A DNA stretch of 57,338 nt, filler included, from Streblomastix strix (taxonomy: Eukaryota), in NCBI GenBank assembly GCA_008636045.1. It is 3 parts of 3 records of this genome, joined end to end, with 100 filler letters (N's around TTAATTAATTAA, not from the genome) between each part and the next. Parts side by side here need not be neighbours in the genome. Positions count along the whole stretch, not along the records: positions 1 to 19,052 come from SNRW01000550.1; 2 more parts are not named here. One strand, given 5' to 3'. Of this stretch, positions 1 through 57,338 are shown one piece after another. The notes beneath the pieces are model-generated. The model was given only the letters and a program-made list of their open reading frames with translations, did no database searches and was not told where the DNA came from. The number at the start of each line of letters is the position of its first letter. Positions within the stretch are counted from its first letter, which is position 1. The translations under genes and the position numbers were made by a program.

Positions 1-806
1 ATTATTTTTCGTTACAAGTAATATTAATCAATTGATAAGCATTATTTTAGTTCTTACCATCATATAAATTTAATCCACTTGTTAATTGTATATATAAGTT
101 GTTAGATAATACTACACTATCAACATACCAATTTCAATGTGATTTACTATTATATTCATTAACAACAGATGAAATATATTTCCCATACTAATTAAATAGT
201 TATAAATCTGTATATATACTTCCATTATTAAACATTTAACGCAGGTAATAAACATATCATTCTAACGGGAAATTTTTTAATGCTATTACTTATTTATTAC
301 ATCGTTAATGATAATATATTAATTGATATAGTATCTGTTTCAATTAAATTTCCATTCGTTAATGTTATATATTTCCCATAATTATACCTTATATTAATGG
401 AATATGATTAATCAGCATTTTATAGAGGTTCGATGGATGTTATGAAGTAATTAGCTGTAGATTCATATATCTTGATGAGACCAATACACCGATAATCAAT
501 AGGTAAATCAGGATCAACTATCCAATAATGATACAAGAAAGCGTTTAAACGTAAATTTATATAGTTTAATGCTGAAATACATATATCTGCTCCAATATTT
601 ATATTCAAACTGTATGTGCTATTCTATTATTTTTATGTATGTTCATTTACACTGTTATTGAAACAAATAGAATTGGAGTTAGTACTGTTGACTAGTTCGA
701 AATATTATTCCTGTGGTTCTATAAACTCATTAAAATCGGTTTGTTTCAATGCGTTTACGCTTCGGTTATTCAGATAAGATAATTTATTTGAATCTAGTGT
801 ATACAT
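1..806 (-). pseudogene. Degraded viral hypothetical protein (runs off contig start)
   Basis: ATG at 806 opens a long TAA/TAG=Q frame (MYTLDSNKLSYLNNRSV...) containing the 420-608 track ORF. An apparent frameshift follows near 240. No motif recognised. Confidence 0.4.
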
Positions 807-1138
807 ATTATTTATTATCGTATTCATTTTAATTCTAATCGGTGGAATCTATTCGATATTTTATAGTTTAAATGTTCCATTTGAATTCTTAATATATTGT
901 TTCAAGTTTAATCCGTTTAGATTATGTCGGATTTCTATTTATTCATCGATAATGAAGAAGCATAGATTTAAAGGTATATTGTTCGTGTAACTAATTTAAA
1001 ATTATCTATATCCAGTAGGGGCTTGAGCTATCCATTCAACTTAATCCTTTTCGCTATCATTGTTAATTATTTACAAACCTATTTAAGACATTTACATACA
1101 AAAATAATAACATTAGCGAAGCTCATGAACGAAGTGAA

Positions 1139-1940
1139 TCAGTGGATTGATCTCGCTGTGATGGTTTATCTAATTAGTTTCATTATCTCAGCTTCAATTT
1201 ATTCATTTGGAATAGTAAAACTAAGCCTTTTCATTTTAATACCTCTTTCATTTAACATATCTTTAATGACATGATTAATAGACACTGCTATTGGTAAATT
1301 ATAAATGTAAATTGCTGATCTTTATACAACTAAAGGATATTAATACTATTTTTATGCAATCTATGTACCTTGTAATACTTTCCATCAATGTCTTCGTTAA
1401 TGAGTTCAACTGAATACATATAGTCATATTGTTTATCTTATGGAACTAATCTAGATTCTATTTGTTATATTGTTTTACTATAGTCAGTGTTTTCACGTTA
1501 AAGTTGTTCGATAAGTCGATTAATATTAGCTTCAAAGTTAGTGTGTGTTTGTTAGCTGTTTTCGTTAATAGAATACATTATCTCTCCTACAATTGAAGCA
1601 TATTTCGGTGAAGCCCAAAAATCTATATAATTAATTAAATTAGGATGAATATAATATCCTACATAATCCACAGAATAAGTTTCGTTTTAATCAAGATATT
1701 TCAAGGGAGTAAAATTACTCCCTAACATTTTGACTAGATTTAACAAAATTAATTGAAATATTCTTTCCAATTAATAGATTTAAAAAATTAATTCAAATAA
1801 CTTTTATTACTTTATTTTATGATCATAACCATCTTTGAAGCAATAACATAGCCATCTGATTTATGGATGATTATTTCAATCCCATTGTATGTATTTTTAA
1901 TAAATTCATCTTTACCATCTTTTCTTACCGTTTATTCCAT
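1139..1940 (-). pseudogene. KilA-N domain protein, frameshifted
   Basis: Segments FIKNTYNGIEIIIHKSDGYVIASKM and GYYIHPNLINYIDFWASPKYASIVGEIM are typical KilA-N motifs, lying in different frames. Confidence 0.8.
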
Positions 1941-2687
1941 TTAAGCTATTGAAAAAATTTTGGAAAAAAATAGATATGATAAAATAAATCACAATAAATT
2001 AATATCATTAATAATATCATTTATTTCTGTATAATATATTCTATTTAATGTTCCCATTTACCCTAGTTTCTTAATGATTCTTAATTTTATAATTTCTTTA
2101 TTTTACTTTATTATTTTGAGTAATTATTATTGTTATTCCATTAATGACTATATCGTTTATAATTGCTAATAATGTTTATTTATTAATTGCTATTCGCTTT
2201 AGCTTAACCTTTAGGTTTCTTATGGTGTAATTTAAGTCATTTTACGTTAAAGATAAAAATAATAAAAAATCAATTTATCAATGATTCGAAGTAAATTTTG
2301 TCTTCTTTCTATTGTTTATAAATCAATTATTTTTCTTATTGTGTTAATTTCTTCATTTAGATCTTCTACGCTATATTATTTACATCAATTGGATATTTAT
2401 ATTGATATTAACCGGTTTACTTTAACAACTTGTCGTACTTTGTTTTACCATTTTTAGATTCGATTAGTTAATAGAATTGTTTGTTGTATAATCTTAGATC
2501 ATTAAACTTATACTCACCAAACTTATCAATAACCTTACCATTGATCTTAATATTATCCTGTAGTTAATGGAATTTTTATTTATCTTATTCTGAAAATTAG
2601 ATTTAAGTAAATAGTAAAAAATTAAAAAAATAGAGAGTATTATCACTAGTTTTTATGTCAATTTCACCATTTAGGACCATTAATGTA

Positions 2688-2876
2688 TCAATCTACTTTA
2701 CCTGCTAATTTAGCCCCTACTTCCATAGCTGATCCTATCGCAGGATGAATCATACTAACCGGTGCAGCTAATGTGCCTAGAACTTTATTAAATGTCGGAG
2801 CAACCCAATCTGCAGCTTTAGTTATACTTTCTAATATTTTACTACCGAAATTTTTCAATCCAAACCTAAAACCCAT
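2688..2876 (-). CDS. Small amphipathic virion-like protein (adenovirus protein VI-like N-terminus)
   Basis: MGFRFGLKNFGSKILESITKAADWVAPTFNKVLG...; Gly at position 2; amphipathic pattern; head-to-head with the putative MCP. The TGA may be premature. Confidence 0.5.
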   Translation of the reverse strand: MGFRFGLKNFGSKILESITKAADWVAPTFNKVLGTLAAPVSMIHPAIGSAMEVGAKLAGKVD

Positions 2877-2935
2877 TTATTATAATAAAAATTAATCAAA
2901 GTTAACATTTAAGCTGTTTCTTTTTTATAATCTAA

Positions 2936-4877
2936 ATTTCATTTGCATCAAGCGATTATTTGAAATGGTTATCTTCAGCGTAACATTCGGATTACATTAA
3001 TTCATACTCATAATTCTTGGGTGTAATGAAGACTTAAACTATTGTAGCATAATCGTTTAGTACATCTAAATAATAATTCTTTGATTAATCGGTGACCTAA
3101 CTTACAAATGAATGTACACATCATACTAGAGCTCCACTTGCAGCAATAGAAACTGCAACATGTTCATGTGTATAAACTTGTTAAATCAGTTAGTAAATAG
3201 AGATACCTAAAAATACATTGGCGATATAGATTAATGATATATAAAATGATGGTGCTGCATGTATGATATATTGTTAGCAAATATCTAATTATAATGCTAT
3301 TGATACAGGATTATGGGATACACCTTAATTAGTAACAATGGAATCAAGTGATACTGAAACAAAATATGTTTATAACCTAGAAGAATATATTAGATTTTGG
3401 TTATTCTTCTCCACTGCTTGTGGTCCATTTAATTAGATTGCTATATGTAAAGATTCATAGAAATTGTGGGATACTTCAATATATACTAGAGAATATGCAA
3501 TAATTGCATCAAACTCATTGACAGATTAATGTACCGTTAATTCTGTTACAGTTTCTCCACTTGAAAGTATAGTAGAAGGTAAACGACATTGATTGATATA
3601 TATGTATCAGCAATTAGTGTTGCAAGAGCTTATAACTATCTAATTTCTTATGATATGGTATTTAGTGGAGTAATGTATCTGAACTAATTGAATTCTATCT
3701 TTAACGGCTTTCCTGTAATGACTAGAAATTATTCTTCATTAAATATATAATTATGGATGCATGACTTCCTGTAAAATTTGAAAGTAATATGGTTAAATAA
3801 ATATAATTCAATATCAAATTAATATCTTGCGTAAGCAATGATTCCACCAGAGAAACCGGATATAATTGTCTTATAAAATGGAACTAATAGTAATTACACT
3901 AAATATGCTATTTGTCTAGTTAATATGGTAGGTAAACATAATATAACTACTAAATACCAACAGCTACAATAAGTTAAATTTAAAATGCTAAATTTACTGA
4001 ATTTTATATAAATAACTTATGTTTTAATATGGATAATGAAAATGTAATTGTTGATATGATTCGTAATCAAAGACTCATTAACTTTCCAACAAAAGTTCTA
4101 CGTAATTAATCATCTAAATATCCTGCAAGTAATATTGGTGGAGGAGGTGGATTTATTTAAACAATAATGTCATTTGCTAACATCAAGTCTCTACTTATTA
4201 CATTTGCTATGCCTTAATATCCGATATGGTTCTTCCCTGTTCTATTCAAAAAAATTGATTTGATTATAGATTAACGTCATGTTATTCCAAGCGCTTATCC
4301 TGTATTAACATAAGATGTTTGATGTTAAATGTTTAATTGTTTCGTTAATTAAGATGTAACTAGTGCCTCATCCGATTTATATCATTCATTAATGTTTGAA
4401 AACTAAAATATAGACGATAAAAATTACCCTTATGGATATGAAGGTAGCGCGACTAGAATGATAGAGAATGTGTTTTATAATATTATATTGTATAATGGTT
4501 CTAAAGCAGTTAAAGTATTCTATCCTAATTAGTTTATATTAGCACGGAAATTTGCTATTGATGATTCACTTATGCGAGGATATAACTCATCTATGGTAAG
4601 AACAAGAACTAATATACAAGTTTAAATCGGCGTTACACCTGTAGAGGATATTATTACTGATGATATTATAAGACTACCTCTTATTGATTAAAATGATTTT
4701 AAATATTTTACCTCAACAAGATGTTATCCCAATATTAATAATGTTAAATTAACACCATTAACTCATTATCTATGTAATGGTGTTGTTCGAATAATGTTTG
4801 ATGATAATCCTGATCCATAAAATCTATCGTTAGAGGTTATCGGAGAGATAGGAGGGAGTACCATCCGAAGCGGATGA
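2936..4877 (+). pseudogene. Putative major capsid protein of the Polinton-like virus, disrupted
   Basis: About 640 codons of beta-strand-like sequence recovered across at least two frameshifts and in-frame TGAs (e.g. ACGPFNQIAICKDSQKLWDTSIY; IKSLLITFAMPQYP; PLTHYLCNGVVRIMFDD). Size and context fit a double jelly-roll MCP; not confirmed by search. Confidence 0.55.
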
Positions 4878-4939
4878 AAACCGTATCCGTCAAAGATTGA
4901 ATAGATGATAAATTATGTCGTTATTTTTACTTAATTTTT

Positions 4940-5434
4940 ATGAATCAAGACCAATAGAAAGTATTCAAAGCATTAACGACAAAGATAATCAAAGATAATT
5001 TTCAAGATAATAAGCTTCTAGAGCAACTTGATAATATGATTAGGGATATGTTATAAAATTGTACAGATATATCTAAAGGATATACAGCTCATCCACTTTA
5101 CTATGAGTTAGTCAACCTTTGTAGTAATTTTGATACCATGAATGAAAGATTATATTAGTTTAAACGATAAAGCGATATAGAATAGTACAGTAATAAGTTA
5201 TATAAGGAAAATCATTACGAATATATAAAAATATATAATAAATGTAAAGAAGAAATAAACATTAATCCAAAAATAATCAAAATAAAACAATATTTATTAA
5301 TGGATGCAACTAATGAAGACAAATAGATATATAACTAGTTCATATCTGAATAGAAGCATAAGCTATTTTGTGATTATTATTAATTAAAACCAATCATAAC
5401 TGAGCTAATATAGTTAAATAGTCAATGTATTTGA
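4940..5434 (+). CDS. Viral hypothetical protein, 164 aa
   Basis: Uninterrupted ATG-to-TGA frame with TAA/TAG=Q (MNQDQQKVFKALTTKII...). Confidence 0.5.
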
Positions 5435-5995
5435 TTAGCTCTTTACACTTGTCTGAAAGTATTAATTCACCTCTATCATAATACTTATCTTTAGTTTCAT
5501 AATAATAATATTATTGTTTTGTTACGCGTCGTTTAGTTGTTTGATGTCATTTTTAAAACCAGAGCCACTGAGTAATATTTCAAAGATATGACATACTTAA
5601 TTATCTGATGTGTTAATCTTTTGTCCTAGTTTTTAAGCTATCGTAAACAATTATTGCATAACTCTAAGAAAACCATAGGTTTGAGTTTAACTAATCTCCG
5701 ATTATTATTCCATTTTAATAGAAAAATAAATCATAGATCAGTATCAAATTCATATTATCTATATCTAGATTATTCTACTTCTCTTACTACTCTTGTTTTA
5801 TGTAACATTCACTAAATATTGCTAAATTGTTTCATTTTTTAAATAAAATTCTTTCTTCTTATTCGATTCCTTTATTTATCATCTTCACTAATTGCTAATA
5901 ATCTTTCCTCATTAATTATCTCAATTCTACTTCATCTTATTCATTTAAATGTATTGTATTATAACTCATTTATGATAATATAAAAAGATAAAAAA

Positions 5996-6718
5996 TCAAA
6001 ATACCCTACCATTGAACGTTAATGTATTTCCATCTGCGAATATTTATAATCCTCTAGTATTATCACCTGCTTAAGATGCTACCGCAATTACAAAAATTTA
6101 AGGGTTATTTGTCGAATTACTTGGTTGTGTAAATATTGACCATTATCATTCAATGGCACTGGTGTTAGATGTTCTATTACAACCTAACTAAATCGATGTA
6201 TTCCATGTATTTGTTAGATCAGCTCTAGATATTTTCAAACTATTATTATAACCAGTAGCTGTATATTTTACTTAAAAATTACCAGAATTAACATTATCTT
6301 AGAAATTTAATGTGTTTCCATCAGCGGATATCATTAATCCTTTATCCTGACTTATTTATATATTAACTCCTATCCTTAATTCACCGATGGGTGTGTTTAC
6401 CATACTCCACTAATCAGTTAATGTTCCATAGGTTAAATTTGGATTACTACCCAAATAAATTCCATTATAGTTTCCAATGGTAGAACGTGATATTCTTAAT
6501 TCTTCATTAAAATTATTACTATTTGGTTATATTAAAACAGTTATCACAAATGTTTTTGTACCTGCAATCGTTTAATCAGTTCCAGAATCAATGTATCCCA
6601 AACCATTGAAAGTTAATATGTTTCCATCAGCACTGATTCGTATTCCTTCGTTAAATATTCCATTAATAGTTGGAATTACTTATAATAATTTACCGAATGT
6701 TTTTATACCAGTAATAGT
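5996..6718 (-). pseudogene. Fibre/spike-like repeat protein, 3' part; 5' end cut by the element end at 6716
   Basis: Repeated motifs TIxGxKTF (x2) and GxxIxADGNxLxF (x3), Gly/Asn/Thr-rich, with frameshifts. Confidence 0.6.
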
Positions 6719-7118
6719 AGTTAATGAAAAAGGACGATGCACTCACATTGATAAACGCAGTGATTTGCCCACATCAGAAATAACCAGTGATATTGCGAAT
6801 TGCTGAGATATGAAAAACGAATGAATTATCCAGAACCGAAAATCGAAGAATAAATTTGATGTTAATAAAGAAATTCGGATAATATAATAAACAATAACAT
6901 TTATGAATATCATTAGTAATGAAAAATAATTGTATGATTTATGTAGCGTTAATAAAATAATTAATTATAACATTTATGAATATCATTATTAGTGAAAAAT
7001 AATTGATATGATTTATGATATGTATTAATAAAAATAAATAATTGATTTGATTTCTGAACCTCACAAACGAATAGAATTTAGGCATTGTTTCGGGCATCGT
7101 CCTTTTTCATTAACTACT
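6716..7118. repeat. 403-bp fold-back with perfect 25-bp inverted ends AGTAGTTAATGAAAAAGGACGATGC
   Basis: 6716-6740 is the exact reverse complement of 7094-7118. An internal ~70-bp imperfect tandem duplication lies at ~6894-7040. Confidence 0.85.
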
Positions 7119-7841
7119 CACAGCCCAAATCAATGATTTGAGCGATACGTGCTAACATATATTGGCTATTTGACTATGTCCGATTAAGTTTTCATTGATA
7201 GAATTGAGATAATGGTACCGACTAACTGGTCGATGAGTGAAACACATTATTTGATGAAATTGATGATGATGAACAGTTCCAGAATTGATTATAATGATTG
7301 TTTTTGGAATCTATGAGTAAGATATGACCTTAGGATAGCCTTTGAGAGTCATATGAAAAATTAAGTTTTTAATCAGAATTTTGACCTATCATAAATTTAT
7401 TTTATTTTTATTATATAGACTGAAAAATCATAGAAAAATTGAAGTTTTTTGAATGACCTGAGAATCAATATACTAGTCAATGTTGATACGCTGATCACAA
7501 ATATAATGTTTAAAATGAGTGGATGGACTATTGATTCGGCCGAATTAAGCGGATTAATGAAAAAGATTAATGATATGGATGAATGATATGAAATATCCAT
7601 GCAAATAAAATATGGCAGCCTAAATGAGTGATGGGACAAAATGGTCTGTCCTCATTAGTATGTGTGTGCTAGCGGAGTGGACGAATTGAATAAATATCAA
7701 TGTGAGACAGTTTTGGGACGGGACAAATCCGTGGACTCCTGTGAAAAAGTGTTGCCATATTGCCATCCATGCCATAAATTTGAATCATGGATGAATGATA
7801 TGAATTGTCCATGTCAGCTTAGCTGGCTTTTGCAAAAGCAA

Positions 7842-7916
7842 AGTGTCCTGAGTGACCTGAGTGTCCTGAGTCACAAGCTGGATCGATTTGAGATCTGCCA
7901 TTAACCATAATGCCAT
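7842..7916 (+). promoter_or_regulatory. Iteron-like cassette 1: 3x AGTGTCCTG followed by a GCCAT/ACCAT triplet
   Basis: agtgtcctg-agtgacctg-agtgtcctg-agt, then tgccattaaccataatgccat ~27 nt downstream; ~55 nt before the helicase ATG. Confidence 0.7.
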
Positions 7917-7971
7917 AAATCAAATAAAATTATTTTTCTCAAACTTTTTCAACTTTTTATCCTTATGCAAA

Positions 7972-10698
7972 ATGACATCAGAAGAATCCACAAGCGTCGA
8001 AACAAAATCAATTCAATCCATAAACGTTAAACATATTACATTAGAGAAAGGTTCAAAAAGATAATATAATCGCAAATCGAAAACTGATAATAAAGCTAAA
8101 GAATTAATGGACAAATTACTAGAGGAATAAGAATTAGCGAGAATCAAATGTGAATAAGATGAATTTGATGCGTAAAAGAAAGAAGATGAAGAATAAGAAT
8201 TTACGAGACATCTAATTGAAGACATTGCTTAGAAAAAGTTGAAAGAATAGTAAAAATAAGAATAGTAAATAGAAATGGATTAATTTTTAGAAAAACTTAT
8301 ACCAATTGCTGTATAAATTAAAGAAGAAATAGTGAGTAAAACTATCATGGAAAGAGTTAAGAATGCAATGATTAACACATTAAATTATACTAAAATAGGT
8401 TAAAAAGAAGGTGAGAAAAAATAAGTAACAGGTAAATTAATTGATTTGACTCTAGTTGAAGATGGTGATTTATGTATGATTGATTTCGATATTAATAAGA
8501 AACTATCAATTGAAGAGACTGATATAATAAGATAAAATATAATAGATAATATGCATTCTGCTAATGTAGGCTTAGTAAAGACCGCACATGATGGATTGCA
8601 TGCTTATTGCAATAGAGATGGATATACATTACCTTCGAATCGATGTGTGAAATGTATCGTATTAGATAGTATTGAGATTGATATATTTGGATAAATGTTT
8701 AAATATAAGGAACATGGAGGAATGGAACAAAAGGAACTTGTATAAAATCGAGTAGTTGGTCCAAACTCATCATTCCGAGAAACAAAAAATAATAAAAGAG
8801 AAACACTTAAATATGAAGCTATTAATGATTGGGCTAATATGACACATTTAGCGAGTCTGAGAGAGATCTTAGATAGCTGGAATGTCGGTATTGAGATACC
8901 GTTCAAAGAATATGTAGACAAGGTAAATATGAGAGAATTTGGTTGGCAAATCACAGAAGAAGAAACTATTTATATGATGAATGATGAACTTGCATAAGCA
9001 TGTGTTAATGGATTGAAGAACCTTGAAATACATTACTATCCTTAATCAATCAATATGGAAGTATCACTTCTAAGTGTATTCTCTGGATTATATGGAATCA
9101 CTAATGAATAGATTAGAGCAGAAGGAATGAAAAATATACGATAATACAATAAGCTAACTCCAAACGCTGAAATGAACTATGGATAATCATCATTTAATGG
9201 AGAACGTAAGCCAAATTCATGGATCCTTACAAAAATCCTAAGATACCATAACAAAGATTACTATGAATAGATAATTAAGCCATTATTGAAATAGAATTAT
9301 GAAGTGAAAAAATAATAGAAAATATCTGATACAGTGTAATAAATTGAGAATCATGAAAATGACTTGAAAGATCAGTTCACATTAATAGATGTATCTAGCA
9401 AAGCATTAAATGGAAAATATGAAAATAAATTAGAGTTAGTTGCATAAAATTTACTGAGAATAATTAAAGTTATACCTTGCTAGAACGGATGGTGCTTCAT
9501 CATTAAAGAATACGATTGTATCGCAGGAAAAAATACTATAAAATATAAAAATAAGACAGCCTTATATGATTAGTTACGTTCAATTAGATTATGGTAAGAT
9601 GGGAAGAAGCATATCACTGCAATTGACGCTTTAGAATAATATCATTCACTACTTGAGAAGATTGGCATGAAATTCACTAGTAACAATGAAGGTATATTCA
9701 ATGTATTCTAAGGATTCAAATATATGCAATTAGATGAAGTGGATTAGATAAAAATAGATAAATTCCTAGGATTAGTGAAAGATACAATCTCAGTGAATGA
9801 TGAACGAGTTTATGAATACATATTAAATTGGTTTGCATTCATTGTATAGAATGTTGGAAAGAAAACTGAAACAGCTATTATACTTAAAGGATTATAAGGA
9901 ATAGGTAAGAATGTGTTCACTAATGTCTTATGCGAATTACTTACAGGTTACTCTTCAAAGAATATCACAGATATCGATGATTTTGTAGGTAAGTTCAACA
10001 CTGCTATTGAGAATAAGATGTTGGCAATTGCTAACGAAACGAAGAACTTTGGAGAATCGAGAATGTCGAACATGGATGCGTTGAAGTCGATAATTACTGA
10101 AAGTTCCTTTGAAATTAATGAGAAGTATGTTCATAATCATGAAGTTGAGAATGTAGTGAATATAATGATTGTTACAAATAATATCTATCCATTGAAGATT
10201 GAAAATAGTGATAGGCGTTATGTTGTATGTGAATGAAGTCCAGTTCATCTAGTGGATCTAGCTTACTTCACTACTCTTTGCAATAGTTTTGATGAAGATT
10301 TTTATAATAACTTATTCACATTCTTTATGACTAGAGATATTTCATAATTTAATCCAAGAAACATTCCAATGACATAAGCGAAGAAAGATATAATAAAAGC
10401 ATCAATCTCACCCGTTGATGATGTAATAATCAGTCATTTCAAATCATTTAGAGATGGAGTTACATGCAATATTGTTGAAGGATGGAAACCATAAGAAATG
10501 AAATTAAAGAATTATTAATTAGCAATCAAAAATATATGTGAAAGAGTTAGAAAAACAAGAGGTGGAGAACGTAAATGGATGTATTAATTGAAAGAAGAAA
10601 TGATATCAATCTATGAAAGTATGCTAGATGAAGACGCTGATGAGATTAAAGAATAAGTTGAGTAAGAGATATAGAATGATGGTAATGAATATATATGA
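7972..10698 (+). CDS. AEP (Prim-Pol) primase fused to SF3 (D5-like) helicase, ~908 codons, one internal TGA at 10234-10236
   Basis: Single frame with TAA/TAG=Q. AEP motifs MIDFD, KTAHDGLHAY, EIDIF; Walker A GLQGIGKN; Walker B-like LAIANE; motif C IMIVTNN; Arg finger DRRY. Confidence 0.9.
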
Positions 10699-10743
10699 AA
10701 TTATTTTTGCTTGGAATCGTGGAAAATAAATGTGAAATGAACT

Positions 10744-10817
10744 AGTGTCCTGAGTGTCCTGAGTGTCCTGAGTGTATGATATTCTACATTGAGATGCTGC
10801 CATTACCATTCTGCCAT
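10744..10817 (+). promoter_or_regulatory. Iteron-like cassette 2: 3x perfect AGTGTCCTG plus GCCAT triplet
   Basis: Same layout and spacing as cassette 1; lies between the helicase stop and the ATG at 10863. Confidence 0.7.
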
Positions 10818-10862
10818 TAATGTTTTACTAAACATATAACATAATTTTTTATTATAATATAA

Positions 10863-11147
10863 ATGACACAAGGAAAGATGAGATACATTAACCCTTTTGA
10901 TCCACGCGTATAACGATCATAGTATCTAGAGTTCAGCAGTCAATTTCTAGATTAAATTATTAAAAGTCATGAAGATGAATTCATAAAAGGAAGAACGTTT
11001 CTATAAGTAATGGATCTATAACAAAGAAATATGCAATTAAATGAATTTCGTACATTAATGTTTAACAAATTAGATAAGAGATAGTTAACCAAGACTGGTA
11101 AACCAGCTGCAAAACCAAAGTACTATTTGAGGAAAGATGATAAATGA
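10863..11147 (+). CDS. 94-aa basic protein paralogous to the helicase C-terminal domain
   Basis: Intact ATG-TGA frame. MTQGK...LDQIIKSHEDEFIKGRTFLQV...MQL aligns by eye with helicase MTQAK...VDDVIISHFKSFRDGVTCNIV...MKL. Confidence 0.75.
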
Positions 11148-11218
11148 ATTATTTTTGTAATTAATGTGTGTGCCAATGATGATATGTACAAATGAGAAAT
11201 GTTGAATTAAAAATAAAT

Positions 11219-11370
11219 ATGGCATTATGGTTATGGCTTGATCTCTGATTGGAAAGTCATAGACTCAGGACACTCAGGACACTCAGGACACTAGTTTATT
11301 TTGAATCAATTCTCCATGATTCCAGCACATAAAAATGCCATACATTTTTCAACTCAGGACACTCAGGACA
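11219..11370 (-). promoter_or_regulatory. Iteron-like cassette 3 (inverted) plus two extra repeats
   Basis: 3x CAGGACACT at 11263-11292 with ATGGC/ATGGT triplet at 11219-11237; two more units at 11352-11370. The flank to ~11326 is an imperfect inverted copy of 10709-10817. Confidence 0.7.
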
Positions 11371-11604
11371 ATCTGATAAATAACCCCATTTGCACTTACA
11401 CCATTAATCAACACATTAACGCTCACAAATTATCTCAAAAATTAATCCGACCGACCGACCGACTTTTTCTATTTTAGCCATTTTAGGGGTTTCAACTCGG
11501 CACATCGGCACACCTGAACAATTCACTTCATTCATCCACTTCGTTAACGCACACCATTAATTCAAAAATAAATCAAAAAACCTTTGGTTTTGAGCTCTGC
11601 TAAT

Positions 11605-12245
11605 TCATTAATTATATCGATCAATTATATCGCTAATTTAAAGTAAATCATGTACGTCAGTTATGACAGTTTTCTAAAGACGTCGAATCAAGAGGAGTTA
11701 TAAATCGTTGGCAGATGCTCGGAACTCTTATCTCTGTATTCTATATTTTTATAGTGCACGGGATCGTTACTCTGCGGCAATGCGTTCGGCTTCTTCAGGG
11801 CTACTATATTATGGTTAATAAATTTGCTACTTATGAAGAATGTATTTATCTTGTTTTCTATATAGAAATCCTTTAGAAATTTCGAATCTTAACATTTCTC
11901 ACCATTTCCTCTTATATCATCAAACCGAACCAGTTTTGTCAACTATTATAGTGCATTTAACATTGGAATTTATGCTTTTGATAATATAGGTATTACTTCC
12001 TAATTATTTTTCATTTTGGATACTTAATCAATTTCCCAAGAATTATAATTAGGTGAGAAATAAGGACGTTCAAATTTTGAAAGTGGATTAAGCTAATAAT
12101 CATGTTGTTCAAATGTGTTAGTTGAAGGGTAGATATCGAATTTGTTTTTCGTTTAGTGAGTTGTAATATCATAGTAATTAGCTTTACGGATAACATCACA
12201 CTTTGATTTGAAAAAGAATTGGTTTTATTGTGCTATTTCTTACTA
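11605..12245 (-). pseudogene. Internally deleted rve integrase remnant fused to the remnant of its downstream small ORF
   Basis: RPYFSPNYNSWEID, IRGNGEK and KFINHN match the integrase at 16243. It is followed by YSSPEEAERIAAEQR...NDLQLLLIRRL, matching the 17692 ORF. Confidence 0.75.
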
Positions 12246-12950
12246 TAATTTATTTTTTTTTAATTATTTGTTAGACTTTGTTCTTCTATCCGATTTTTAA
12301 ATTCTTTTTGTATATTTCTCGGAATATTGTAAGATGTATTAGTCATACCATTAGCTAAGAGATTAGTCCACAAAGTTAACAGTTTCTGCTATTTAATCCA
12401 ATATTTTGAACTGCTTTTAACAAAATTTATAATTTAAATGACAGGTATAAAATGAATGTTTTGTATTAATATTTTGTTATTAAAGCATTGCATTTATATT
12501 TCTGTTTGGGTAGAAGTCATTATCTATATTGAACTATTCCTATTCGCTAATTATACCTATTATCTATTACTACAATTTTTGTAACTCATTTACTGATGAT
12601 ATTGATATTAATTAACCTTGTTTTTTTCGGTTTTTGTAGTAAATGTAGGAGTTTGATTGTATCTTATATTGGTTTAGGCTATAATGGTTATATCAAGGGT
12701 GTGGTGGTGATTAGTTGTTGAATTTGTATGCTTGGATATAATGCATATATCAGAGTTGTTGGTTTGATTGATTTTTGAACAATGTGCCTATTTTATGTTT
12801 GATCTGTTTGTTATTATTTAAGCTCCTTATTTGGTACTACAATCATAACCCCATAATGTTGGTTTCTCATCTTCAACCTAGCATTTATATTTATACAATA
12901 ATCTATTAAAATCATTACTTATAGTGCATCTGAAGTAACAATATCCAATT

Positions 12951-13457
12951 TCAAGAACTCATTTAATGTCTGGCTAACTGTTTGAAAGTTTGATTTTCAT
13001 TTTATAGTTGTTCTATAATTCTAGTTACTCCAACTTCAAAAGTTATATTTGCTAACTAGATGTGATCATTAATCGAATCCATTATTTTATTTGCATAGTA
13101 TAAATATTTAATGCTTGTTTTCATACAAATGATATTAACTAAATCCTTAAGAACATATGTTCATCTTATTTCATTAATAGATTCACTAATTATTTAATGA
13201 TCAATAGGTTGCTGGTATAAATTCGTCGTAGCCTGCTTTTCATTAACAAATTATATATATTCTCTATAAATTGAAGATTAAATTAAAGTTTTTAAATGTT
13301 TTCTTGTGTTTTATCTTTCATTAATCAATTTGACTAATTTTGATGCAATTACAGACTCAATTTTATCTCTTCGCAGTATTTCAAAACAGTTATATGTTGC
13401 TCTATTGAATATTACGTTATTTGAAGTTAAATATGTTATTATGAAGGTTGTTGTCAT
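12951..13457 (-). pseudogene. Second KilA-N domain protein, disrupted
   Basis: FNRATYNCFEILRRDKIESVIASKLV...IR*TYVLKDLVNIICMK...KIMDSIN; in-frame TGA and a frameshift. Confidence 0.65.
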
Positions 13458-13499
13458 TTTTTATACAGATAATAAACTGAATTAAAAAAATTATAGATT

Positions 13500-16010
13500 A
13501 AATATTCCATACGATTTGTCCTAAACAACATAATTCTTAGCTGTTTATCCTTTAATATAAGGACAACAACATTAATTCCTAAGTACTATTGATTTATTAT
13601 TGAAACCAGTTAGTGCATACTTTTCTACTTGAATACTACTCATAACATTATCGTACATTTTTTAGTGTTCCATTAATACTTTTTTTCATTATATTTTTAT
13701 TTTTTACATTTTTATAATTTATATGAATTATTTCCTATGTTTTACTAATTCTTTTTGATATTATTTTTGGTTTAAATTCAAACTTTTATTTGTCTTTGTT
13801 TCACTTATGAACTATCATTGAATAGCGTTTTGCTCCTAATGATGTAAGCTCATATCCTTCATTTTAAATACCAAAACCAAGTATCTTTTTGTAGTCATAG
13901 ATGTCCTTATTTGGGCCTGGCAAATACTAGTATACATGTTAGTCATAGAATTGCTTATCTGTTACTATAGCTTCAAATTATTAATGACAGTCTTTAGCTG
14001 GATTACCTGCTATAGCTATATAAATTGAATCAGTATCAGCAAATATAAAATTGAAACGTCTTCGGATAAGAAACTTATACATGAAGTTATAGAAGCAATT
14101 GAGATACTAATATTTCGCATTATCTAAGGTAAAAACTCCTGATTAAAGTGATGTAAAACAAATAACTGTCTTAGGCAGAACTGATACTGCAAATATATTG
14201 GCACTAATACATCTGGTACCAATGTGATTAGGAAGATGTTATGCAATAAATGTATCAGCTTTATCTAATAATTTTATTTTACCAAACTTCTCTGTATTTA
14301 ATATGTCATACTTATAAGACACGTTAATCATTAGTTTGTAAAATTTCTCTTTAGAAGATCCTGCTAATATAGCTTAAATTCTTAAGTTCATCATCGTCCT
14401 AACAAATGGCTCCTATTCCGCAACTTTCTCAAAGACTGTAATAGCTTTATAATCAGTAATGATGAAACCAAGATCAATAAATAACTATAAATAATAGTTA
14501 TTGAATACCATAAATTGACCGTTAGTGTCGAGTAATGTTGTCAATTTCTTTTCCCTCTTTGTCATCGGAAGTAAATGATTTTGTGCTAATGAATACATAT
14601 ATCCATCACTTCTTCTTTGGTTTTTATCTTTATATTTCTAAATATTGGTTGTAGAACAAGTACATTATTAAATTCTGTTTGAGGGAAATAACCTTTAACT
14701 TTTGCAACAAATATGTCTTTCACAAATTAATACAGTATTTAATAACATAAGGTTTTTCTAAATAGAATTTTTACCTTTCTAGCATATACATTCTATGATT
14801 GGTGTAAGGGATATTTTTATTTTTAATTGATAAATATGAACTTGGATAAAGATTATTACCATCAAGAGCGAATACATAAGTAGTAACATTTTCATTATCT
14901 TATGAGATCACTTTGTTTAATTATTCGTCATAAGTTAATACATTTATATAAGTTTTGCTTGCAATATTTTCCCAATGGAATACTGCTGCAAGACCACCTG
15001 TAATACATACTCGAAGTAATTTATATATTCTTTCATCATTTATTGTCATTGGTAGATTGTTCTTAATTGCATATTGTCTCATCTTGATATGTAATGATGC
15101 TATTTTTGGATCTCTATTTGCATGCGCTATATTACATGAAACACATGTAGGCAAACAGTTATCTTTTGTATGAGGAAGTTTGTTATTTTTTCTATCTAAG
15201 CATGATGAATTGTTATTAGAAAATTTTGCATTACAAATAGAACATACTGATGACTCAAACAACTTTTTATAGTTATTGTAATCATTTGATGAGACATTGT
15301 TTTCTGAATCTTTAACTGCTTTATAATTTTATTACTTATAGTTATAATACATATCTTTCCAGTACCATTCCGTTAGTACAAAAGGTTTAGCATTAGGATT
15401 TGGATTAGTATAATCAGCATTAATATTAAATTCAGAGTAATATGTCTATTTGTCACTTTCAAGATTGAATTTAGAAGGAAAGTATGTTGAATGGTGTTTC
15501 GTTGCATATGCGCATGAAGAAATTGAAATATAGTGTAAAACATCAATATTGAATTATTCAAATGTATCATTTAAATTCATTAATGGTTTAACCATGATCT
15601 CCGTATCATTAATATTATAATATTTGAAGTATTCTAACCTGTTGGTGAATCTCTTAAAATCAATCAAATATTAATCATATTCATCTTTAGCGATAGTTCA
15701 ACCTCCTTTGAGTTATGACTTGAAATCATCATACTCAAATAATTCTGTTTTCATCAATTCTTTTTTTCCTATTCTTTATATTGATAAATTCATATGGGAA
15801 TATATCTTTATATTCAGATTTATCTCCATCATCTTTTATACTTGATTTTAATGTCATTAGTCCAAATAGATTCTCTGCATCAATGAATTGTAATTTCATA
15901 TGTGATTTCTTGTGTGTTACTGTTCTTGAAAATTAGTGTTGTGTCTCATTCCTACACATTAGCAGATATCAATTGAGTTCAGATAATTATGCAATTATTA
16001 ATGATGAGCA
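13500..16010 (-). pseudogene. Protein-primed family B DNA polymerase, 5'-truncated and frameshifted
   Basis: KDIFPYE; Exo III YYNINDTEIM; ITGGLAAVFH; motif A ALDGNNLYPSSY; motif B FYKLMINVSY; motif C FADTDSIYIA; SLGAKRYS. Confidence 0.9.
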
Positions 16011-16035
16011 GTAATGATAGGCATAAATATTAAGC

Positions 16036-16157
16036 ATTAATTTGGCACGATAATTTGGATTGGCTAACGAATGACTATTGACTGCAACGAGTGCAACGAG
16101 TCAAAAACTTTCATCAAAAACTGCTGCCATTCTGCTATTCTGCCAGAAGTGAGAAAA
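16036..16157 (+). repeat. Left arm of imperfect inverted repeat with variant iterons (AGTGCAACG) and TGCCA triplet
   Basis: Reverse complement of ~18070-18195 over ~120 bp. Confidence 0.8.
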
Positions 16158-16242
16158 TAAAGCTGAATAATTATTTAAACGTTAATATTGTCATTAACTT
16201 CCTCACTAATGCCTTTAATTGTTTTATTTTTATAAAAAATAA

Positions 16243-17643
16243 ATGTTAAACGAAAATAATTTGAATGAGGATATACTTAGGACTTTTTAAGGAGAATAAT
16301 ATCAAAGAGAAGAAAATGAATTTGAAGTATAATAAGATATCGATGATAAAACATATAAAATTCATTATAAAACGAGTCTATCAGAGTTCATAAAAAATAT
16401 CTTTAAAATTGCAAAGAAAAAAAATGTCGATGTTATAGTAGAAAAAGCTGATGAAATAATTATTGGAAAGCTAACAGTTGCAGATTAGTATTATTATTAT
16501 TATATTTCAGTTTAATTATAATTCGAACCATCAAAATAAAAAAAATATAAATAAATAGATGAAAAAAATGCATAATAAGCGGTTTAGATATCCAGCCAGT
16601 AATCCGCACCCATTTAAGGTGACGACGATGAAAATATGCTCTATTTTCCTTTAAAAACAAAATTAAAATTGTTTGAAAAAAAATAAACATAAATAAGCTA
16701 ACAATCAATATATTCCAGTGAAAGATTATAAATTAAAGCCATTATAAAGATTACAACGACCTTATTTCACTCCAAAGTTAGGGAGTTGGGAAATAGATAC
16801 AGTCTTTTCAATCGATTAAGACTTGTAAGAAAACAACAATGAATATGATGGTGCTATCTTTGAATAAAATGAAATATAAAATATAAGAGAAAAAAAGAAG
16901 AATAATAAATGCATATTTATTTTTCAAAAACATTAATACAAAATATTTAGTCGTTTATCCATTGATAGATAAATCAGCCGCATAAATAGTTGGATAATTG
17001 TAAAAATTAATTAAAAATTATTACATAAATAATATTCGTGGTGATGGAGAGAAAGGATTTAATAACTCGTATTTTGCTTTGTTTTGTTCATAATATAAAA
17101 TTAATGGTTATTTCACTGATTCAAAAATTCACTAATCATAATAGAGTAGTCGATTCAGTTATTCGTACAATAAGGAATGCGTTTGGTTATAAATTTAATT
17201 AATTTTTAACGAATCAATAAATGTAAACAGTCGTTGGTATGCTCAATAATACACCACATCTTGCGTTTCAAAATAAGTATAGCTCATATTAAGTTCAATT
17301 ATCAAGAGATTTAGAAGGATTATATATACGTTCATAAATGAAGAAATTAGAGCGACAACCAGCAAGATAGCGAAATGAAGGCCTATTATCATTTAAGGCA
17401 GGAAATATAATACTAACCCATCTTGATTCCTAAAAAACATAATAAAAATTTATGAAATAATGAAACAATTTCAATTAATTAGCGAAATTTATTCGATACG
17501 TAAATGGTAATTTTTTATGCAGATTATTAAATAATTTTTATAAATTAAATTTAATAAAAATATTATCACATTATAGTAAATAAGTAAGTGAAAATAAAGA
17601 ATTTATACCATAAAATTATGCAATAAAGTTTTTATTTAGATGA
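16243..17643 (+). pseudogene. Retroviral-like (rve) integrase of Polinton type, frameshifted
   Basis: RPYFTPKLGSWEIDTVF (D1), NINTKYLVVYPL, NIRGDGEKGF (D2), FTNHNRVVDSVIRTIRN (third acidic residue), NNTPH; about three frameshifts. Confidence 0.85.
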
Positions 17644-17691
17644 AATATTAAAAATTATATATATAATTTTCATTTTTTTATCGTATAATAA

Positions 17692-18033
17692 ATGACAGCT
17701 ATTGAGACTTTCAGCGAGGCAATCAACGAAACAGTTAATGAAGCAATCAATGAAACAATATAAAAAGATTCATATAATTCAACAAAACAAGGACATATAA
17801 AGAAATATACCGCTAAAGAATATGCAATGATTGCTGCTAGGGAAGAACGCAAAAGTGCAAGAATTAAATACAAATAAAATTAAACAAATTATATTTCTAA
17901 AGTCAATGATATGCAATTATTAATAATTAAAAAATTTATAAAAATAATTGTGAACATTAGTTATTTAATAACAATTAATGAATTAATTAAAAAAATACGA
18001 AAATAAAAAAGACATTAACGAAGATGCTAATGA
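17692..18033 (+). CDS. Small basic hypothetical protein downstream of integrase, 113 aa
   Basis: Open frame ...GHIKKYTAKEYAMIAAREERKSARIKY...NDMQLLIIKK; homologous remnant at 11605-11812. Confidence 0.55.
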
Positions 18034-18069
18034 TTCAATCATCCTTTGAACAATATTTAATTTTAATGT

Positions 18070-18240
18070 TTTCTCATTTCTGGCAGAATGGCAGGCTGGC
18101 AGCTGTTTTTGATGAAGGTTTCTGACTCGAAGCACTCGATGCACTCGGTGTAGTCAAAAGTCATTCATTAACGATTCCATTTTCTCGTGTCAATTTCATT
18201 AAATACGATGATGCTTTATAACTCGATGCACTCGGTACAA
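18070..18240 (-). repeat. Right arm of the inverted repeat with variant iterons plus two extra units
   Basis: tggcagaatggcaggctggca, then cgaagcact-cgatgcact-cggtgtagt at 18128-18154; extra units at 18221-18240. Same layout as 11219-11370. Confidence 0.8.
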
Positions 18241-18360
18241 TCAAACGTTCTATAATTTTACTATTGATTTCACCAATTAATTTTAGGTTTCCAGCCGCAA
18301 GGCGAAGGTCGAAAGACTGATATAACCAAATTCATTAATGGAATCCATTAACCTTTGCAT

Positions 18361-18617
18361 GCAGTTATGTGAAAAAAGAGAGTGCCATACATTTCAAAAA
18401 TATCATTTAATGACGTATATCACTAATATACTTCAGTGTCGCACATTCATAAATCATTGTCAATCATGTTCTTTCAATAATATCGTTTAAATATTTATTT
18501 TCTTTTACATTATTTATTTTCATTATTTATTTTACATTAATTATTATTATTATTTATTTTACATTATTTTTGTTTTATTTTTGAATGTGGGGCACTCTCC
18601 TTTTTCACATAACTACT
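18361..18617. repeat. ~255-bp fold-back ending in ...CACATAACTACT (Polinton-like terminus)
   Basis: 18361-18402 (gcagttatgtgaaaaaagagagtgccatacatttcaaaaata) pairs imperfectly with 18576-18616. The end resembles the 6716 terminus. Confidence 0.75.
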
Positions 18618-19010
18618 AACAAATAATTAGAATTATATGTATATGTGTTGTTATTTAGTAATAAATTAAATATATTAAATCATTAAATTTGTAAATTATT
18701 AAATAAAACTTGTGATATATGAAAGAATTGACAAATAATAAAAATAATTTTGTTTGAAGCCAACAGTAGAATAATGATCAAATGTATCTAATAAAATAAG
18801 TTAATAAATATATAAATTTAAAAAATAATATAATAATTAAAGATAAGAATACTATCTGAGGGACATACAGCTGTAATTAAAATATTACCCAAAGTACTAA
18901 TAAAGGCTTATTTGAATATATATTTTACTAAAATATGTATTTATAAAATTAATTAAAATTAATTTTGTAGAATAACAGTGGTTAATACTCTTATTTGGAA
19001 TGACCCAGAC

Positions 19011-19052
19011 TGGGTTGGGTCGGGTCGGGTTGGGTCTGGTTGGGTTTGGTCG
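19011..19052 (+). repeat. Degenerate G-rich pentamer array (YGGGT)n at contig end
   Basis: tgggt tgggt cgggt cgggt tgggt ctggt tgggt ttggt. Confidence 0.7.
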
Positions 19053-19152
19053 NNNNNNNNNNNNNNNNNNNNNNNNNNNNNNNNNNNNNNNNNNNNTTAA
19101 TTAATTAANNNNNNNNNNNNNNNNNNNNNNNNNNNNNNNNNNNNNNNNNNNN
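19053..19152. other. Artificial contig spacer
   Basis: N44-TTAATTAATTAA-N44. Confidence 0.98.
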
Positions 19153-19238
19153 CCAAATTTTGATAAAAAAACTAATGAAATAATACTAAAAAAGTATAAT
19201 GATTTGAATATGATTGATCATGATTCAGGATATTAATC

Positions 19239-21130
19239 TCATTTCATTCTATCTCCTAACAACTGAGTAATTTAATTTCCTAGTTATTGCTCATCTTTTA
19301 TTGCTCGATGCGGAATTTTAGTGCAATCTTAGCAAATTGCTGCTTTTGCGAATGCGTGCATATTCGCATGTTATGTTGTTACTAACTAAAGCGTTATTAT
19401 ATATCTCTGCATTTTATCGCCTTATGTCTTAGTGGCAAACCCAGTGATATATTTGCGTAACTTGCTTTTCATTGTGTGAAAAGTGGATAGTCCGAGAGGC
19501 TAGAAACAGTGACTTATGTAAGCTGGCAATTTGGTTATCCGTATTTGCGCTTCAGTGAGTGCTGATTCTGTTTCTTCAGTTAAAAGTGATCTATGTCTAT
19601 CCAATAGTAACCTTTTTCACTCTATTGGGCGTAATTTGTTTTCTTTCCTCAATTTAACGATTTATAGGAATTAAGTGCCTCGTTATCCAAATGAAAAAGT
19701 GATTTGAGCACATATAACCCTTATTGATAGGCAAAACAATGCAACAAACTACGTTATGAAGTCCTTTCTTAAATATATAATCAACTATTGATTTTTATTG
19801 AACAATGATGGCTGGACATACGTTTGAACCGTTGAGACAAATCACAGCCAAAACTGTGCAGTTTTTGTCACTTCTATCGATATTGTATTTACATTAGCTA
19901 TCCTTGACTGATACTAATCAAATAACTGCTTTGCGATGATTGTCAACATATTGTTGAATCCCAGATTCGTCGAATTTTATAAAAATATATGCAATAATTC
20001 TAACAACTTCTTCGTCAAAGTGAATGTTGTATTCCGATGCAGATTCTAATGGAGAATAGAATCTCTCATCTTCCATAAGCGATGCGAACTTTGCCGTAAG
20101 CTGGTGCTCTCTGCGAGAAAAAAATGAAACTGTATAGCCGTTTGTCGGCTAAATACTTGGAAATAATTGTTGTACATACTCGAGAAATGCAACATGCATA
20201 AAATGATCACCGTTTGGATGGTTCCGCCCACAAGTGATATCCACAATTTTATTGAATAAAATTATTTAAATTAATTAAATTAATATTTTTCATAAATGAA
20301 AATAATATAATTTTACATATATGAAAAATTTGGCGAAAAATATAATTTTCCATTTGCGACCCCAATTGAATACATAATTCCGAATTGGTTGATTCATTTT
20401 TCAGTAAAATATTTTTTATTTAAATTTTCCTAATATTTTTATCGAATAAAATTGTGGATGATTGCTCTGAGCGGAATCATCCAATTTTTATATCAGTTTG
20501 TGGCCCCTTGAACAAAAATATCCTCTTACGGGTCTGTGAATTTAGGTGCATTTGCATCTTGCTACTTTTTGCCCGTTTTTCTGATGATGGAATCACAAAA
20601 ATATTGATATGAAATATCAAATATTACAGCAAATGAACGAAGGATCCATTTTTTTTCAGTAATTGTAATTACAGCCGCGTGAAAGTCTTTAATTTGCTAG
20701 TCTCTTATTTCGTAGTTTTTGCTCAATAACTCGCGTAGAATTTATCATCACGATCTCATATCTAGAATTTTTTGCAATTCTACAAGTATCTTCCCAATTG
20801 AGCCTGGTTTAACCATACTTATCCTTACAAATAGATTATTTTTTTCCCAATTTATATGAGACGTTTAATAAAAAAATGTAAACTGTCAGGTTCGATCTTT
20901 GAGTCTTGATTAATTTTTGGACGTCCTGGTGAATCAATGAAAGCAACAAGAGTATGATTAGCTACAAATTCTCTCATCCGTTTCACATTAGTTGCTTTCT
21001 CTGGTGAAACAGTTCCGTGTAAACCTCGTAAGTCATCAAATATATTATTATTAGTGGATTGTCTTAGAAACCTAACTTCAAGCACAGTTCTGTTGCGTAA
21101 GTAACCAATTCTTGACAAAACAACAGTCAT
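19239..21130 (-). pseudogene. pogo/Fot1-like (DDE_1) transposase, decayed and interrupted by a MITE
   Basis: KFDESG (D1), TVLAVICLNGSNVCPAIIV, NKGYMCSNHFFIW, LLLDRHRS (D2), LPAYISHCFQPLG (QPLD motif with D lost). HTH-like N-terminal segments lie 5' of the insertion. Stops and frameshifts present. Confidence 0.8.
20214..20484. mobile_element. 271-bp MITE-like insertion with ~48-bp imperfect TIRs
   Basis: TTGGATGGTTCCGC...ATCCACAATTTTATT at the left end pairs with AATAAAATTGTGGAT...GCGGAATCATCCAA at the right end; AT-rich non-coding interior; no clear TSD. Confidence 0.7.
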
Positions 21131-22437
21131 TTTCTATTAGGCAAAGAAATGCTTGATTTAAAAACTTTAGTTTGAAATCAATTTTTAATTAATAAAATTC
21201 TTACAATTATAGTAATAAAATTTATAAATTTCAAATACAAATTTATAAAATAATTTGAATCGAAAAATGGCTTTATGAAAAAATATATTTCCTGCAAGAA
21301 GTTTCATAAATATAGAAAAGTGATGATAAATAATGACTGTGTGCATATCTTATTTGAGAAATTCTGTTTTTTTCTATCATATATGCTCATTTTTGATAAT
21401 ACCTAGCTTAACGCTATCATAAACAGTGAAAGTAAATATATTGTTTATTGTACATCTCCATAAGTGTGATTCATATACATGATATGAAAATCAATTCTAT
21501 ATATGGATCTGGAAATAAATGGCGAATATATGTTTTTTTACCATCCTATAATTCTTTCAATATCTAAAATGCAGAATTTTAAAAGGACATGAAATTTAAT
21601 ATTTATATTTGCAGATGGGCTTGTACTTATGATAATCGCTAGACATAGCTATTATATTTAAATAATCCTTAAAATAATTACCTGAGCATGGTTCTCTGTT
21701 CGTACTTTTGCAGTTTCGCTCTAGATATCGAGCTAAAAATTTTGCTCCCATAAAAATTATTTTTATCAAATGGCATGCTATAATACAAAATTTTGAAGTA
21801 TTAAATTAAAAAGTCTCAACAAAAGTTTCAGCTTCTATTATTTAATTGAATTATATTTTGACTGATTCACTTAAATTTTTATTTATAGTTTAATTTCAGT
21901 AACTTAATTCAACATTTATGTAATTTCTCAATTATTTTACATAAAAATGAACGTAGTATTTATTCCTAATAGAAATTATACAAAACAATAAAAATATATT
22001 AGAAATTTTCTTTTTATAATTCATATTATAGTTTTTTAGAAAATCAGGTCAACTGAATGGAATGTTATTTTAAAATTTAAGAAAATTTTGAATTTATATA
22101 TTTTTTAACTAAAGTCAATAATATTTATAAAAGTTCTATATAAATTAAATATATTTACTCTTACATTTAATTTTTCATTCACAATAATAATTTTTTTGCG
22201 TGTTTATTAATTGATATATTTATATTCGATAGGCTATTCTAATGAAGATACACCTCTGAATGTATTATAGTCAAGAATTAGTACTCTTGAAGGAGTGTTA
22301 AATGAAATTTTCGATTTAATGCAAATTTAATAAATATCAATTAATTATTACTTTTCTTAATTTTGTATCATATCTCCATAATTTTATTAATAATTCTTAT
22401 TCTCTGTATTCATCTAGCTTAACATTGGACAGATCAA

Positions 22438-22857
22438 ATGATGAAGATTCTCATCAACTCGTTATATTCAAAAAAGGGCATTTTCCTAAAAGAACTTGAT
22501 AACACACTTATGCTCGACGAGGACGAAGACACTTTATTTATTTATAATAATTTTTTATTATTGTTGTTACTCTTATTACATTTATTATTTTATTTTATTT
22601 ATATTTAATTTATCAAATTCGTGACATTGCCAACGAATTCAGTGAATTCATATATTTCACCATATATCTACGAGTAGAAGAAGACACAAAAGACAAATCT
22701 CGTCATAGAGATGAATGAATAAAAATAATATTTATATTAAAATATAATAATACTTATATATAATAGATATGAATACATAAATACAAACAAAGCCATTTGG
22801 CAGAGAGATCATAAAGAAGTTAACGAAGAAGAATATAAAGACTTCTTCAAAGTGTGA
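22438..22857 (+). pseudogene. Captured Hsp90-family (Grp94-like) gene fragments inside the transposon
   Basis: MMKILINSLYSKKGIFLKEL; TLMLDEDED; QIRDIANEFSEFIYFTIYL; YEYINTNKAIWQRDHKEVNEEEYKDFFK, in native Hsp90 order with the ATP-binding core missing. Confidence 0.85.
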
Positions 22858-22969
22858 TATAATTAAATTTGATAAAATAGATAAATTATTAATTTGAAAA
22901 TGCCCTCTTTTATTTAATTTTTATTTGAAACAATAATTGTGAAACAATAATTAAAAATTATTTAATAGG

Positions 22970-25310
22970 TCAATTCTTATCGTTTAATTTATCCAATTCC
23001 ATTTGTATTATTTCCTTGGACATGTCATCATAATCAATAGATACATCTGATTTCTTCACTTTATTAGTACATTTTCCCGATTCCGATTCAAACTTCACAA
23101 CAACTCCTCCAGATTCTTCAGATTAACTTGCATAGAACATTCCATCAATTACTTCATAGTTAAGGTATTTTTAGAAATTGTTCAATTTTAATTTTTTCAC
23201 ATTGACATTTAGTTTATCAATGTCATATTCCAGTACGACCTATTTCAAGTTCTCTGGCACATTGAATTATAGAAAGTCAATCATTTAATGCAAGGTGTTG
23301 ATTCCTGAGCATGGCAATGACAATTGTATTAAGTTGGCATACAGGCCAAAAATGGAATCAATATCTGATTTGCCATGTTAAGACTCAAAGTAGTGCAATG
23401 CGAAATGAAAAGTTTAACTTATATGTAAATTAAATATATTAATAGATATTATTATTATCAATATAAGTATTATTTTACTCAATATATTTTTAATTATATT
23501 ATACTTATCCTTTCTTTTCAATCCAGACAATGTTGATTATCCAAACTCTTTGGACTTAAAACAGCTTCCTCCATCGCTCCACCAGTTGATTTTTTTCATT
23601 GATACAAATTCGTCCCGTTCAAGGATTGACTGAAGACAATGAAGCACCACTTATAAAGTATGGGTCAGAACTCTGGAGAGAATCGTATAAACTCTTTTGA
23701 TGACCCCAAGTATAGATCCAAAGAAAGCTACAAAAGATAAACAGGAAATTGGACATCTATGGAAGAGTTGAAAGCTTTATTAATCATGATAAATACCTAA
23801 ATCCCAATTTTGCTTGTAATCTCCAACTAATACGGCCTCACCAGGTTTAACTTCTTTTTTCATTTTGTTATACTTTTCTCTCTATTTTTTCTATCTCTTT
23901 TGATGTTTATACCACTCTTTCAGAAGTTATTTTTCCTTTTCAGGTACCTGATCAAATGTCATTTTCTTCATTTGCATCTTTTGAAATATTTTATTTGCTA
24001 AGAAATAACTAGAACATAGATCTGTACGCTACGTAGGATAAACAATATTCCTTAAGATCTTGTAAAAGAAGGTTTTTGAAATTGAAATAAATGGAAATAT
24101 GGATTTTATAATATTACATATCTTATTTTTTGAATAATAGCAGATCTTCTTCTATTCAATGAGCTGAAATTAGCCTCTTAATCTTGTGTGAAGTAAAGTG
24201 CGCAGGGAGATCTTATCAGCATCACCTTGTTGGATCTATTTCAGAATCTCTGGAATATTATCTCGATCAACCAGTATGGATTTGATTTATTAAAATCTAT
24301 TATTTCTTTCATATTTCTTCATCAATTTTAAAATATTAATCATACTTAGAATTATAAAGAGATTAATTAAATTATTTCAATTTCAAATCTTATTAATCTC
24401 TTTCTTATTATTTAAGAATTTTTTCTGGAGAAATGAAAAGAGGAGTCGTTGGTGATGATAATGATGGAACTTGTATATTGATTATTCTTTGTGTAATGAT
24501 TGGTGTTGAAATATAATTATTTTATTTCATTTATTGTGATTTCAAAAATTATTCTTTTTTAATTTCAGTACATAACTCTCTATTCCTTTATATTTGTTTT
24601 CTGTTTCCATAGTCAGTCTCAATGTCTACAGGTTACGATAATTTTTTAGTTAGACTTTATTTTCCCAAATCAGTCAAGAAAAGATCATGGAAATAAGTCA
24701 AAAAATCGCTGATTTCAACTCCAGAAAAATCTGATTTAGGGAATTTGAATGTTATATTAAGTTATTTTAAATATATTGATAATATTAATTAATACTAAAA
24801 CACTAATAATTTTATATTTATACCTTCGATTACAATAACATCATCCTTGCCTTCAAAAATTTTTACTTTAGATTTATATTTAAAAAAAATTTAAAATAAA
24901 TAACATAATTAAAATTTTCAAACCGTTTCTTTTTTAGTTTAAACATGTATCTGTTGAAATCATTAAAATAACACTGTAGATTATAGCAAGATCCAAGGCT
25001 AATGGACCTTATAGCTCAAAAGCGATTGGGCGAAGCTCTTCAGTTCGAATAACAATAGGGTCGCTGCTTCGTTTCTTTGCAGTTTTAAATTTGGAAGGTG
25101 ATAATTTATAATCGTTTTGCCTGTTCCAATCTGCAAATTCAAATTCAGAGCAAAAAATTGTTTTGAATGATGAAACAAAACCTGGATCTAATTTTTTTTT
25201 AAATTACGATGCATTCTGAAGAATATGCTAAAATTGGTCTTTATTAATATTTAATTGAATTTTTGGTTTAAAAGTTTGAAGTTAATCTGAATTAATTTGG
25301 TCTTTTCCAT
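22970..25310 (-). CDS. Sola2-type DDD transposase, intron-containing
   Basis: AVLVGDYKQNW (D1), WWSDGGSCFKSK (D2), YFESQHGKSDIDSIFG (D3). The catalytic core reads open with TAA/TAG=Q; intron at ~23414-23503 and others 5'. Confidence 0.8.
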
Positions 25311-27970
25311 ATAAAATATTTTAAAATATGTTATTAGGACAAAATTTTAAGCTTGATATCTAGAGCTAAACTGCAAAAATACGAATAGAAAACTATGTTT
25401 TAGAAAATAATTTAAGGATTATTTAAATGTAATGGCTATGCCTAGCGATTATCGTAAAAAAAAGGCTCATTTTTAAAATTTTAATTATAATAATTATTAA
25501 TATTTTAAATTTTAAAATTTTAATTGTAAAAATAATTTATATTTTAATTTTTTTTATTAACTATTTTGCTCTTAGAATTACCTCTAAAATTAACGATGAT
25601 AGTTGATATGAAGATGTTTATGATGGAGAATTGTTAAACACGAATGAAATTTCTTAAAATATAGATTGATTTTATATCATTTTAATTACACATTGACTGT
25701 AGTTTTCTTTCATGAGAACAAGGAGAGTTTGAAGTCAAGTTTCAATTTAATATTATTATTAAGTTAATTAAGATTTTCCAATCAAATGTCTATTGAAAGA
25801 TGATATTTGCAAAATTCATAATTTCTTCATTCTTTATCTATTTATATGAATTGAGGAATATTTACTTAAATTGCAATTGAAATTATCAAATTAATAATTT
25901 GAAGCAATCGTACATATATTTTGAGTCCTTGTTTTAACAATAACTTATATAATTAACTATGAATTAATTTAATTAATCCTAAAATTTTATTAACTTATCA
26001 AAGATAGAATTGTGACTGCGATATGTTAATAGATGACTCTCATCATTATTCTTCTTTTTAATACAAATCTTAAGTTTTCAGCGAAATCTGATAAAATTAT
26101 GCATTAGTTCGAATTAAAATTATTTTAAAGTTTTTTTAAATTATTTCCTTTAAATAATTTAATCAATTTTATTTTGTTATGCTGTAATTATTTAATCTGA
26201 TTATTATTCTGATTAATGCTAAATGTATTCCAAAATTCAAAATTTGTTTAAAAATTTAATTTGACTAAAAATTTCTAAAAATAATTATATATATTTACTA
26301 TAATTTATGAATAATATAACTTTATTAAATATTATTTCAGGATCTCATTTAATTATTGCTGAATAAGAAATTTAATGAAATAATTTATAATTTAAATAAA
26401 AATTATATTTATGAATAAATAACACTTTAATTGATCTTGAATAATTATTTAATTACATTTAAACATGCAAATTTATAAAATATTCTTTACGCGAAGTTAT
26501 TTAAAATTAACTATTTTGAGAAATAGTTAAAGCTAACCTTTTATTTTTAAAATTTAAAAAAATTATTTTTATTTAAAAATTAAATTTCTTAAATAATTGT
26601 TTAGAAATTATTTAAAATTTCTATAATTTTTTAAATTTTTCTAAAAGAATATTTTCTTCCGGAAATTTAAATCGATAATTTTTTTGCTTACGTGATTTAT
26701 ATATATTTTAAGCTATTTTAGTAAAAAATATTGAAAAAAATTTAATTTTTAATTTTTTTCTAACAATTCTTTTTATTTTAGACATAAACATGTAATACAA
26801 TTTATAAATAATTGTATTTGCCTTAATCGTTGTCTTATTCGTTTTCTCAATCATTGTCTTTATTGTTCTCTTAATTGTTGCATTAAAATTACTAATATAT
26901 GAAAATAAATAGGTAAATTTTTGTAATGATTTTAGTACTTGGTTTAATTTTTTATTTTTTAAAAACGAACTTTAAGTCTTTATTTTAAATATTTAATTAT
27001 TAAATGAATAATCACAAATAAATTATAATATTTTGAAAAGAAAAGTTATTCTTTTTTAATTCTATTTGTTTTGTTAAATTAAAAAAAAATAAATTAATTT
27101 ATTTATTTTAAGTGATAATAATCTTTTTTGAAACATGAAAAGTTTGAAAACGTAAACTTTTGAATTTTAATAAAAAATTTTAATTAAATATCTTGTATTT
27201 AACTTTTAAGAAAGTGTATCAAGTACTATTATATTTATTTTGTTATAATATAAAAAAAATTTTGGAATTAAAAAATTGTAAGATTTTTTTTAAAAAAAAG
27301 TGTTTATACCATGCATGAAAATTAAAATTTTTTCAAACTATCATTATTACTTTCTCGGTAAAAATAAAAAGTTCCTTGCAATTAAATAAGAATGGTAGAG
27401 GTAAGTTCAAAGAACATCAGTTTAAATATCTGCTATCCAACAGCACGCCAGTAATCTGCGTGAGTCTCATCAGATGTGTCTATACTAATTTTATTATTTT
27501 GAAATATTTTAAATAATTTAATATAATCTGCAAAGTAAAAACTCAATTCAACTGTAATTTTAATGAAGAACTTTTAAAATAAAAGAGTTTTAGGCTACTG
27601 AATAATATTTTATTAACAATTCAAAAAAAAAATCTACCAGACATTTAAATGGCTTAAAGGAAAAAGTATTATTTTTAATCATTTTTCAAGTTAATGATTA
27701 ATAAAGCTTCTGAAACTAAAAAAATTAAAGCGAGTTTTCTAAATGAAAAAAATATAAGCATCTATATATTACAATCGTAATTAATATTATTAAGATAAAT
27801 TAAAAAAAACTAAAGAAAGAAAAAAACAAAATAAAATAAAAGAAGATAAATGCATTATAAGTAAAGAATAAGATATAACCAATTAAAAATAAAATAAAAA
27901 GTCAACAAAAAGGTGAAAATAAAGATAATGATGCACTTTACCCTTAAAGCCCCATAACACCACTTGAAAA

Positions 27971-28048
27971 ATGCGTGCCAAGTGGAGGAAGAAGAGAATG
28001 CGGCGTCTCAAGCGTGCTCGTCGTAAGTTAAGAAATAAGAGTAAGTGA
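27971..28048 (+). CDS. RPL41: Ribosomal protein L41 (eL41)
   Basis: MRAKWRKKRMRRLKRARRKLRNKSK*; below the ORF-track size cutoff. Confidence 0.97.
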   Translation: MRAKWRKKRMRRLKRARRKLRNKSK

Positions 28049-28278
28049 AAATGGCAATAATTATTATGGGGATGCGCAGCATCGGCCGATTTGAAGAGCG
28101 AAAGACTTTTGCATTCCCACGAGCTGTATTCGCCAGCGTCATCATAAATTCACTTCCCAAGTCACTGTTCGTGTTCTAAATAAATAGTCCATGATATATC
28201 TATTATTAGATATGACATGTGCAATGATTTATAATAATTTTAATTTGGTGAGCATTTTTTTTGATAGCTTTAAAAATT

Positions 28279-29564
28279 ATGAGTAAATAGAGTGATATTG
28301 TGGATAACTAGAGCAATAACAGTACTGAAAATCGATCAAAAATGATGCAGCGACATAAGCTCGAGCGGAGGGCATGCATTCATTCACAAAATTGATTTTT
28401 TCGATGTAACATTACATGTTTTATAGGATCTTGAAAAATAAATTAAAAACATTGATAAAAAACTGCCTAAAACAAAAAGATAGGAGATTGCTTAGACGAT
28501 GACTGCCGAGCTGGAGAACAGATAAAAAGAAGAATTGAGTAAAATCGAAATTTCCATTAAAGATGATGATTTAAAGCCTGAAATTAACATATAATATCGA
28601 TAAGGACCCTCTAAAGCACAAAGACGAAGGGTTTATAAATATAATTTTATTATTTTAGCCGTATAACACATTCTTAATTTTTCTTTTACTGTCCTTTCTT
28701 AATTTATTAGGAAAAATTATAAAAATAAGAGGAGGAGTAAGATAATTTGATTGTTGAATAAAGTAAGCATCGTTCTGAATACGAGCTAGAAGTTGAGCGT
28801 GAATTGGATTAAATAAATTAAAATCTGTGCATTGCTAATCTTCAATTGATAAACATTAAAGCAGATGGAAACTGCCTTTTCAGATCGCTCATATATTAAA
28901 TTCGACAACTAAGTAGAAGTATTGATATTTTTTAGAGATGGATGAAGAAAATCCCACAATTTAATTTTAATTACCAGAATGAAGATAAAGAAGATGAGAT
29001 AATTTGGAAACTGCGCAAAGCCACATCTGAATATTTGAAGAAAAATAGGGCTGAATATGAAGGGTTTATTTACTCACTTGATACTAACGCTTTTGATAGT
29101 AAAGAAGAAGGTGTCGATTAATTCGATGATTATTGTAATAAACTTGCGGAAACACCGATGTATACTGGACAATTAGAAGTAAGTATTTTAGCAAAACTGC
29201 TTAATACAAATGTATGCTGTTAATTGTTCATTTGATTATATTTACATTATTTGCTATTAACATCTGTTATTAATCCATCTTTCAATATTATTATTATATA
29301 AAGATCATAGTACATTAAGCCAGCCCAACTCCACTGGTTTTTGAAGGACATACAAATAGTTAAATTAATTCGGAAGATGATAAGAAATAAAAGGACAAAG
29401 AGTAAGTACCAATACCAACATTGCACATAACGTATGAATTTAATAATTTATTATTTTATGCATATATCATAATTTCTATTATCATTATTTTAAAATAATA
29501 CAGATTCCACGAATTGCTTTACTCTTAAGGAGGGCATTTTAATTCTACTGCTCTGATTGAATGA
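28279..29564 (+). CDS. OTU-domain deubiquitinase (OTUD6/Otu2-like), multi-exon
   Basis: N-terminal MMQRHKLERR and GPSKAQRRR; Cys box IKADGNCLFRSL; YTGQLEV; His box GGHFNS. Confidence 0.88.
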
Positions 29565-29867
29565 AGCATATAATTAACAAATAAAATAAATTGCATTATT
29601 AATTTTGGTTGAAATATAATTTTATTCTTTCAAAACTATGTAATAAATAACAAAAAAATTATTGAATGAAATAAGATGAAGTGATAATGAATAAATAAAT
29701 AATAGTATATACAAATAAACAACTTATAAAACATAGAAATTATATCAAGACAAATAAATAAATTAATTAAAATTAACGGATAATGAATACTTTTTCTTTT
29801 ATTTCATTTATTTCTATTCTAAATTATCAGTTCAATAATATTGATATTAATAATGTGCACATATTCC

Positions 29868-32800
29868 TCATTCCACTTTCGTCAATCTAACAGCACTCTC
29901 TCCAAAGTTCAGAAGAAGACCAACAACTTTTTAAAGACCACTTGCATCATCAATCTGTGAAAAATAAACAATAACAAAGAAGAAGAAAATAATAGAAAAG
30001 AATTAATTAGAAGTACAAACCATCAAAGGCATTGCTAGCATTCTTAATGTATCTCTCTACATTTGACCAATATTCAGCTTTTACTGAATCAAAGATTTTT
30101 CATTCTATTTTTATTCAGCAATTTATTTCTTCTTTTTATTCTTCTCCTTTTCTTTCTTAATTCTTATTTCACTTTCTTCATCTGAATCCAATTCTGAATC
30201 ATCATCATCTTCATCATCATCATCTTCATCTGAATCACTCAATTCAGAATCTTCATCTTCTCTTTCTTTCAATTTCTGATCCCATTGTTCATTCATAGTA
30301 ATAATTGATTCATTCGCTCCATCAACAGCTGATCCAAGTGTTGTTTATATATCAAGTTGCACTTATGACAGTTCTTAGAACTCTTTTTATAGGGATATAA
30401 GATCTTTGCGTTGAATTTTGGCCTATAATTGGAATATTGATTGATATTAATGATTAATATATAATAATTAAAAATAAATGTAATTAAGATGTAATAAGAT
30501 GAATTAATTATAATATTCTTTATTAATAGTCATACTTGAGCATGCAATTAGAATAATAGTGATTTACCTTCTCCTTCTTCTTCAATCAATTATGCTATTC
30601 TCTTTTCTTAATCTTAATGTCTTCTTTTACTCTATTAATAAGTAATTAAATAAAGAAGAGTGCATTATAAAAAAATATAAAGAAAGGAACCTATTACAGA
30701 AATTTATCATTACTATTCTTTCAATATATTTATTTACCTTTCCAATCTTATCATTTAATTGCATAATTGCTTATGTTGAATACTTCATTTTTTACATAAT
30801 TTGATTGGCTATTTATTTCTATGAAGGTTAAATAATAGAACCTTAACATAGGTGGGCATATAAATTTGTAAAGAAATGAAAAAGAGAATAATTAAATGAA
30901 AAATAAATTAATCAATAAATCTTATATCTTTATACCTGTTTTCTTTGCATATTTCTCCCTTGCTTTTAACATGGTATGTTTAAGTGCTAAATATTTATAA
31001 ATAAACAGGAAGATTATTAAAAATAATAATAAAGTGTTTTAATCAAATTTCTTATATTTCCTTTATTTATTCTATTTTCAATTCTCATCCATACATTCAA
31101 TATTCTTCTTCATCATATTAATACTGATCATATTACTATCTTATTCATATTCATTCTCATTCATGTTTCTATTCTTATTTAATGATGCATTTTTAGTCAT
31201 AATCATTTAATTATATTCATTTATACTGATATTTTCTACAATAGTCCTCTTAATTTCTTCACTGAATTCTTTATTTTGTTATTAAATGACTGATCTTATA
31301 GTAAATAGTGACTATTCAACCTATTAATATAGTAAATAAATGAAAGAAATTAAAATAATAAAATGTTATAAATGGATTCAACTTATTTTTCATATTAAAA
31401 TCATTCAAAAAATATTTATTAATCTTTTCACATACTTTCATTGCTTCTTTCATTCCAATGTCTTCCCATTAATTAAATGATTTTTCTAGGTTGTTAAAAT
31501 ATATTATTAATTCATTTGAATCATTAGATCCTTGTTATTTAATCAATTATTCTCTTGCTAGACAGTTACTAAGACTAATTTTGAATCTAATAAAACATAA
31601 ATATTATTAATCATTATATAAAATATATAAATATAAAGAAATAGTATATAAATTACTCACATTTTAATATATATAATATTTACTTAAGTATTAACCTTAC
31701 TAATTTTCTAATTCTTAAAATATCTTTTCTTTATTTCTTCTAAATCAGATTCAAATTACCAGCAAATAAATTAGAATTCTATTTCTCCTATTTCTTTATC
31801 TTATTCTTAATTCTCTTATCAGGAGATATATTAGTATGATGAAATGGAGACTGATTTATAATATATTATTATTATTATTACTATTAATGCATATTAGGAG
31901 AGAATATGATGTGCGAATGTATTGGAGTAGTGTTTAATGGAGAAGATGGATATGGAGATATGAAGGATGAATGTTAAGGAGATTATAAATATAAGGATGA
32001 TGAATATGGATTAGTATATTATACTGATTATTATACTGATTATGTTATTGATAGAGAGGTTATAGATGATGAAGATGTTTATGACGATGAAGTGAATGGT
32101 TATTATCTGTTAAACTATTTTATTTGTTCATCTTCATCTTAATTTTCAAGTAATTTATTATCATCATCTTCACTTCCAGACTCTTCTTCATCCTAATCAT
32201 CATCTTATATCTCTTTTAATTCTCTTTCTAATTTATTCATATCTTTACCTATTATATTAGTCATCCATTATTGTCTGTATTATATCTATTATCTATATTA
32301 TTATATATCTAATTGTTGTTTTAGTTCTTTTTCTTTCTCTTTTTCTATTTATTATTATTAAATAACTTATTATGGAGTTGGAATGCGAATCCTTGTATAC
32401 AAAGATTAATTGTGATGGTTTAAAATGAAATAAACTTTATTTTTCATTCTTATATATTTATTTTTCTATTAATTATTATTTTATTACTAATCTTATTCAC
32501 TTTCATTACTATCATCTAAATCACTTTATGTTTCACTTTCACTTTTATTTACTTCTTCTTTATAATTATTATCATTATTATCATTCTTCTTCTTTTTCTA
32601 CTTCTTTTTTCCTTGTTTCCACTCATCCTCTATTTTCATAATAACATCTTCTATTTAATTATTATCATTACTTACTTACTGTTAGTCTTATTATTTAATT
32701 TACTTAATATATTCTTATACTACTTACCTTTCACTTTTATCATTATTTTCAATTTAGTCTTTTCCTTTCATTTAATCCTTAATTCTTAAAGACCTTGAAC

Positions 32801-33337
32801 TTCTCTTCTCATTATAATCATCAATATCCTAATCTTCATCTTTATCCTTCTTACTCTTCCTGCTCCTATTTGAAGATCTATCTGATAGTTATTTGGATGA
32901 TTTAATTGATTTATGAGATTTATATGAACGAGAAGAATTTGGAGTAGTCTGTAATGATTGTTGTTTATTTGGTTAATTTTATTATTATTATTATTTTTCA
33001 TATTCTTTTAATAATTTTAATTCCTTCTATTATTCATTTTCTTATTTATTATTCATCTCTTATTCTGAATCCGAGTCTTATTCCAATTCCAACATCTTCT
33101 TTCTCATCTATTCTTTTTCTTCTTCTATTTTCCTTTATTATTCTTTTATTCTTTCTTTCTCCTAATCATATTCTTATATCTTCTTCATTTACTCTTATCT
33201 TTATATCTCCTTTTCTTTCTCTTATTATTTATCCCTTTCTTTCTATTCTTATTTTTCTTTCTTCTTTCTTTTCTATTCTTCAATCTACTTCTGGAATTCT
33301 TGTTATTATCTGGATTTTATTTTATTAAGATAAAATA

Positions 33338-33424
<87 letters not shown>

Positions 33425-36185
33425 ATATAAATTAGTTAAATTATTATATATAATGTTAATTTCTTATTTTATATTGATAATACCTCTAAAGCTCATCCTA
33501 TTATTTTGCTAACTCATCCTTCTCTCTTAACATTTATTTCTCCATCTCCAAGGCCTACTATTATAATATAGATTATTGTTATGATTATCTTTATTATTAT
33601 TATAATTATGGGGACATCTGTTATTATTATTATTATACAGAAGATGCATATAATAATGCATTTGGAGGAGGAGATGACTAAGTAAGTGGAATATAAGATT
33701 ATTATTATTATTATTATGAAGATGAAGGTAATGATTTAGATTATTATTATTATTATATGGATTGTGTTGTAGATCTAATTGGTGTTAATGATGGAGATGG
33801 TTAATCATTTGATTATCTTAATTGTTATTTCTTTATTTTAGGTGATAATGGTAATTATTATTATTTATTTGATCTTTATGAAAGAGATGTTGTTTAAGAA
33901 GGAGAAGGAGATGTGGATTTTGGAATTGATTAGGATTAATTCATATTATATCTGTTACTCGATTTCTATTCTTTCAATTTATTATTTTCTTATTCTAATT
34001 CTTATTCCTATTGTTTCAATAATACTTTCTCTTTATCTTATTTTCTTTTCTCCTTTTCTTATCTTCTTTTCTATTTCTCTTATTCTTTCTCTTATTTCCT
34101 CAATTCTCTCAATTCTTCTCTTTCTTATTTCTTCCTTTCTTTCTCTTATTGTTATTCTTCCTTCTTTTATTCCCATTCTTCTTATTCTTTCTTCATTTTC
34201 ATCTTTATTTTATCAATTTCACTCATTTCCTGTTCTTTCTTCTTCTTAATCTATTCTTCTCTTTTCTACTTAATTTCTTTCTTTCTTTATTCTTTCTCTT
34301 ATTATTTGTCTTATTTCATATCACTCTCATTCTTATCATATGATCCATTCATATTGATCTTTGGTATAATAAATGACTATATCCATGCTTCTTTTTGTGT
34401 TTATTATTCTTTTTCTTATTCATTATTATTATCCTTATCCTATTTATTATCTTATTTATTATCTTTATCTTTAAGTTTCCCTCTGGATCTTCCTTTATTC
34501 TTTAATTTCTCTTATAACCACTTTTCTTCTTCTTCTAATTTTTATTTGATTTCCAATGTTCTTTATTATTTCAGTCTTTCAAGTTCATTCATTTATTATT
34601 ATTTATCACCATCTTCATCATCATCTTTATCTTCATCTTCATCTTCATCTTCTTTATCATCTTCATTATCATTCTTATTCATATTCTTTTATTTTCTCCT
34701 ATTTTTATTCAATTAATTCATCTATTTAAAATAATCATATGGAATTGGTTAGAGAGGAGGAGGAATAAAGTATGAATCTAATTTACTCAAATCAGAAACA
34801 AAAAGAAGATTGGTCTGTTTTGGAATAATAAATAAATACAAATGAACATATAAAATGAATAAATAAAGGAGAATAATAATAATAAGATATATTTATTCAT
34901 ACAAATATTTCTTTTTCTTTCTTTCTTTCTCTTTCAATAACCATCTTTCTTTATTCTTCTTCCTATTTCTTCTATTCTTCATTTCCTTCTTCATCTTCAT
35001 CATCATAATCCATATCATCATCTTCATCATCATATATATCTAAAACTATCTATTTATCTCTATCAATATTCAAGAATGTAATAATAGCCATCCTTTATGA
35101 ATAGAAGAATGCATTCTTCAATATCTGTGTTAGAGATGTGCTACTCCATGTTAATAGAGATGCACATCGACCTATTAGAGATATTAATAATATAATATTA
35201 ATAACACAATATTCAACATAAAGTTATTTTCAATCTTATTTCTTTATCATTGATACAATCATATTTTCATATACATATATAATAACATACCTGTTAAGCA
35301 TCCACATAATTCGTCCAATGTTTTTCTTGCTCTATAAATCCATTCTACTTCTTTATTAGCTTATGACTGTATATATGGTTATTATTATTATTATATAGAT
35401 GAATTATTAGTATGTAATTGAGGAGATCTATAAGTTGGAGATTGAGAATGAAAATATGATTAAGGAGGAGAGAACTATAATAATAATAATTGTTGATCTT
35501 AATTCATGTTTGTATCTTAATTCTTCTACTTCTGTTTCTATCTCATGAATGGAGACTATGAAAATTTGAATGATGATTAATAATTAGATTGAAGCCTATT
35601 AGGTGATAATGATTATGCCCTGGATTATTATGATTAATTCATTTTATTTGTATTTGTTTTCTAATCAACATCTTTTTCTCTTCCTCTTTAACTCACTCTT
35701 AATAATTTGGTATTTGCATTCTAATTGATATTTATAGTATTACTGTACATCTAAGTATTCAATTTCTCACTGTTTTACATAATTGAAGAGTTAACTTGGA
35801 ATTATTCATCTGGAAGATCAGCTATAAGTATAGCTTCAAAACATATATCACTATTTCTTTATATTTCATTCTATTATTAATTAGTCTATTTGTTAGATGC
35901 TATTTGTGATTATTATGTGGTTTGAGTAGTATATGTATTATTATATCCATCTTTCTACATTTCTGTTCCTCCACTGTTTCCAATTGTTAGATTTAATCCT
36001 TTATATGTCATACTCTATTAATTTATAGTTTGTTATTGACTATTTATATTCAAAGTACTGTTATTGGTTACTAATTGTTAATAATATGATGGTTGAGGTG
36101 GAATGAAATGAATTAATGGATCATTTGACCTGAAAGATATTCGTATTACAATGTGAGATCGAAGATAACTATAAAGATGGGATAT

Positions 36186-36284
<99 letters not shown>

Positions 36285-36307
36285 TATTATTATTATTAGA
36301 ATAATTA

Positions 36308-36380
<73 letters not shown>

Positions 36381-36400
36381 TATTATTATTAGAATAATTA

Positions 36401-36462
<62 letters not shown>

Positions 36463-36567
36463 GTAACAATAATAATAATAAAAATAATTATTATAATAAT
36501 AATTTTAATAATTTTAATAATTTTAATAATAATAATAATAGTTTTAATAATAAAAATAATAATTGTT

Positions 36568-36615
<48 letters not shown>

Positions 36616-36642
36616 GTTTTAATAATAAAAATAATAATTGTT

Positions 36643-36675
<33 letters not shown>

Positions 36676-38020
36676 TAAGCAATAATTAATTATTCATTTA
36701 TAAGCTGTTCAATATATTGTTCAATCATACTCATTTCTAACAGGTATATGCGAAAGACATTCATCCAACAATTATTCCAATTCAATAATTGAAGTGAAAG
36801 TATGTTCAGATAATCCAATAATTGGTATTAATGATTGAGGAATAGTATATATAGAAGATTATTATTTTGAAGGAGATTATGAATTGATTTAAGTTGAATG
36901 AAATGGATTTTGTTATGATAAAGTTGTAGGTAATGGAGAAGATAAACTTCTATTATGACTAAATTGATTAGGTGAATATGTTTATAACTATTATTACAAT
37001 ATAAATTACTATTATTACATAGTTTATTACAATTACTATTACTATTATTATATCTCATTCACTCGAGCTCTAACAGCTGCATTGTGCTATTTAGGAGTCA
37101 TATTCAATAGTGATTATATTTCCTATTTATTAGATTATGACTATGATTGCATTGAAGGAGAAGGATATATAGGAATAGTTTGATATGAAGATTAATATTA
37201 GTTACTATCTTTATCATTCATCCTCTTTATCTATACAGGAACTTGAGTGAATAGATCTATTAATTTATTATTGTATATATGATATGCACTTAGTATGAAC
37301 TTGGTTCCTTATTAATGTGAAGGTGATGAAGATTATATAGTTTTTGATGGAGATTGAGTTCTAGATGATAATTGTGGATGAGGTGATTACAAGGTTTATT
37401 ATTATTATTGGAATACTCGAAATGAAGAAGCAGATGCTATCAGCTTTTCCATAATAAATGCAATTGCTCCTACATAATAATATAGGATAAAATACAATAG
37501 AAAGATAGAAATATATACATGTTTATTGTATAATTATTATATAAGTTATATATTTTATATTTAAATCAACCTTTGTTTCCGATATTTTCTTCATCGTTTC
37601 TCTCAACTATTCCAACTCATGATTTAACATAGGGAGATGAAAATGGGTTTTGGATTGATCCAGTAAGCATATCAGGTAACACATCTCGAATGAATTTCTT
37701 TTACTATGTATTATTATAATTATTTTATTAGGAATTAATTTGTTAATTTAATTTATTTGAAGCTAATAAATTATTAGTATTAGTGGGTGTTACAAGTATT
37801 TAAAACTCATTTTTTTAATCTTACACTTGTAAATTAGACTTCAATTATCTTTCATTTGTGTCTTGTGATATAAAGTTTCGATTAAACAACCATTTGAACC
37901 CATCTTTAGATTATGCACATATAAGAGTTGATGAAACTCCTGACAGAAATGATGAAATGAATGGATGAAGTAGATCTAAAAATGAGGACAGTTAGCTTGT
38001 TTCAGGCCGATAGATATGCC
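29868..38020 (-). CDS. Very large Gln-rich/coiled-coil multi-exon hypothetical protein, 5' end missing or unresolved
   Basis: Long minus-strand exons open only with TAA/TAG=Q; GT-AG introns; last exon IDDASGLQKVVGLLLNFGESAVRLTKVE*. Could be more than one gene. Confidence 0.6.
33338..33425. repeat. (TAAA)n microsatellite, intronic
   Basis: Direct reading. Confidence 0.95.
36187..36680. repeat. (AAT)n compound microsatellite, intronic
   Basis: Long AAT runs with repeated interruptions inside the ~36130-36730 intron. Confidence 0.95.
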
Positions 38021-38197
38021 TAAGTATAATTAAAAGGGAGGAAATGAATATTAAATATAAAATATTTTACTTATATAATAATTGTACAATAAACATGTAT
38101 ATATTTCTATCTTTCTATTGTATTTTATCCTATATTAATATGTAGGAGCAATTGCATTTATTATGGAAAAGCTGATAGCATCAGCATCTTCATTTCG

Positions 38198-38297
38198 NNN
38201 NNNNNNNNNNNNNNNNNNNNNNNNNNNNNNNNNNNNNNNNNTTAATTAATTAANNNNNNNNNNNNNNNNNNNNNNNNNNNNNNNNNNNNNNNNNNNN
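38198..38297. other. Artificial contig spacer
   Basis: N44-TTAATTAATTAA-N44. Confidence 0.98.
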
Positions 38298-39908
38298 GCT
38301 CTTTCTTTCCCAATACGTTCAAATTACACTTCAGCTCCTAATCTTTCTAATGCAGTTTCTCTTGCAGCTTATACAGCACTAACTTCAACTTCATTTGCAC
38401 GAATTTAAGAAGCAATCTCATTCTGAATAAAAGAAATACATTAATAAATAAATAAATAAATAATAAAAAATAAAAGATTAGAAAAATAATAACAATCAAA
38501 CTTTATGATCTTTTTCCATCTATTCAATCTTTCTTTTCAATTCATCAGCTTCCCATGTTATCTTTCCATGAATGACTTTCACTTCACGTTCAGATACTTC
38601 AAGTTATCTATTCATATTACGTAATTCTTCATTCTTTCTTTATAATTCTGAAATCTCATCTTCTTTTTATTATCTAACTTCTTCTTTCTCTCTTTCAATT
38701 TCTTCAATCCTTCTTCTTGCTTCTTCTCTTATATTTCTATTCTCTTCCCTTATTATTAATTATTATTATCCTTATTAAGTATCTAATTCATCTATATGTA
38801 ATTATAATTAATGTTATTCTTCTCTCCATCTACGTTCTCCTTCTTCAGCTCTTTATCTTCCTGATTTTTGTGTTACTACTTCATCTCTCAATTAAATAAT
38901 CTCTGCTTCAAATGCTTCATTATCTTTCTATCAATCAATAAGATATGAAATAGGATATAATAATAAATATATATTAATATTAATAATAATATTAATATTA
39001 ATATAAACCCTATGTTAATGCTCACTCTCATCTAATCGTCTTCTTAGATCTTCTATTTCTCATCCTAGATTAACATTTGTTGCTCATCCTCTCTTTTCTG
39101 ATACATCAAGAATCTTGTTTTATTATTCAAGTTATTCACAGACTTGTTTAAGATGTTGAATCTCATCATCTTTATTCTATCTTAATATTTCTATTTCATT
39201 TTCAGAGCTGTTTCTCATCTGTCCCATTTAATCCTATAGTGAATATTCAAATTGAACAGAGTTTAAATGAAAATCAAAAGAATATTAATATATTTCATAC
39301 TGATATCTACCCAATCTGAGCTCGAGTTCGTTCATCTTGCATATTCAGCTGCATCATCAATTCACGATTTCGCTCCTCGGCCAGTTTTTGAGCAATTTCC
39401 ATCTTTCTCATCGCCTCATTCAGTTTGTCCAAGCGCTCAACTAGTGCTTATACTTCTTTTTCTTTAGTCTATAGCATTTGAATAATTTTTTCTTTCTCCA
39501 GAGTCATACGCGATGCAAGCTCTGCCTTTTCCAAGTCTTTTTATGCAACACTTCGCATCGCTTGGCTCAGCGTCTGGTCTTTCTCCGATAATCGAGTGGA
39601 CATAGTATGGATGACAACTTCCAGATTGTCTTCCAGCTGGTCGAATTTCGCATTGTTGCTTCGCTCGTTCGCAACAAGTGCGTTTTTAGCTTTACTCAAA
39701 ACTTGTGATATTCTCGCATATTCATCAGCACCACCTTTATATCATTTTGAAAAAAATACATAAAAATTGTTATGTTTGTTTTTGAAAAATCAATATTCAG
39801 ATTTTAAGGACCATTCTCAAGTAAAAAGCAAAATAAATAAAAAGCGGTATTTCCGCTACGCACACGGTCTCTCCCGGGCGTATTTCCACGCAATCCATAT
39901 TCAGACAT
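38298..39908 (-). CDS. Coiled-coil hypothetical protein, 3' end truncated by contig edge
   Basis: MSEYGLRGNTPGRD..., then E/K/Q/R-rich heptad exons (ADEYARISQVLSKAKNALVANER...); GT-AG introns. Confidence 0.65.
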
Positions 39909-39960
39909 GTAAGGCAACGTTTTTCGATTATCCAAGCGTTTTTTTATTAGACGCAGGCAA

Positions 39961-42449
39961 TCAATTATAAACCATGTACTTTGGTGTGGCTGAGAACTTG
40001 GCATATCCCTTGATGACTTTATCAATAGAATCTCGCATGTCCTTCTCTGATACCAACTGTATATAAAATATATAGGAAAGAGATATAATATAAATATAAA
40101 AAGCGTTATTAAAAGATTTTCAATACTTTCCGCCTGTCTCTGATCGCAAACATCCCTGCCTCTGTGCACACAGAACGTATATCAGCACCTGTTGAATTGG
40201 GACAAAGGCGGGCGAGTAGATCAAAACGAATCCCACGTTCACAACTCATTGATCGACAGTGGATGCGGAATATGCTTGTGCGGCCCTCCAAATCAGGAAG
40301 CGAAAATTCCACTTTCCTATCCAATCTACCAGGCCTCATTAAAGCAGGATCAAGAATATCAGGTCTTTACAAAATGAATGAATGAAACATAATGTTTAAC
40401 AATATTAATATTTAAGGAATAATTATGAAACCTGTTTGTAGCCATAATAACTTTCACTGCACCACGACTTTCAAATCCATCAAGTTAGTTAAGTAGTTCC
40501 AACATTGTACGCTAAACTTCACTCTCACCTGTATTATCTTCAAAACGAGTACCTATATATATTGAATAAGAGACATTAAATAAATAAAAAATATAATAGT
40601 AAATATTTCTCTTTTATTCAATGATTAATTATTTAACCTCCAATAGCATCTATTTCATCAAAGAATAGTATACATGCTTTCTTCTATTTGGCCAAAGCAA
40701 ATATATCTCGAATCATTCTGGCACCTTCACCAATATATCTGATTAATAAATATAAATATTAAATTATATGAAATAAAGATGCTTATACCTTTGCACAAGC
40801 TCACTCCCTATTATACGAATAAAACTGGCTTCTGTTCTATAATTATAAAATAATGAGAAAATATATTATAAAAAATAATATTGATGTAAGACCTATTTGC
40901 AACTGCACGTGCAGCAAGAGTCTTCCCCGTTCCTAATAAATTAAATGAAATTAAATTATATTGGAAATAAACAAAACAACAAACCAGGAGGTCCATAAAG
41001 TAAAACACCTTTTGGAGGATCAATTCCTAAATTAAGGAATCTTTCAGGCTTTTATTAATATGATTTAATTAATAAAGTAATATAATAAAACAAATATTAT
41101 AACATATAAACTGCATAATTGGTATATAAACCTTTAATAATGGGATTTCCACAACTTCTCTAAGTTTCTCAATTTATTCTTTACATCCCCCAACATCACT
41201 ATGAATATAAATAGATATAATTGAGTATTAATTAATATAAATGAATAATATATTCATATAAATAGATATAATTGAGTATTAATTAATAAATATGAATAAT
41301 ATATTCATATAAATAGATATAATTGAGTATTAATTAATAAATATGAATAATATATTCATATAAATAGATATAATTGAGTATTAATTAATAAATATGAATA
41401 ATANNNNNNNNNNTATTAATTAATAAATATGAATAATATATTCATATAAATAGATATAATTGAGTATTAATTAATAAATATGAATAATATATTCATATAA
41501 ATAGATATAATTGAGTATTAATTAATAAATATGAATAATAAACTTGTATGTAGCATCTGGTTTATCTTCAACTTCCATAAGTGACACTGTAGGATCAACT
41601 CGTGGAGGAAGAGGAAGCTAATTAACAATAACAATAATAATAATAATATATTAATAAATAATATTAAAATATATAATATAGTACATTAATAAATATAATA
41701 TAAATAAATATAAATAATATTATAATATATTTAATTAATATATACTTTTATTGCATGTTTAGCAATTTCACATCCAACTCTCATTCCTTCTTCAATGTCT
41801 GTTGGGGCTACATTATCAGCTAATCCTACAACATATTTTGCATGATGTCTAATATATATTATTAGTAGTATTATTAATATTTAGTGATATATTAATCTGA
41901 TGCATACCTAATATTTACAATATATTTCGTAGCTGGTGCCACATCTTACTCCAAGTTATCTGCACCTTAAGCTCCTGGCTACCCCGCAGCTCCTCCTCCT
42001 AATATTTATCCTTAGCCTATTCTAGGCTGTGGTGCAACTCTATCATAAGGATTCGGTTTTGAAGTGAATATTTTCTAGCACCTAGCCACAATTAGAGGTT
42101 GCTCCCTAAAAAAAAAATAATATTAAACCATAAGAAAATATAATAATAATATAATGTTTTTTTTCGTACGTATTCATTCGTTGTTAATCACTTTTTAAAT
42201 CCCATTGTGTAGGTGGTGCTAGGCCAGTCTCTGTTTCTTTCACACCAACTCGCTTCTTTATTGCTTCCACAAGCTCTTAAACTTCCGTCTCTAGTTTCTT
42301 ACAACTTTTATAAACAGGATCCTTTAACAATATAAATGTAGCAGAAAAACAAACATTAACGTAATTAATATAGCTAAACAAACTTGTGAGAGCTTTTCAA
42401 TTTCGTTCTCAATAATCGCAGGATTTGTGGTTGCTGTTGCGTTTGTCAT
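39961..42449 (-). CDS. RPT1: 26S proteasome AAA-ATPase subunit Rpt1 (PSMC2), multi-exon
   Basis: [68 protein letters not shown]-type Walker [33 protein letters not shown]-terminus KYMVYN*. Confidence 0.95.
41200..41541. repeat. 51-bp intronic minisatellite with a 10-N gap
   Basis: Unit ATATTCATATAAATAGATATAATTGAGTATTAATTAATAAATATGAATAAT repeated about six times in an Rpt1 intron. Confidence 0.9.
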
Positions 42450-42566
42450 TTATTCTAATCGAAATTTCTAAATTAAAAATTAATAATATAAAACATTATA
42501 ATGAAAAAAAGACAAAATTTTATATTGACAGCTAGCAGTGCTGAAAATTAAAAAATAAATTTTCCG

Positions 42567-44662
42567 ATGCAAATTCGCAGCTGGTTGACTGCCTATGGAT
42601 AATTGAGTTATATTTAATATTAAAATGATCAAGGGTGTATAATTATTAATAGTATTGGATTATGAAGTTCAATGGTATGTATTTTTAACAAAATGTATTG
42701 TCTACTTTAAATAGAATATAGGCGAGCATTAAACTAAAAATTAAACAGAGTTGAATTCCACCTTTAGCTGAAAGAATTTAGGCATATATATTTGAATGCA
42801 TATATTATATTATTTTATTTACTCTTACCACATCAATAATATGTTATATTAGGGTATTGTTGTGATTGGGAAGTCACAATTTGCGAGAGCTTTTCTGCCA
42901 CGACCCTTTAGTCTATCGATAAGAAATTACTCTTTTCAATCAAATAATACATTTTAAATCATAAAATCACAACAAATACCTATTTTATTTCTCATATTCC
43001 GATTATTTTACTCGAATTAATTTTTTTTAATTCTGAGCTGAATATTATCCTAAAATAAACAAAATAATATCATTCATGATATTTAATGAATTCACACAAA
43101 ATCATTTATCTTATTTTTATTAATTAACACTAAGAATATAAACAAATTCCATAGATTAATGAACAAGATGAATTCTTATTTCTAACATTTATATTTTCCT
43201 CATCAAAGATTTATTTTTTTTAAAGACCATTCTTAATATTCAATTTATTATTAAATTTATTTTCATTATATATTTTCTTTTTTTAATATATTATCAAATC
43301 TACAGCATCAAAGTGTAAAATGGAGAAAGACATTGACAGTGTGCGTTATTTATCACAAAATTTGTTATTTATTTTTAATTTTTAGCCACAAAGACAGGGA
43401 CTAAAGTAATTTGGCTTCGAAAAGTACGTCAATTAAAGACTATTTTACTTCCTTAACCACCAATATAACTTCTCAAAGAGGTTATACTTGCACCAATTGA
43501 CATATTCCGATTGAATGAGGACAATCCACAACCTGAATCTCAAATATTCAAAAGTGTTGCACTAATCCAGAAGCAAATACGAAATATAGATGGATCAAGT
43601 TCATTCTTTGGAAATGCAGTTGTATATATTAATGGTATTGGACAATTGAAGAAATAAATATTGAGTTTTCAAGATGCTGATGCCAATGTTCGTGCTAATA
43701 ATCAATATGAATGGTTTTTAAAAATTATTTTACCACCCGACGATGTTCAATTTAGCAGTGTGAAATCTGCTGGTATGTATACTCTAGCTTTGTCTGTAAC
43801 AGGATAATTATGGTCTCGAGGTATCAAACCAAATGGGACAATTGAAGAATCAGATCGATTTGCTGTTAATCCACATTTCTAAGCGAAAGATGGATTAATA
43901 CCAAGTTCAATAGGAGCCAGTAATATTATATCATATGCATGGGAAGGACATAGAGCAATTATTATATTATAAAATGGAGCTGTGTTTGCATATGGATAAC
44001 TTTAAGAATTATAAAGCTACGATAACAAAATTCCAGTTGAAGGTATTATTGAATTGACTGATAGTAAAAGGTTCTCTCCAAAGTTCAGTGATAAATTAAG
44101 AGGGTAAATATCTAACGATGTTGGATAGTTTGGAATATTTGGAACCCATAAAGTTATTAAATATATCAGAAAGATGAATGCATTTCTGACAGAAGGTGGA
44201 TTAGTCATATCTCGCTACTATATAAACACTCCTGGGAAAGTTTAATTACTATACACTCCTCTTGATCCTCAATGGTTTGGTGGAGAAACAGTAGTGAAGA
44301 TGTATCACATTGCGAAGGAAGCATATGTTCTATAATCAGGACGATTCATAGTAACTGAAGGAAATAAAGAAGAAGAAGCTCTTGGAAATGATATTAAGTA
44401 ACCATATGCGACAGGAAATTTACCATTCTCTCTGAATGAATTGTAGAGTATAATAATGATTTCTGAACCATATATAACATTTCTACGTAAAAATGGATAG
44501 TTAATATCAGTTCAGATGTTATATGCAGATGATAAATTGCCTGAAATTATTGATGTAACGTCACTTCCTGCTGAACTTGCTCGCGAAAAAGATGAAGATC
44601 AAGAAATGACAATAAAGAAGATTGGAAGATGCTCTTATTTTTGCTACATTCTGTATGAATGA
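42567..44662 (+). CDS. RCC1/BLIP-II-like beta-propeller protein; 5' exons uncertain
   Basis: A 1.27-kb exon (~43387-44662) is open with TAA/TAG=Q and has RCC1-like strands VKSAGMYTLALSVTGQLWSRG and HRAIIILQNGAVFAYG. Linking it to the ATG at 42567 is tentative. Confidence 0.5.
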
Positions 44663-44788
44663 TCAATGTATTTAATTTTAAGTTATACTTTAAATAAATA
44701 AATAGTAATAATAATAAATCAATATGTTTTATTTATTACTGCATTAAATGAACAAATCTCAAAATAGTAAATATATAAACTAAAAAAA

Positions 44789-47700
44789 TCATTGATAATT
44801 TTAATAAGGAAAATTAAAAGGAAAAATCCCATTAGTTTCCTGAAAAAGTTAAGATGGTTAAGTTTATGATGGAGTTGGTAAGATAAAGTTAGAGAATTGA
44901 TTTGCTTGATAAGCTGCTTATTGAGAGTTAGATTAAAGAAGTTAAGAAAATTGATCTTATTGTTGTGGTTAGTTTAGAACAGATTATTGAGAATTAGAAT
45001 TAAGAAGTTAAGTTAAAAGTGGATCAATTAAAGAAAATTATAATTGTTATTGAGTCTGTATTTATGAGGGGTATGTGAAAGGAAATTAAGAATTCGCTGA
45101 GTAATTTGTTGGAAGATTAAGAATATTTGTCTGAAGAATAGGCTAATAATAAATAGGAAGGTTATTTGGTTGGGAATTTGTTTATGTCATTAAATTTTGA
45201 GTATTGTATGAGTTCTATTCAAATACTTATTAAGGTTGAATGATATTTTGTAATGGAACTCTTTGTTGTTTTAAAGGAGAATGCATTTGAGGGTTCGGAA
45301 GAATAAAATTTTGTGACATTTGTGAAAAATTAGGTTTTTTCAATTAGTATTTTTATTGTGAATTCTTTTGCTTCTCCAATATTTATTTTTATTATTTCTA
45401 TTTCTTTATTATTCTATCATGCGCTCTTTCTGATTCTTTTCCAAATTCCCTTTCTAATTATAGGTATTTATCTATAATNNNNNNNNNNNNNNNNNNNNNN
45501 NNNNNNNNNNNNNNNNNNNNNNNNNNNNNNNNNNNNNNNNNNNNNNNNNNNNNNNNNNNNNNNNNNNNNNNNNNNNNNTTTATTGTGAATTCTTTTGCTT
45601 CTCCAATATTTATTTTTATTATTTCTATTTCTTTATTATTCTATCATGCGCTCTTTCTGATTCTTTTCCAAATTCCCTTTCTAATTATAGGTATTTATCT
45701 ATAATCTCTGTTTTAGTATTTAATGCATCAATTAATAAAGGATTTATTAGTACTGCAGAATTCTTGATCTTCGTGTTATCGGAGGAAGAAGAGTATTATT
45801 TATATTATTATTAATATTATGAACTTTTATCATTAAAGAAGAAATTTTCAAGAAGAAATTTAATTCTTTTACTCATATTAAAAAGTTAATCATATAATAA
45901 GGATTAAATAACAGGAAACTAAATAATTTCTCGATCTTCATTTTCGTTTCTGATAATAGAATTATTATTATCTTTTTTGCTGAGTGATACTTAAAAATTG
46001 AGAAGGAATTCAGCTCTGGAATAAGTAAATTATTAATATATACATGAATTGTTAATATTAATGTTACTAGGATGAGTTTTATTAGGATGTGTCTAATTAT
46101 AACTGCTGCTTTACTTTATATTTTGAATCACTTTATCCTGTGGATAATAATGCTTCTAATAGTAACTGAATGTATTCAACCAATGTGGAGGTGATAGCGT
46201 GGCGAGTTTATTAAGAGTAGGACGATGATTAAGAGAAATTAATTTGCAATATGATTTTAAATGCAATCTAAGAGATTAACTGGATGAATTAGAAAGAGGA
46301 TACTGAAATTTAGAAGAATATAAATTAAATATAAATTAAAATGTAGAATTTAATTACAAAGATTAAAAGTTTTGTGTCTACATTTGGTTTTGAGTTTGAA
46401 ATGATGATTATTATGAAATAAATGAAGATGGATAATTAATCAATGGCAGATCTGATGATGAAATTAAATTTGTCGAATTATTTATTGAATTATTTATGAT
46501 TTATTTCTCATTTTCAGATAGTACGAGGTCTACTAAGGAATAACATGCAGTCTCTTAAATTTGATCATTATAATAATTATTTGATGATTCCAAGTTATCA
46601 TTTTTATTATCATCTTATTCATCATCATAAATTGAAGATGAATTATATGGAAGAGATATTTATTATTCATTAACAACAATTTTATTTTAGTTATCAATAT
46701 TTGTAAAATGTTTAATATCAATATCATTAACTATAACATTCTTTTCTTCTTCTTCTTTTCCTTTTTAATTATCTTCAATTCTTCCTGATGCCAAATGTAT
46801 AAGCAGATTCTTAATTGGACCATAATATTGATTACTATTTTCATCAATATAAAATGAAAGCTTTCCCAAAGTCAATAATGAGCTAGCTTTAACCAGTGAA
46901 GACATTTATGGCTCAGCAATGATGAATACAATGATGTGCTTAATTCCATTCAACAAATAAATATCTGATTTAAGAGATTGTTGATCGTCCTTCAAACTAG
47001 ATATATTAGATTAGTTTCTAAATATTTCTCTAAATAATAAGAATTTGTTATATTAATCAATACCAATATTACGATAAAACTATTCAATACTTTCAATGTT
47101 TGATTCAATTTCTTCAACACCTTCCCACCAAAGTTATGGTTAAGATCGAAGAAGAAGAGAAAGTGATTATGAAGCTGCATATTAAACTACACTACAATCT
47201 TCTTATGACCATTTAGAAACTATACTATCAAATAATTGTCTTTAGTAAATATTGTTTAAAAGCAAAGAAGCAGATTGAGATGAACAAAGTGAAGATGTGT
47301 TTTAATTAATTTAAGTTAAGTTTTTGTTTATATTTGCAGTTTCCATCTATTATAATTCTTTCTCTCTTTTCTAATGATTTATAATAATATCTAATGGACT
47401 CATTATTTGTCCTAAATCTGAATTCATTTTAATAGAATATGCTAATTATAATTCAAAATAATCAGGAAGAAGGTCAATGTCATAACCAACTAAATCACAT
47501 GCTTCTTCATAACAGCATTAACAGATGTCTTTTGATTCAATATTAACCGTATCTTAATTAATTTGTTTATTTTCAGTTTTCTGTTTGTTACATAGAGGGC
47601 AACTTAAGCAGAAATCAAGAATAGGATCTGGAATAATGAATGAAAGTGGTGAATTCTAAGTATTTTCTTAATCATTGGATTATTCTTATATTTATTAATC

Positions 47701-49215
47701 AATAATTTAATTAGGAGTTTGTATTTGTTCTTATTTATTAATTTCTTCATCTTCAGTGAATCAAATCCTTTTCAAATCTTTATTTTATTATTAATCGATA
47801 TTATTAATTTATTCATTTAGTTCTTGATTTGTATTATTATTTTCTTCAAATAATCTCATTATTTCTTCTTTATTTATTTCTTCATCACTTTTGGAGAAAT
47901 TAATTTCATTTTTATATTATAAATGAGATTCAAAAACTTGATCATCTTTAATTTCTTCATTTCTTTTTCTTTTTCTCTTTTGTTAAAATGAAATGTTATC
48001 AAATAAATCAGATTATTCATTTTATTCGTTTTCAATTAATATTTGTTTATTATATTCAATTTCTTGTTTCTAATTAATTGTTTGTTCAGTTTCTGATTCA
48101 TTATCAATACCATAATCAATTCTAAAGAAGTCTGGAAGGATTTAAGAAGAATTATTGGATTATTCTTATAAATTAGAATTTTCTTTATTTGAGGTTATAT
48201 CTTAATTAATTTTTTCAATTTATTCAATATTTTCTTAATCTTTAGTGTAAGTATTTTGAAAATATTTTTCTTTACGCCAATTTTCTAACAAAAATATTTC
48301 ATCTCCATTATAATATTATTATTTAATCCCACGTAATTTCTTCCTAATAGAAAAGCGTCTTTGGTATTCAAACCCACCATCAATAAGATAATTCATTGAA
48401 ATTATGTATAATATACGTTCTATATTTACATCAGCCTCAACACGACCAACTGGTACACATGCAAAACCAAGAGATTTCACTCCAGCTGATCTTAGATGAA
48501 TATTGTTGCTTCGACATGCCTATCAAATTGGTTAATGTGAATATAAAGATAATAAATAATACAAAAGAATTCATTCAAACAGCAAGCCACCGAGGAAACC
48601 ATCTTGCTCGTAAAACTGAATTACTTTAAGACATTCGACCTGTTCCCTATAAAATTCCAAATACATTCGATATTTTTGTTTTTCTATCCTGTTAATAAAA
48701 GTAAAGAAATGAAATAAAAAAATAAAAATAAGAGAATACATTATAAATTCGTTCAAAAATTGATTCTATTTGATCTTAAAGGTCTGGATAATATCTCCCT
48801 ATGCGAGAAAGAGCACAAAAGGCAGCTTTTCTCACATACTAACTGGTCTCTTTATTCCACCAGCACATCTATATTTATATTTAAATGTTGAAAATGGCAT
48901 TAATTAATAATTGCAAACTCTTTTGAGAAGTTGCATTGATGCTGAGATCAAACGAGGCCTTTAATATGTTAGCAGAGCGAGACTTCGAATAGCATAGCGC
49001 CTTGGATGAGATCGAAATTAGTCAGAATTAGAAATAACACTTAAAATCTTTTATAAAACAGCATCATGTGTTACACTTTAGGTCAATCCCGATAAATAAA
49101 CTATTCCTTGCACCGCTTATCGTATAAGACGATAATCGGATGGTGGATTATTAATTATTTCAGCACAACAGTCAAAAGCATCATTTCTCAATGCTTCAAA
49201 AGATTTCTAATCCAT
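44789..49215 (-). CDS. Large hypothetical protein with HEAT/ARM-like N-terminus and low-complexity C-terminus
   Basis: MDQKSFEALRND..., helical repeats PRRYAIRSLALL, YVRKAAFCALSRIG, LRSAGVKSLG; four short 5' introns, then a long exon spanning a scaffold gap. Confidence 0.65.
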
Positions 49216-49914
49216 TTAAACTGAATTAATAAAGATTAAAAATAAATAGGGTTATTTCAAAATATAGTATTTTGAAAATAAATAGTACTTTTATAATTTT
49301 CAATTTTCCGAATGAATCGAGTTTATTTAAGAAAAAATTCTAATACCATCATATATATTAATAAAATAAAATCATAAAAAAATTAAGTAAAAAATCTGAA
49401 AGTGTTGATTATGTAAAAATTATATATGAGTGTAATAAAAAATGTACTGCCATATATTATAAATGTATTGCAATAAAAATAAAAAGGTTTGTAGAGCTAT
49501 CTTAAGAGAAATATGCAGTTTTATTAAAATAAATTTCATCCCTGTGATTTAGGCCATTATGTAAAAATTAATAGTTAAAAATTGTGTAATTGAGCTTAAA
49601 ATATAAATATTAAATAACCTAAATATTTAATATAAAATAAAAGTCAAAAATAAGTATGAAAATCAAGAAATATTGAATCTGTAGTTGTAACATGTAAACT
49701 GTTTTAATAATGAAAAAAATGTATTATGTTAAGAAAATAGACAAATTGGAACGAATACAAAACAATACAGTATTAATATTATATGGTTAATTATTATATT
49801 TTTAAAAAATTTAACTTGCAGGATAAAAAGTGTATATATTTGAAATGATCATGTTGAATGATTGTGAAAAAAATTATATAAATAAACTCTGGTGAATGAG
49901 TTGTAAATAATTAA

Positions 49915-51449
<1,535 letters not shown>

Positions 51450-51562
51450 TAACAACGGTAAAATTTAAAAACCTTTATTTTCATGTTTTGCATGAATTAT
51501 ATTAATATTAATATATTAATGCTATTATTTTATTCAAAACAGGCTATTATTAATTCAATTAT

Positions 51563-53949
51563 TCACAAATGAGTAGTTTTTCTTTTTCCTTACCGATGTT
51601 TTCTTCTGCGTTCACGGGCATTTTAAGCTACATATCGCCGCTCACCAACATGAGAAGCAATCATAAGAGCCATTAATAAGCGTTCATAGTCTTCTGCTTC
51701 GTCTCTGTGAGTAGGTCTTCTAATACCCAATCTGAAATGTATAGATCCATCATCCCATAAGTATCCTTAGAACTCCTTATACTACAAGAAATTTCTATAT
51801 CCTAAGGGCATCCCTACTTGAAATTTGGATACATATCCGCGAGAGAATGTTTATGGTGCTATATATCCTTAGGGTGCACTACTATTTTATTCTTCAGAGT
51901 TTTATTTCTTATCTTTTATTCCTTTAAGTTCATCAGTTTATGGCTATGAAAGTACTTCTACACGCCAATCAAATGCATGTTAAGGAAATAGCTATCCTAC
52001 ATTTGAACCATCTGTATTTTCAAGGATACGCTCAAATATTGGAGGAACTTGAAGAGATTTACTTATTATATTTTGTGGATCTTTATCATTAGTTTTTTAT
52101 TTGCTTTTTTTATCTTTAGATTTCTCTTTAATTAATAAATCATCAGAGTCTTTTAGAGCTTATTTTAATCTTGAAATATATACTTCATCATCTTTAGTAG
52201 ATCCATCTTTCTCAATCTCATTGGTAATATCTGCAAGTTCCTATTCTAATTCTTCTTTTTATTCTTCTTCTATCATCTTCTTCTCTTCAAAATCATATTC
52301 ATCTTCTTCTTATTCAACATCTTATTCTCCATTATTTGATTATCCAATCTTTTATTTACTCTCGAAACCTGCTTTTATTCTACGAAGAGGCTTATAACAC
52401 CAATCGGGAAATGCTTCTAATAATTCTAAATATACACCAAGAGTTTTCTCTTTCATCATTTTTGTCTATTTAACAAACAAATAAATAAATAACATTAGTA
52501 ATATTTCTATCAAATCAAACCGATTTAGTCTTTGGATCAACAACACGCACTTGAATACCATTCTGCTCCTCCCTTGCAAATATCTGACATCTGAACAAGT
52601 AAGGAAATGGAGACAGATGGAAAGTAGGAGAGAAGAGGGGTGCATTAGAAGGACATTATTGGATGAAGTCTTAGAAGCAGAAATAGAAACATGTAAATGG
52701 AGGAGCTAATGGAGTCAATGCCATCATTGGTGGGAATTGGGATGGAGGTTACTTCTTCATTAATGAATTGATGACTGGAGATACTTTCTGATTCTTATCT
52801 TTTGAATCTTCCTTTTCTGATTTAGGTTATTCAATTTGTGTTTCATCATCCATTGTTCCAAATATTTTCTCAAGCATTTCTCCAAATTCTTTCCTTGTAT
52901 TTAGATTTGGTCCTTTATATTGTTTCCTTTCTTCTTCTTCAAGTTCTTTTACATATTCAGGAATTACACTGAAAATATCATTGGGGAAATATGTTGTAGG
53001 GAATCGTGTGTGATCAGGAGGTTATGGAAATGGATCTTTATCAATCCAATATGATCTTTATAATATCTAACAATAAATCAATAATATAATATAAATAATA
53101 ATAATAGTAAATTAGTCAATAAACAAACTTCATTTGCTTTATCAATCATCGTTGTTTTCTATTCAACTATTTCTGAGTCACTTTCACTTTTGAGTTTAGT
53201 GTCAATATCTTCTGCTTCTTCTTTAAGCATTTCAATTGTCTTATTTAAACGAGCTTTATATAATTAAATAGAAACCAAACTCTATTATGAATCCTTCTCC
53301 AATTCTTCCTTCATCTTCTTCAAAGTATTGTCCAATCCAGTAACAGATGCAGCTGATTATTGCTTTGAATCTTCTTATTCTCTCTCAAGGGTCTTCTTTA
53401 TAGCATCTATGTCCTCCATTCTTGTCATCATGTCTCTTTTAGCTTATTCAATTTCTTCTTCACAGATCTTCCTTACTTCTGAAACTGTCTTTATATCGTG
53501 ACCTTTGTGAAGTGGAGATACTATTACACAGTCAGGACATACAGAAACTTTGCAATTGTTACAAAAGTAATCTAATATATGATTAGGATGCTCTTTACAG
53601 GGCGAATTTGCTTTCTTCTTTGCTACCACAAGTGGCGTAATTTCCTGAAATATTCAAAACAGGCAATTTTACAATTTAAAAAATTTTAATTTTAATATAC
53701 TTCTGATATCCCAGAGACGAAACGAGAAATATCCATCAAGTCTGTCGATGATATCCTCTTACGGCAATGTGGACAGCTGGTACTAGTCTACATCCATTTT
53801 CTGATGCAGGTACTACATGAAATATTGGTGCAGCATTTTGTCAATACCGGATTTTTTGCCATTCGCAAACAGATAAAACAATTAAGACTACGTATATTCT
53901 AAGAATTTTCTTCCTCTTCTTCATCTTCTTCTTGGGTTTGTTTTGTCAT
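51563..53949 (-). CDS. TRIM37-like E3 ligase (RING, B-box, coiled coil, MATH)
   Basis: RING CFIC...CC...CSTCIRKW...CPHCR; B-box CKEH...YFCNNCKVSVCPDC...HKGH; MATH-like LGVYLEL, FDWRVEVL, FQVGMPLGYRNFL, GYLWDDGSIHFRLGIRRPT. Confidence 0.75.
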
Positions 53950-54367
53950 CCTATAAACTTTACTATTGTAAGTAAAAAAGCAAAAAAAAGCTAAAGTTAA
54001 TATAAAATTATAAAATTATTTTTATTTTATTAATGAAGTCAATACAATCATTTACAGCGTGCAATAAAAATTATATTTCTTATGTTATACTGTTAGAAAA
54101 ACAACAATTATATATATTTTTTTATTTTTCGATTATTAGTATATTATGCAGGTATTTATAATGATTTATTTGTTGATTTGGGGTATAATATACATAATAA
54201 AGTATAAAAATATAATTGGACAAGACCAAAATAATTTTAATATATATTTGTGCATAAAAAATAAATTTTTATTAAGTATTGCCTTATCTTTCTTAAATAC
54301 ACTGCAGGCTTATCATCATTGCTTATAAATATATACAATTAAAATTAAAATTATATTTTTACTATTT

Positions 54368-57338
54368 ATGCCTTTGCTACCGATAAATACTTTTTTTTTC
54401 AAAAATCAATAAAATTGGACAATCCAATAACTTTATATATATATGTTCTTTAATAAAATTTTTAATATTTTTAATCTATATAAAATCAAGCTATAGTTTT
54501 ATTGCTGTATGCTGATAGTTATCCTTAATTTATTAAATTTTGAATAGAATTAAATTATCGCTATTTTTCTCTAAAAAGTGTGTTAAATACACTTGCATAC
54601 ACTTTATTATATTCATTTAAAAATCTAAATTTAAATAATTTACACAAAATTATGTATTTTTATTTCTATTATTAATAACACTTAAATTTTATTTATTTTT
54701 ATTTTTATTAAATGATTTTACTACCTTATTTTTTATAGTAATGCATAACCTGCGTCTTAACATCATACCTCCATAATTATTTTTTGACTTATCGAGGATC
54801 TGCCAGAATCTTTCCACAATTTAATCTAAGATACCATCAGACTTCATGTTTTCGTATGTATTGTTCTGTGACGGTGAACCTGTATGTTCTCCAAATTTGG
54901 GTTCATTTCATTCATTTACACCTTAAGAGACCTTTTTGTATGTAATATGCTTTATTATACTCTATATTTACATACTTCATATATATCTATATTAGGATTG
55001 ATGAATTTATAGATTTTCCATTAGCTGATCGTGTTCTCCCTCATGCAAGTGTTGTAGAAATAGCACTTTGGATATCTACAGGCCCATCAAAGATAACACC
55101 TCTATTTGTTGGTTCAATTCCGCTTTTCACAAAAAGAGGGAATTATAGAATTGGAATAAAGCAACTCCCACTAATTCCTGTAATTGATTATTAAACTTTA
55201 TCTGAAGTAACACAATTATCTTTGATTTGTGTTTGCGATTGGTTTGGTGCTGAACTTGCTTTACTTGAAAATTAATTAATAAATGGAAATAGGAAATCAT
55301 TAGAAGATATTTTTAACCTGAATAACTTCATAACACAGAAGCATGAATTATCATTAATTCACCCATCACTCCATTATACTAAATTATAAGAGTATTTAGA
55401 AAATGCATAATTCCTGAGGATATCATAAGCAGTTATTCAAGGAAAAGGGAAAGGAGTTGGTCCAGTAAGAATGTTAATTCCACCAGTTGGATGGATGGAC
55501 ACTGTTGCATCTGGAGCTATGCAGTAGATGGAGAAGGTTATACATTATATATTATATATTATATATTGTTTATTAGATATTATAAAATATTCATTTAATG
55601 TCACTTATTAAATATATTTGCTATCTCAGGAAATACCCAAATCATAATACTAAGCTGTAATACTTGAGATTGAGTTCCTTTCATATCCTGCTGGTCATAG
55701 GAAAGCCATTGATTCCGTATAACATATTAAAATATTCATTTATATACTAAATTTATTGTTATTTTATAGGAAATTGATACTGATTAACTTCTTATTGAAC
55801 CATCATCACATCTTCCTCAATTATAAATTCCTTCTTTTGGAACAGAATAAGAAGAAAGTTTGTAATTGATTAATATTCATAGTTATTAGTATTATTATAT
55901 ATATTATTTTTTTCATTTATTTTAATATTTTTTTTTTGGAATAAATCAGAAATATTTACTGAATATGACTAATATTGTTCATACATCTAGAAATAAAATT
56001 AGAATTTATATCCAGACTCTATATAATAATAATTAAATAATTAATATTAACTTCCAACTATTTAATCACAAGTTATTGTCTTTCCTTAATCATCATCTGA
56101 AACATAATAAACATAATCATCATCAACAACAACTAAATAACCTTAAGAATAATAATAATTATAAACTAAATAATCTTAATTATAATAAACTTCTATAATT
56201 AATCTTCCAAACAGCAGAGATAGAGCTTTGATATCTCCAATAAGTCCATATCCAATTTCGGCTTCTAAAAATATATAGAATTAATAATAAGCATATAATT
56301 AGACTTTGTAACAACACTAATAATAAATATAATAGAATTAAATTTAAGCTTATAATCCTTCAAGTATAAATACAGGAATAATTAATGAATAACCATCTTA
56401 ATTTGGTACACAGGCATAACCAACTATTAATTAGCCATTTTCATAACTTGCTAATTAAACTTTTAATTCTGTGTATTAATACGGAAATATAATTAATGTT
56501 TATGAAGAGTTACAAATATATGGAGAATAAGGTATATAAATATTCATTATATTCATTATATTAATATTTAATTACAAATTAAGATAATACTGATGGAGAA
56601 GGAAGATTTTAAAGGGATTAAATTGGATCTTCAATAATTTAGCATATTGATACTCTTGGAATTGGAGCGTATTAATGATATTAATTATATTAAAATTACT
56701 ATAATAAAATAATTTATTATATTTCTTTTATATTTTAATCTTTTTTTATTTATATTCTAATATATTCTAAGATTTCGACACATATAACAATTTCCAACAG
56801 AAGAAGACAGATTAAAATTAATGGTTAATATTTATCAAACTCTTCTTATTTTAGATTATTATTAAATCATTTATTTACATTTATTAGGAAATTGCTTTGA
56901 TTTCTCCAACTGATGAAATGAATGAAGCTTAAAGAACTTTATTGTGGAGATTTAGGTCTAATGATTTGATATAATTTGATTTATATTTCATTATATAATA
57001 TCTTTATTAATCTCACTAATCATCTGTCAATATAAAATATAATATAATTAGATCAGTGGCTGTAAATGATCCTTCTCTTTTATATAGATTTGTGCAAGTT
57101 GTTAATTGGGATGACACTGCTGATGCTGCTGAAGCCATGGTATAACATATTATATATTAATATATTATATAAATATATTATATAACATATTATATAACAT
57201 ATTATATAACATATTATATAACATATATTATATAAATATATTATTTTAACATATTATATAACATATTATATATTAATATATTATATTATATTATATTATA
57301 TTATATTATATTATATTATATTATATTATATTATATTA
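54368..57338 (+). CDS. VPS34: Class III PI3-kinase Vps34, N-terminal part (C2 and start of helical domain); start uncertain, 3' end off window
   Basis: C2: DEFIDFPLADRVLPHASVVEIALW...GSIPLFTKRGNYRIG, VGWMDTVA, LEIEF. Helical: PTEEDRLKL...PTDEMNEAQRTLLWRFR...LYRFVQVVNW. Confidence 0.8.
57145..57338. repeat. Intronic AT-rich tandem repeats (ACATATTATATA)n and (TTATA)n
   Basis: Direct reading. Confidence 0.9.

Follow-up and report, generated by a model that had tools for sequence, protein, structure and literature searches.

In SaPIs, a C-terminal winged helix binds iterons that, in the sections of PMC9371898 available to us, lie directly downstream of rep, opposed, around an AT-rich region. 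For pRN1 ORF904, sequence-specific binding by the winged helix could not be demonstrated; the available sections of PMC2777425 describe no recognisable iterons in pRN1, a small regulator (ORF56) that is a separate repressor, and no stand-alone winged-helix paralogue for either NrS-1 or pRN1.

Metamonada Polinton-like viruses (PLVs) carry AEP-SF3 modules, in which a primase-helicase sits beside an integrase in an endogenous element. The elements of Streblomastix strix read TAA and TAG as Gln, and module swapping is frequent (accessible parts of PMC10120064, PMC11296320, and 10.64898/2026.06.19.733378). As origins for PLV primase-helicases, inverted repeats have so far merely been proposed, as far as the accessible text of PMC11296320 goes.

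The locus described here bears on how replication starts in Polinton-like viruses without a protein-primed polymerase. It lies in the window, the whole stretch of S. strix DNA that was analysed (57,338 nucleotides, filler included), and in it a putative origin can be named, along with a presumed recognition surface for which natural alleles exist and repeats that likewise vary in nature. Arrays of 9-bp repeats, an allelic wing, a winged-helix-only ORF, and integrase arms were not found in those parts of the PLV literature that were searched. The best explanation, held as a whole with moderate confidence, is that the locus is one of many copies of a primase-helicase gene, broken once, from an endogenous element of an oxymonad. 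It would be the replication module of that element, which is likely Polinton-like, and would have a SaPI-like origin of converging repeats behind the gene.

The primase-helicase gene

7972-10698, + strand: AEP primase / SF3 helicase / winged-helix gene, 908 codons in table 6 (ciliate-type code), with a single in-frame TGA at 10234-10236 (codon 755) and no frameshifts

This gene is a member of a large S. strix family, and the initial impression of a near-intact AEP-SF3 helicase was borne out. The AEP motifs D171-x-D173 and H210 are invariant or nearly so in 25 relatives; Walker A spans G640-K646; and the SF3 AAA+ domain, with Walker A, Walker B, and motif C, scores 69.9 bits with Pfam PF19263 (DUF5906; cut-off 27.6) and matches NrS-1 (6k9c) by sequence at E 1e-23. 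The AlphaFold model (pLDDT 86.8) supports the domain order. Its residues 125-311 align to the pRN1 prim-pol with Z 9.7-9.8 (8.4-9.8 across NrS-1 and pRN1 structures); residues 484-872 align to NrS-1 with Z 27.9 and rmsd 4.3 over 361 aligned residues; and SaPI5 PriRep (PDB 7ola) aligns over residues 470-869 with Z 19.5. A C-terminal winged helix, seen within these full-length alignments, occupies residues 802-884: helices, then a beta-hairpin at 856-873 (pLDDT 94-96). Alignments to NrS-1, SaPI5, D5, and PriRep1 extend to residues 869-873.

The gene is, as first proposed, less decayed than its surroundings: by a crude count it has one stop, while four neighbouring genes, each read in its best single frame, have 5-14. 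It nonetheless carries nine private changes at columns invariant across close copies.

NrS-1 primase-polymerase-helicase and pRN1 ORF904 are the closest solved structures. Like SaPI5 PriRep, the protein joins primase, SF3 helicase, and winged helix in a single chain. Work by Yeo et al. in 2002 is said to have described regulation of P4 alpha and Cnr through dimerisation of winged-helix proteins. P4 alpha, the known system cited in the preliminary description, likewise has an SF3 helicase and a C-terminal winged helix; however, its primase is DnaG according to the consulted part of PMC2777425 whereas this one is AEP, so pRN1, NrS-1, and SaPI are closer. P4 is absent from the sequence and fold match lists.

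Repeat cassettes and inverted arms

Cassettes C1-C3 each have a 30-nt block with three 9-bp repeats; a 25-nt spacer; and a triplet, GCCAT-ACCAT-GCCAT. This layout agrees with the first description, apart from a spacer given there as about 27 nt and a triplet given simply as GCCAT. Around the helicase gene the elements are:

7567-7604, + strand: TGGATGAATGA-type motif, with repeats at 7778-7815 and an inverted copy at 11512-11547
7655-7780, + strand: outer upstream cassette C0, GCCAT triplet at 7754-7776, no clear 9-bp repeats
7842-7917, + strand: cassette C1, three AGTGTCCTG-type repeats, the middle one with one mismatch, 54 nt upstream of the ATG
10688-10826, + strand: arm with cassette C2 (10744-10818; repeats 10744-10773, triplet 10799-10818)
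11210-11348, - strand: inverted arm with cassette C3 (11292-11218; repeats 11263-11292, triplet 11218-11237)
11352-11373, - strand: outer repeat dimer, AGTGTCCTG type
11448-11573, - strand: 126-bp unit containing (CGAC)4 together with a dimer of variant repeats at 11497-11515 (TGTGCCG type)

The three cassettes reported earlier, C1 and C2 forward and C3 inverted, are real and absent from shuffled sequence. At no more than one mismatch, AGTGTCCTG has 14 matches in the window (2.7 expected), 11 of them within 7842-11372. The C2 and C3 arms are inverted, 139 nt long, and 74% identical. Amplification fold-back as a source of inverted arms was considered and rejected, since the arms are just 72-79% identical.

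A weaker inverted match between 7664-7690 and 11527-11554 had been noted at the outset. The match is real but modest (score 33, against 26 for the best of 200 shuffles). Its motif fits better at 7788-7814 (85%) and is present also at 7567-7599, so it is a repeated motif and no unique end. The 126-bp unit is homologous to 11346-11445, and contigs link 11573 back to 11448 and 5277 to 11448.

The preliminary description overlooked both repeat dimers, the GCCAT triplet at 7754-7776, and two further cassettes, C4 and C5, at integrase units:

11605-12362, - strand: convergent neighbour, an internally deleted rve-type integrase (12362-11799) and a small basic ORF (11895-11605)
16036-16235, + strand: arm with cassette C4 (16089-16145), AGTGCAACG repeats and a GCCA triplet, before the second integrase
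16243-18033, + strand: frameshifted rve-type integrase from 16243 and a 113-aa small ORF (17692-18033), a homologue of the one at 11605-11895
17987-18248, - strand: inverted arm with cassette C5 (18146-18081), AGTGCATCG type, 72% identical to C4; outer dimer at 18222-18248

The integrase gene at 16.0-18.2 kb is bracketed by inverted arms with other repeat variants. Its assignment as rve rests on UniRef homologues titled 'Integrase catalytic domain'; Pfam rve_3 is weak (E 0.023) and below cut-off. The compound cassette pattern occurs in the window at C1-C5 only, and at no place in 100 shuffles. Of the two patterns used, the first, taken from the repeat layout of the helicase cassettes, recovered C5; the second was drawn after all five had been seen. 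Helicase-type and integrase-type cassette profiles have weak similarity (nhmmer E 0.65-2.4), and the link between them is the compound pattern. The general pattern matched 0 contigs in IMG/VR. One exact repeat run there (L001) lies in a GC-rich, apparently proline-rich coding region and was set aside as chance.

A stand-alone winged-helix paralogue

10863-11147, + strand: 94-aa ORF, stand-alone distant winged-helix paralogue, its ATG 44 nt past C2

The ORF scores 18.0 bits with the helicase C-terminal domain (9.6 for the best of 2000 shuffles) and 27.8 with a 120-sequence profile (13.1 for shuffles), and hhalign gives 94.6% with 26% identity to the winged-helix domain; the pair is not significant by direct BLASTP. 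Homology to the helicase C-terminal domain, suggested at the outset, is upheld, but "a copy of its own" overstated the case: the ORF scores 15.1 bits with the neighbouring helicase and up to 19.2 with other copies. These scores mark it as an old paralogue of the domain and no recent copy. Its structural model is weak (pLDDT 62.9, wing not resolved), and the fold search (no Foldseek match at E<=0.001; highest VIA Z 4.5) is uninformative because the model was built from three sequences. The protein is apparently absent from some copies of the module.

A variable wing and its repeats

10537-10590, + strand: beta-hairpin of the wing (residues 856-873), which is hypervariable and comes in alleles among close copies

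Among eight close copies, wing divergence is 0.375, against 0.108 over residues 665-884; 0 of 5000 column permutations reach the wing value. In these copies, about 90% identical, the wing is about 3.5 times more variable than the remaining domain and falls into discrete alleles. C856, K861, R867, K868, Y871, and L873 are constant in all eight, and the positions in between vary. Seventeen copies give 0.34 for the wing and a background of 0.09, lowered because this set was chosen by identity adjoining the wing; two main alleles are held by 6 and 5 copies.

The wing does not track the core. Copy P0015 matches the window at 96% of the core and 8 of 18 wing residues, and P0009 at 92% and 17 of 18; the Spearman coefficient between wing and core identity is 0.15, over pairs that are not independent. 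Allele swapping falls short of formal proof because core-tree support within the close group is low (29-65). Counting against a special status for the wing, the acidic tail is equally variable; and in a set of 120 distant domains it varies no more than do the helices ahead of it, the wing thus not standing out there.

Wing allele and repeat variant agree in all five copies where both are readable. An ERKWMY-type wing goes with AGTGTCCTG-type repeats in the window, P0044, and P0263; a VCKFIY wing in P0054 with inverted AGTGCATCG-type repeats, the variant of integrase arm C5; and a YRKRLY wing in P0051 with AGTG(C/T)ACCG-type repeats. In the four other copies (of 38 wing-readable records, 137 examined) the repeats were read from mis-spliced protein tails, not DNA. 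A strict peptide test, weak by count, gave three matches (shuffle mean 0.79; at least three in 7 of 200 shuffles), and gave no excess over shuffles once its periodicity filter was removed; the P0051 repeats were picked up solely by a looser scan. Less than 200 bp separates the wing from the repeats downstream, and the match could come from linkage alone.

What appears new here is a hypervariable wing whose discrete alleles agree with repeat variants in the readable copies. This lends indirect support to the wing as a variable specificity site. The predicted winged-helix tip of the protein likely binds the 9-bp repeats, and the family has probably split into specificity groups.

A candidate origin

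As in SaPIs, two opposed repeat sets lie directly behind the initiator gene, here starting 45 nt past the stop. This convergence was already noted in the preliminary description, and it recurs in P0263, a copy with the same wing as the window, where forward and then inverted AGTGTCCTG-type arrays follow the gene. Differences from SaPIs are also plain: a eukaryotic host and code; repeats of 9 bp, not 5-6 bp; two sets kept apart by about 490 bp and one gene; one further set, the third, at the promoter; and the GCCAT triplet and a neighbouring rve integrase.

The model draws together the domain content, cassette positions, 94-aa ORF homology, allelic wing, and cassette design shared with the integrase, all of them observed. 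Helicase hexamers would use the winged helix to load at C2 and C3, the opposed sets, and would melt the AT-rich DNA between them; the AEP domain would prime synthesis, and may extend it too. Through C1, at the start of its gene, the helicase would regulate its own expression, and the GCCAT triplet would be the part of the arm that acts as promoter. By competing for the repeats, the 94-aa protein would dampen replication or block it. A change in wing allele would go along with a change in repeat variant, giving specificity groups, and an integrase segment between arms of one variant would come under control of the helicase with the matching wing.

Taken further, the model would give a eukaryotic endogenous virus family plasmid-style incompatibility groups: a swappable wing hairpin would co-evolve with four coding bases within the 9-bp iterons; winged-helix-only proteins would interfere between groups; and iteron-armed segments, the integrase unit for one, would be copied in trans by the matching helicase, so that the element would in effect be multipartite. 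That extension is tentative, and we think it doubtful. If the model is true, the interplay of iteron, initiator, and competitor familiar from bacterial plasmids and satellites would extend to eukaryotic endogenous viruses, with a suggested reason for the diversification of many related copies inside one genome; if not, the locus is a young pseudogene from a known replication module and nothing out of the ordinary.

Alternative explanations

Against an origin, the same cassette brackets an integrase, which is dispensable for a helicase origin, and C1, C2, and C4 stand 54, 44, and about 100 nt before ATGs, a promoter-like spacing (44-100 nt) with AT-rich leaders. The cassettes could instead be transcription control, with enhancer repeats and a CCAT-type core promoter to which a factor of the host, or another one of the virus, binds; the copies in inverted orientation would then be duplication remnants, and the wing would vary for other reasons. 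C0, with its triplet, directly precedes the helicase leader in P0319, and promoter motifs upstream of PLV and virophage ORFs are known (10.64898/2026.07.28.741278, as far as its accessible text goes). The generic promoter that the preliminary description named as a refutation of its own reading holds insofar as one cassette serves two unrelated enzymes, helicase and integrase, but fails for the other viral ORFs of the window, none of which has it upstream. Moreover, C3 and C5 face small-ORF 3' ends whose stops lie 70 and about 50 nt away, with no gene there to drive and no room for one; two units have this arrangement independently, and an outer repeat dimer follows each of them; and the match of wing alleles to repeat variants is left unexplained. 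Promoters as the whole account are possible, though unlikely.

Rather improbable is a reading of the arms as transposon-type ends bound by the rve integrase, with arm-gene-arm units (integrase plus small ORF; 94-aa ORF; helicase) separately mobile and nesting in Polinton-like genomes. Two units do have inward-facing arms of 140-210 bp, 72-75% identical, plus an outer dimer; the inverted arm behind the P0263 helicase is nearly the reverse of C1; the arm behind the P0039 helicase mixes C2 and C3 features; and, on our frame reading, a polymerase gene seemingly without a start lies directly against the left arm of the integrase. Yet five candidate end pairs have no 5- or 6-bp target-site duplication (4-bp matches are palindromes inside arms), flanks are common to several copies, and which repeat variant is present goes with the helicase wing.

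An independent satellite or plasmid-like replicon at 7660-11555 that recently entered the virus, as first put forward from its better preservation and the inverted cassettes that bracket it, and with repeat-flanked mobile helicases known from entomopoxviruses and from the end modules of PLVs (PMC11296320, in the part consulted), is very improbable and largely refuted already: the motifs that were to mark its ends occur again at 7567, 7788, and 11346-11445; it lacks a target-site duplication; its upstream flank is common to P0057 and P0319 and its downstream small-ORF/integrase neighbour to P0050, P0054, P0087, and P0273; and homologues number 76 for the helicase and 3 for the small ORF, a class that is under-called.

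The surrounding element

The module adjoins an integrase gene within a larger element and is no free 3.9-kb satellite. Helicase and integrase are also adjacent in four other gene models, in locus tags 009540/009541, and in another code-6 host (L007), where a repeat array behind the helicase was not found. Streblomastix queries found no related loci in IMG/VR or JGI; distant-relative queries found 5, 4, and 3 loci, with L007 the sole full-length relative.

The surrounding endogenous element is likely Polinton-like. A broken gene at about 13650-16030 is a candidate protein-primed family B polymerase by its DTDS and D-x-N-x-L-Y-P-S motifs; part of it resembles endonuclease VII, and it has no Pfam or PHROG polymerase match. 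KilA-N at 1231-1728 is above the Pfam threshold. Fragments at about 3060-4877, a candidate for the double jelly-roll major capsid gene, have no significant Pfam or PHROG match; Metamonada capsids are reportedly detectable by modelling only (10.64898/2026.06.19.733378, in the part consulted). Self-BLAST of the window found no long TIR pair across the viral region, which is nested and begins before base 1.

Other S. strix copies were read through protein records and Logan contigs (four runs, three studies; thousands of variant contigs). Runs X1 and X4 are one sample, possibly the source. Summed Logan contig depth, which is not a copy number and carries no weight in the argument, has no step at 7660; in all four runs it is low over 10840-11373, and it is high over 11400-11900 and 16000-18400.

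The primase-helicase and its small neighbour

The module pairs a primase-helicase gene with a small ORF. Each is preceded by a cassette (three 9-bp repeats, a spacer, and a GCCAT triplet), and a third cassette faces back from downstream:

7842-7917 (+), cassette C1
7972-10698 (+), primase-helicase gene (AEP primase, SF3 helicase, winged helix); 908 codons, one internal stop
10744-10818 (+), cassette C2
10863-11147 (+), 94-aa ORF
11292-11218 (-), cassette C3

Pfam assigns the helicase to DUF5906, and its only significant PDB sequence match is the NrS-1 helicase region. In a structure model built from 84 sequences (pLDDT 86.8), residues 123-311 align to the pRN1 and NrS-1 prim-pol domains; residues ~470-873 align to NrS-1, SaPI5 PriRep, ASFV PrimPol, and poxvirus D5; and residues 802-884 form helices and then a β-hairpin, which in the model is a winged-helix layout. 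A D5/NrS-1/P4 clade is recognized in PMC9611036.

Every match of the helicase (76/76) and of the small ORF (3/3) is a protein named as Streblomastix strix, which makes that oxymonad or a close relative the host; full-length helicase relatives at ~30% identity were found in metagenomes. One metagenome contig (L007, 15-4082), from another organism with TAA/TAG as glutamine, has three successive genes of one direction: an intact primase-helicase, a small ORF, and an integrase of the rve type; no repeat array lies behind its helicase. On another contig, gene model P0068, beside an integrase, joins a divergent second primase-helicase subfamily (29% identity) to a following 95%-identical piece of the window type.

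The preliminary description took the 94-aa ORF for a copy of the helicase's own C-terminal domain. Sequence relationships make it a genuine paralogue of the winged-helix domain, though an old one: pairwise comparison with the helicase C-terminal domain was not significant, and its closest relative is not its own neighbour's domain. One homologue (locus tag 006693) adjoins a helicase (006694) on another contig. The 94-aa protein model is too weak to show a wing.

Cassettes and a model for their function

Cassettes C1, C2, and C3 are as first described. The compound pattern has five matches in 57 kb, versus none in 100 shuffles. The two further cassettes (C4, C5), whose repeats are AGTGCAACG and AGTGCATCG, form inverted arms (72%) at 16.0-18.2 kb that enclose an integrase together with a 113-aa ORF. 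The cassette thus does not belong to the helicase alone, and it is not a general promoter either. Helicase and integrase units both close with an inward-facing arm directly behind a small ORF, then an outer repeat dimer. Stacks of further degenerate units flank the helicase (7567-7815, 11346-11573); the outer inverted match noted earlier exists, as one of these stacked motifs. Further repeat variants occur in gene model P0007, at 11497-11515, and in the end of one contig, at 16097.

Part of the downstream stack, 11448-11573, begins with (CGAC)4. Contigs connect the 11448 unit to 11573 (in tandem) and to 5277, preceded by AG, which points to another element, present as its terminus or as a tandem array.

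SaPI Rep proteins use a C-terminal winged helix to bind iterons, which are placed directly downstream of rep as two sets of opposite orientation (PMC9371898). The same order of domains occurs in P4 alpha and pRN1 ORF904, although for ORF904 specific binding could not be demonstrated (PMC2777425). From iteron binding and this common order comes a model, which as a whole we consider about as likely as not, in which C2/C3 would be the origin and C1 an operator-like site, while the GCCAT triplet would supply the arm's promoter portion and the 94-aa protein would be a competitor. A promoter-only role for the cassettes is a less likely alternative, and arms serving as ends bound by the integrase are somewhat less likely again.

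PLVs and entomopoxviruses are already known to have AEP-SF3 modules adjoining integrases, turnover of modules, and helicases flanked by repeats (PMC11296320, 10.64898/2026.06.19.733378, and 10.64898/2026.07.28.741278). Listings of the open-access literature, covering iterons or incompatibility in combination with Polintons, and also oxymonad elements, gave no description of the window's arrangement.

Boundaries and conserved context

The flanks of other copies, read from mis-spliced gene models, include an upstream segment (7631-7780) common to P0057 and P0319, and a downstream segment (11651-11861) common to P0050, P0054, P0087, and P0273. The latter is the antisense of a small ORF behind a second, deleted integrase (12362-11799). 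As gene models of other copies meet these same neighbours, what is conserved is a helicase that faces a small ORF together with an integrase. The proposal that 7660-11555 is an independent satellite is improbable, as five candidate end pairs showed no target-site duplication and the flanks are common to other copies.

The converging arms seem to enclose different content in different copies; the part of the P0263 tail lying there (from a spliced model) did not match the region of the 94-aa ORF, and one sample's contigs diverge from the window sequence at 10701. Small basic ORFs at 17692-18033 and 11605-11895, each behind an integrase, are homologous (30% over 66 aa), and their domain also ends integrase models P0240 and P0241.

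Wing variation

Among eight close copies, the helicase wing (hairpin residues 856-873) diverges at 0.375 per site versus 0.108 for the rest of residues 665-884, an excess reached in 0/5000 column permutations. In 17 copies, selected by identity next to the wing, the values are 0.34 versus 0.09, with two main alleles. Structural positions in the wing are fixed, and those between them vary. Wing identity does not track core identity, though the core tree is poorly resolved. The acidic tail varies as much as the wing, which does not stand out in variability across distant relatives.

The wing was readable in 38 of the 137 records examined, and 4 of these 38 carry a translated repeat array in their tails. 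ERKWMY-type wings (three, window copy included) all accompany AGTGTCCTG-type arrays; the single VCKFIY wing has an inverted AGTGCATCG-type array, the repeat variant carried by integrase arm C5; and the single YRKRLY wing has an AGTG(C/T)ACCG array. That wing allele goes with repeat variant is suggestive only, because other copies' repeats were deduced from peptide sequence, the test on counts is weak, and wing and downstream arm are tightly linked. This specificity hypothesis is testable.

Genomic setting

TAA and TAG specify glutamine in the window; Metamonada-group endogenous viruses with the same code are reported for S. strix (PMC10120064). Host-like genes occupy the right part of the window. 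The first ~19 kb holds broken virus-like genes, including a KilA-N gene that passes Pfam and a candidate capsid gene; integrase homologues are named as such by UniRef.

A broken family-B-like polymerase (13650-16030), recognized by motifs alone, carries an insert resembling endonuclease VII (PHROG 1035, E 1e-5); the left integrase arm seems to have cut off the gene start. A minus-strand ORF at 2688-3060 has an amphipathic stretch (GFRFGLKNFGSKIL...), to our eye somewhat like that of capsid proteins of the adenovirus protein VI type. A 403-bp piece (6716-7118), whose inverted ends match perfectly over 25 bp and start AGTAGT, with internal 73-bp tandem repeats and no target-site duplication, interrupts a gene with TITGxKTF repeats, presumably fibre-like. 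Similar sequence comes after the helicase in P0044, and one contig connects 6717 to 17676.

Inverted repeats of 118-134 nt (81-85%) at 21620-25464 surround a 457-aa ORF (22970-24343, minus strand) with what we take to be transposase-like motifs and no significant Pfam match; this is likely a DNA transposon. At 19012-19052, GGGTC/GGGTT repeats border an assembly gap; these and a 40-nt inverted repeat (18363-18614) possibly mark the end of an element. A 147-nt inverted repeat (96%) at 37418-38197, within a host-like gene beside a gap, could have arisen by fold-back during amplification.

Follow-up and report, generated by a model that had tools for sequence, protein, structure and literature searches.

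Winged-helix helicase tails, iteron origins and small copy-number regulators are known parts of replication control. To our knowledge, little is understood of the way in which Polinton-like elements of protist genomes initiate replication and keep their copy number in check. According to passages of PMC9371898, SaPI Reps use a C-terminal winged helix to bind opposed iterons of five or six nucleotides that directly follow rep, and NrS-1 is named as the closest structural homologue of SaPI Rep/PriRep5. Likewise, the winged helix of P4 alpha binds origin repeats (passages of PMC4234260) and cnr sets the copy number of P4 (passages of PMC8628076). In pRN1, ORF904 has the order prim-pol, SF3 ATPase and winged helix; when isolated, this winged helix had no sequence preference (passages of PMC2777425). 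Inverted repeats beside primase-helicases were hypothesised to be origins (passages of PMC11296320).

Here we report on a locus of Streblomastix strix that carries a stand-alone homologue of a helicase tail between opposed repeat arrays. Like SaPI Rep/PriRep5, the neighbouring protein is an SF3-type primase-helicase with a C-terminal winged helix, here a predicted one, and as in the SaPI ori short repeats in opposite orientations come right after the helicase ORF. Unlike SaPI, the host is a eukaryote, the 487-bp spacer contains a gene and is not clearly AT-richer than its surroundings, and further copies of the repeat module exist elsewhere in the element. The P4 pair alpha and Cnr is comparable in that a small protein is encoded beside a primase-helicase with a winged helix, the binding of origin repeats being that of P4. 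Yet here the small gene is located downstream and inside repeat arms, and homology of its product to the tail of the very helicase beside it can be detected, which is not known to be the case for Cnr and alpha of P4. At the level of family searches, the small protein gave no PHROG or Pfam match above noise that would link it to Cnr. The domain order of pRN1 ORF904 is the same as here, whereas repression in pRN1 is the task of another protein (orf56) and its stem-loop origin lacks iterons. With the Metamonada-group endogenous viruses of S. strix the locus shares the genetic code, nearby KilA-N genes and, by motifs, polB-like and integrase-like frames; passages of the main text of PMC10120064 describe neither a stand-alone winged-helix gene nor internal iteron arms. 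A literature search at the level of titles and abstract starts found no description of a stand-alone helicase-tail paralogue inside opposed repeats in a Polinton-like element.

A small gene in a virus-like element

The window, i.e. the whole stretch of DNA analysed (57,338 nucleotides, filler included, from assembly GCA_008636045.1), was read with TAA and TAG as Gln (code 6). These translations match database proteins at 82-95%, and endogenous virus elements of S. strix use this code of their host (passages of PMC10120064). Decayed genes of a virus-like element are present in the first 18 kb of the window, where Pfam also found KilA-N domains. By motifs recognised in the translations we take 13801-15595 to be polB-like and 16243-17460 to be integrase-like; searches of Pfam and PDB with these frames gave no match to polB or integrase families. 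Within the polB-like frame an endonuclease VII-like domain was observed at 14720-15595 on the minus strand (PHROG 1035, E 1e-5). When a major capsid gene was sought, the broken ORFs at 2771-4877 matched no family in Pfam or PHROG. This broken long frame on the plus strand may be capsid-related, as may a short Gly/Ala-rich, amphipathic-looking frame on the minus strand (2688-3167) without family match. Self-comparison of the window revealed no long terminal repeat pair as terminal inverted repeats.

Other features of the window are recorded here. The minus strand carries, at 12021-12101, a piece of a second integrase-like gene which is 59% alike over 27 aa to that at 16243-17460, so that two elements may be mixed in this region. 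The stretch 11600-11793 had the highest summed contig depth in all four sequencing runs, with a loose end common to the runs at 11793, and the sibling gene models P0017 and P0026 continue into it after the helicase; possibly an element ends here, or this copy has suffered a deletion at this point. At 21627-25457, 118-bp inverted repeats (85%) flank a 457-aa ORF (22970-24343, minus strand) with transposase-like motifs by eye and no Pfam match, which is likely a separate DNA transposon. A perfect 25-bp inverted repeat (6716-6740 and 7094-7118) surrounds a 73-bp tandem repeat, and two further inverted pairs are at 18363-18614 and 20214-20484.

The small ORF extends from 10863 to 11147 on the plus strand and encodes a basic protein of 94 aa with a pI of 9.9. 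It contains six TAA/TAG codons which are decoded as Gln. It is absent from the ORF list under table 11, and the first-pass annotation had correctly ascribed its omission from the ORF track to these codons. An ATG further upstream at 10695, from which a 150-aa frame crosses the left repeat arm, was dropped as start; the sibling gene models P0004, P0005 and P0036 begin at the position of 10863. Because the window holds 200 ATG ORFs of at least 94 aa under code 6, an open frame of this size is by itself little evidence for a gene. In family searches the protein had no PHROG family at E<=0.1 and in Pfam a weak DUF2515 row at most. The best explanation is a gene of a Polinton-like element in an oxymonad, a termite-gut protist.

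Five sibling gene models of the small protein were found, all labelled S. strix. One is full-length at 95%, the others are partial or chimeric: three of the five are without part of the small ORF, and one is chimeric. P0005 is without 15 residues, which by eye correspond to a 45-nt GT..AG stretch and may have been cut out by gene prediction. Contigs from four runs of three studies (runs X1 and X4 are one sample) were then aligned to the small ORF. Among the 40 best-supported of 128 difference rows, 22 were synonymous against 25% expected (p 6e-5), the pN/pS was about 0.28, and none created a stop or a TGA. No indel in the small ORF was listed among 65 contigs. Against this stands the tally for the helicase, with 4 synonymous among the 16 rows shown; most of these rows are sites at which nearly every other copy differs from the decayed one here, which makes the helicase a poor control. 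By eye, 11 of the 13 contig loose ends shown (8 more exist) stay in frame with family-like peptides, one of these with an ATG at the same place as in the small ORF; the remaining two come from a single short unrelated match. The summed contig depth over the small ORF was 5- to 60-fold below that over the helicase in the four runs, a depth that does not equal copy number and misses copies less than 80% alike, and that was therefore left out of the argument. The synonymous excess and the sibling gene models argue for a maintained gene. Thus, the ORF is conserved among sibling elements, as five models, 22 of 40 synonymous differences and 65 contigs free of listed indels attest.

A search of 1.84 billion representatives yielded no family member outside S. 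strix. A fern LRR protein (P0037, E 4e-7) was discarded as a spurious relative. Further, 98 related helicase loci (34 viral, 55 metagenome and 9 genome contigs), most of them distant and many ending soon after the helicase gene, contained no stand-alone homologue; the best score was 11.0 bits (E 0.43). So far the small family is confined to one host species.

Kinship with the tail of the primase-helicase

The gene upstream (7972-10698, plus strand) encodes an NrS-1-like primase-helicase with a DUF5906/VapE-like ATPase, identified by Pfam and a structure-database match. In a sequence search of the PDB its family matched the NrS-1 primase (structures 6k9c and 6k9e), with an E of 5e-32 for 6k9e; the match covers the ATPase, not the tail. 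In this copy the frame is broken by an in-frame TGA at 10234-10236, and the part matched by the small ORF corresponds to codons about 788-874 if the TGA is read through. Matches to the tail were labelled S. strix in 28 of 29 cases. Among the 98 loci, the short contigs L090-L093 carry close helicase relatives (34-47%). These contigs had been assigned to genomes of gut bacteria and archaea and may be protist elements placed in the wrong bin. At another locus, L035, direct repeats of 20 and 33 nt flank the 3' part of the helicase gene (1124-1275 and 2666-2722), and an array of 20-bp period is found at 901-1013.

The first-pass annotation had aligned the small ORF with the helicase tail without gaps. 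Counting confirmed 11 identities over 41 positions at offset 30 in the stretch which it quoted. Pairwise BLASTP found nothing in this register (best E 0.87, elsewhere), and blastn between the two yielded nothing significant. On the DNA level the identity in the proposed register was 58/123, the best of 2604 offsets; this is not counted as independent evidence since the register was chosen from the protein. Next, profiles were used. A profile of 30 helicase tails scored the small ORF at 12.2 bits, which 2 of 20000 shuffles reach, and ranked it as the top non-self frame among the 853 frames of the window. When built from 32 tails of more distant helicases, none with the label S. strix, the profile gave 13.9 bits (E 3.8e-6, 0/5000 shuffles) and matched residues 19-92 of the small protein in the same register. 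All 48 tails together gave 20.9 bits (E 2e-8 as one comparison, 0/5000 shuffles), and the next unrelated frame of the window scored 10.7. A score that increases with the depth of the profile is the behaviour of real homology. Profile-profile alignment by hhalign had a probability of 83.6 and an E of 8e-6 over 75 columns. The similarity to the C-terminal helicase domain which had been anticipated is thus borne out at the profile level, in register over about residues 7-92 of the small protein. The reverse search was weak, with at most 9.9 bits for the small-family profile on 61 helicases, as expected for a profile built from six close sequences; in 22 of the 25 rows shown the best stretch was within the tail.

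Three further short matches had been listed. FDPR/FNPR fits with a 5-residue gap (offset 25, also by hhalign), and KYYLRK/MYQLKE can be placed as KYYLRK/WMYQLK with a 3-residue gap (offset 27). The third one, MTQGK/MTQAK, did not hold. It requires an offset of 43 and follows FNPR in the helicase, while it precedes FDPR in the small protein, and the sibling P0036 has MKQRK instead. Being out of register, swapped in order and not kept in the sibling, it is a chance likeness.

The small protein is 22% identical to the neighbouring helicase and 25% to three outside helicases. In a tree of 50 rows the small proteins are on a branch of 3.6 changes per column, outside the S. strix helicases and with poor support; a grouping with the S. 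strix helicases was not rejected (p-AU 0.12, 27 of the 50 rows). This indicated that the small gene is an old offshoot of the helicase family. Of the duplicated helicase tail that had been suggested, the homology stands on profiles and hhalign; origin from this very neighbour does not follow in view of identity, branch length and the best tree, though the p-AU still allows a grouping with the S. strix helicases. That the small gene is a real homologous gene we consider very probable.

The fold was then examined. The model of the helicase tail had a pLDDT of about 96 over residues 51-125, with helices at 58-65, 67-72, 76-81 and 89-99 and strands at 100-107 and 110-117, i.e. a helix-helix-helix-hairpin arrangement. 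In a Foldseek comparison with the PDB the top rows (prob 0.97-0.99) were regulators with a winged helix, namely PadR, RTP and MarR, although no row reached E<=0.001. A VIA structural search reached Z 7.3 with an rmsd of 5.1 over 90 aligned residues and none at Z 8; Z values up to 7.3 are at the level of a common fold only. The best viral rows in the structure search included long phage proteins and an iridovirus helicase. From this model the tail is confidently predicted to be a winged helix, as had been expected (10411-10590, plus strand; residues 58-117 of the modelled tail). The small protein's own model was of low confidence (pLDDT 55, pTM 0.29). At offset 30, its helices 37-41, 46-49 and 59-67 nevertheless coincide with those of the tail at 67-72, 76-81 and 89-99. 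A fold search with this weak query returned no rows, and the small-family profile had no match among PDB sequences. Because of the poor model and the empty search, the winged helix of the small protein is predicted by homology, carried over from the tail.

Only 2 of the 11 residues of the predicted recognition helix are common to the small protein and the neighbouring helicase; therefore competition for the same site cannot be assumed. Six of the 11 are invariant within the small family, and a conserved Phe67 is in this region. A recognition helix that differs from the helicase yet is invariant points to a specificity or a partner of the small protein's own. The small protein has a strong basic charge overall, and its basic wing is conserved.

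Repeat modules around the small gene

The left arm (10688-10835, plus strand) reaches from the helicase stop to a point 27 bp short of the small ORF. It carries a GCCAT double motif and a GAGTG array of 9-bp period at 10744-10775 (3.6 copies), whose first unit lies 45 bp beyond that stop. The right arm (11199-11348, minus strand) is an inverted copy, 75% alike, with its array at 11263-11292. Both arms have at least three 9-bp units and the GCCAT double motif. On the minus strand no ORF was found downstream of the right arm, and a partial extra array of two 9-mers lies outside it (11343-11373, minus strand). The small ORF begins 88 bp after the left array and ends 115 bp before the right one, with at least two repeats per side in opposite orientation. 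The first-pass annotation had placed it exactly between two inward-facing iteron cassettes. The opposed arrays were confirmed, with the small ORF between them at the distances given, but the modules are not unique to this place.

A further module precedes the helicase ATG (7835-7920, plus strand; 71-74% alike to the arms in the core). Another, related one is situated before the integrase-like gene (16073-16150, plus strand; 47-48% alike to the three on the helicase side) and has an inverted partner at 18076-18162 on the minus strand. Outside this partner there is a partial array at 18221-18248, a layout as around the small ORF: in both cassettes the partial array is about 80 bp outside the right arm. 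As a side observation, the segment 16036-18248, with inverted arms 72% alike and the GAGTG/GCCAT module, encloses the integrase-like gene and a 113-aa ORF (17692-18033). Likeness of the DNA beyond the two right arms was not counted, as 11 of 300 shuffles reach it.

Altogether the window has five full GAGTG modules. All nine GAGT[GC]N4GAGT[GC] pairs of the window are within them (shuffle mean 0.04). Constant is GAGTG at 9-bp spacing, variable is the 4-bp spacer. As a sequence pattern, a fixed core with a free spacer suggests candidate protein-binding sites. The module is spaced 130 bp from the ATG of the helicase and 119 bp from that of the small ORF, and both starts are in an AAATGAC context. 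The spacer between the arrays has 28% GC against 26% in the window and is not marked as an AT-rich centre; one 41-bp patch before the small-ORF ATG is at 10% GC. The contigs of X1 and X4 depart from the sequence at 10701, just past the helicase stop, so not every helicase copy continues into the left arm. The gene models P0006, P0017 and P0013 translate repeat arrays as TECTEC, SMHSMH and CPECPE, from which we infer GAGTG-core 9-mers with other spacers in other copies. The module was not found in the 98 related helicase loci, nine of which were scanned for repeats without a similar pair, and a search of metagenome and viral contigs by DNA patterns gave 0 matches.

What the small protein may do

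Support is good for the gene and for its descent; its role we infer. The reading which we prefer, by analogy, is that the small protein binds the GAGTG modules and acts negatively, damping replication or transcription; we put its probability at roughly 0.45. As in SaPIs, the opposed arrays would serve as an iteron origin, here recognised by the tail of the helicase. A free winged helix without ATPase or primase would occupy the arrays, and replication would be blocked rather than started. Modules before both ATGs would let the small protein repress the helicase and its own gene in a negative feedback. Thus, occupancy of the arrays could damp either helicase loading or transcription of the helicase and of the small gene itself. 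Repression or titration of the initiator, proposed in the first-pass annotation, is plausible by analogy with SaPI and P4. The main doubt concerns specificity, given 2 of 11 recognition-helix residues in common with the neighbour and six invariant in the family. The isolated ORF904 winged helix without sequence preference, a spacer that is not notably AT-rich, the low-confidence model of the small protein, the weak reverse search, the departure of the X1 and X4 contigs at 10701 and the 98 helicase loci in which neither a stand-alone homologue nor the module was found also count against this reading.

A different partner has to be considered. The small winged helix might pair with the helicase's own winged-helix tail and alter origin binding or assembly, in the manner of Cnr, rather than occupy repeats. 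The recognition-helix region, unlike that of the helicase yet invariant in the family including Phe67, is compatible with a protein partner, and P4 cnr does control copy number (passages of PMC8628076). Cnr is reported to have been modelled as a winged helix. The title of a 2002 paper by Yeo names regulation by homo- and heterodimerisation of winged-helix proteins. However, the small protein itself had no Pfam or PHROG family match above noise, the pI of 9.9 and the basic wing suit DNA, and the gene sits within the repeat arms; we regard such pairing as improbable. Equally low is the chance we give to a transcription factor or accessory protein with another target, for which the homology would reflect ancestry only and the modules would serve the virus as promoters or terminators instead of origin iterons. 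The module 119-130 bp before both ATGs with their common AAATGAC context, the related module before the integrase-like gene and five full copies, more than one origin requires, would all agree with this. Yet two of the five modules face inward, and for neither was an ORF found downstream on its own strand; moreover, the inward modules belong to pairs of inverted arms which in each cassette are accompanied by a partial array on the outside.

The unit of arm, ORF and arm (about 660 bp) might also be a selfish mini-cassette, an old internally deleted derivative of the helicase unit that kept the ends and the binding domain and spreads among sibling elements. One and the same module precedes both the helicase and the small gene, and the integrase-like cassette is framed alike. 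The sibling models P0031 and P0017 terminate in short reverse matches to the upstream flank of the helicase (weak hits), and some siblings depart from the sequence at 10701. A protein identity of 22% and purifying selection argue for an established gene instead, no target-site duplication or inversion came to light, and the tail of P0007 is an undeleted left arm, not a flipped cassette; we consider this origin very unlikely. Inversion of the cassette, which the P0007 tail had suggested, was rejected as unproven. Least credible, and largely refuted, is a chance open frame or a dead helicase fragment without function. The 200 ORFs of such size under code 6, the BLASTP E of 0.87 and the incomplete or chimeric sibling models, which may be broken copies, could be read in this way, but the profile scores that increase with depth, the synonymous excess without indels and the full-length sibling at 95% contradict it.

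Returning to a small protein that damps by binding the modules, a more comprehensive scheme may be formulated by analogy, which we hold as doubtful. A Polinton-like virus would have a SaPI-style iteron origin, with its copy number controlled by a stand-alone winged helix split off from the primase-helicase; by reading GAGTG modules in the integrase cassette as well as at the origin and in the promoter of the helicase, this protein would join replication and integration. If true, both processes of the element would be tied to a single feedback loop. As candidates, the locus provides GAGTG at 9-bp spacing for the site, the helicase tail for its reader and the 94-aa paralogue for the brake, all three small enough for direct binding assays. 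If the proposed role is true, iteron control in the style of plasmids and satellites would extend to a eukaryotic virus-like element.
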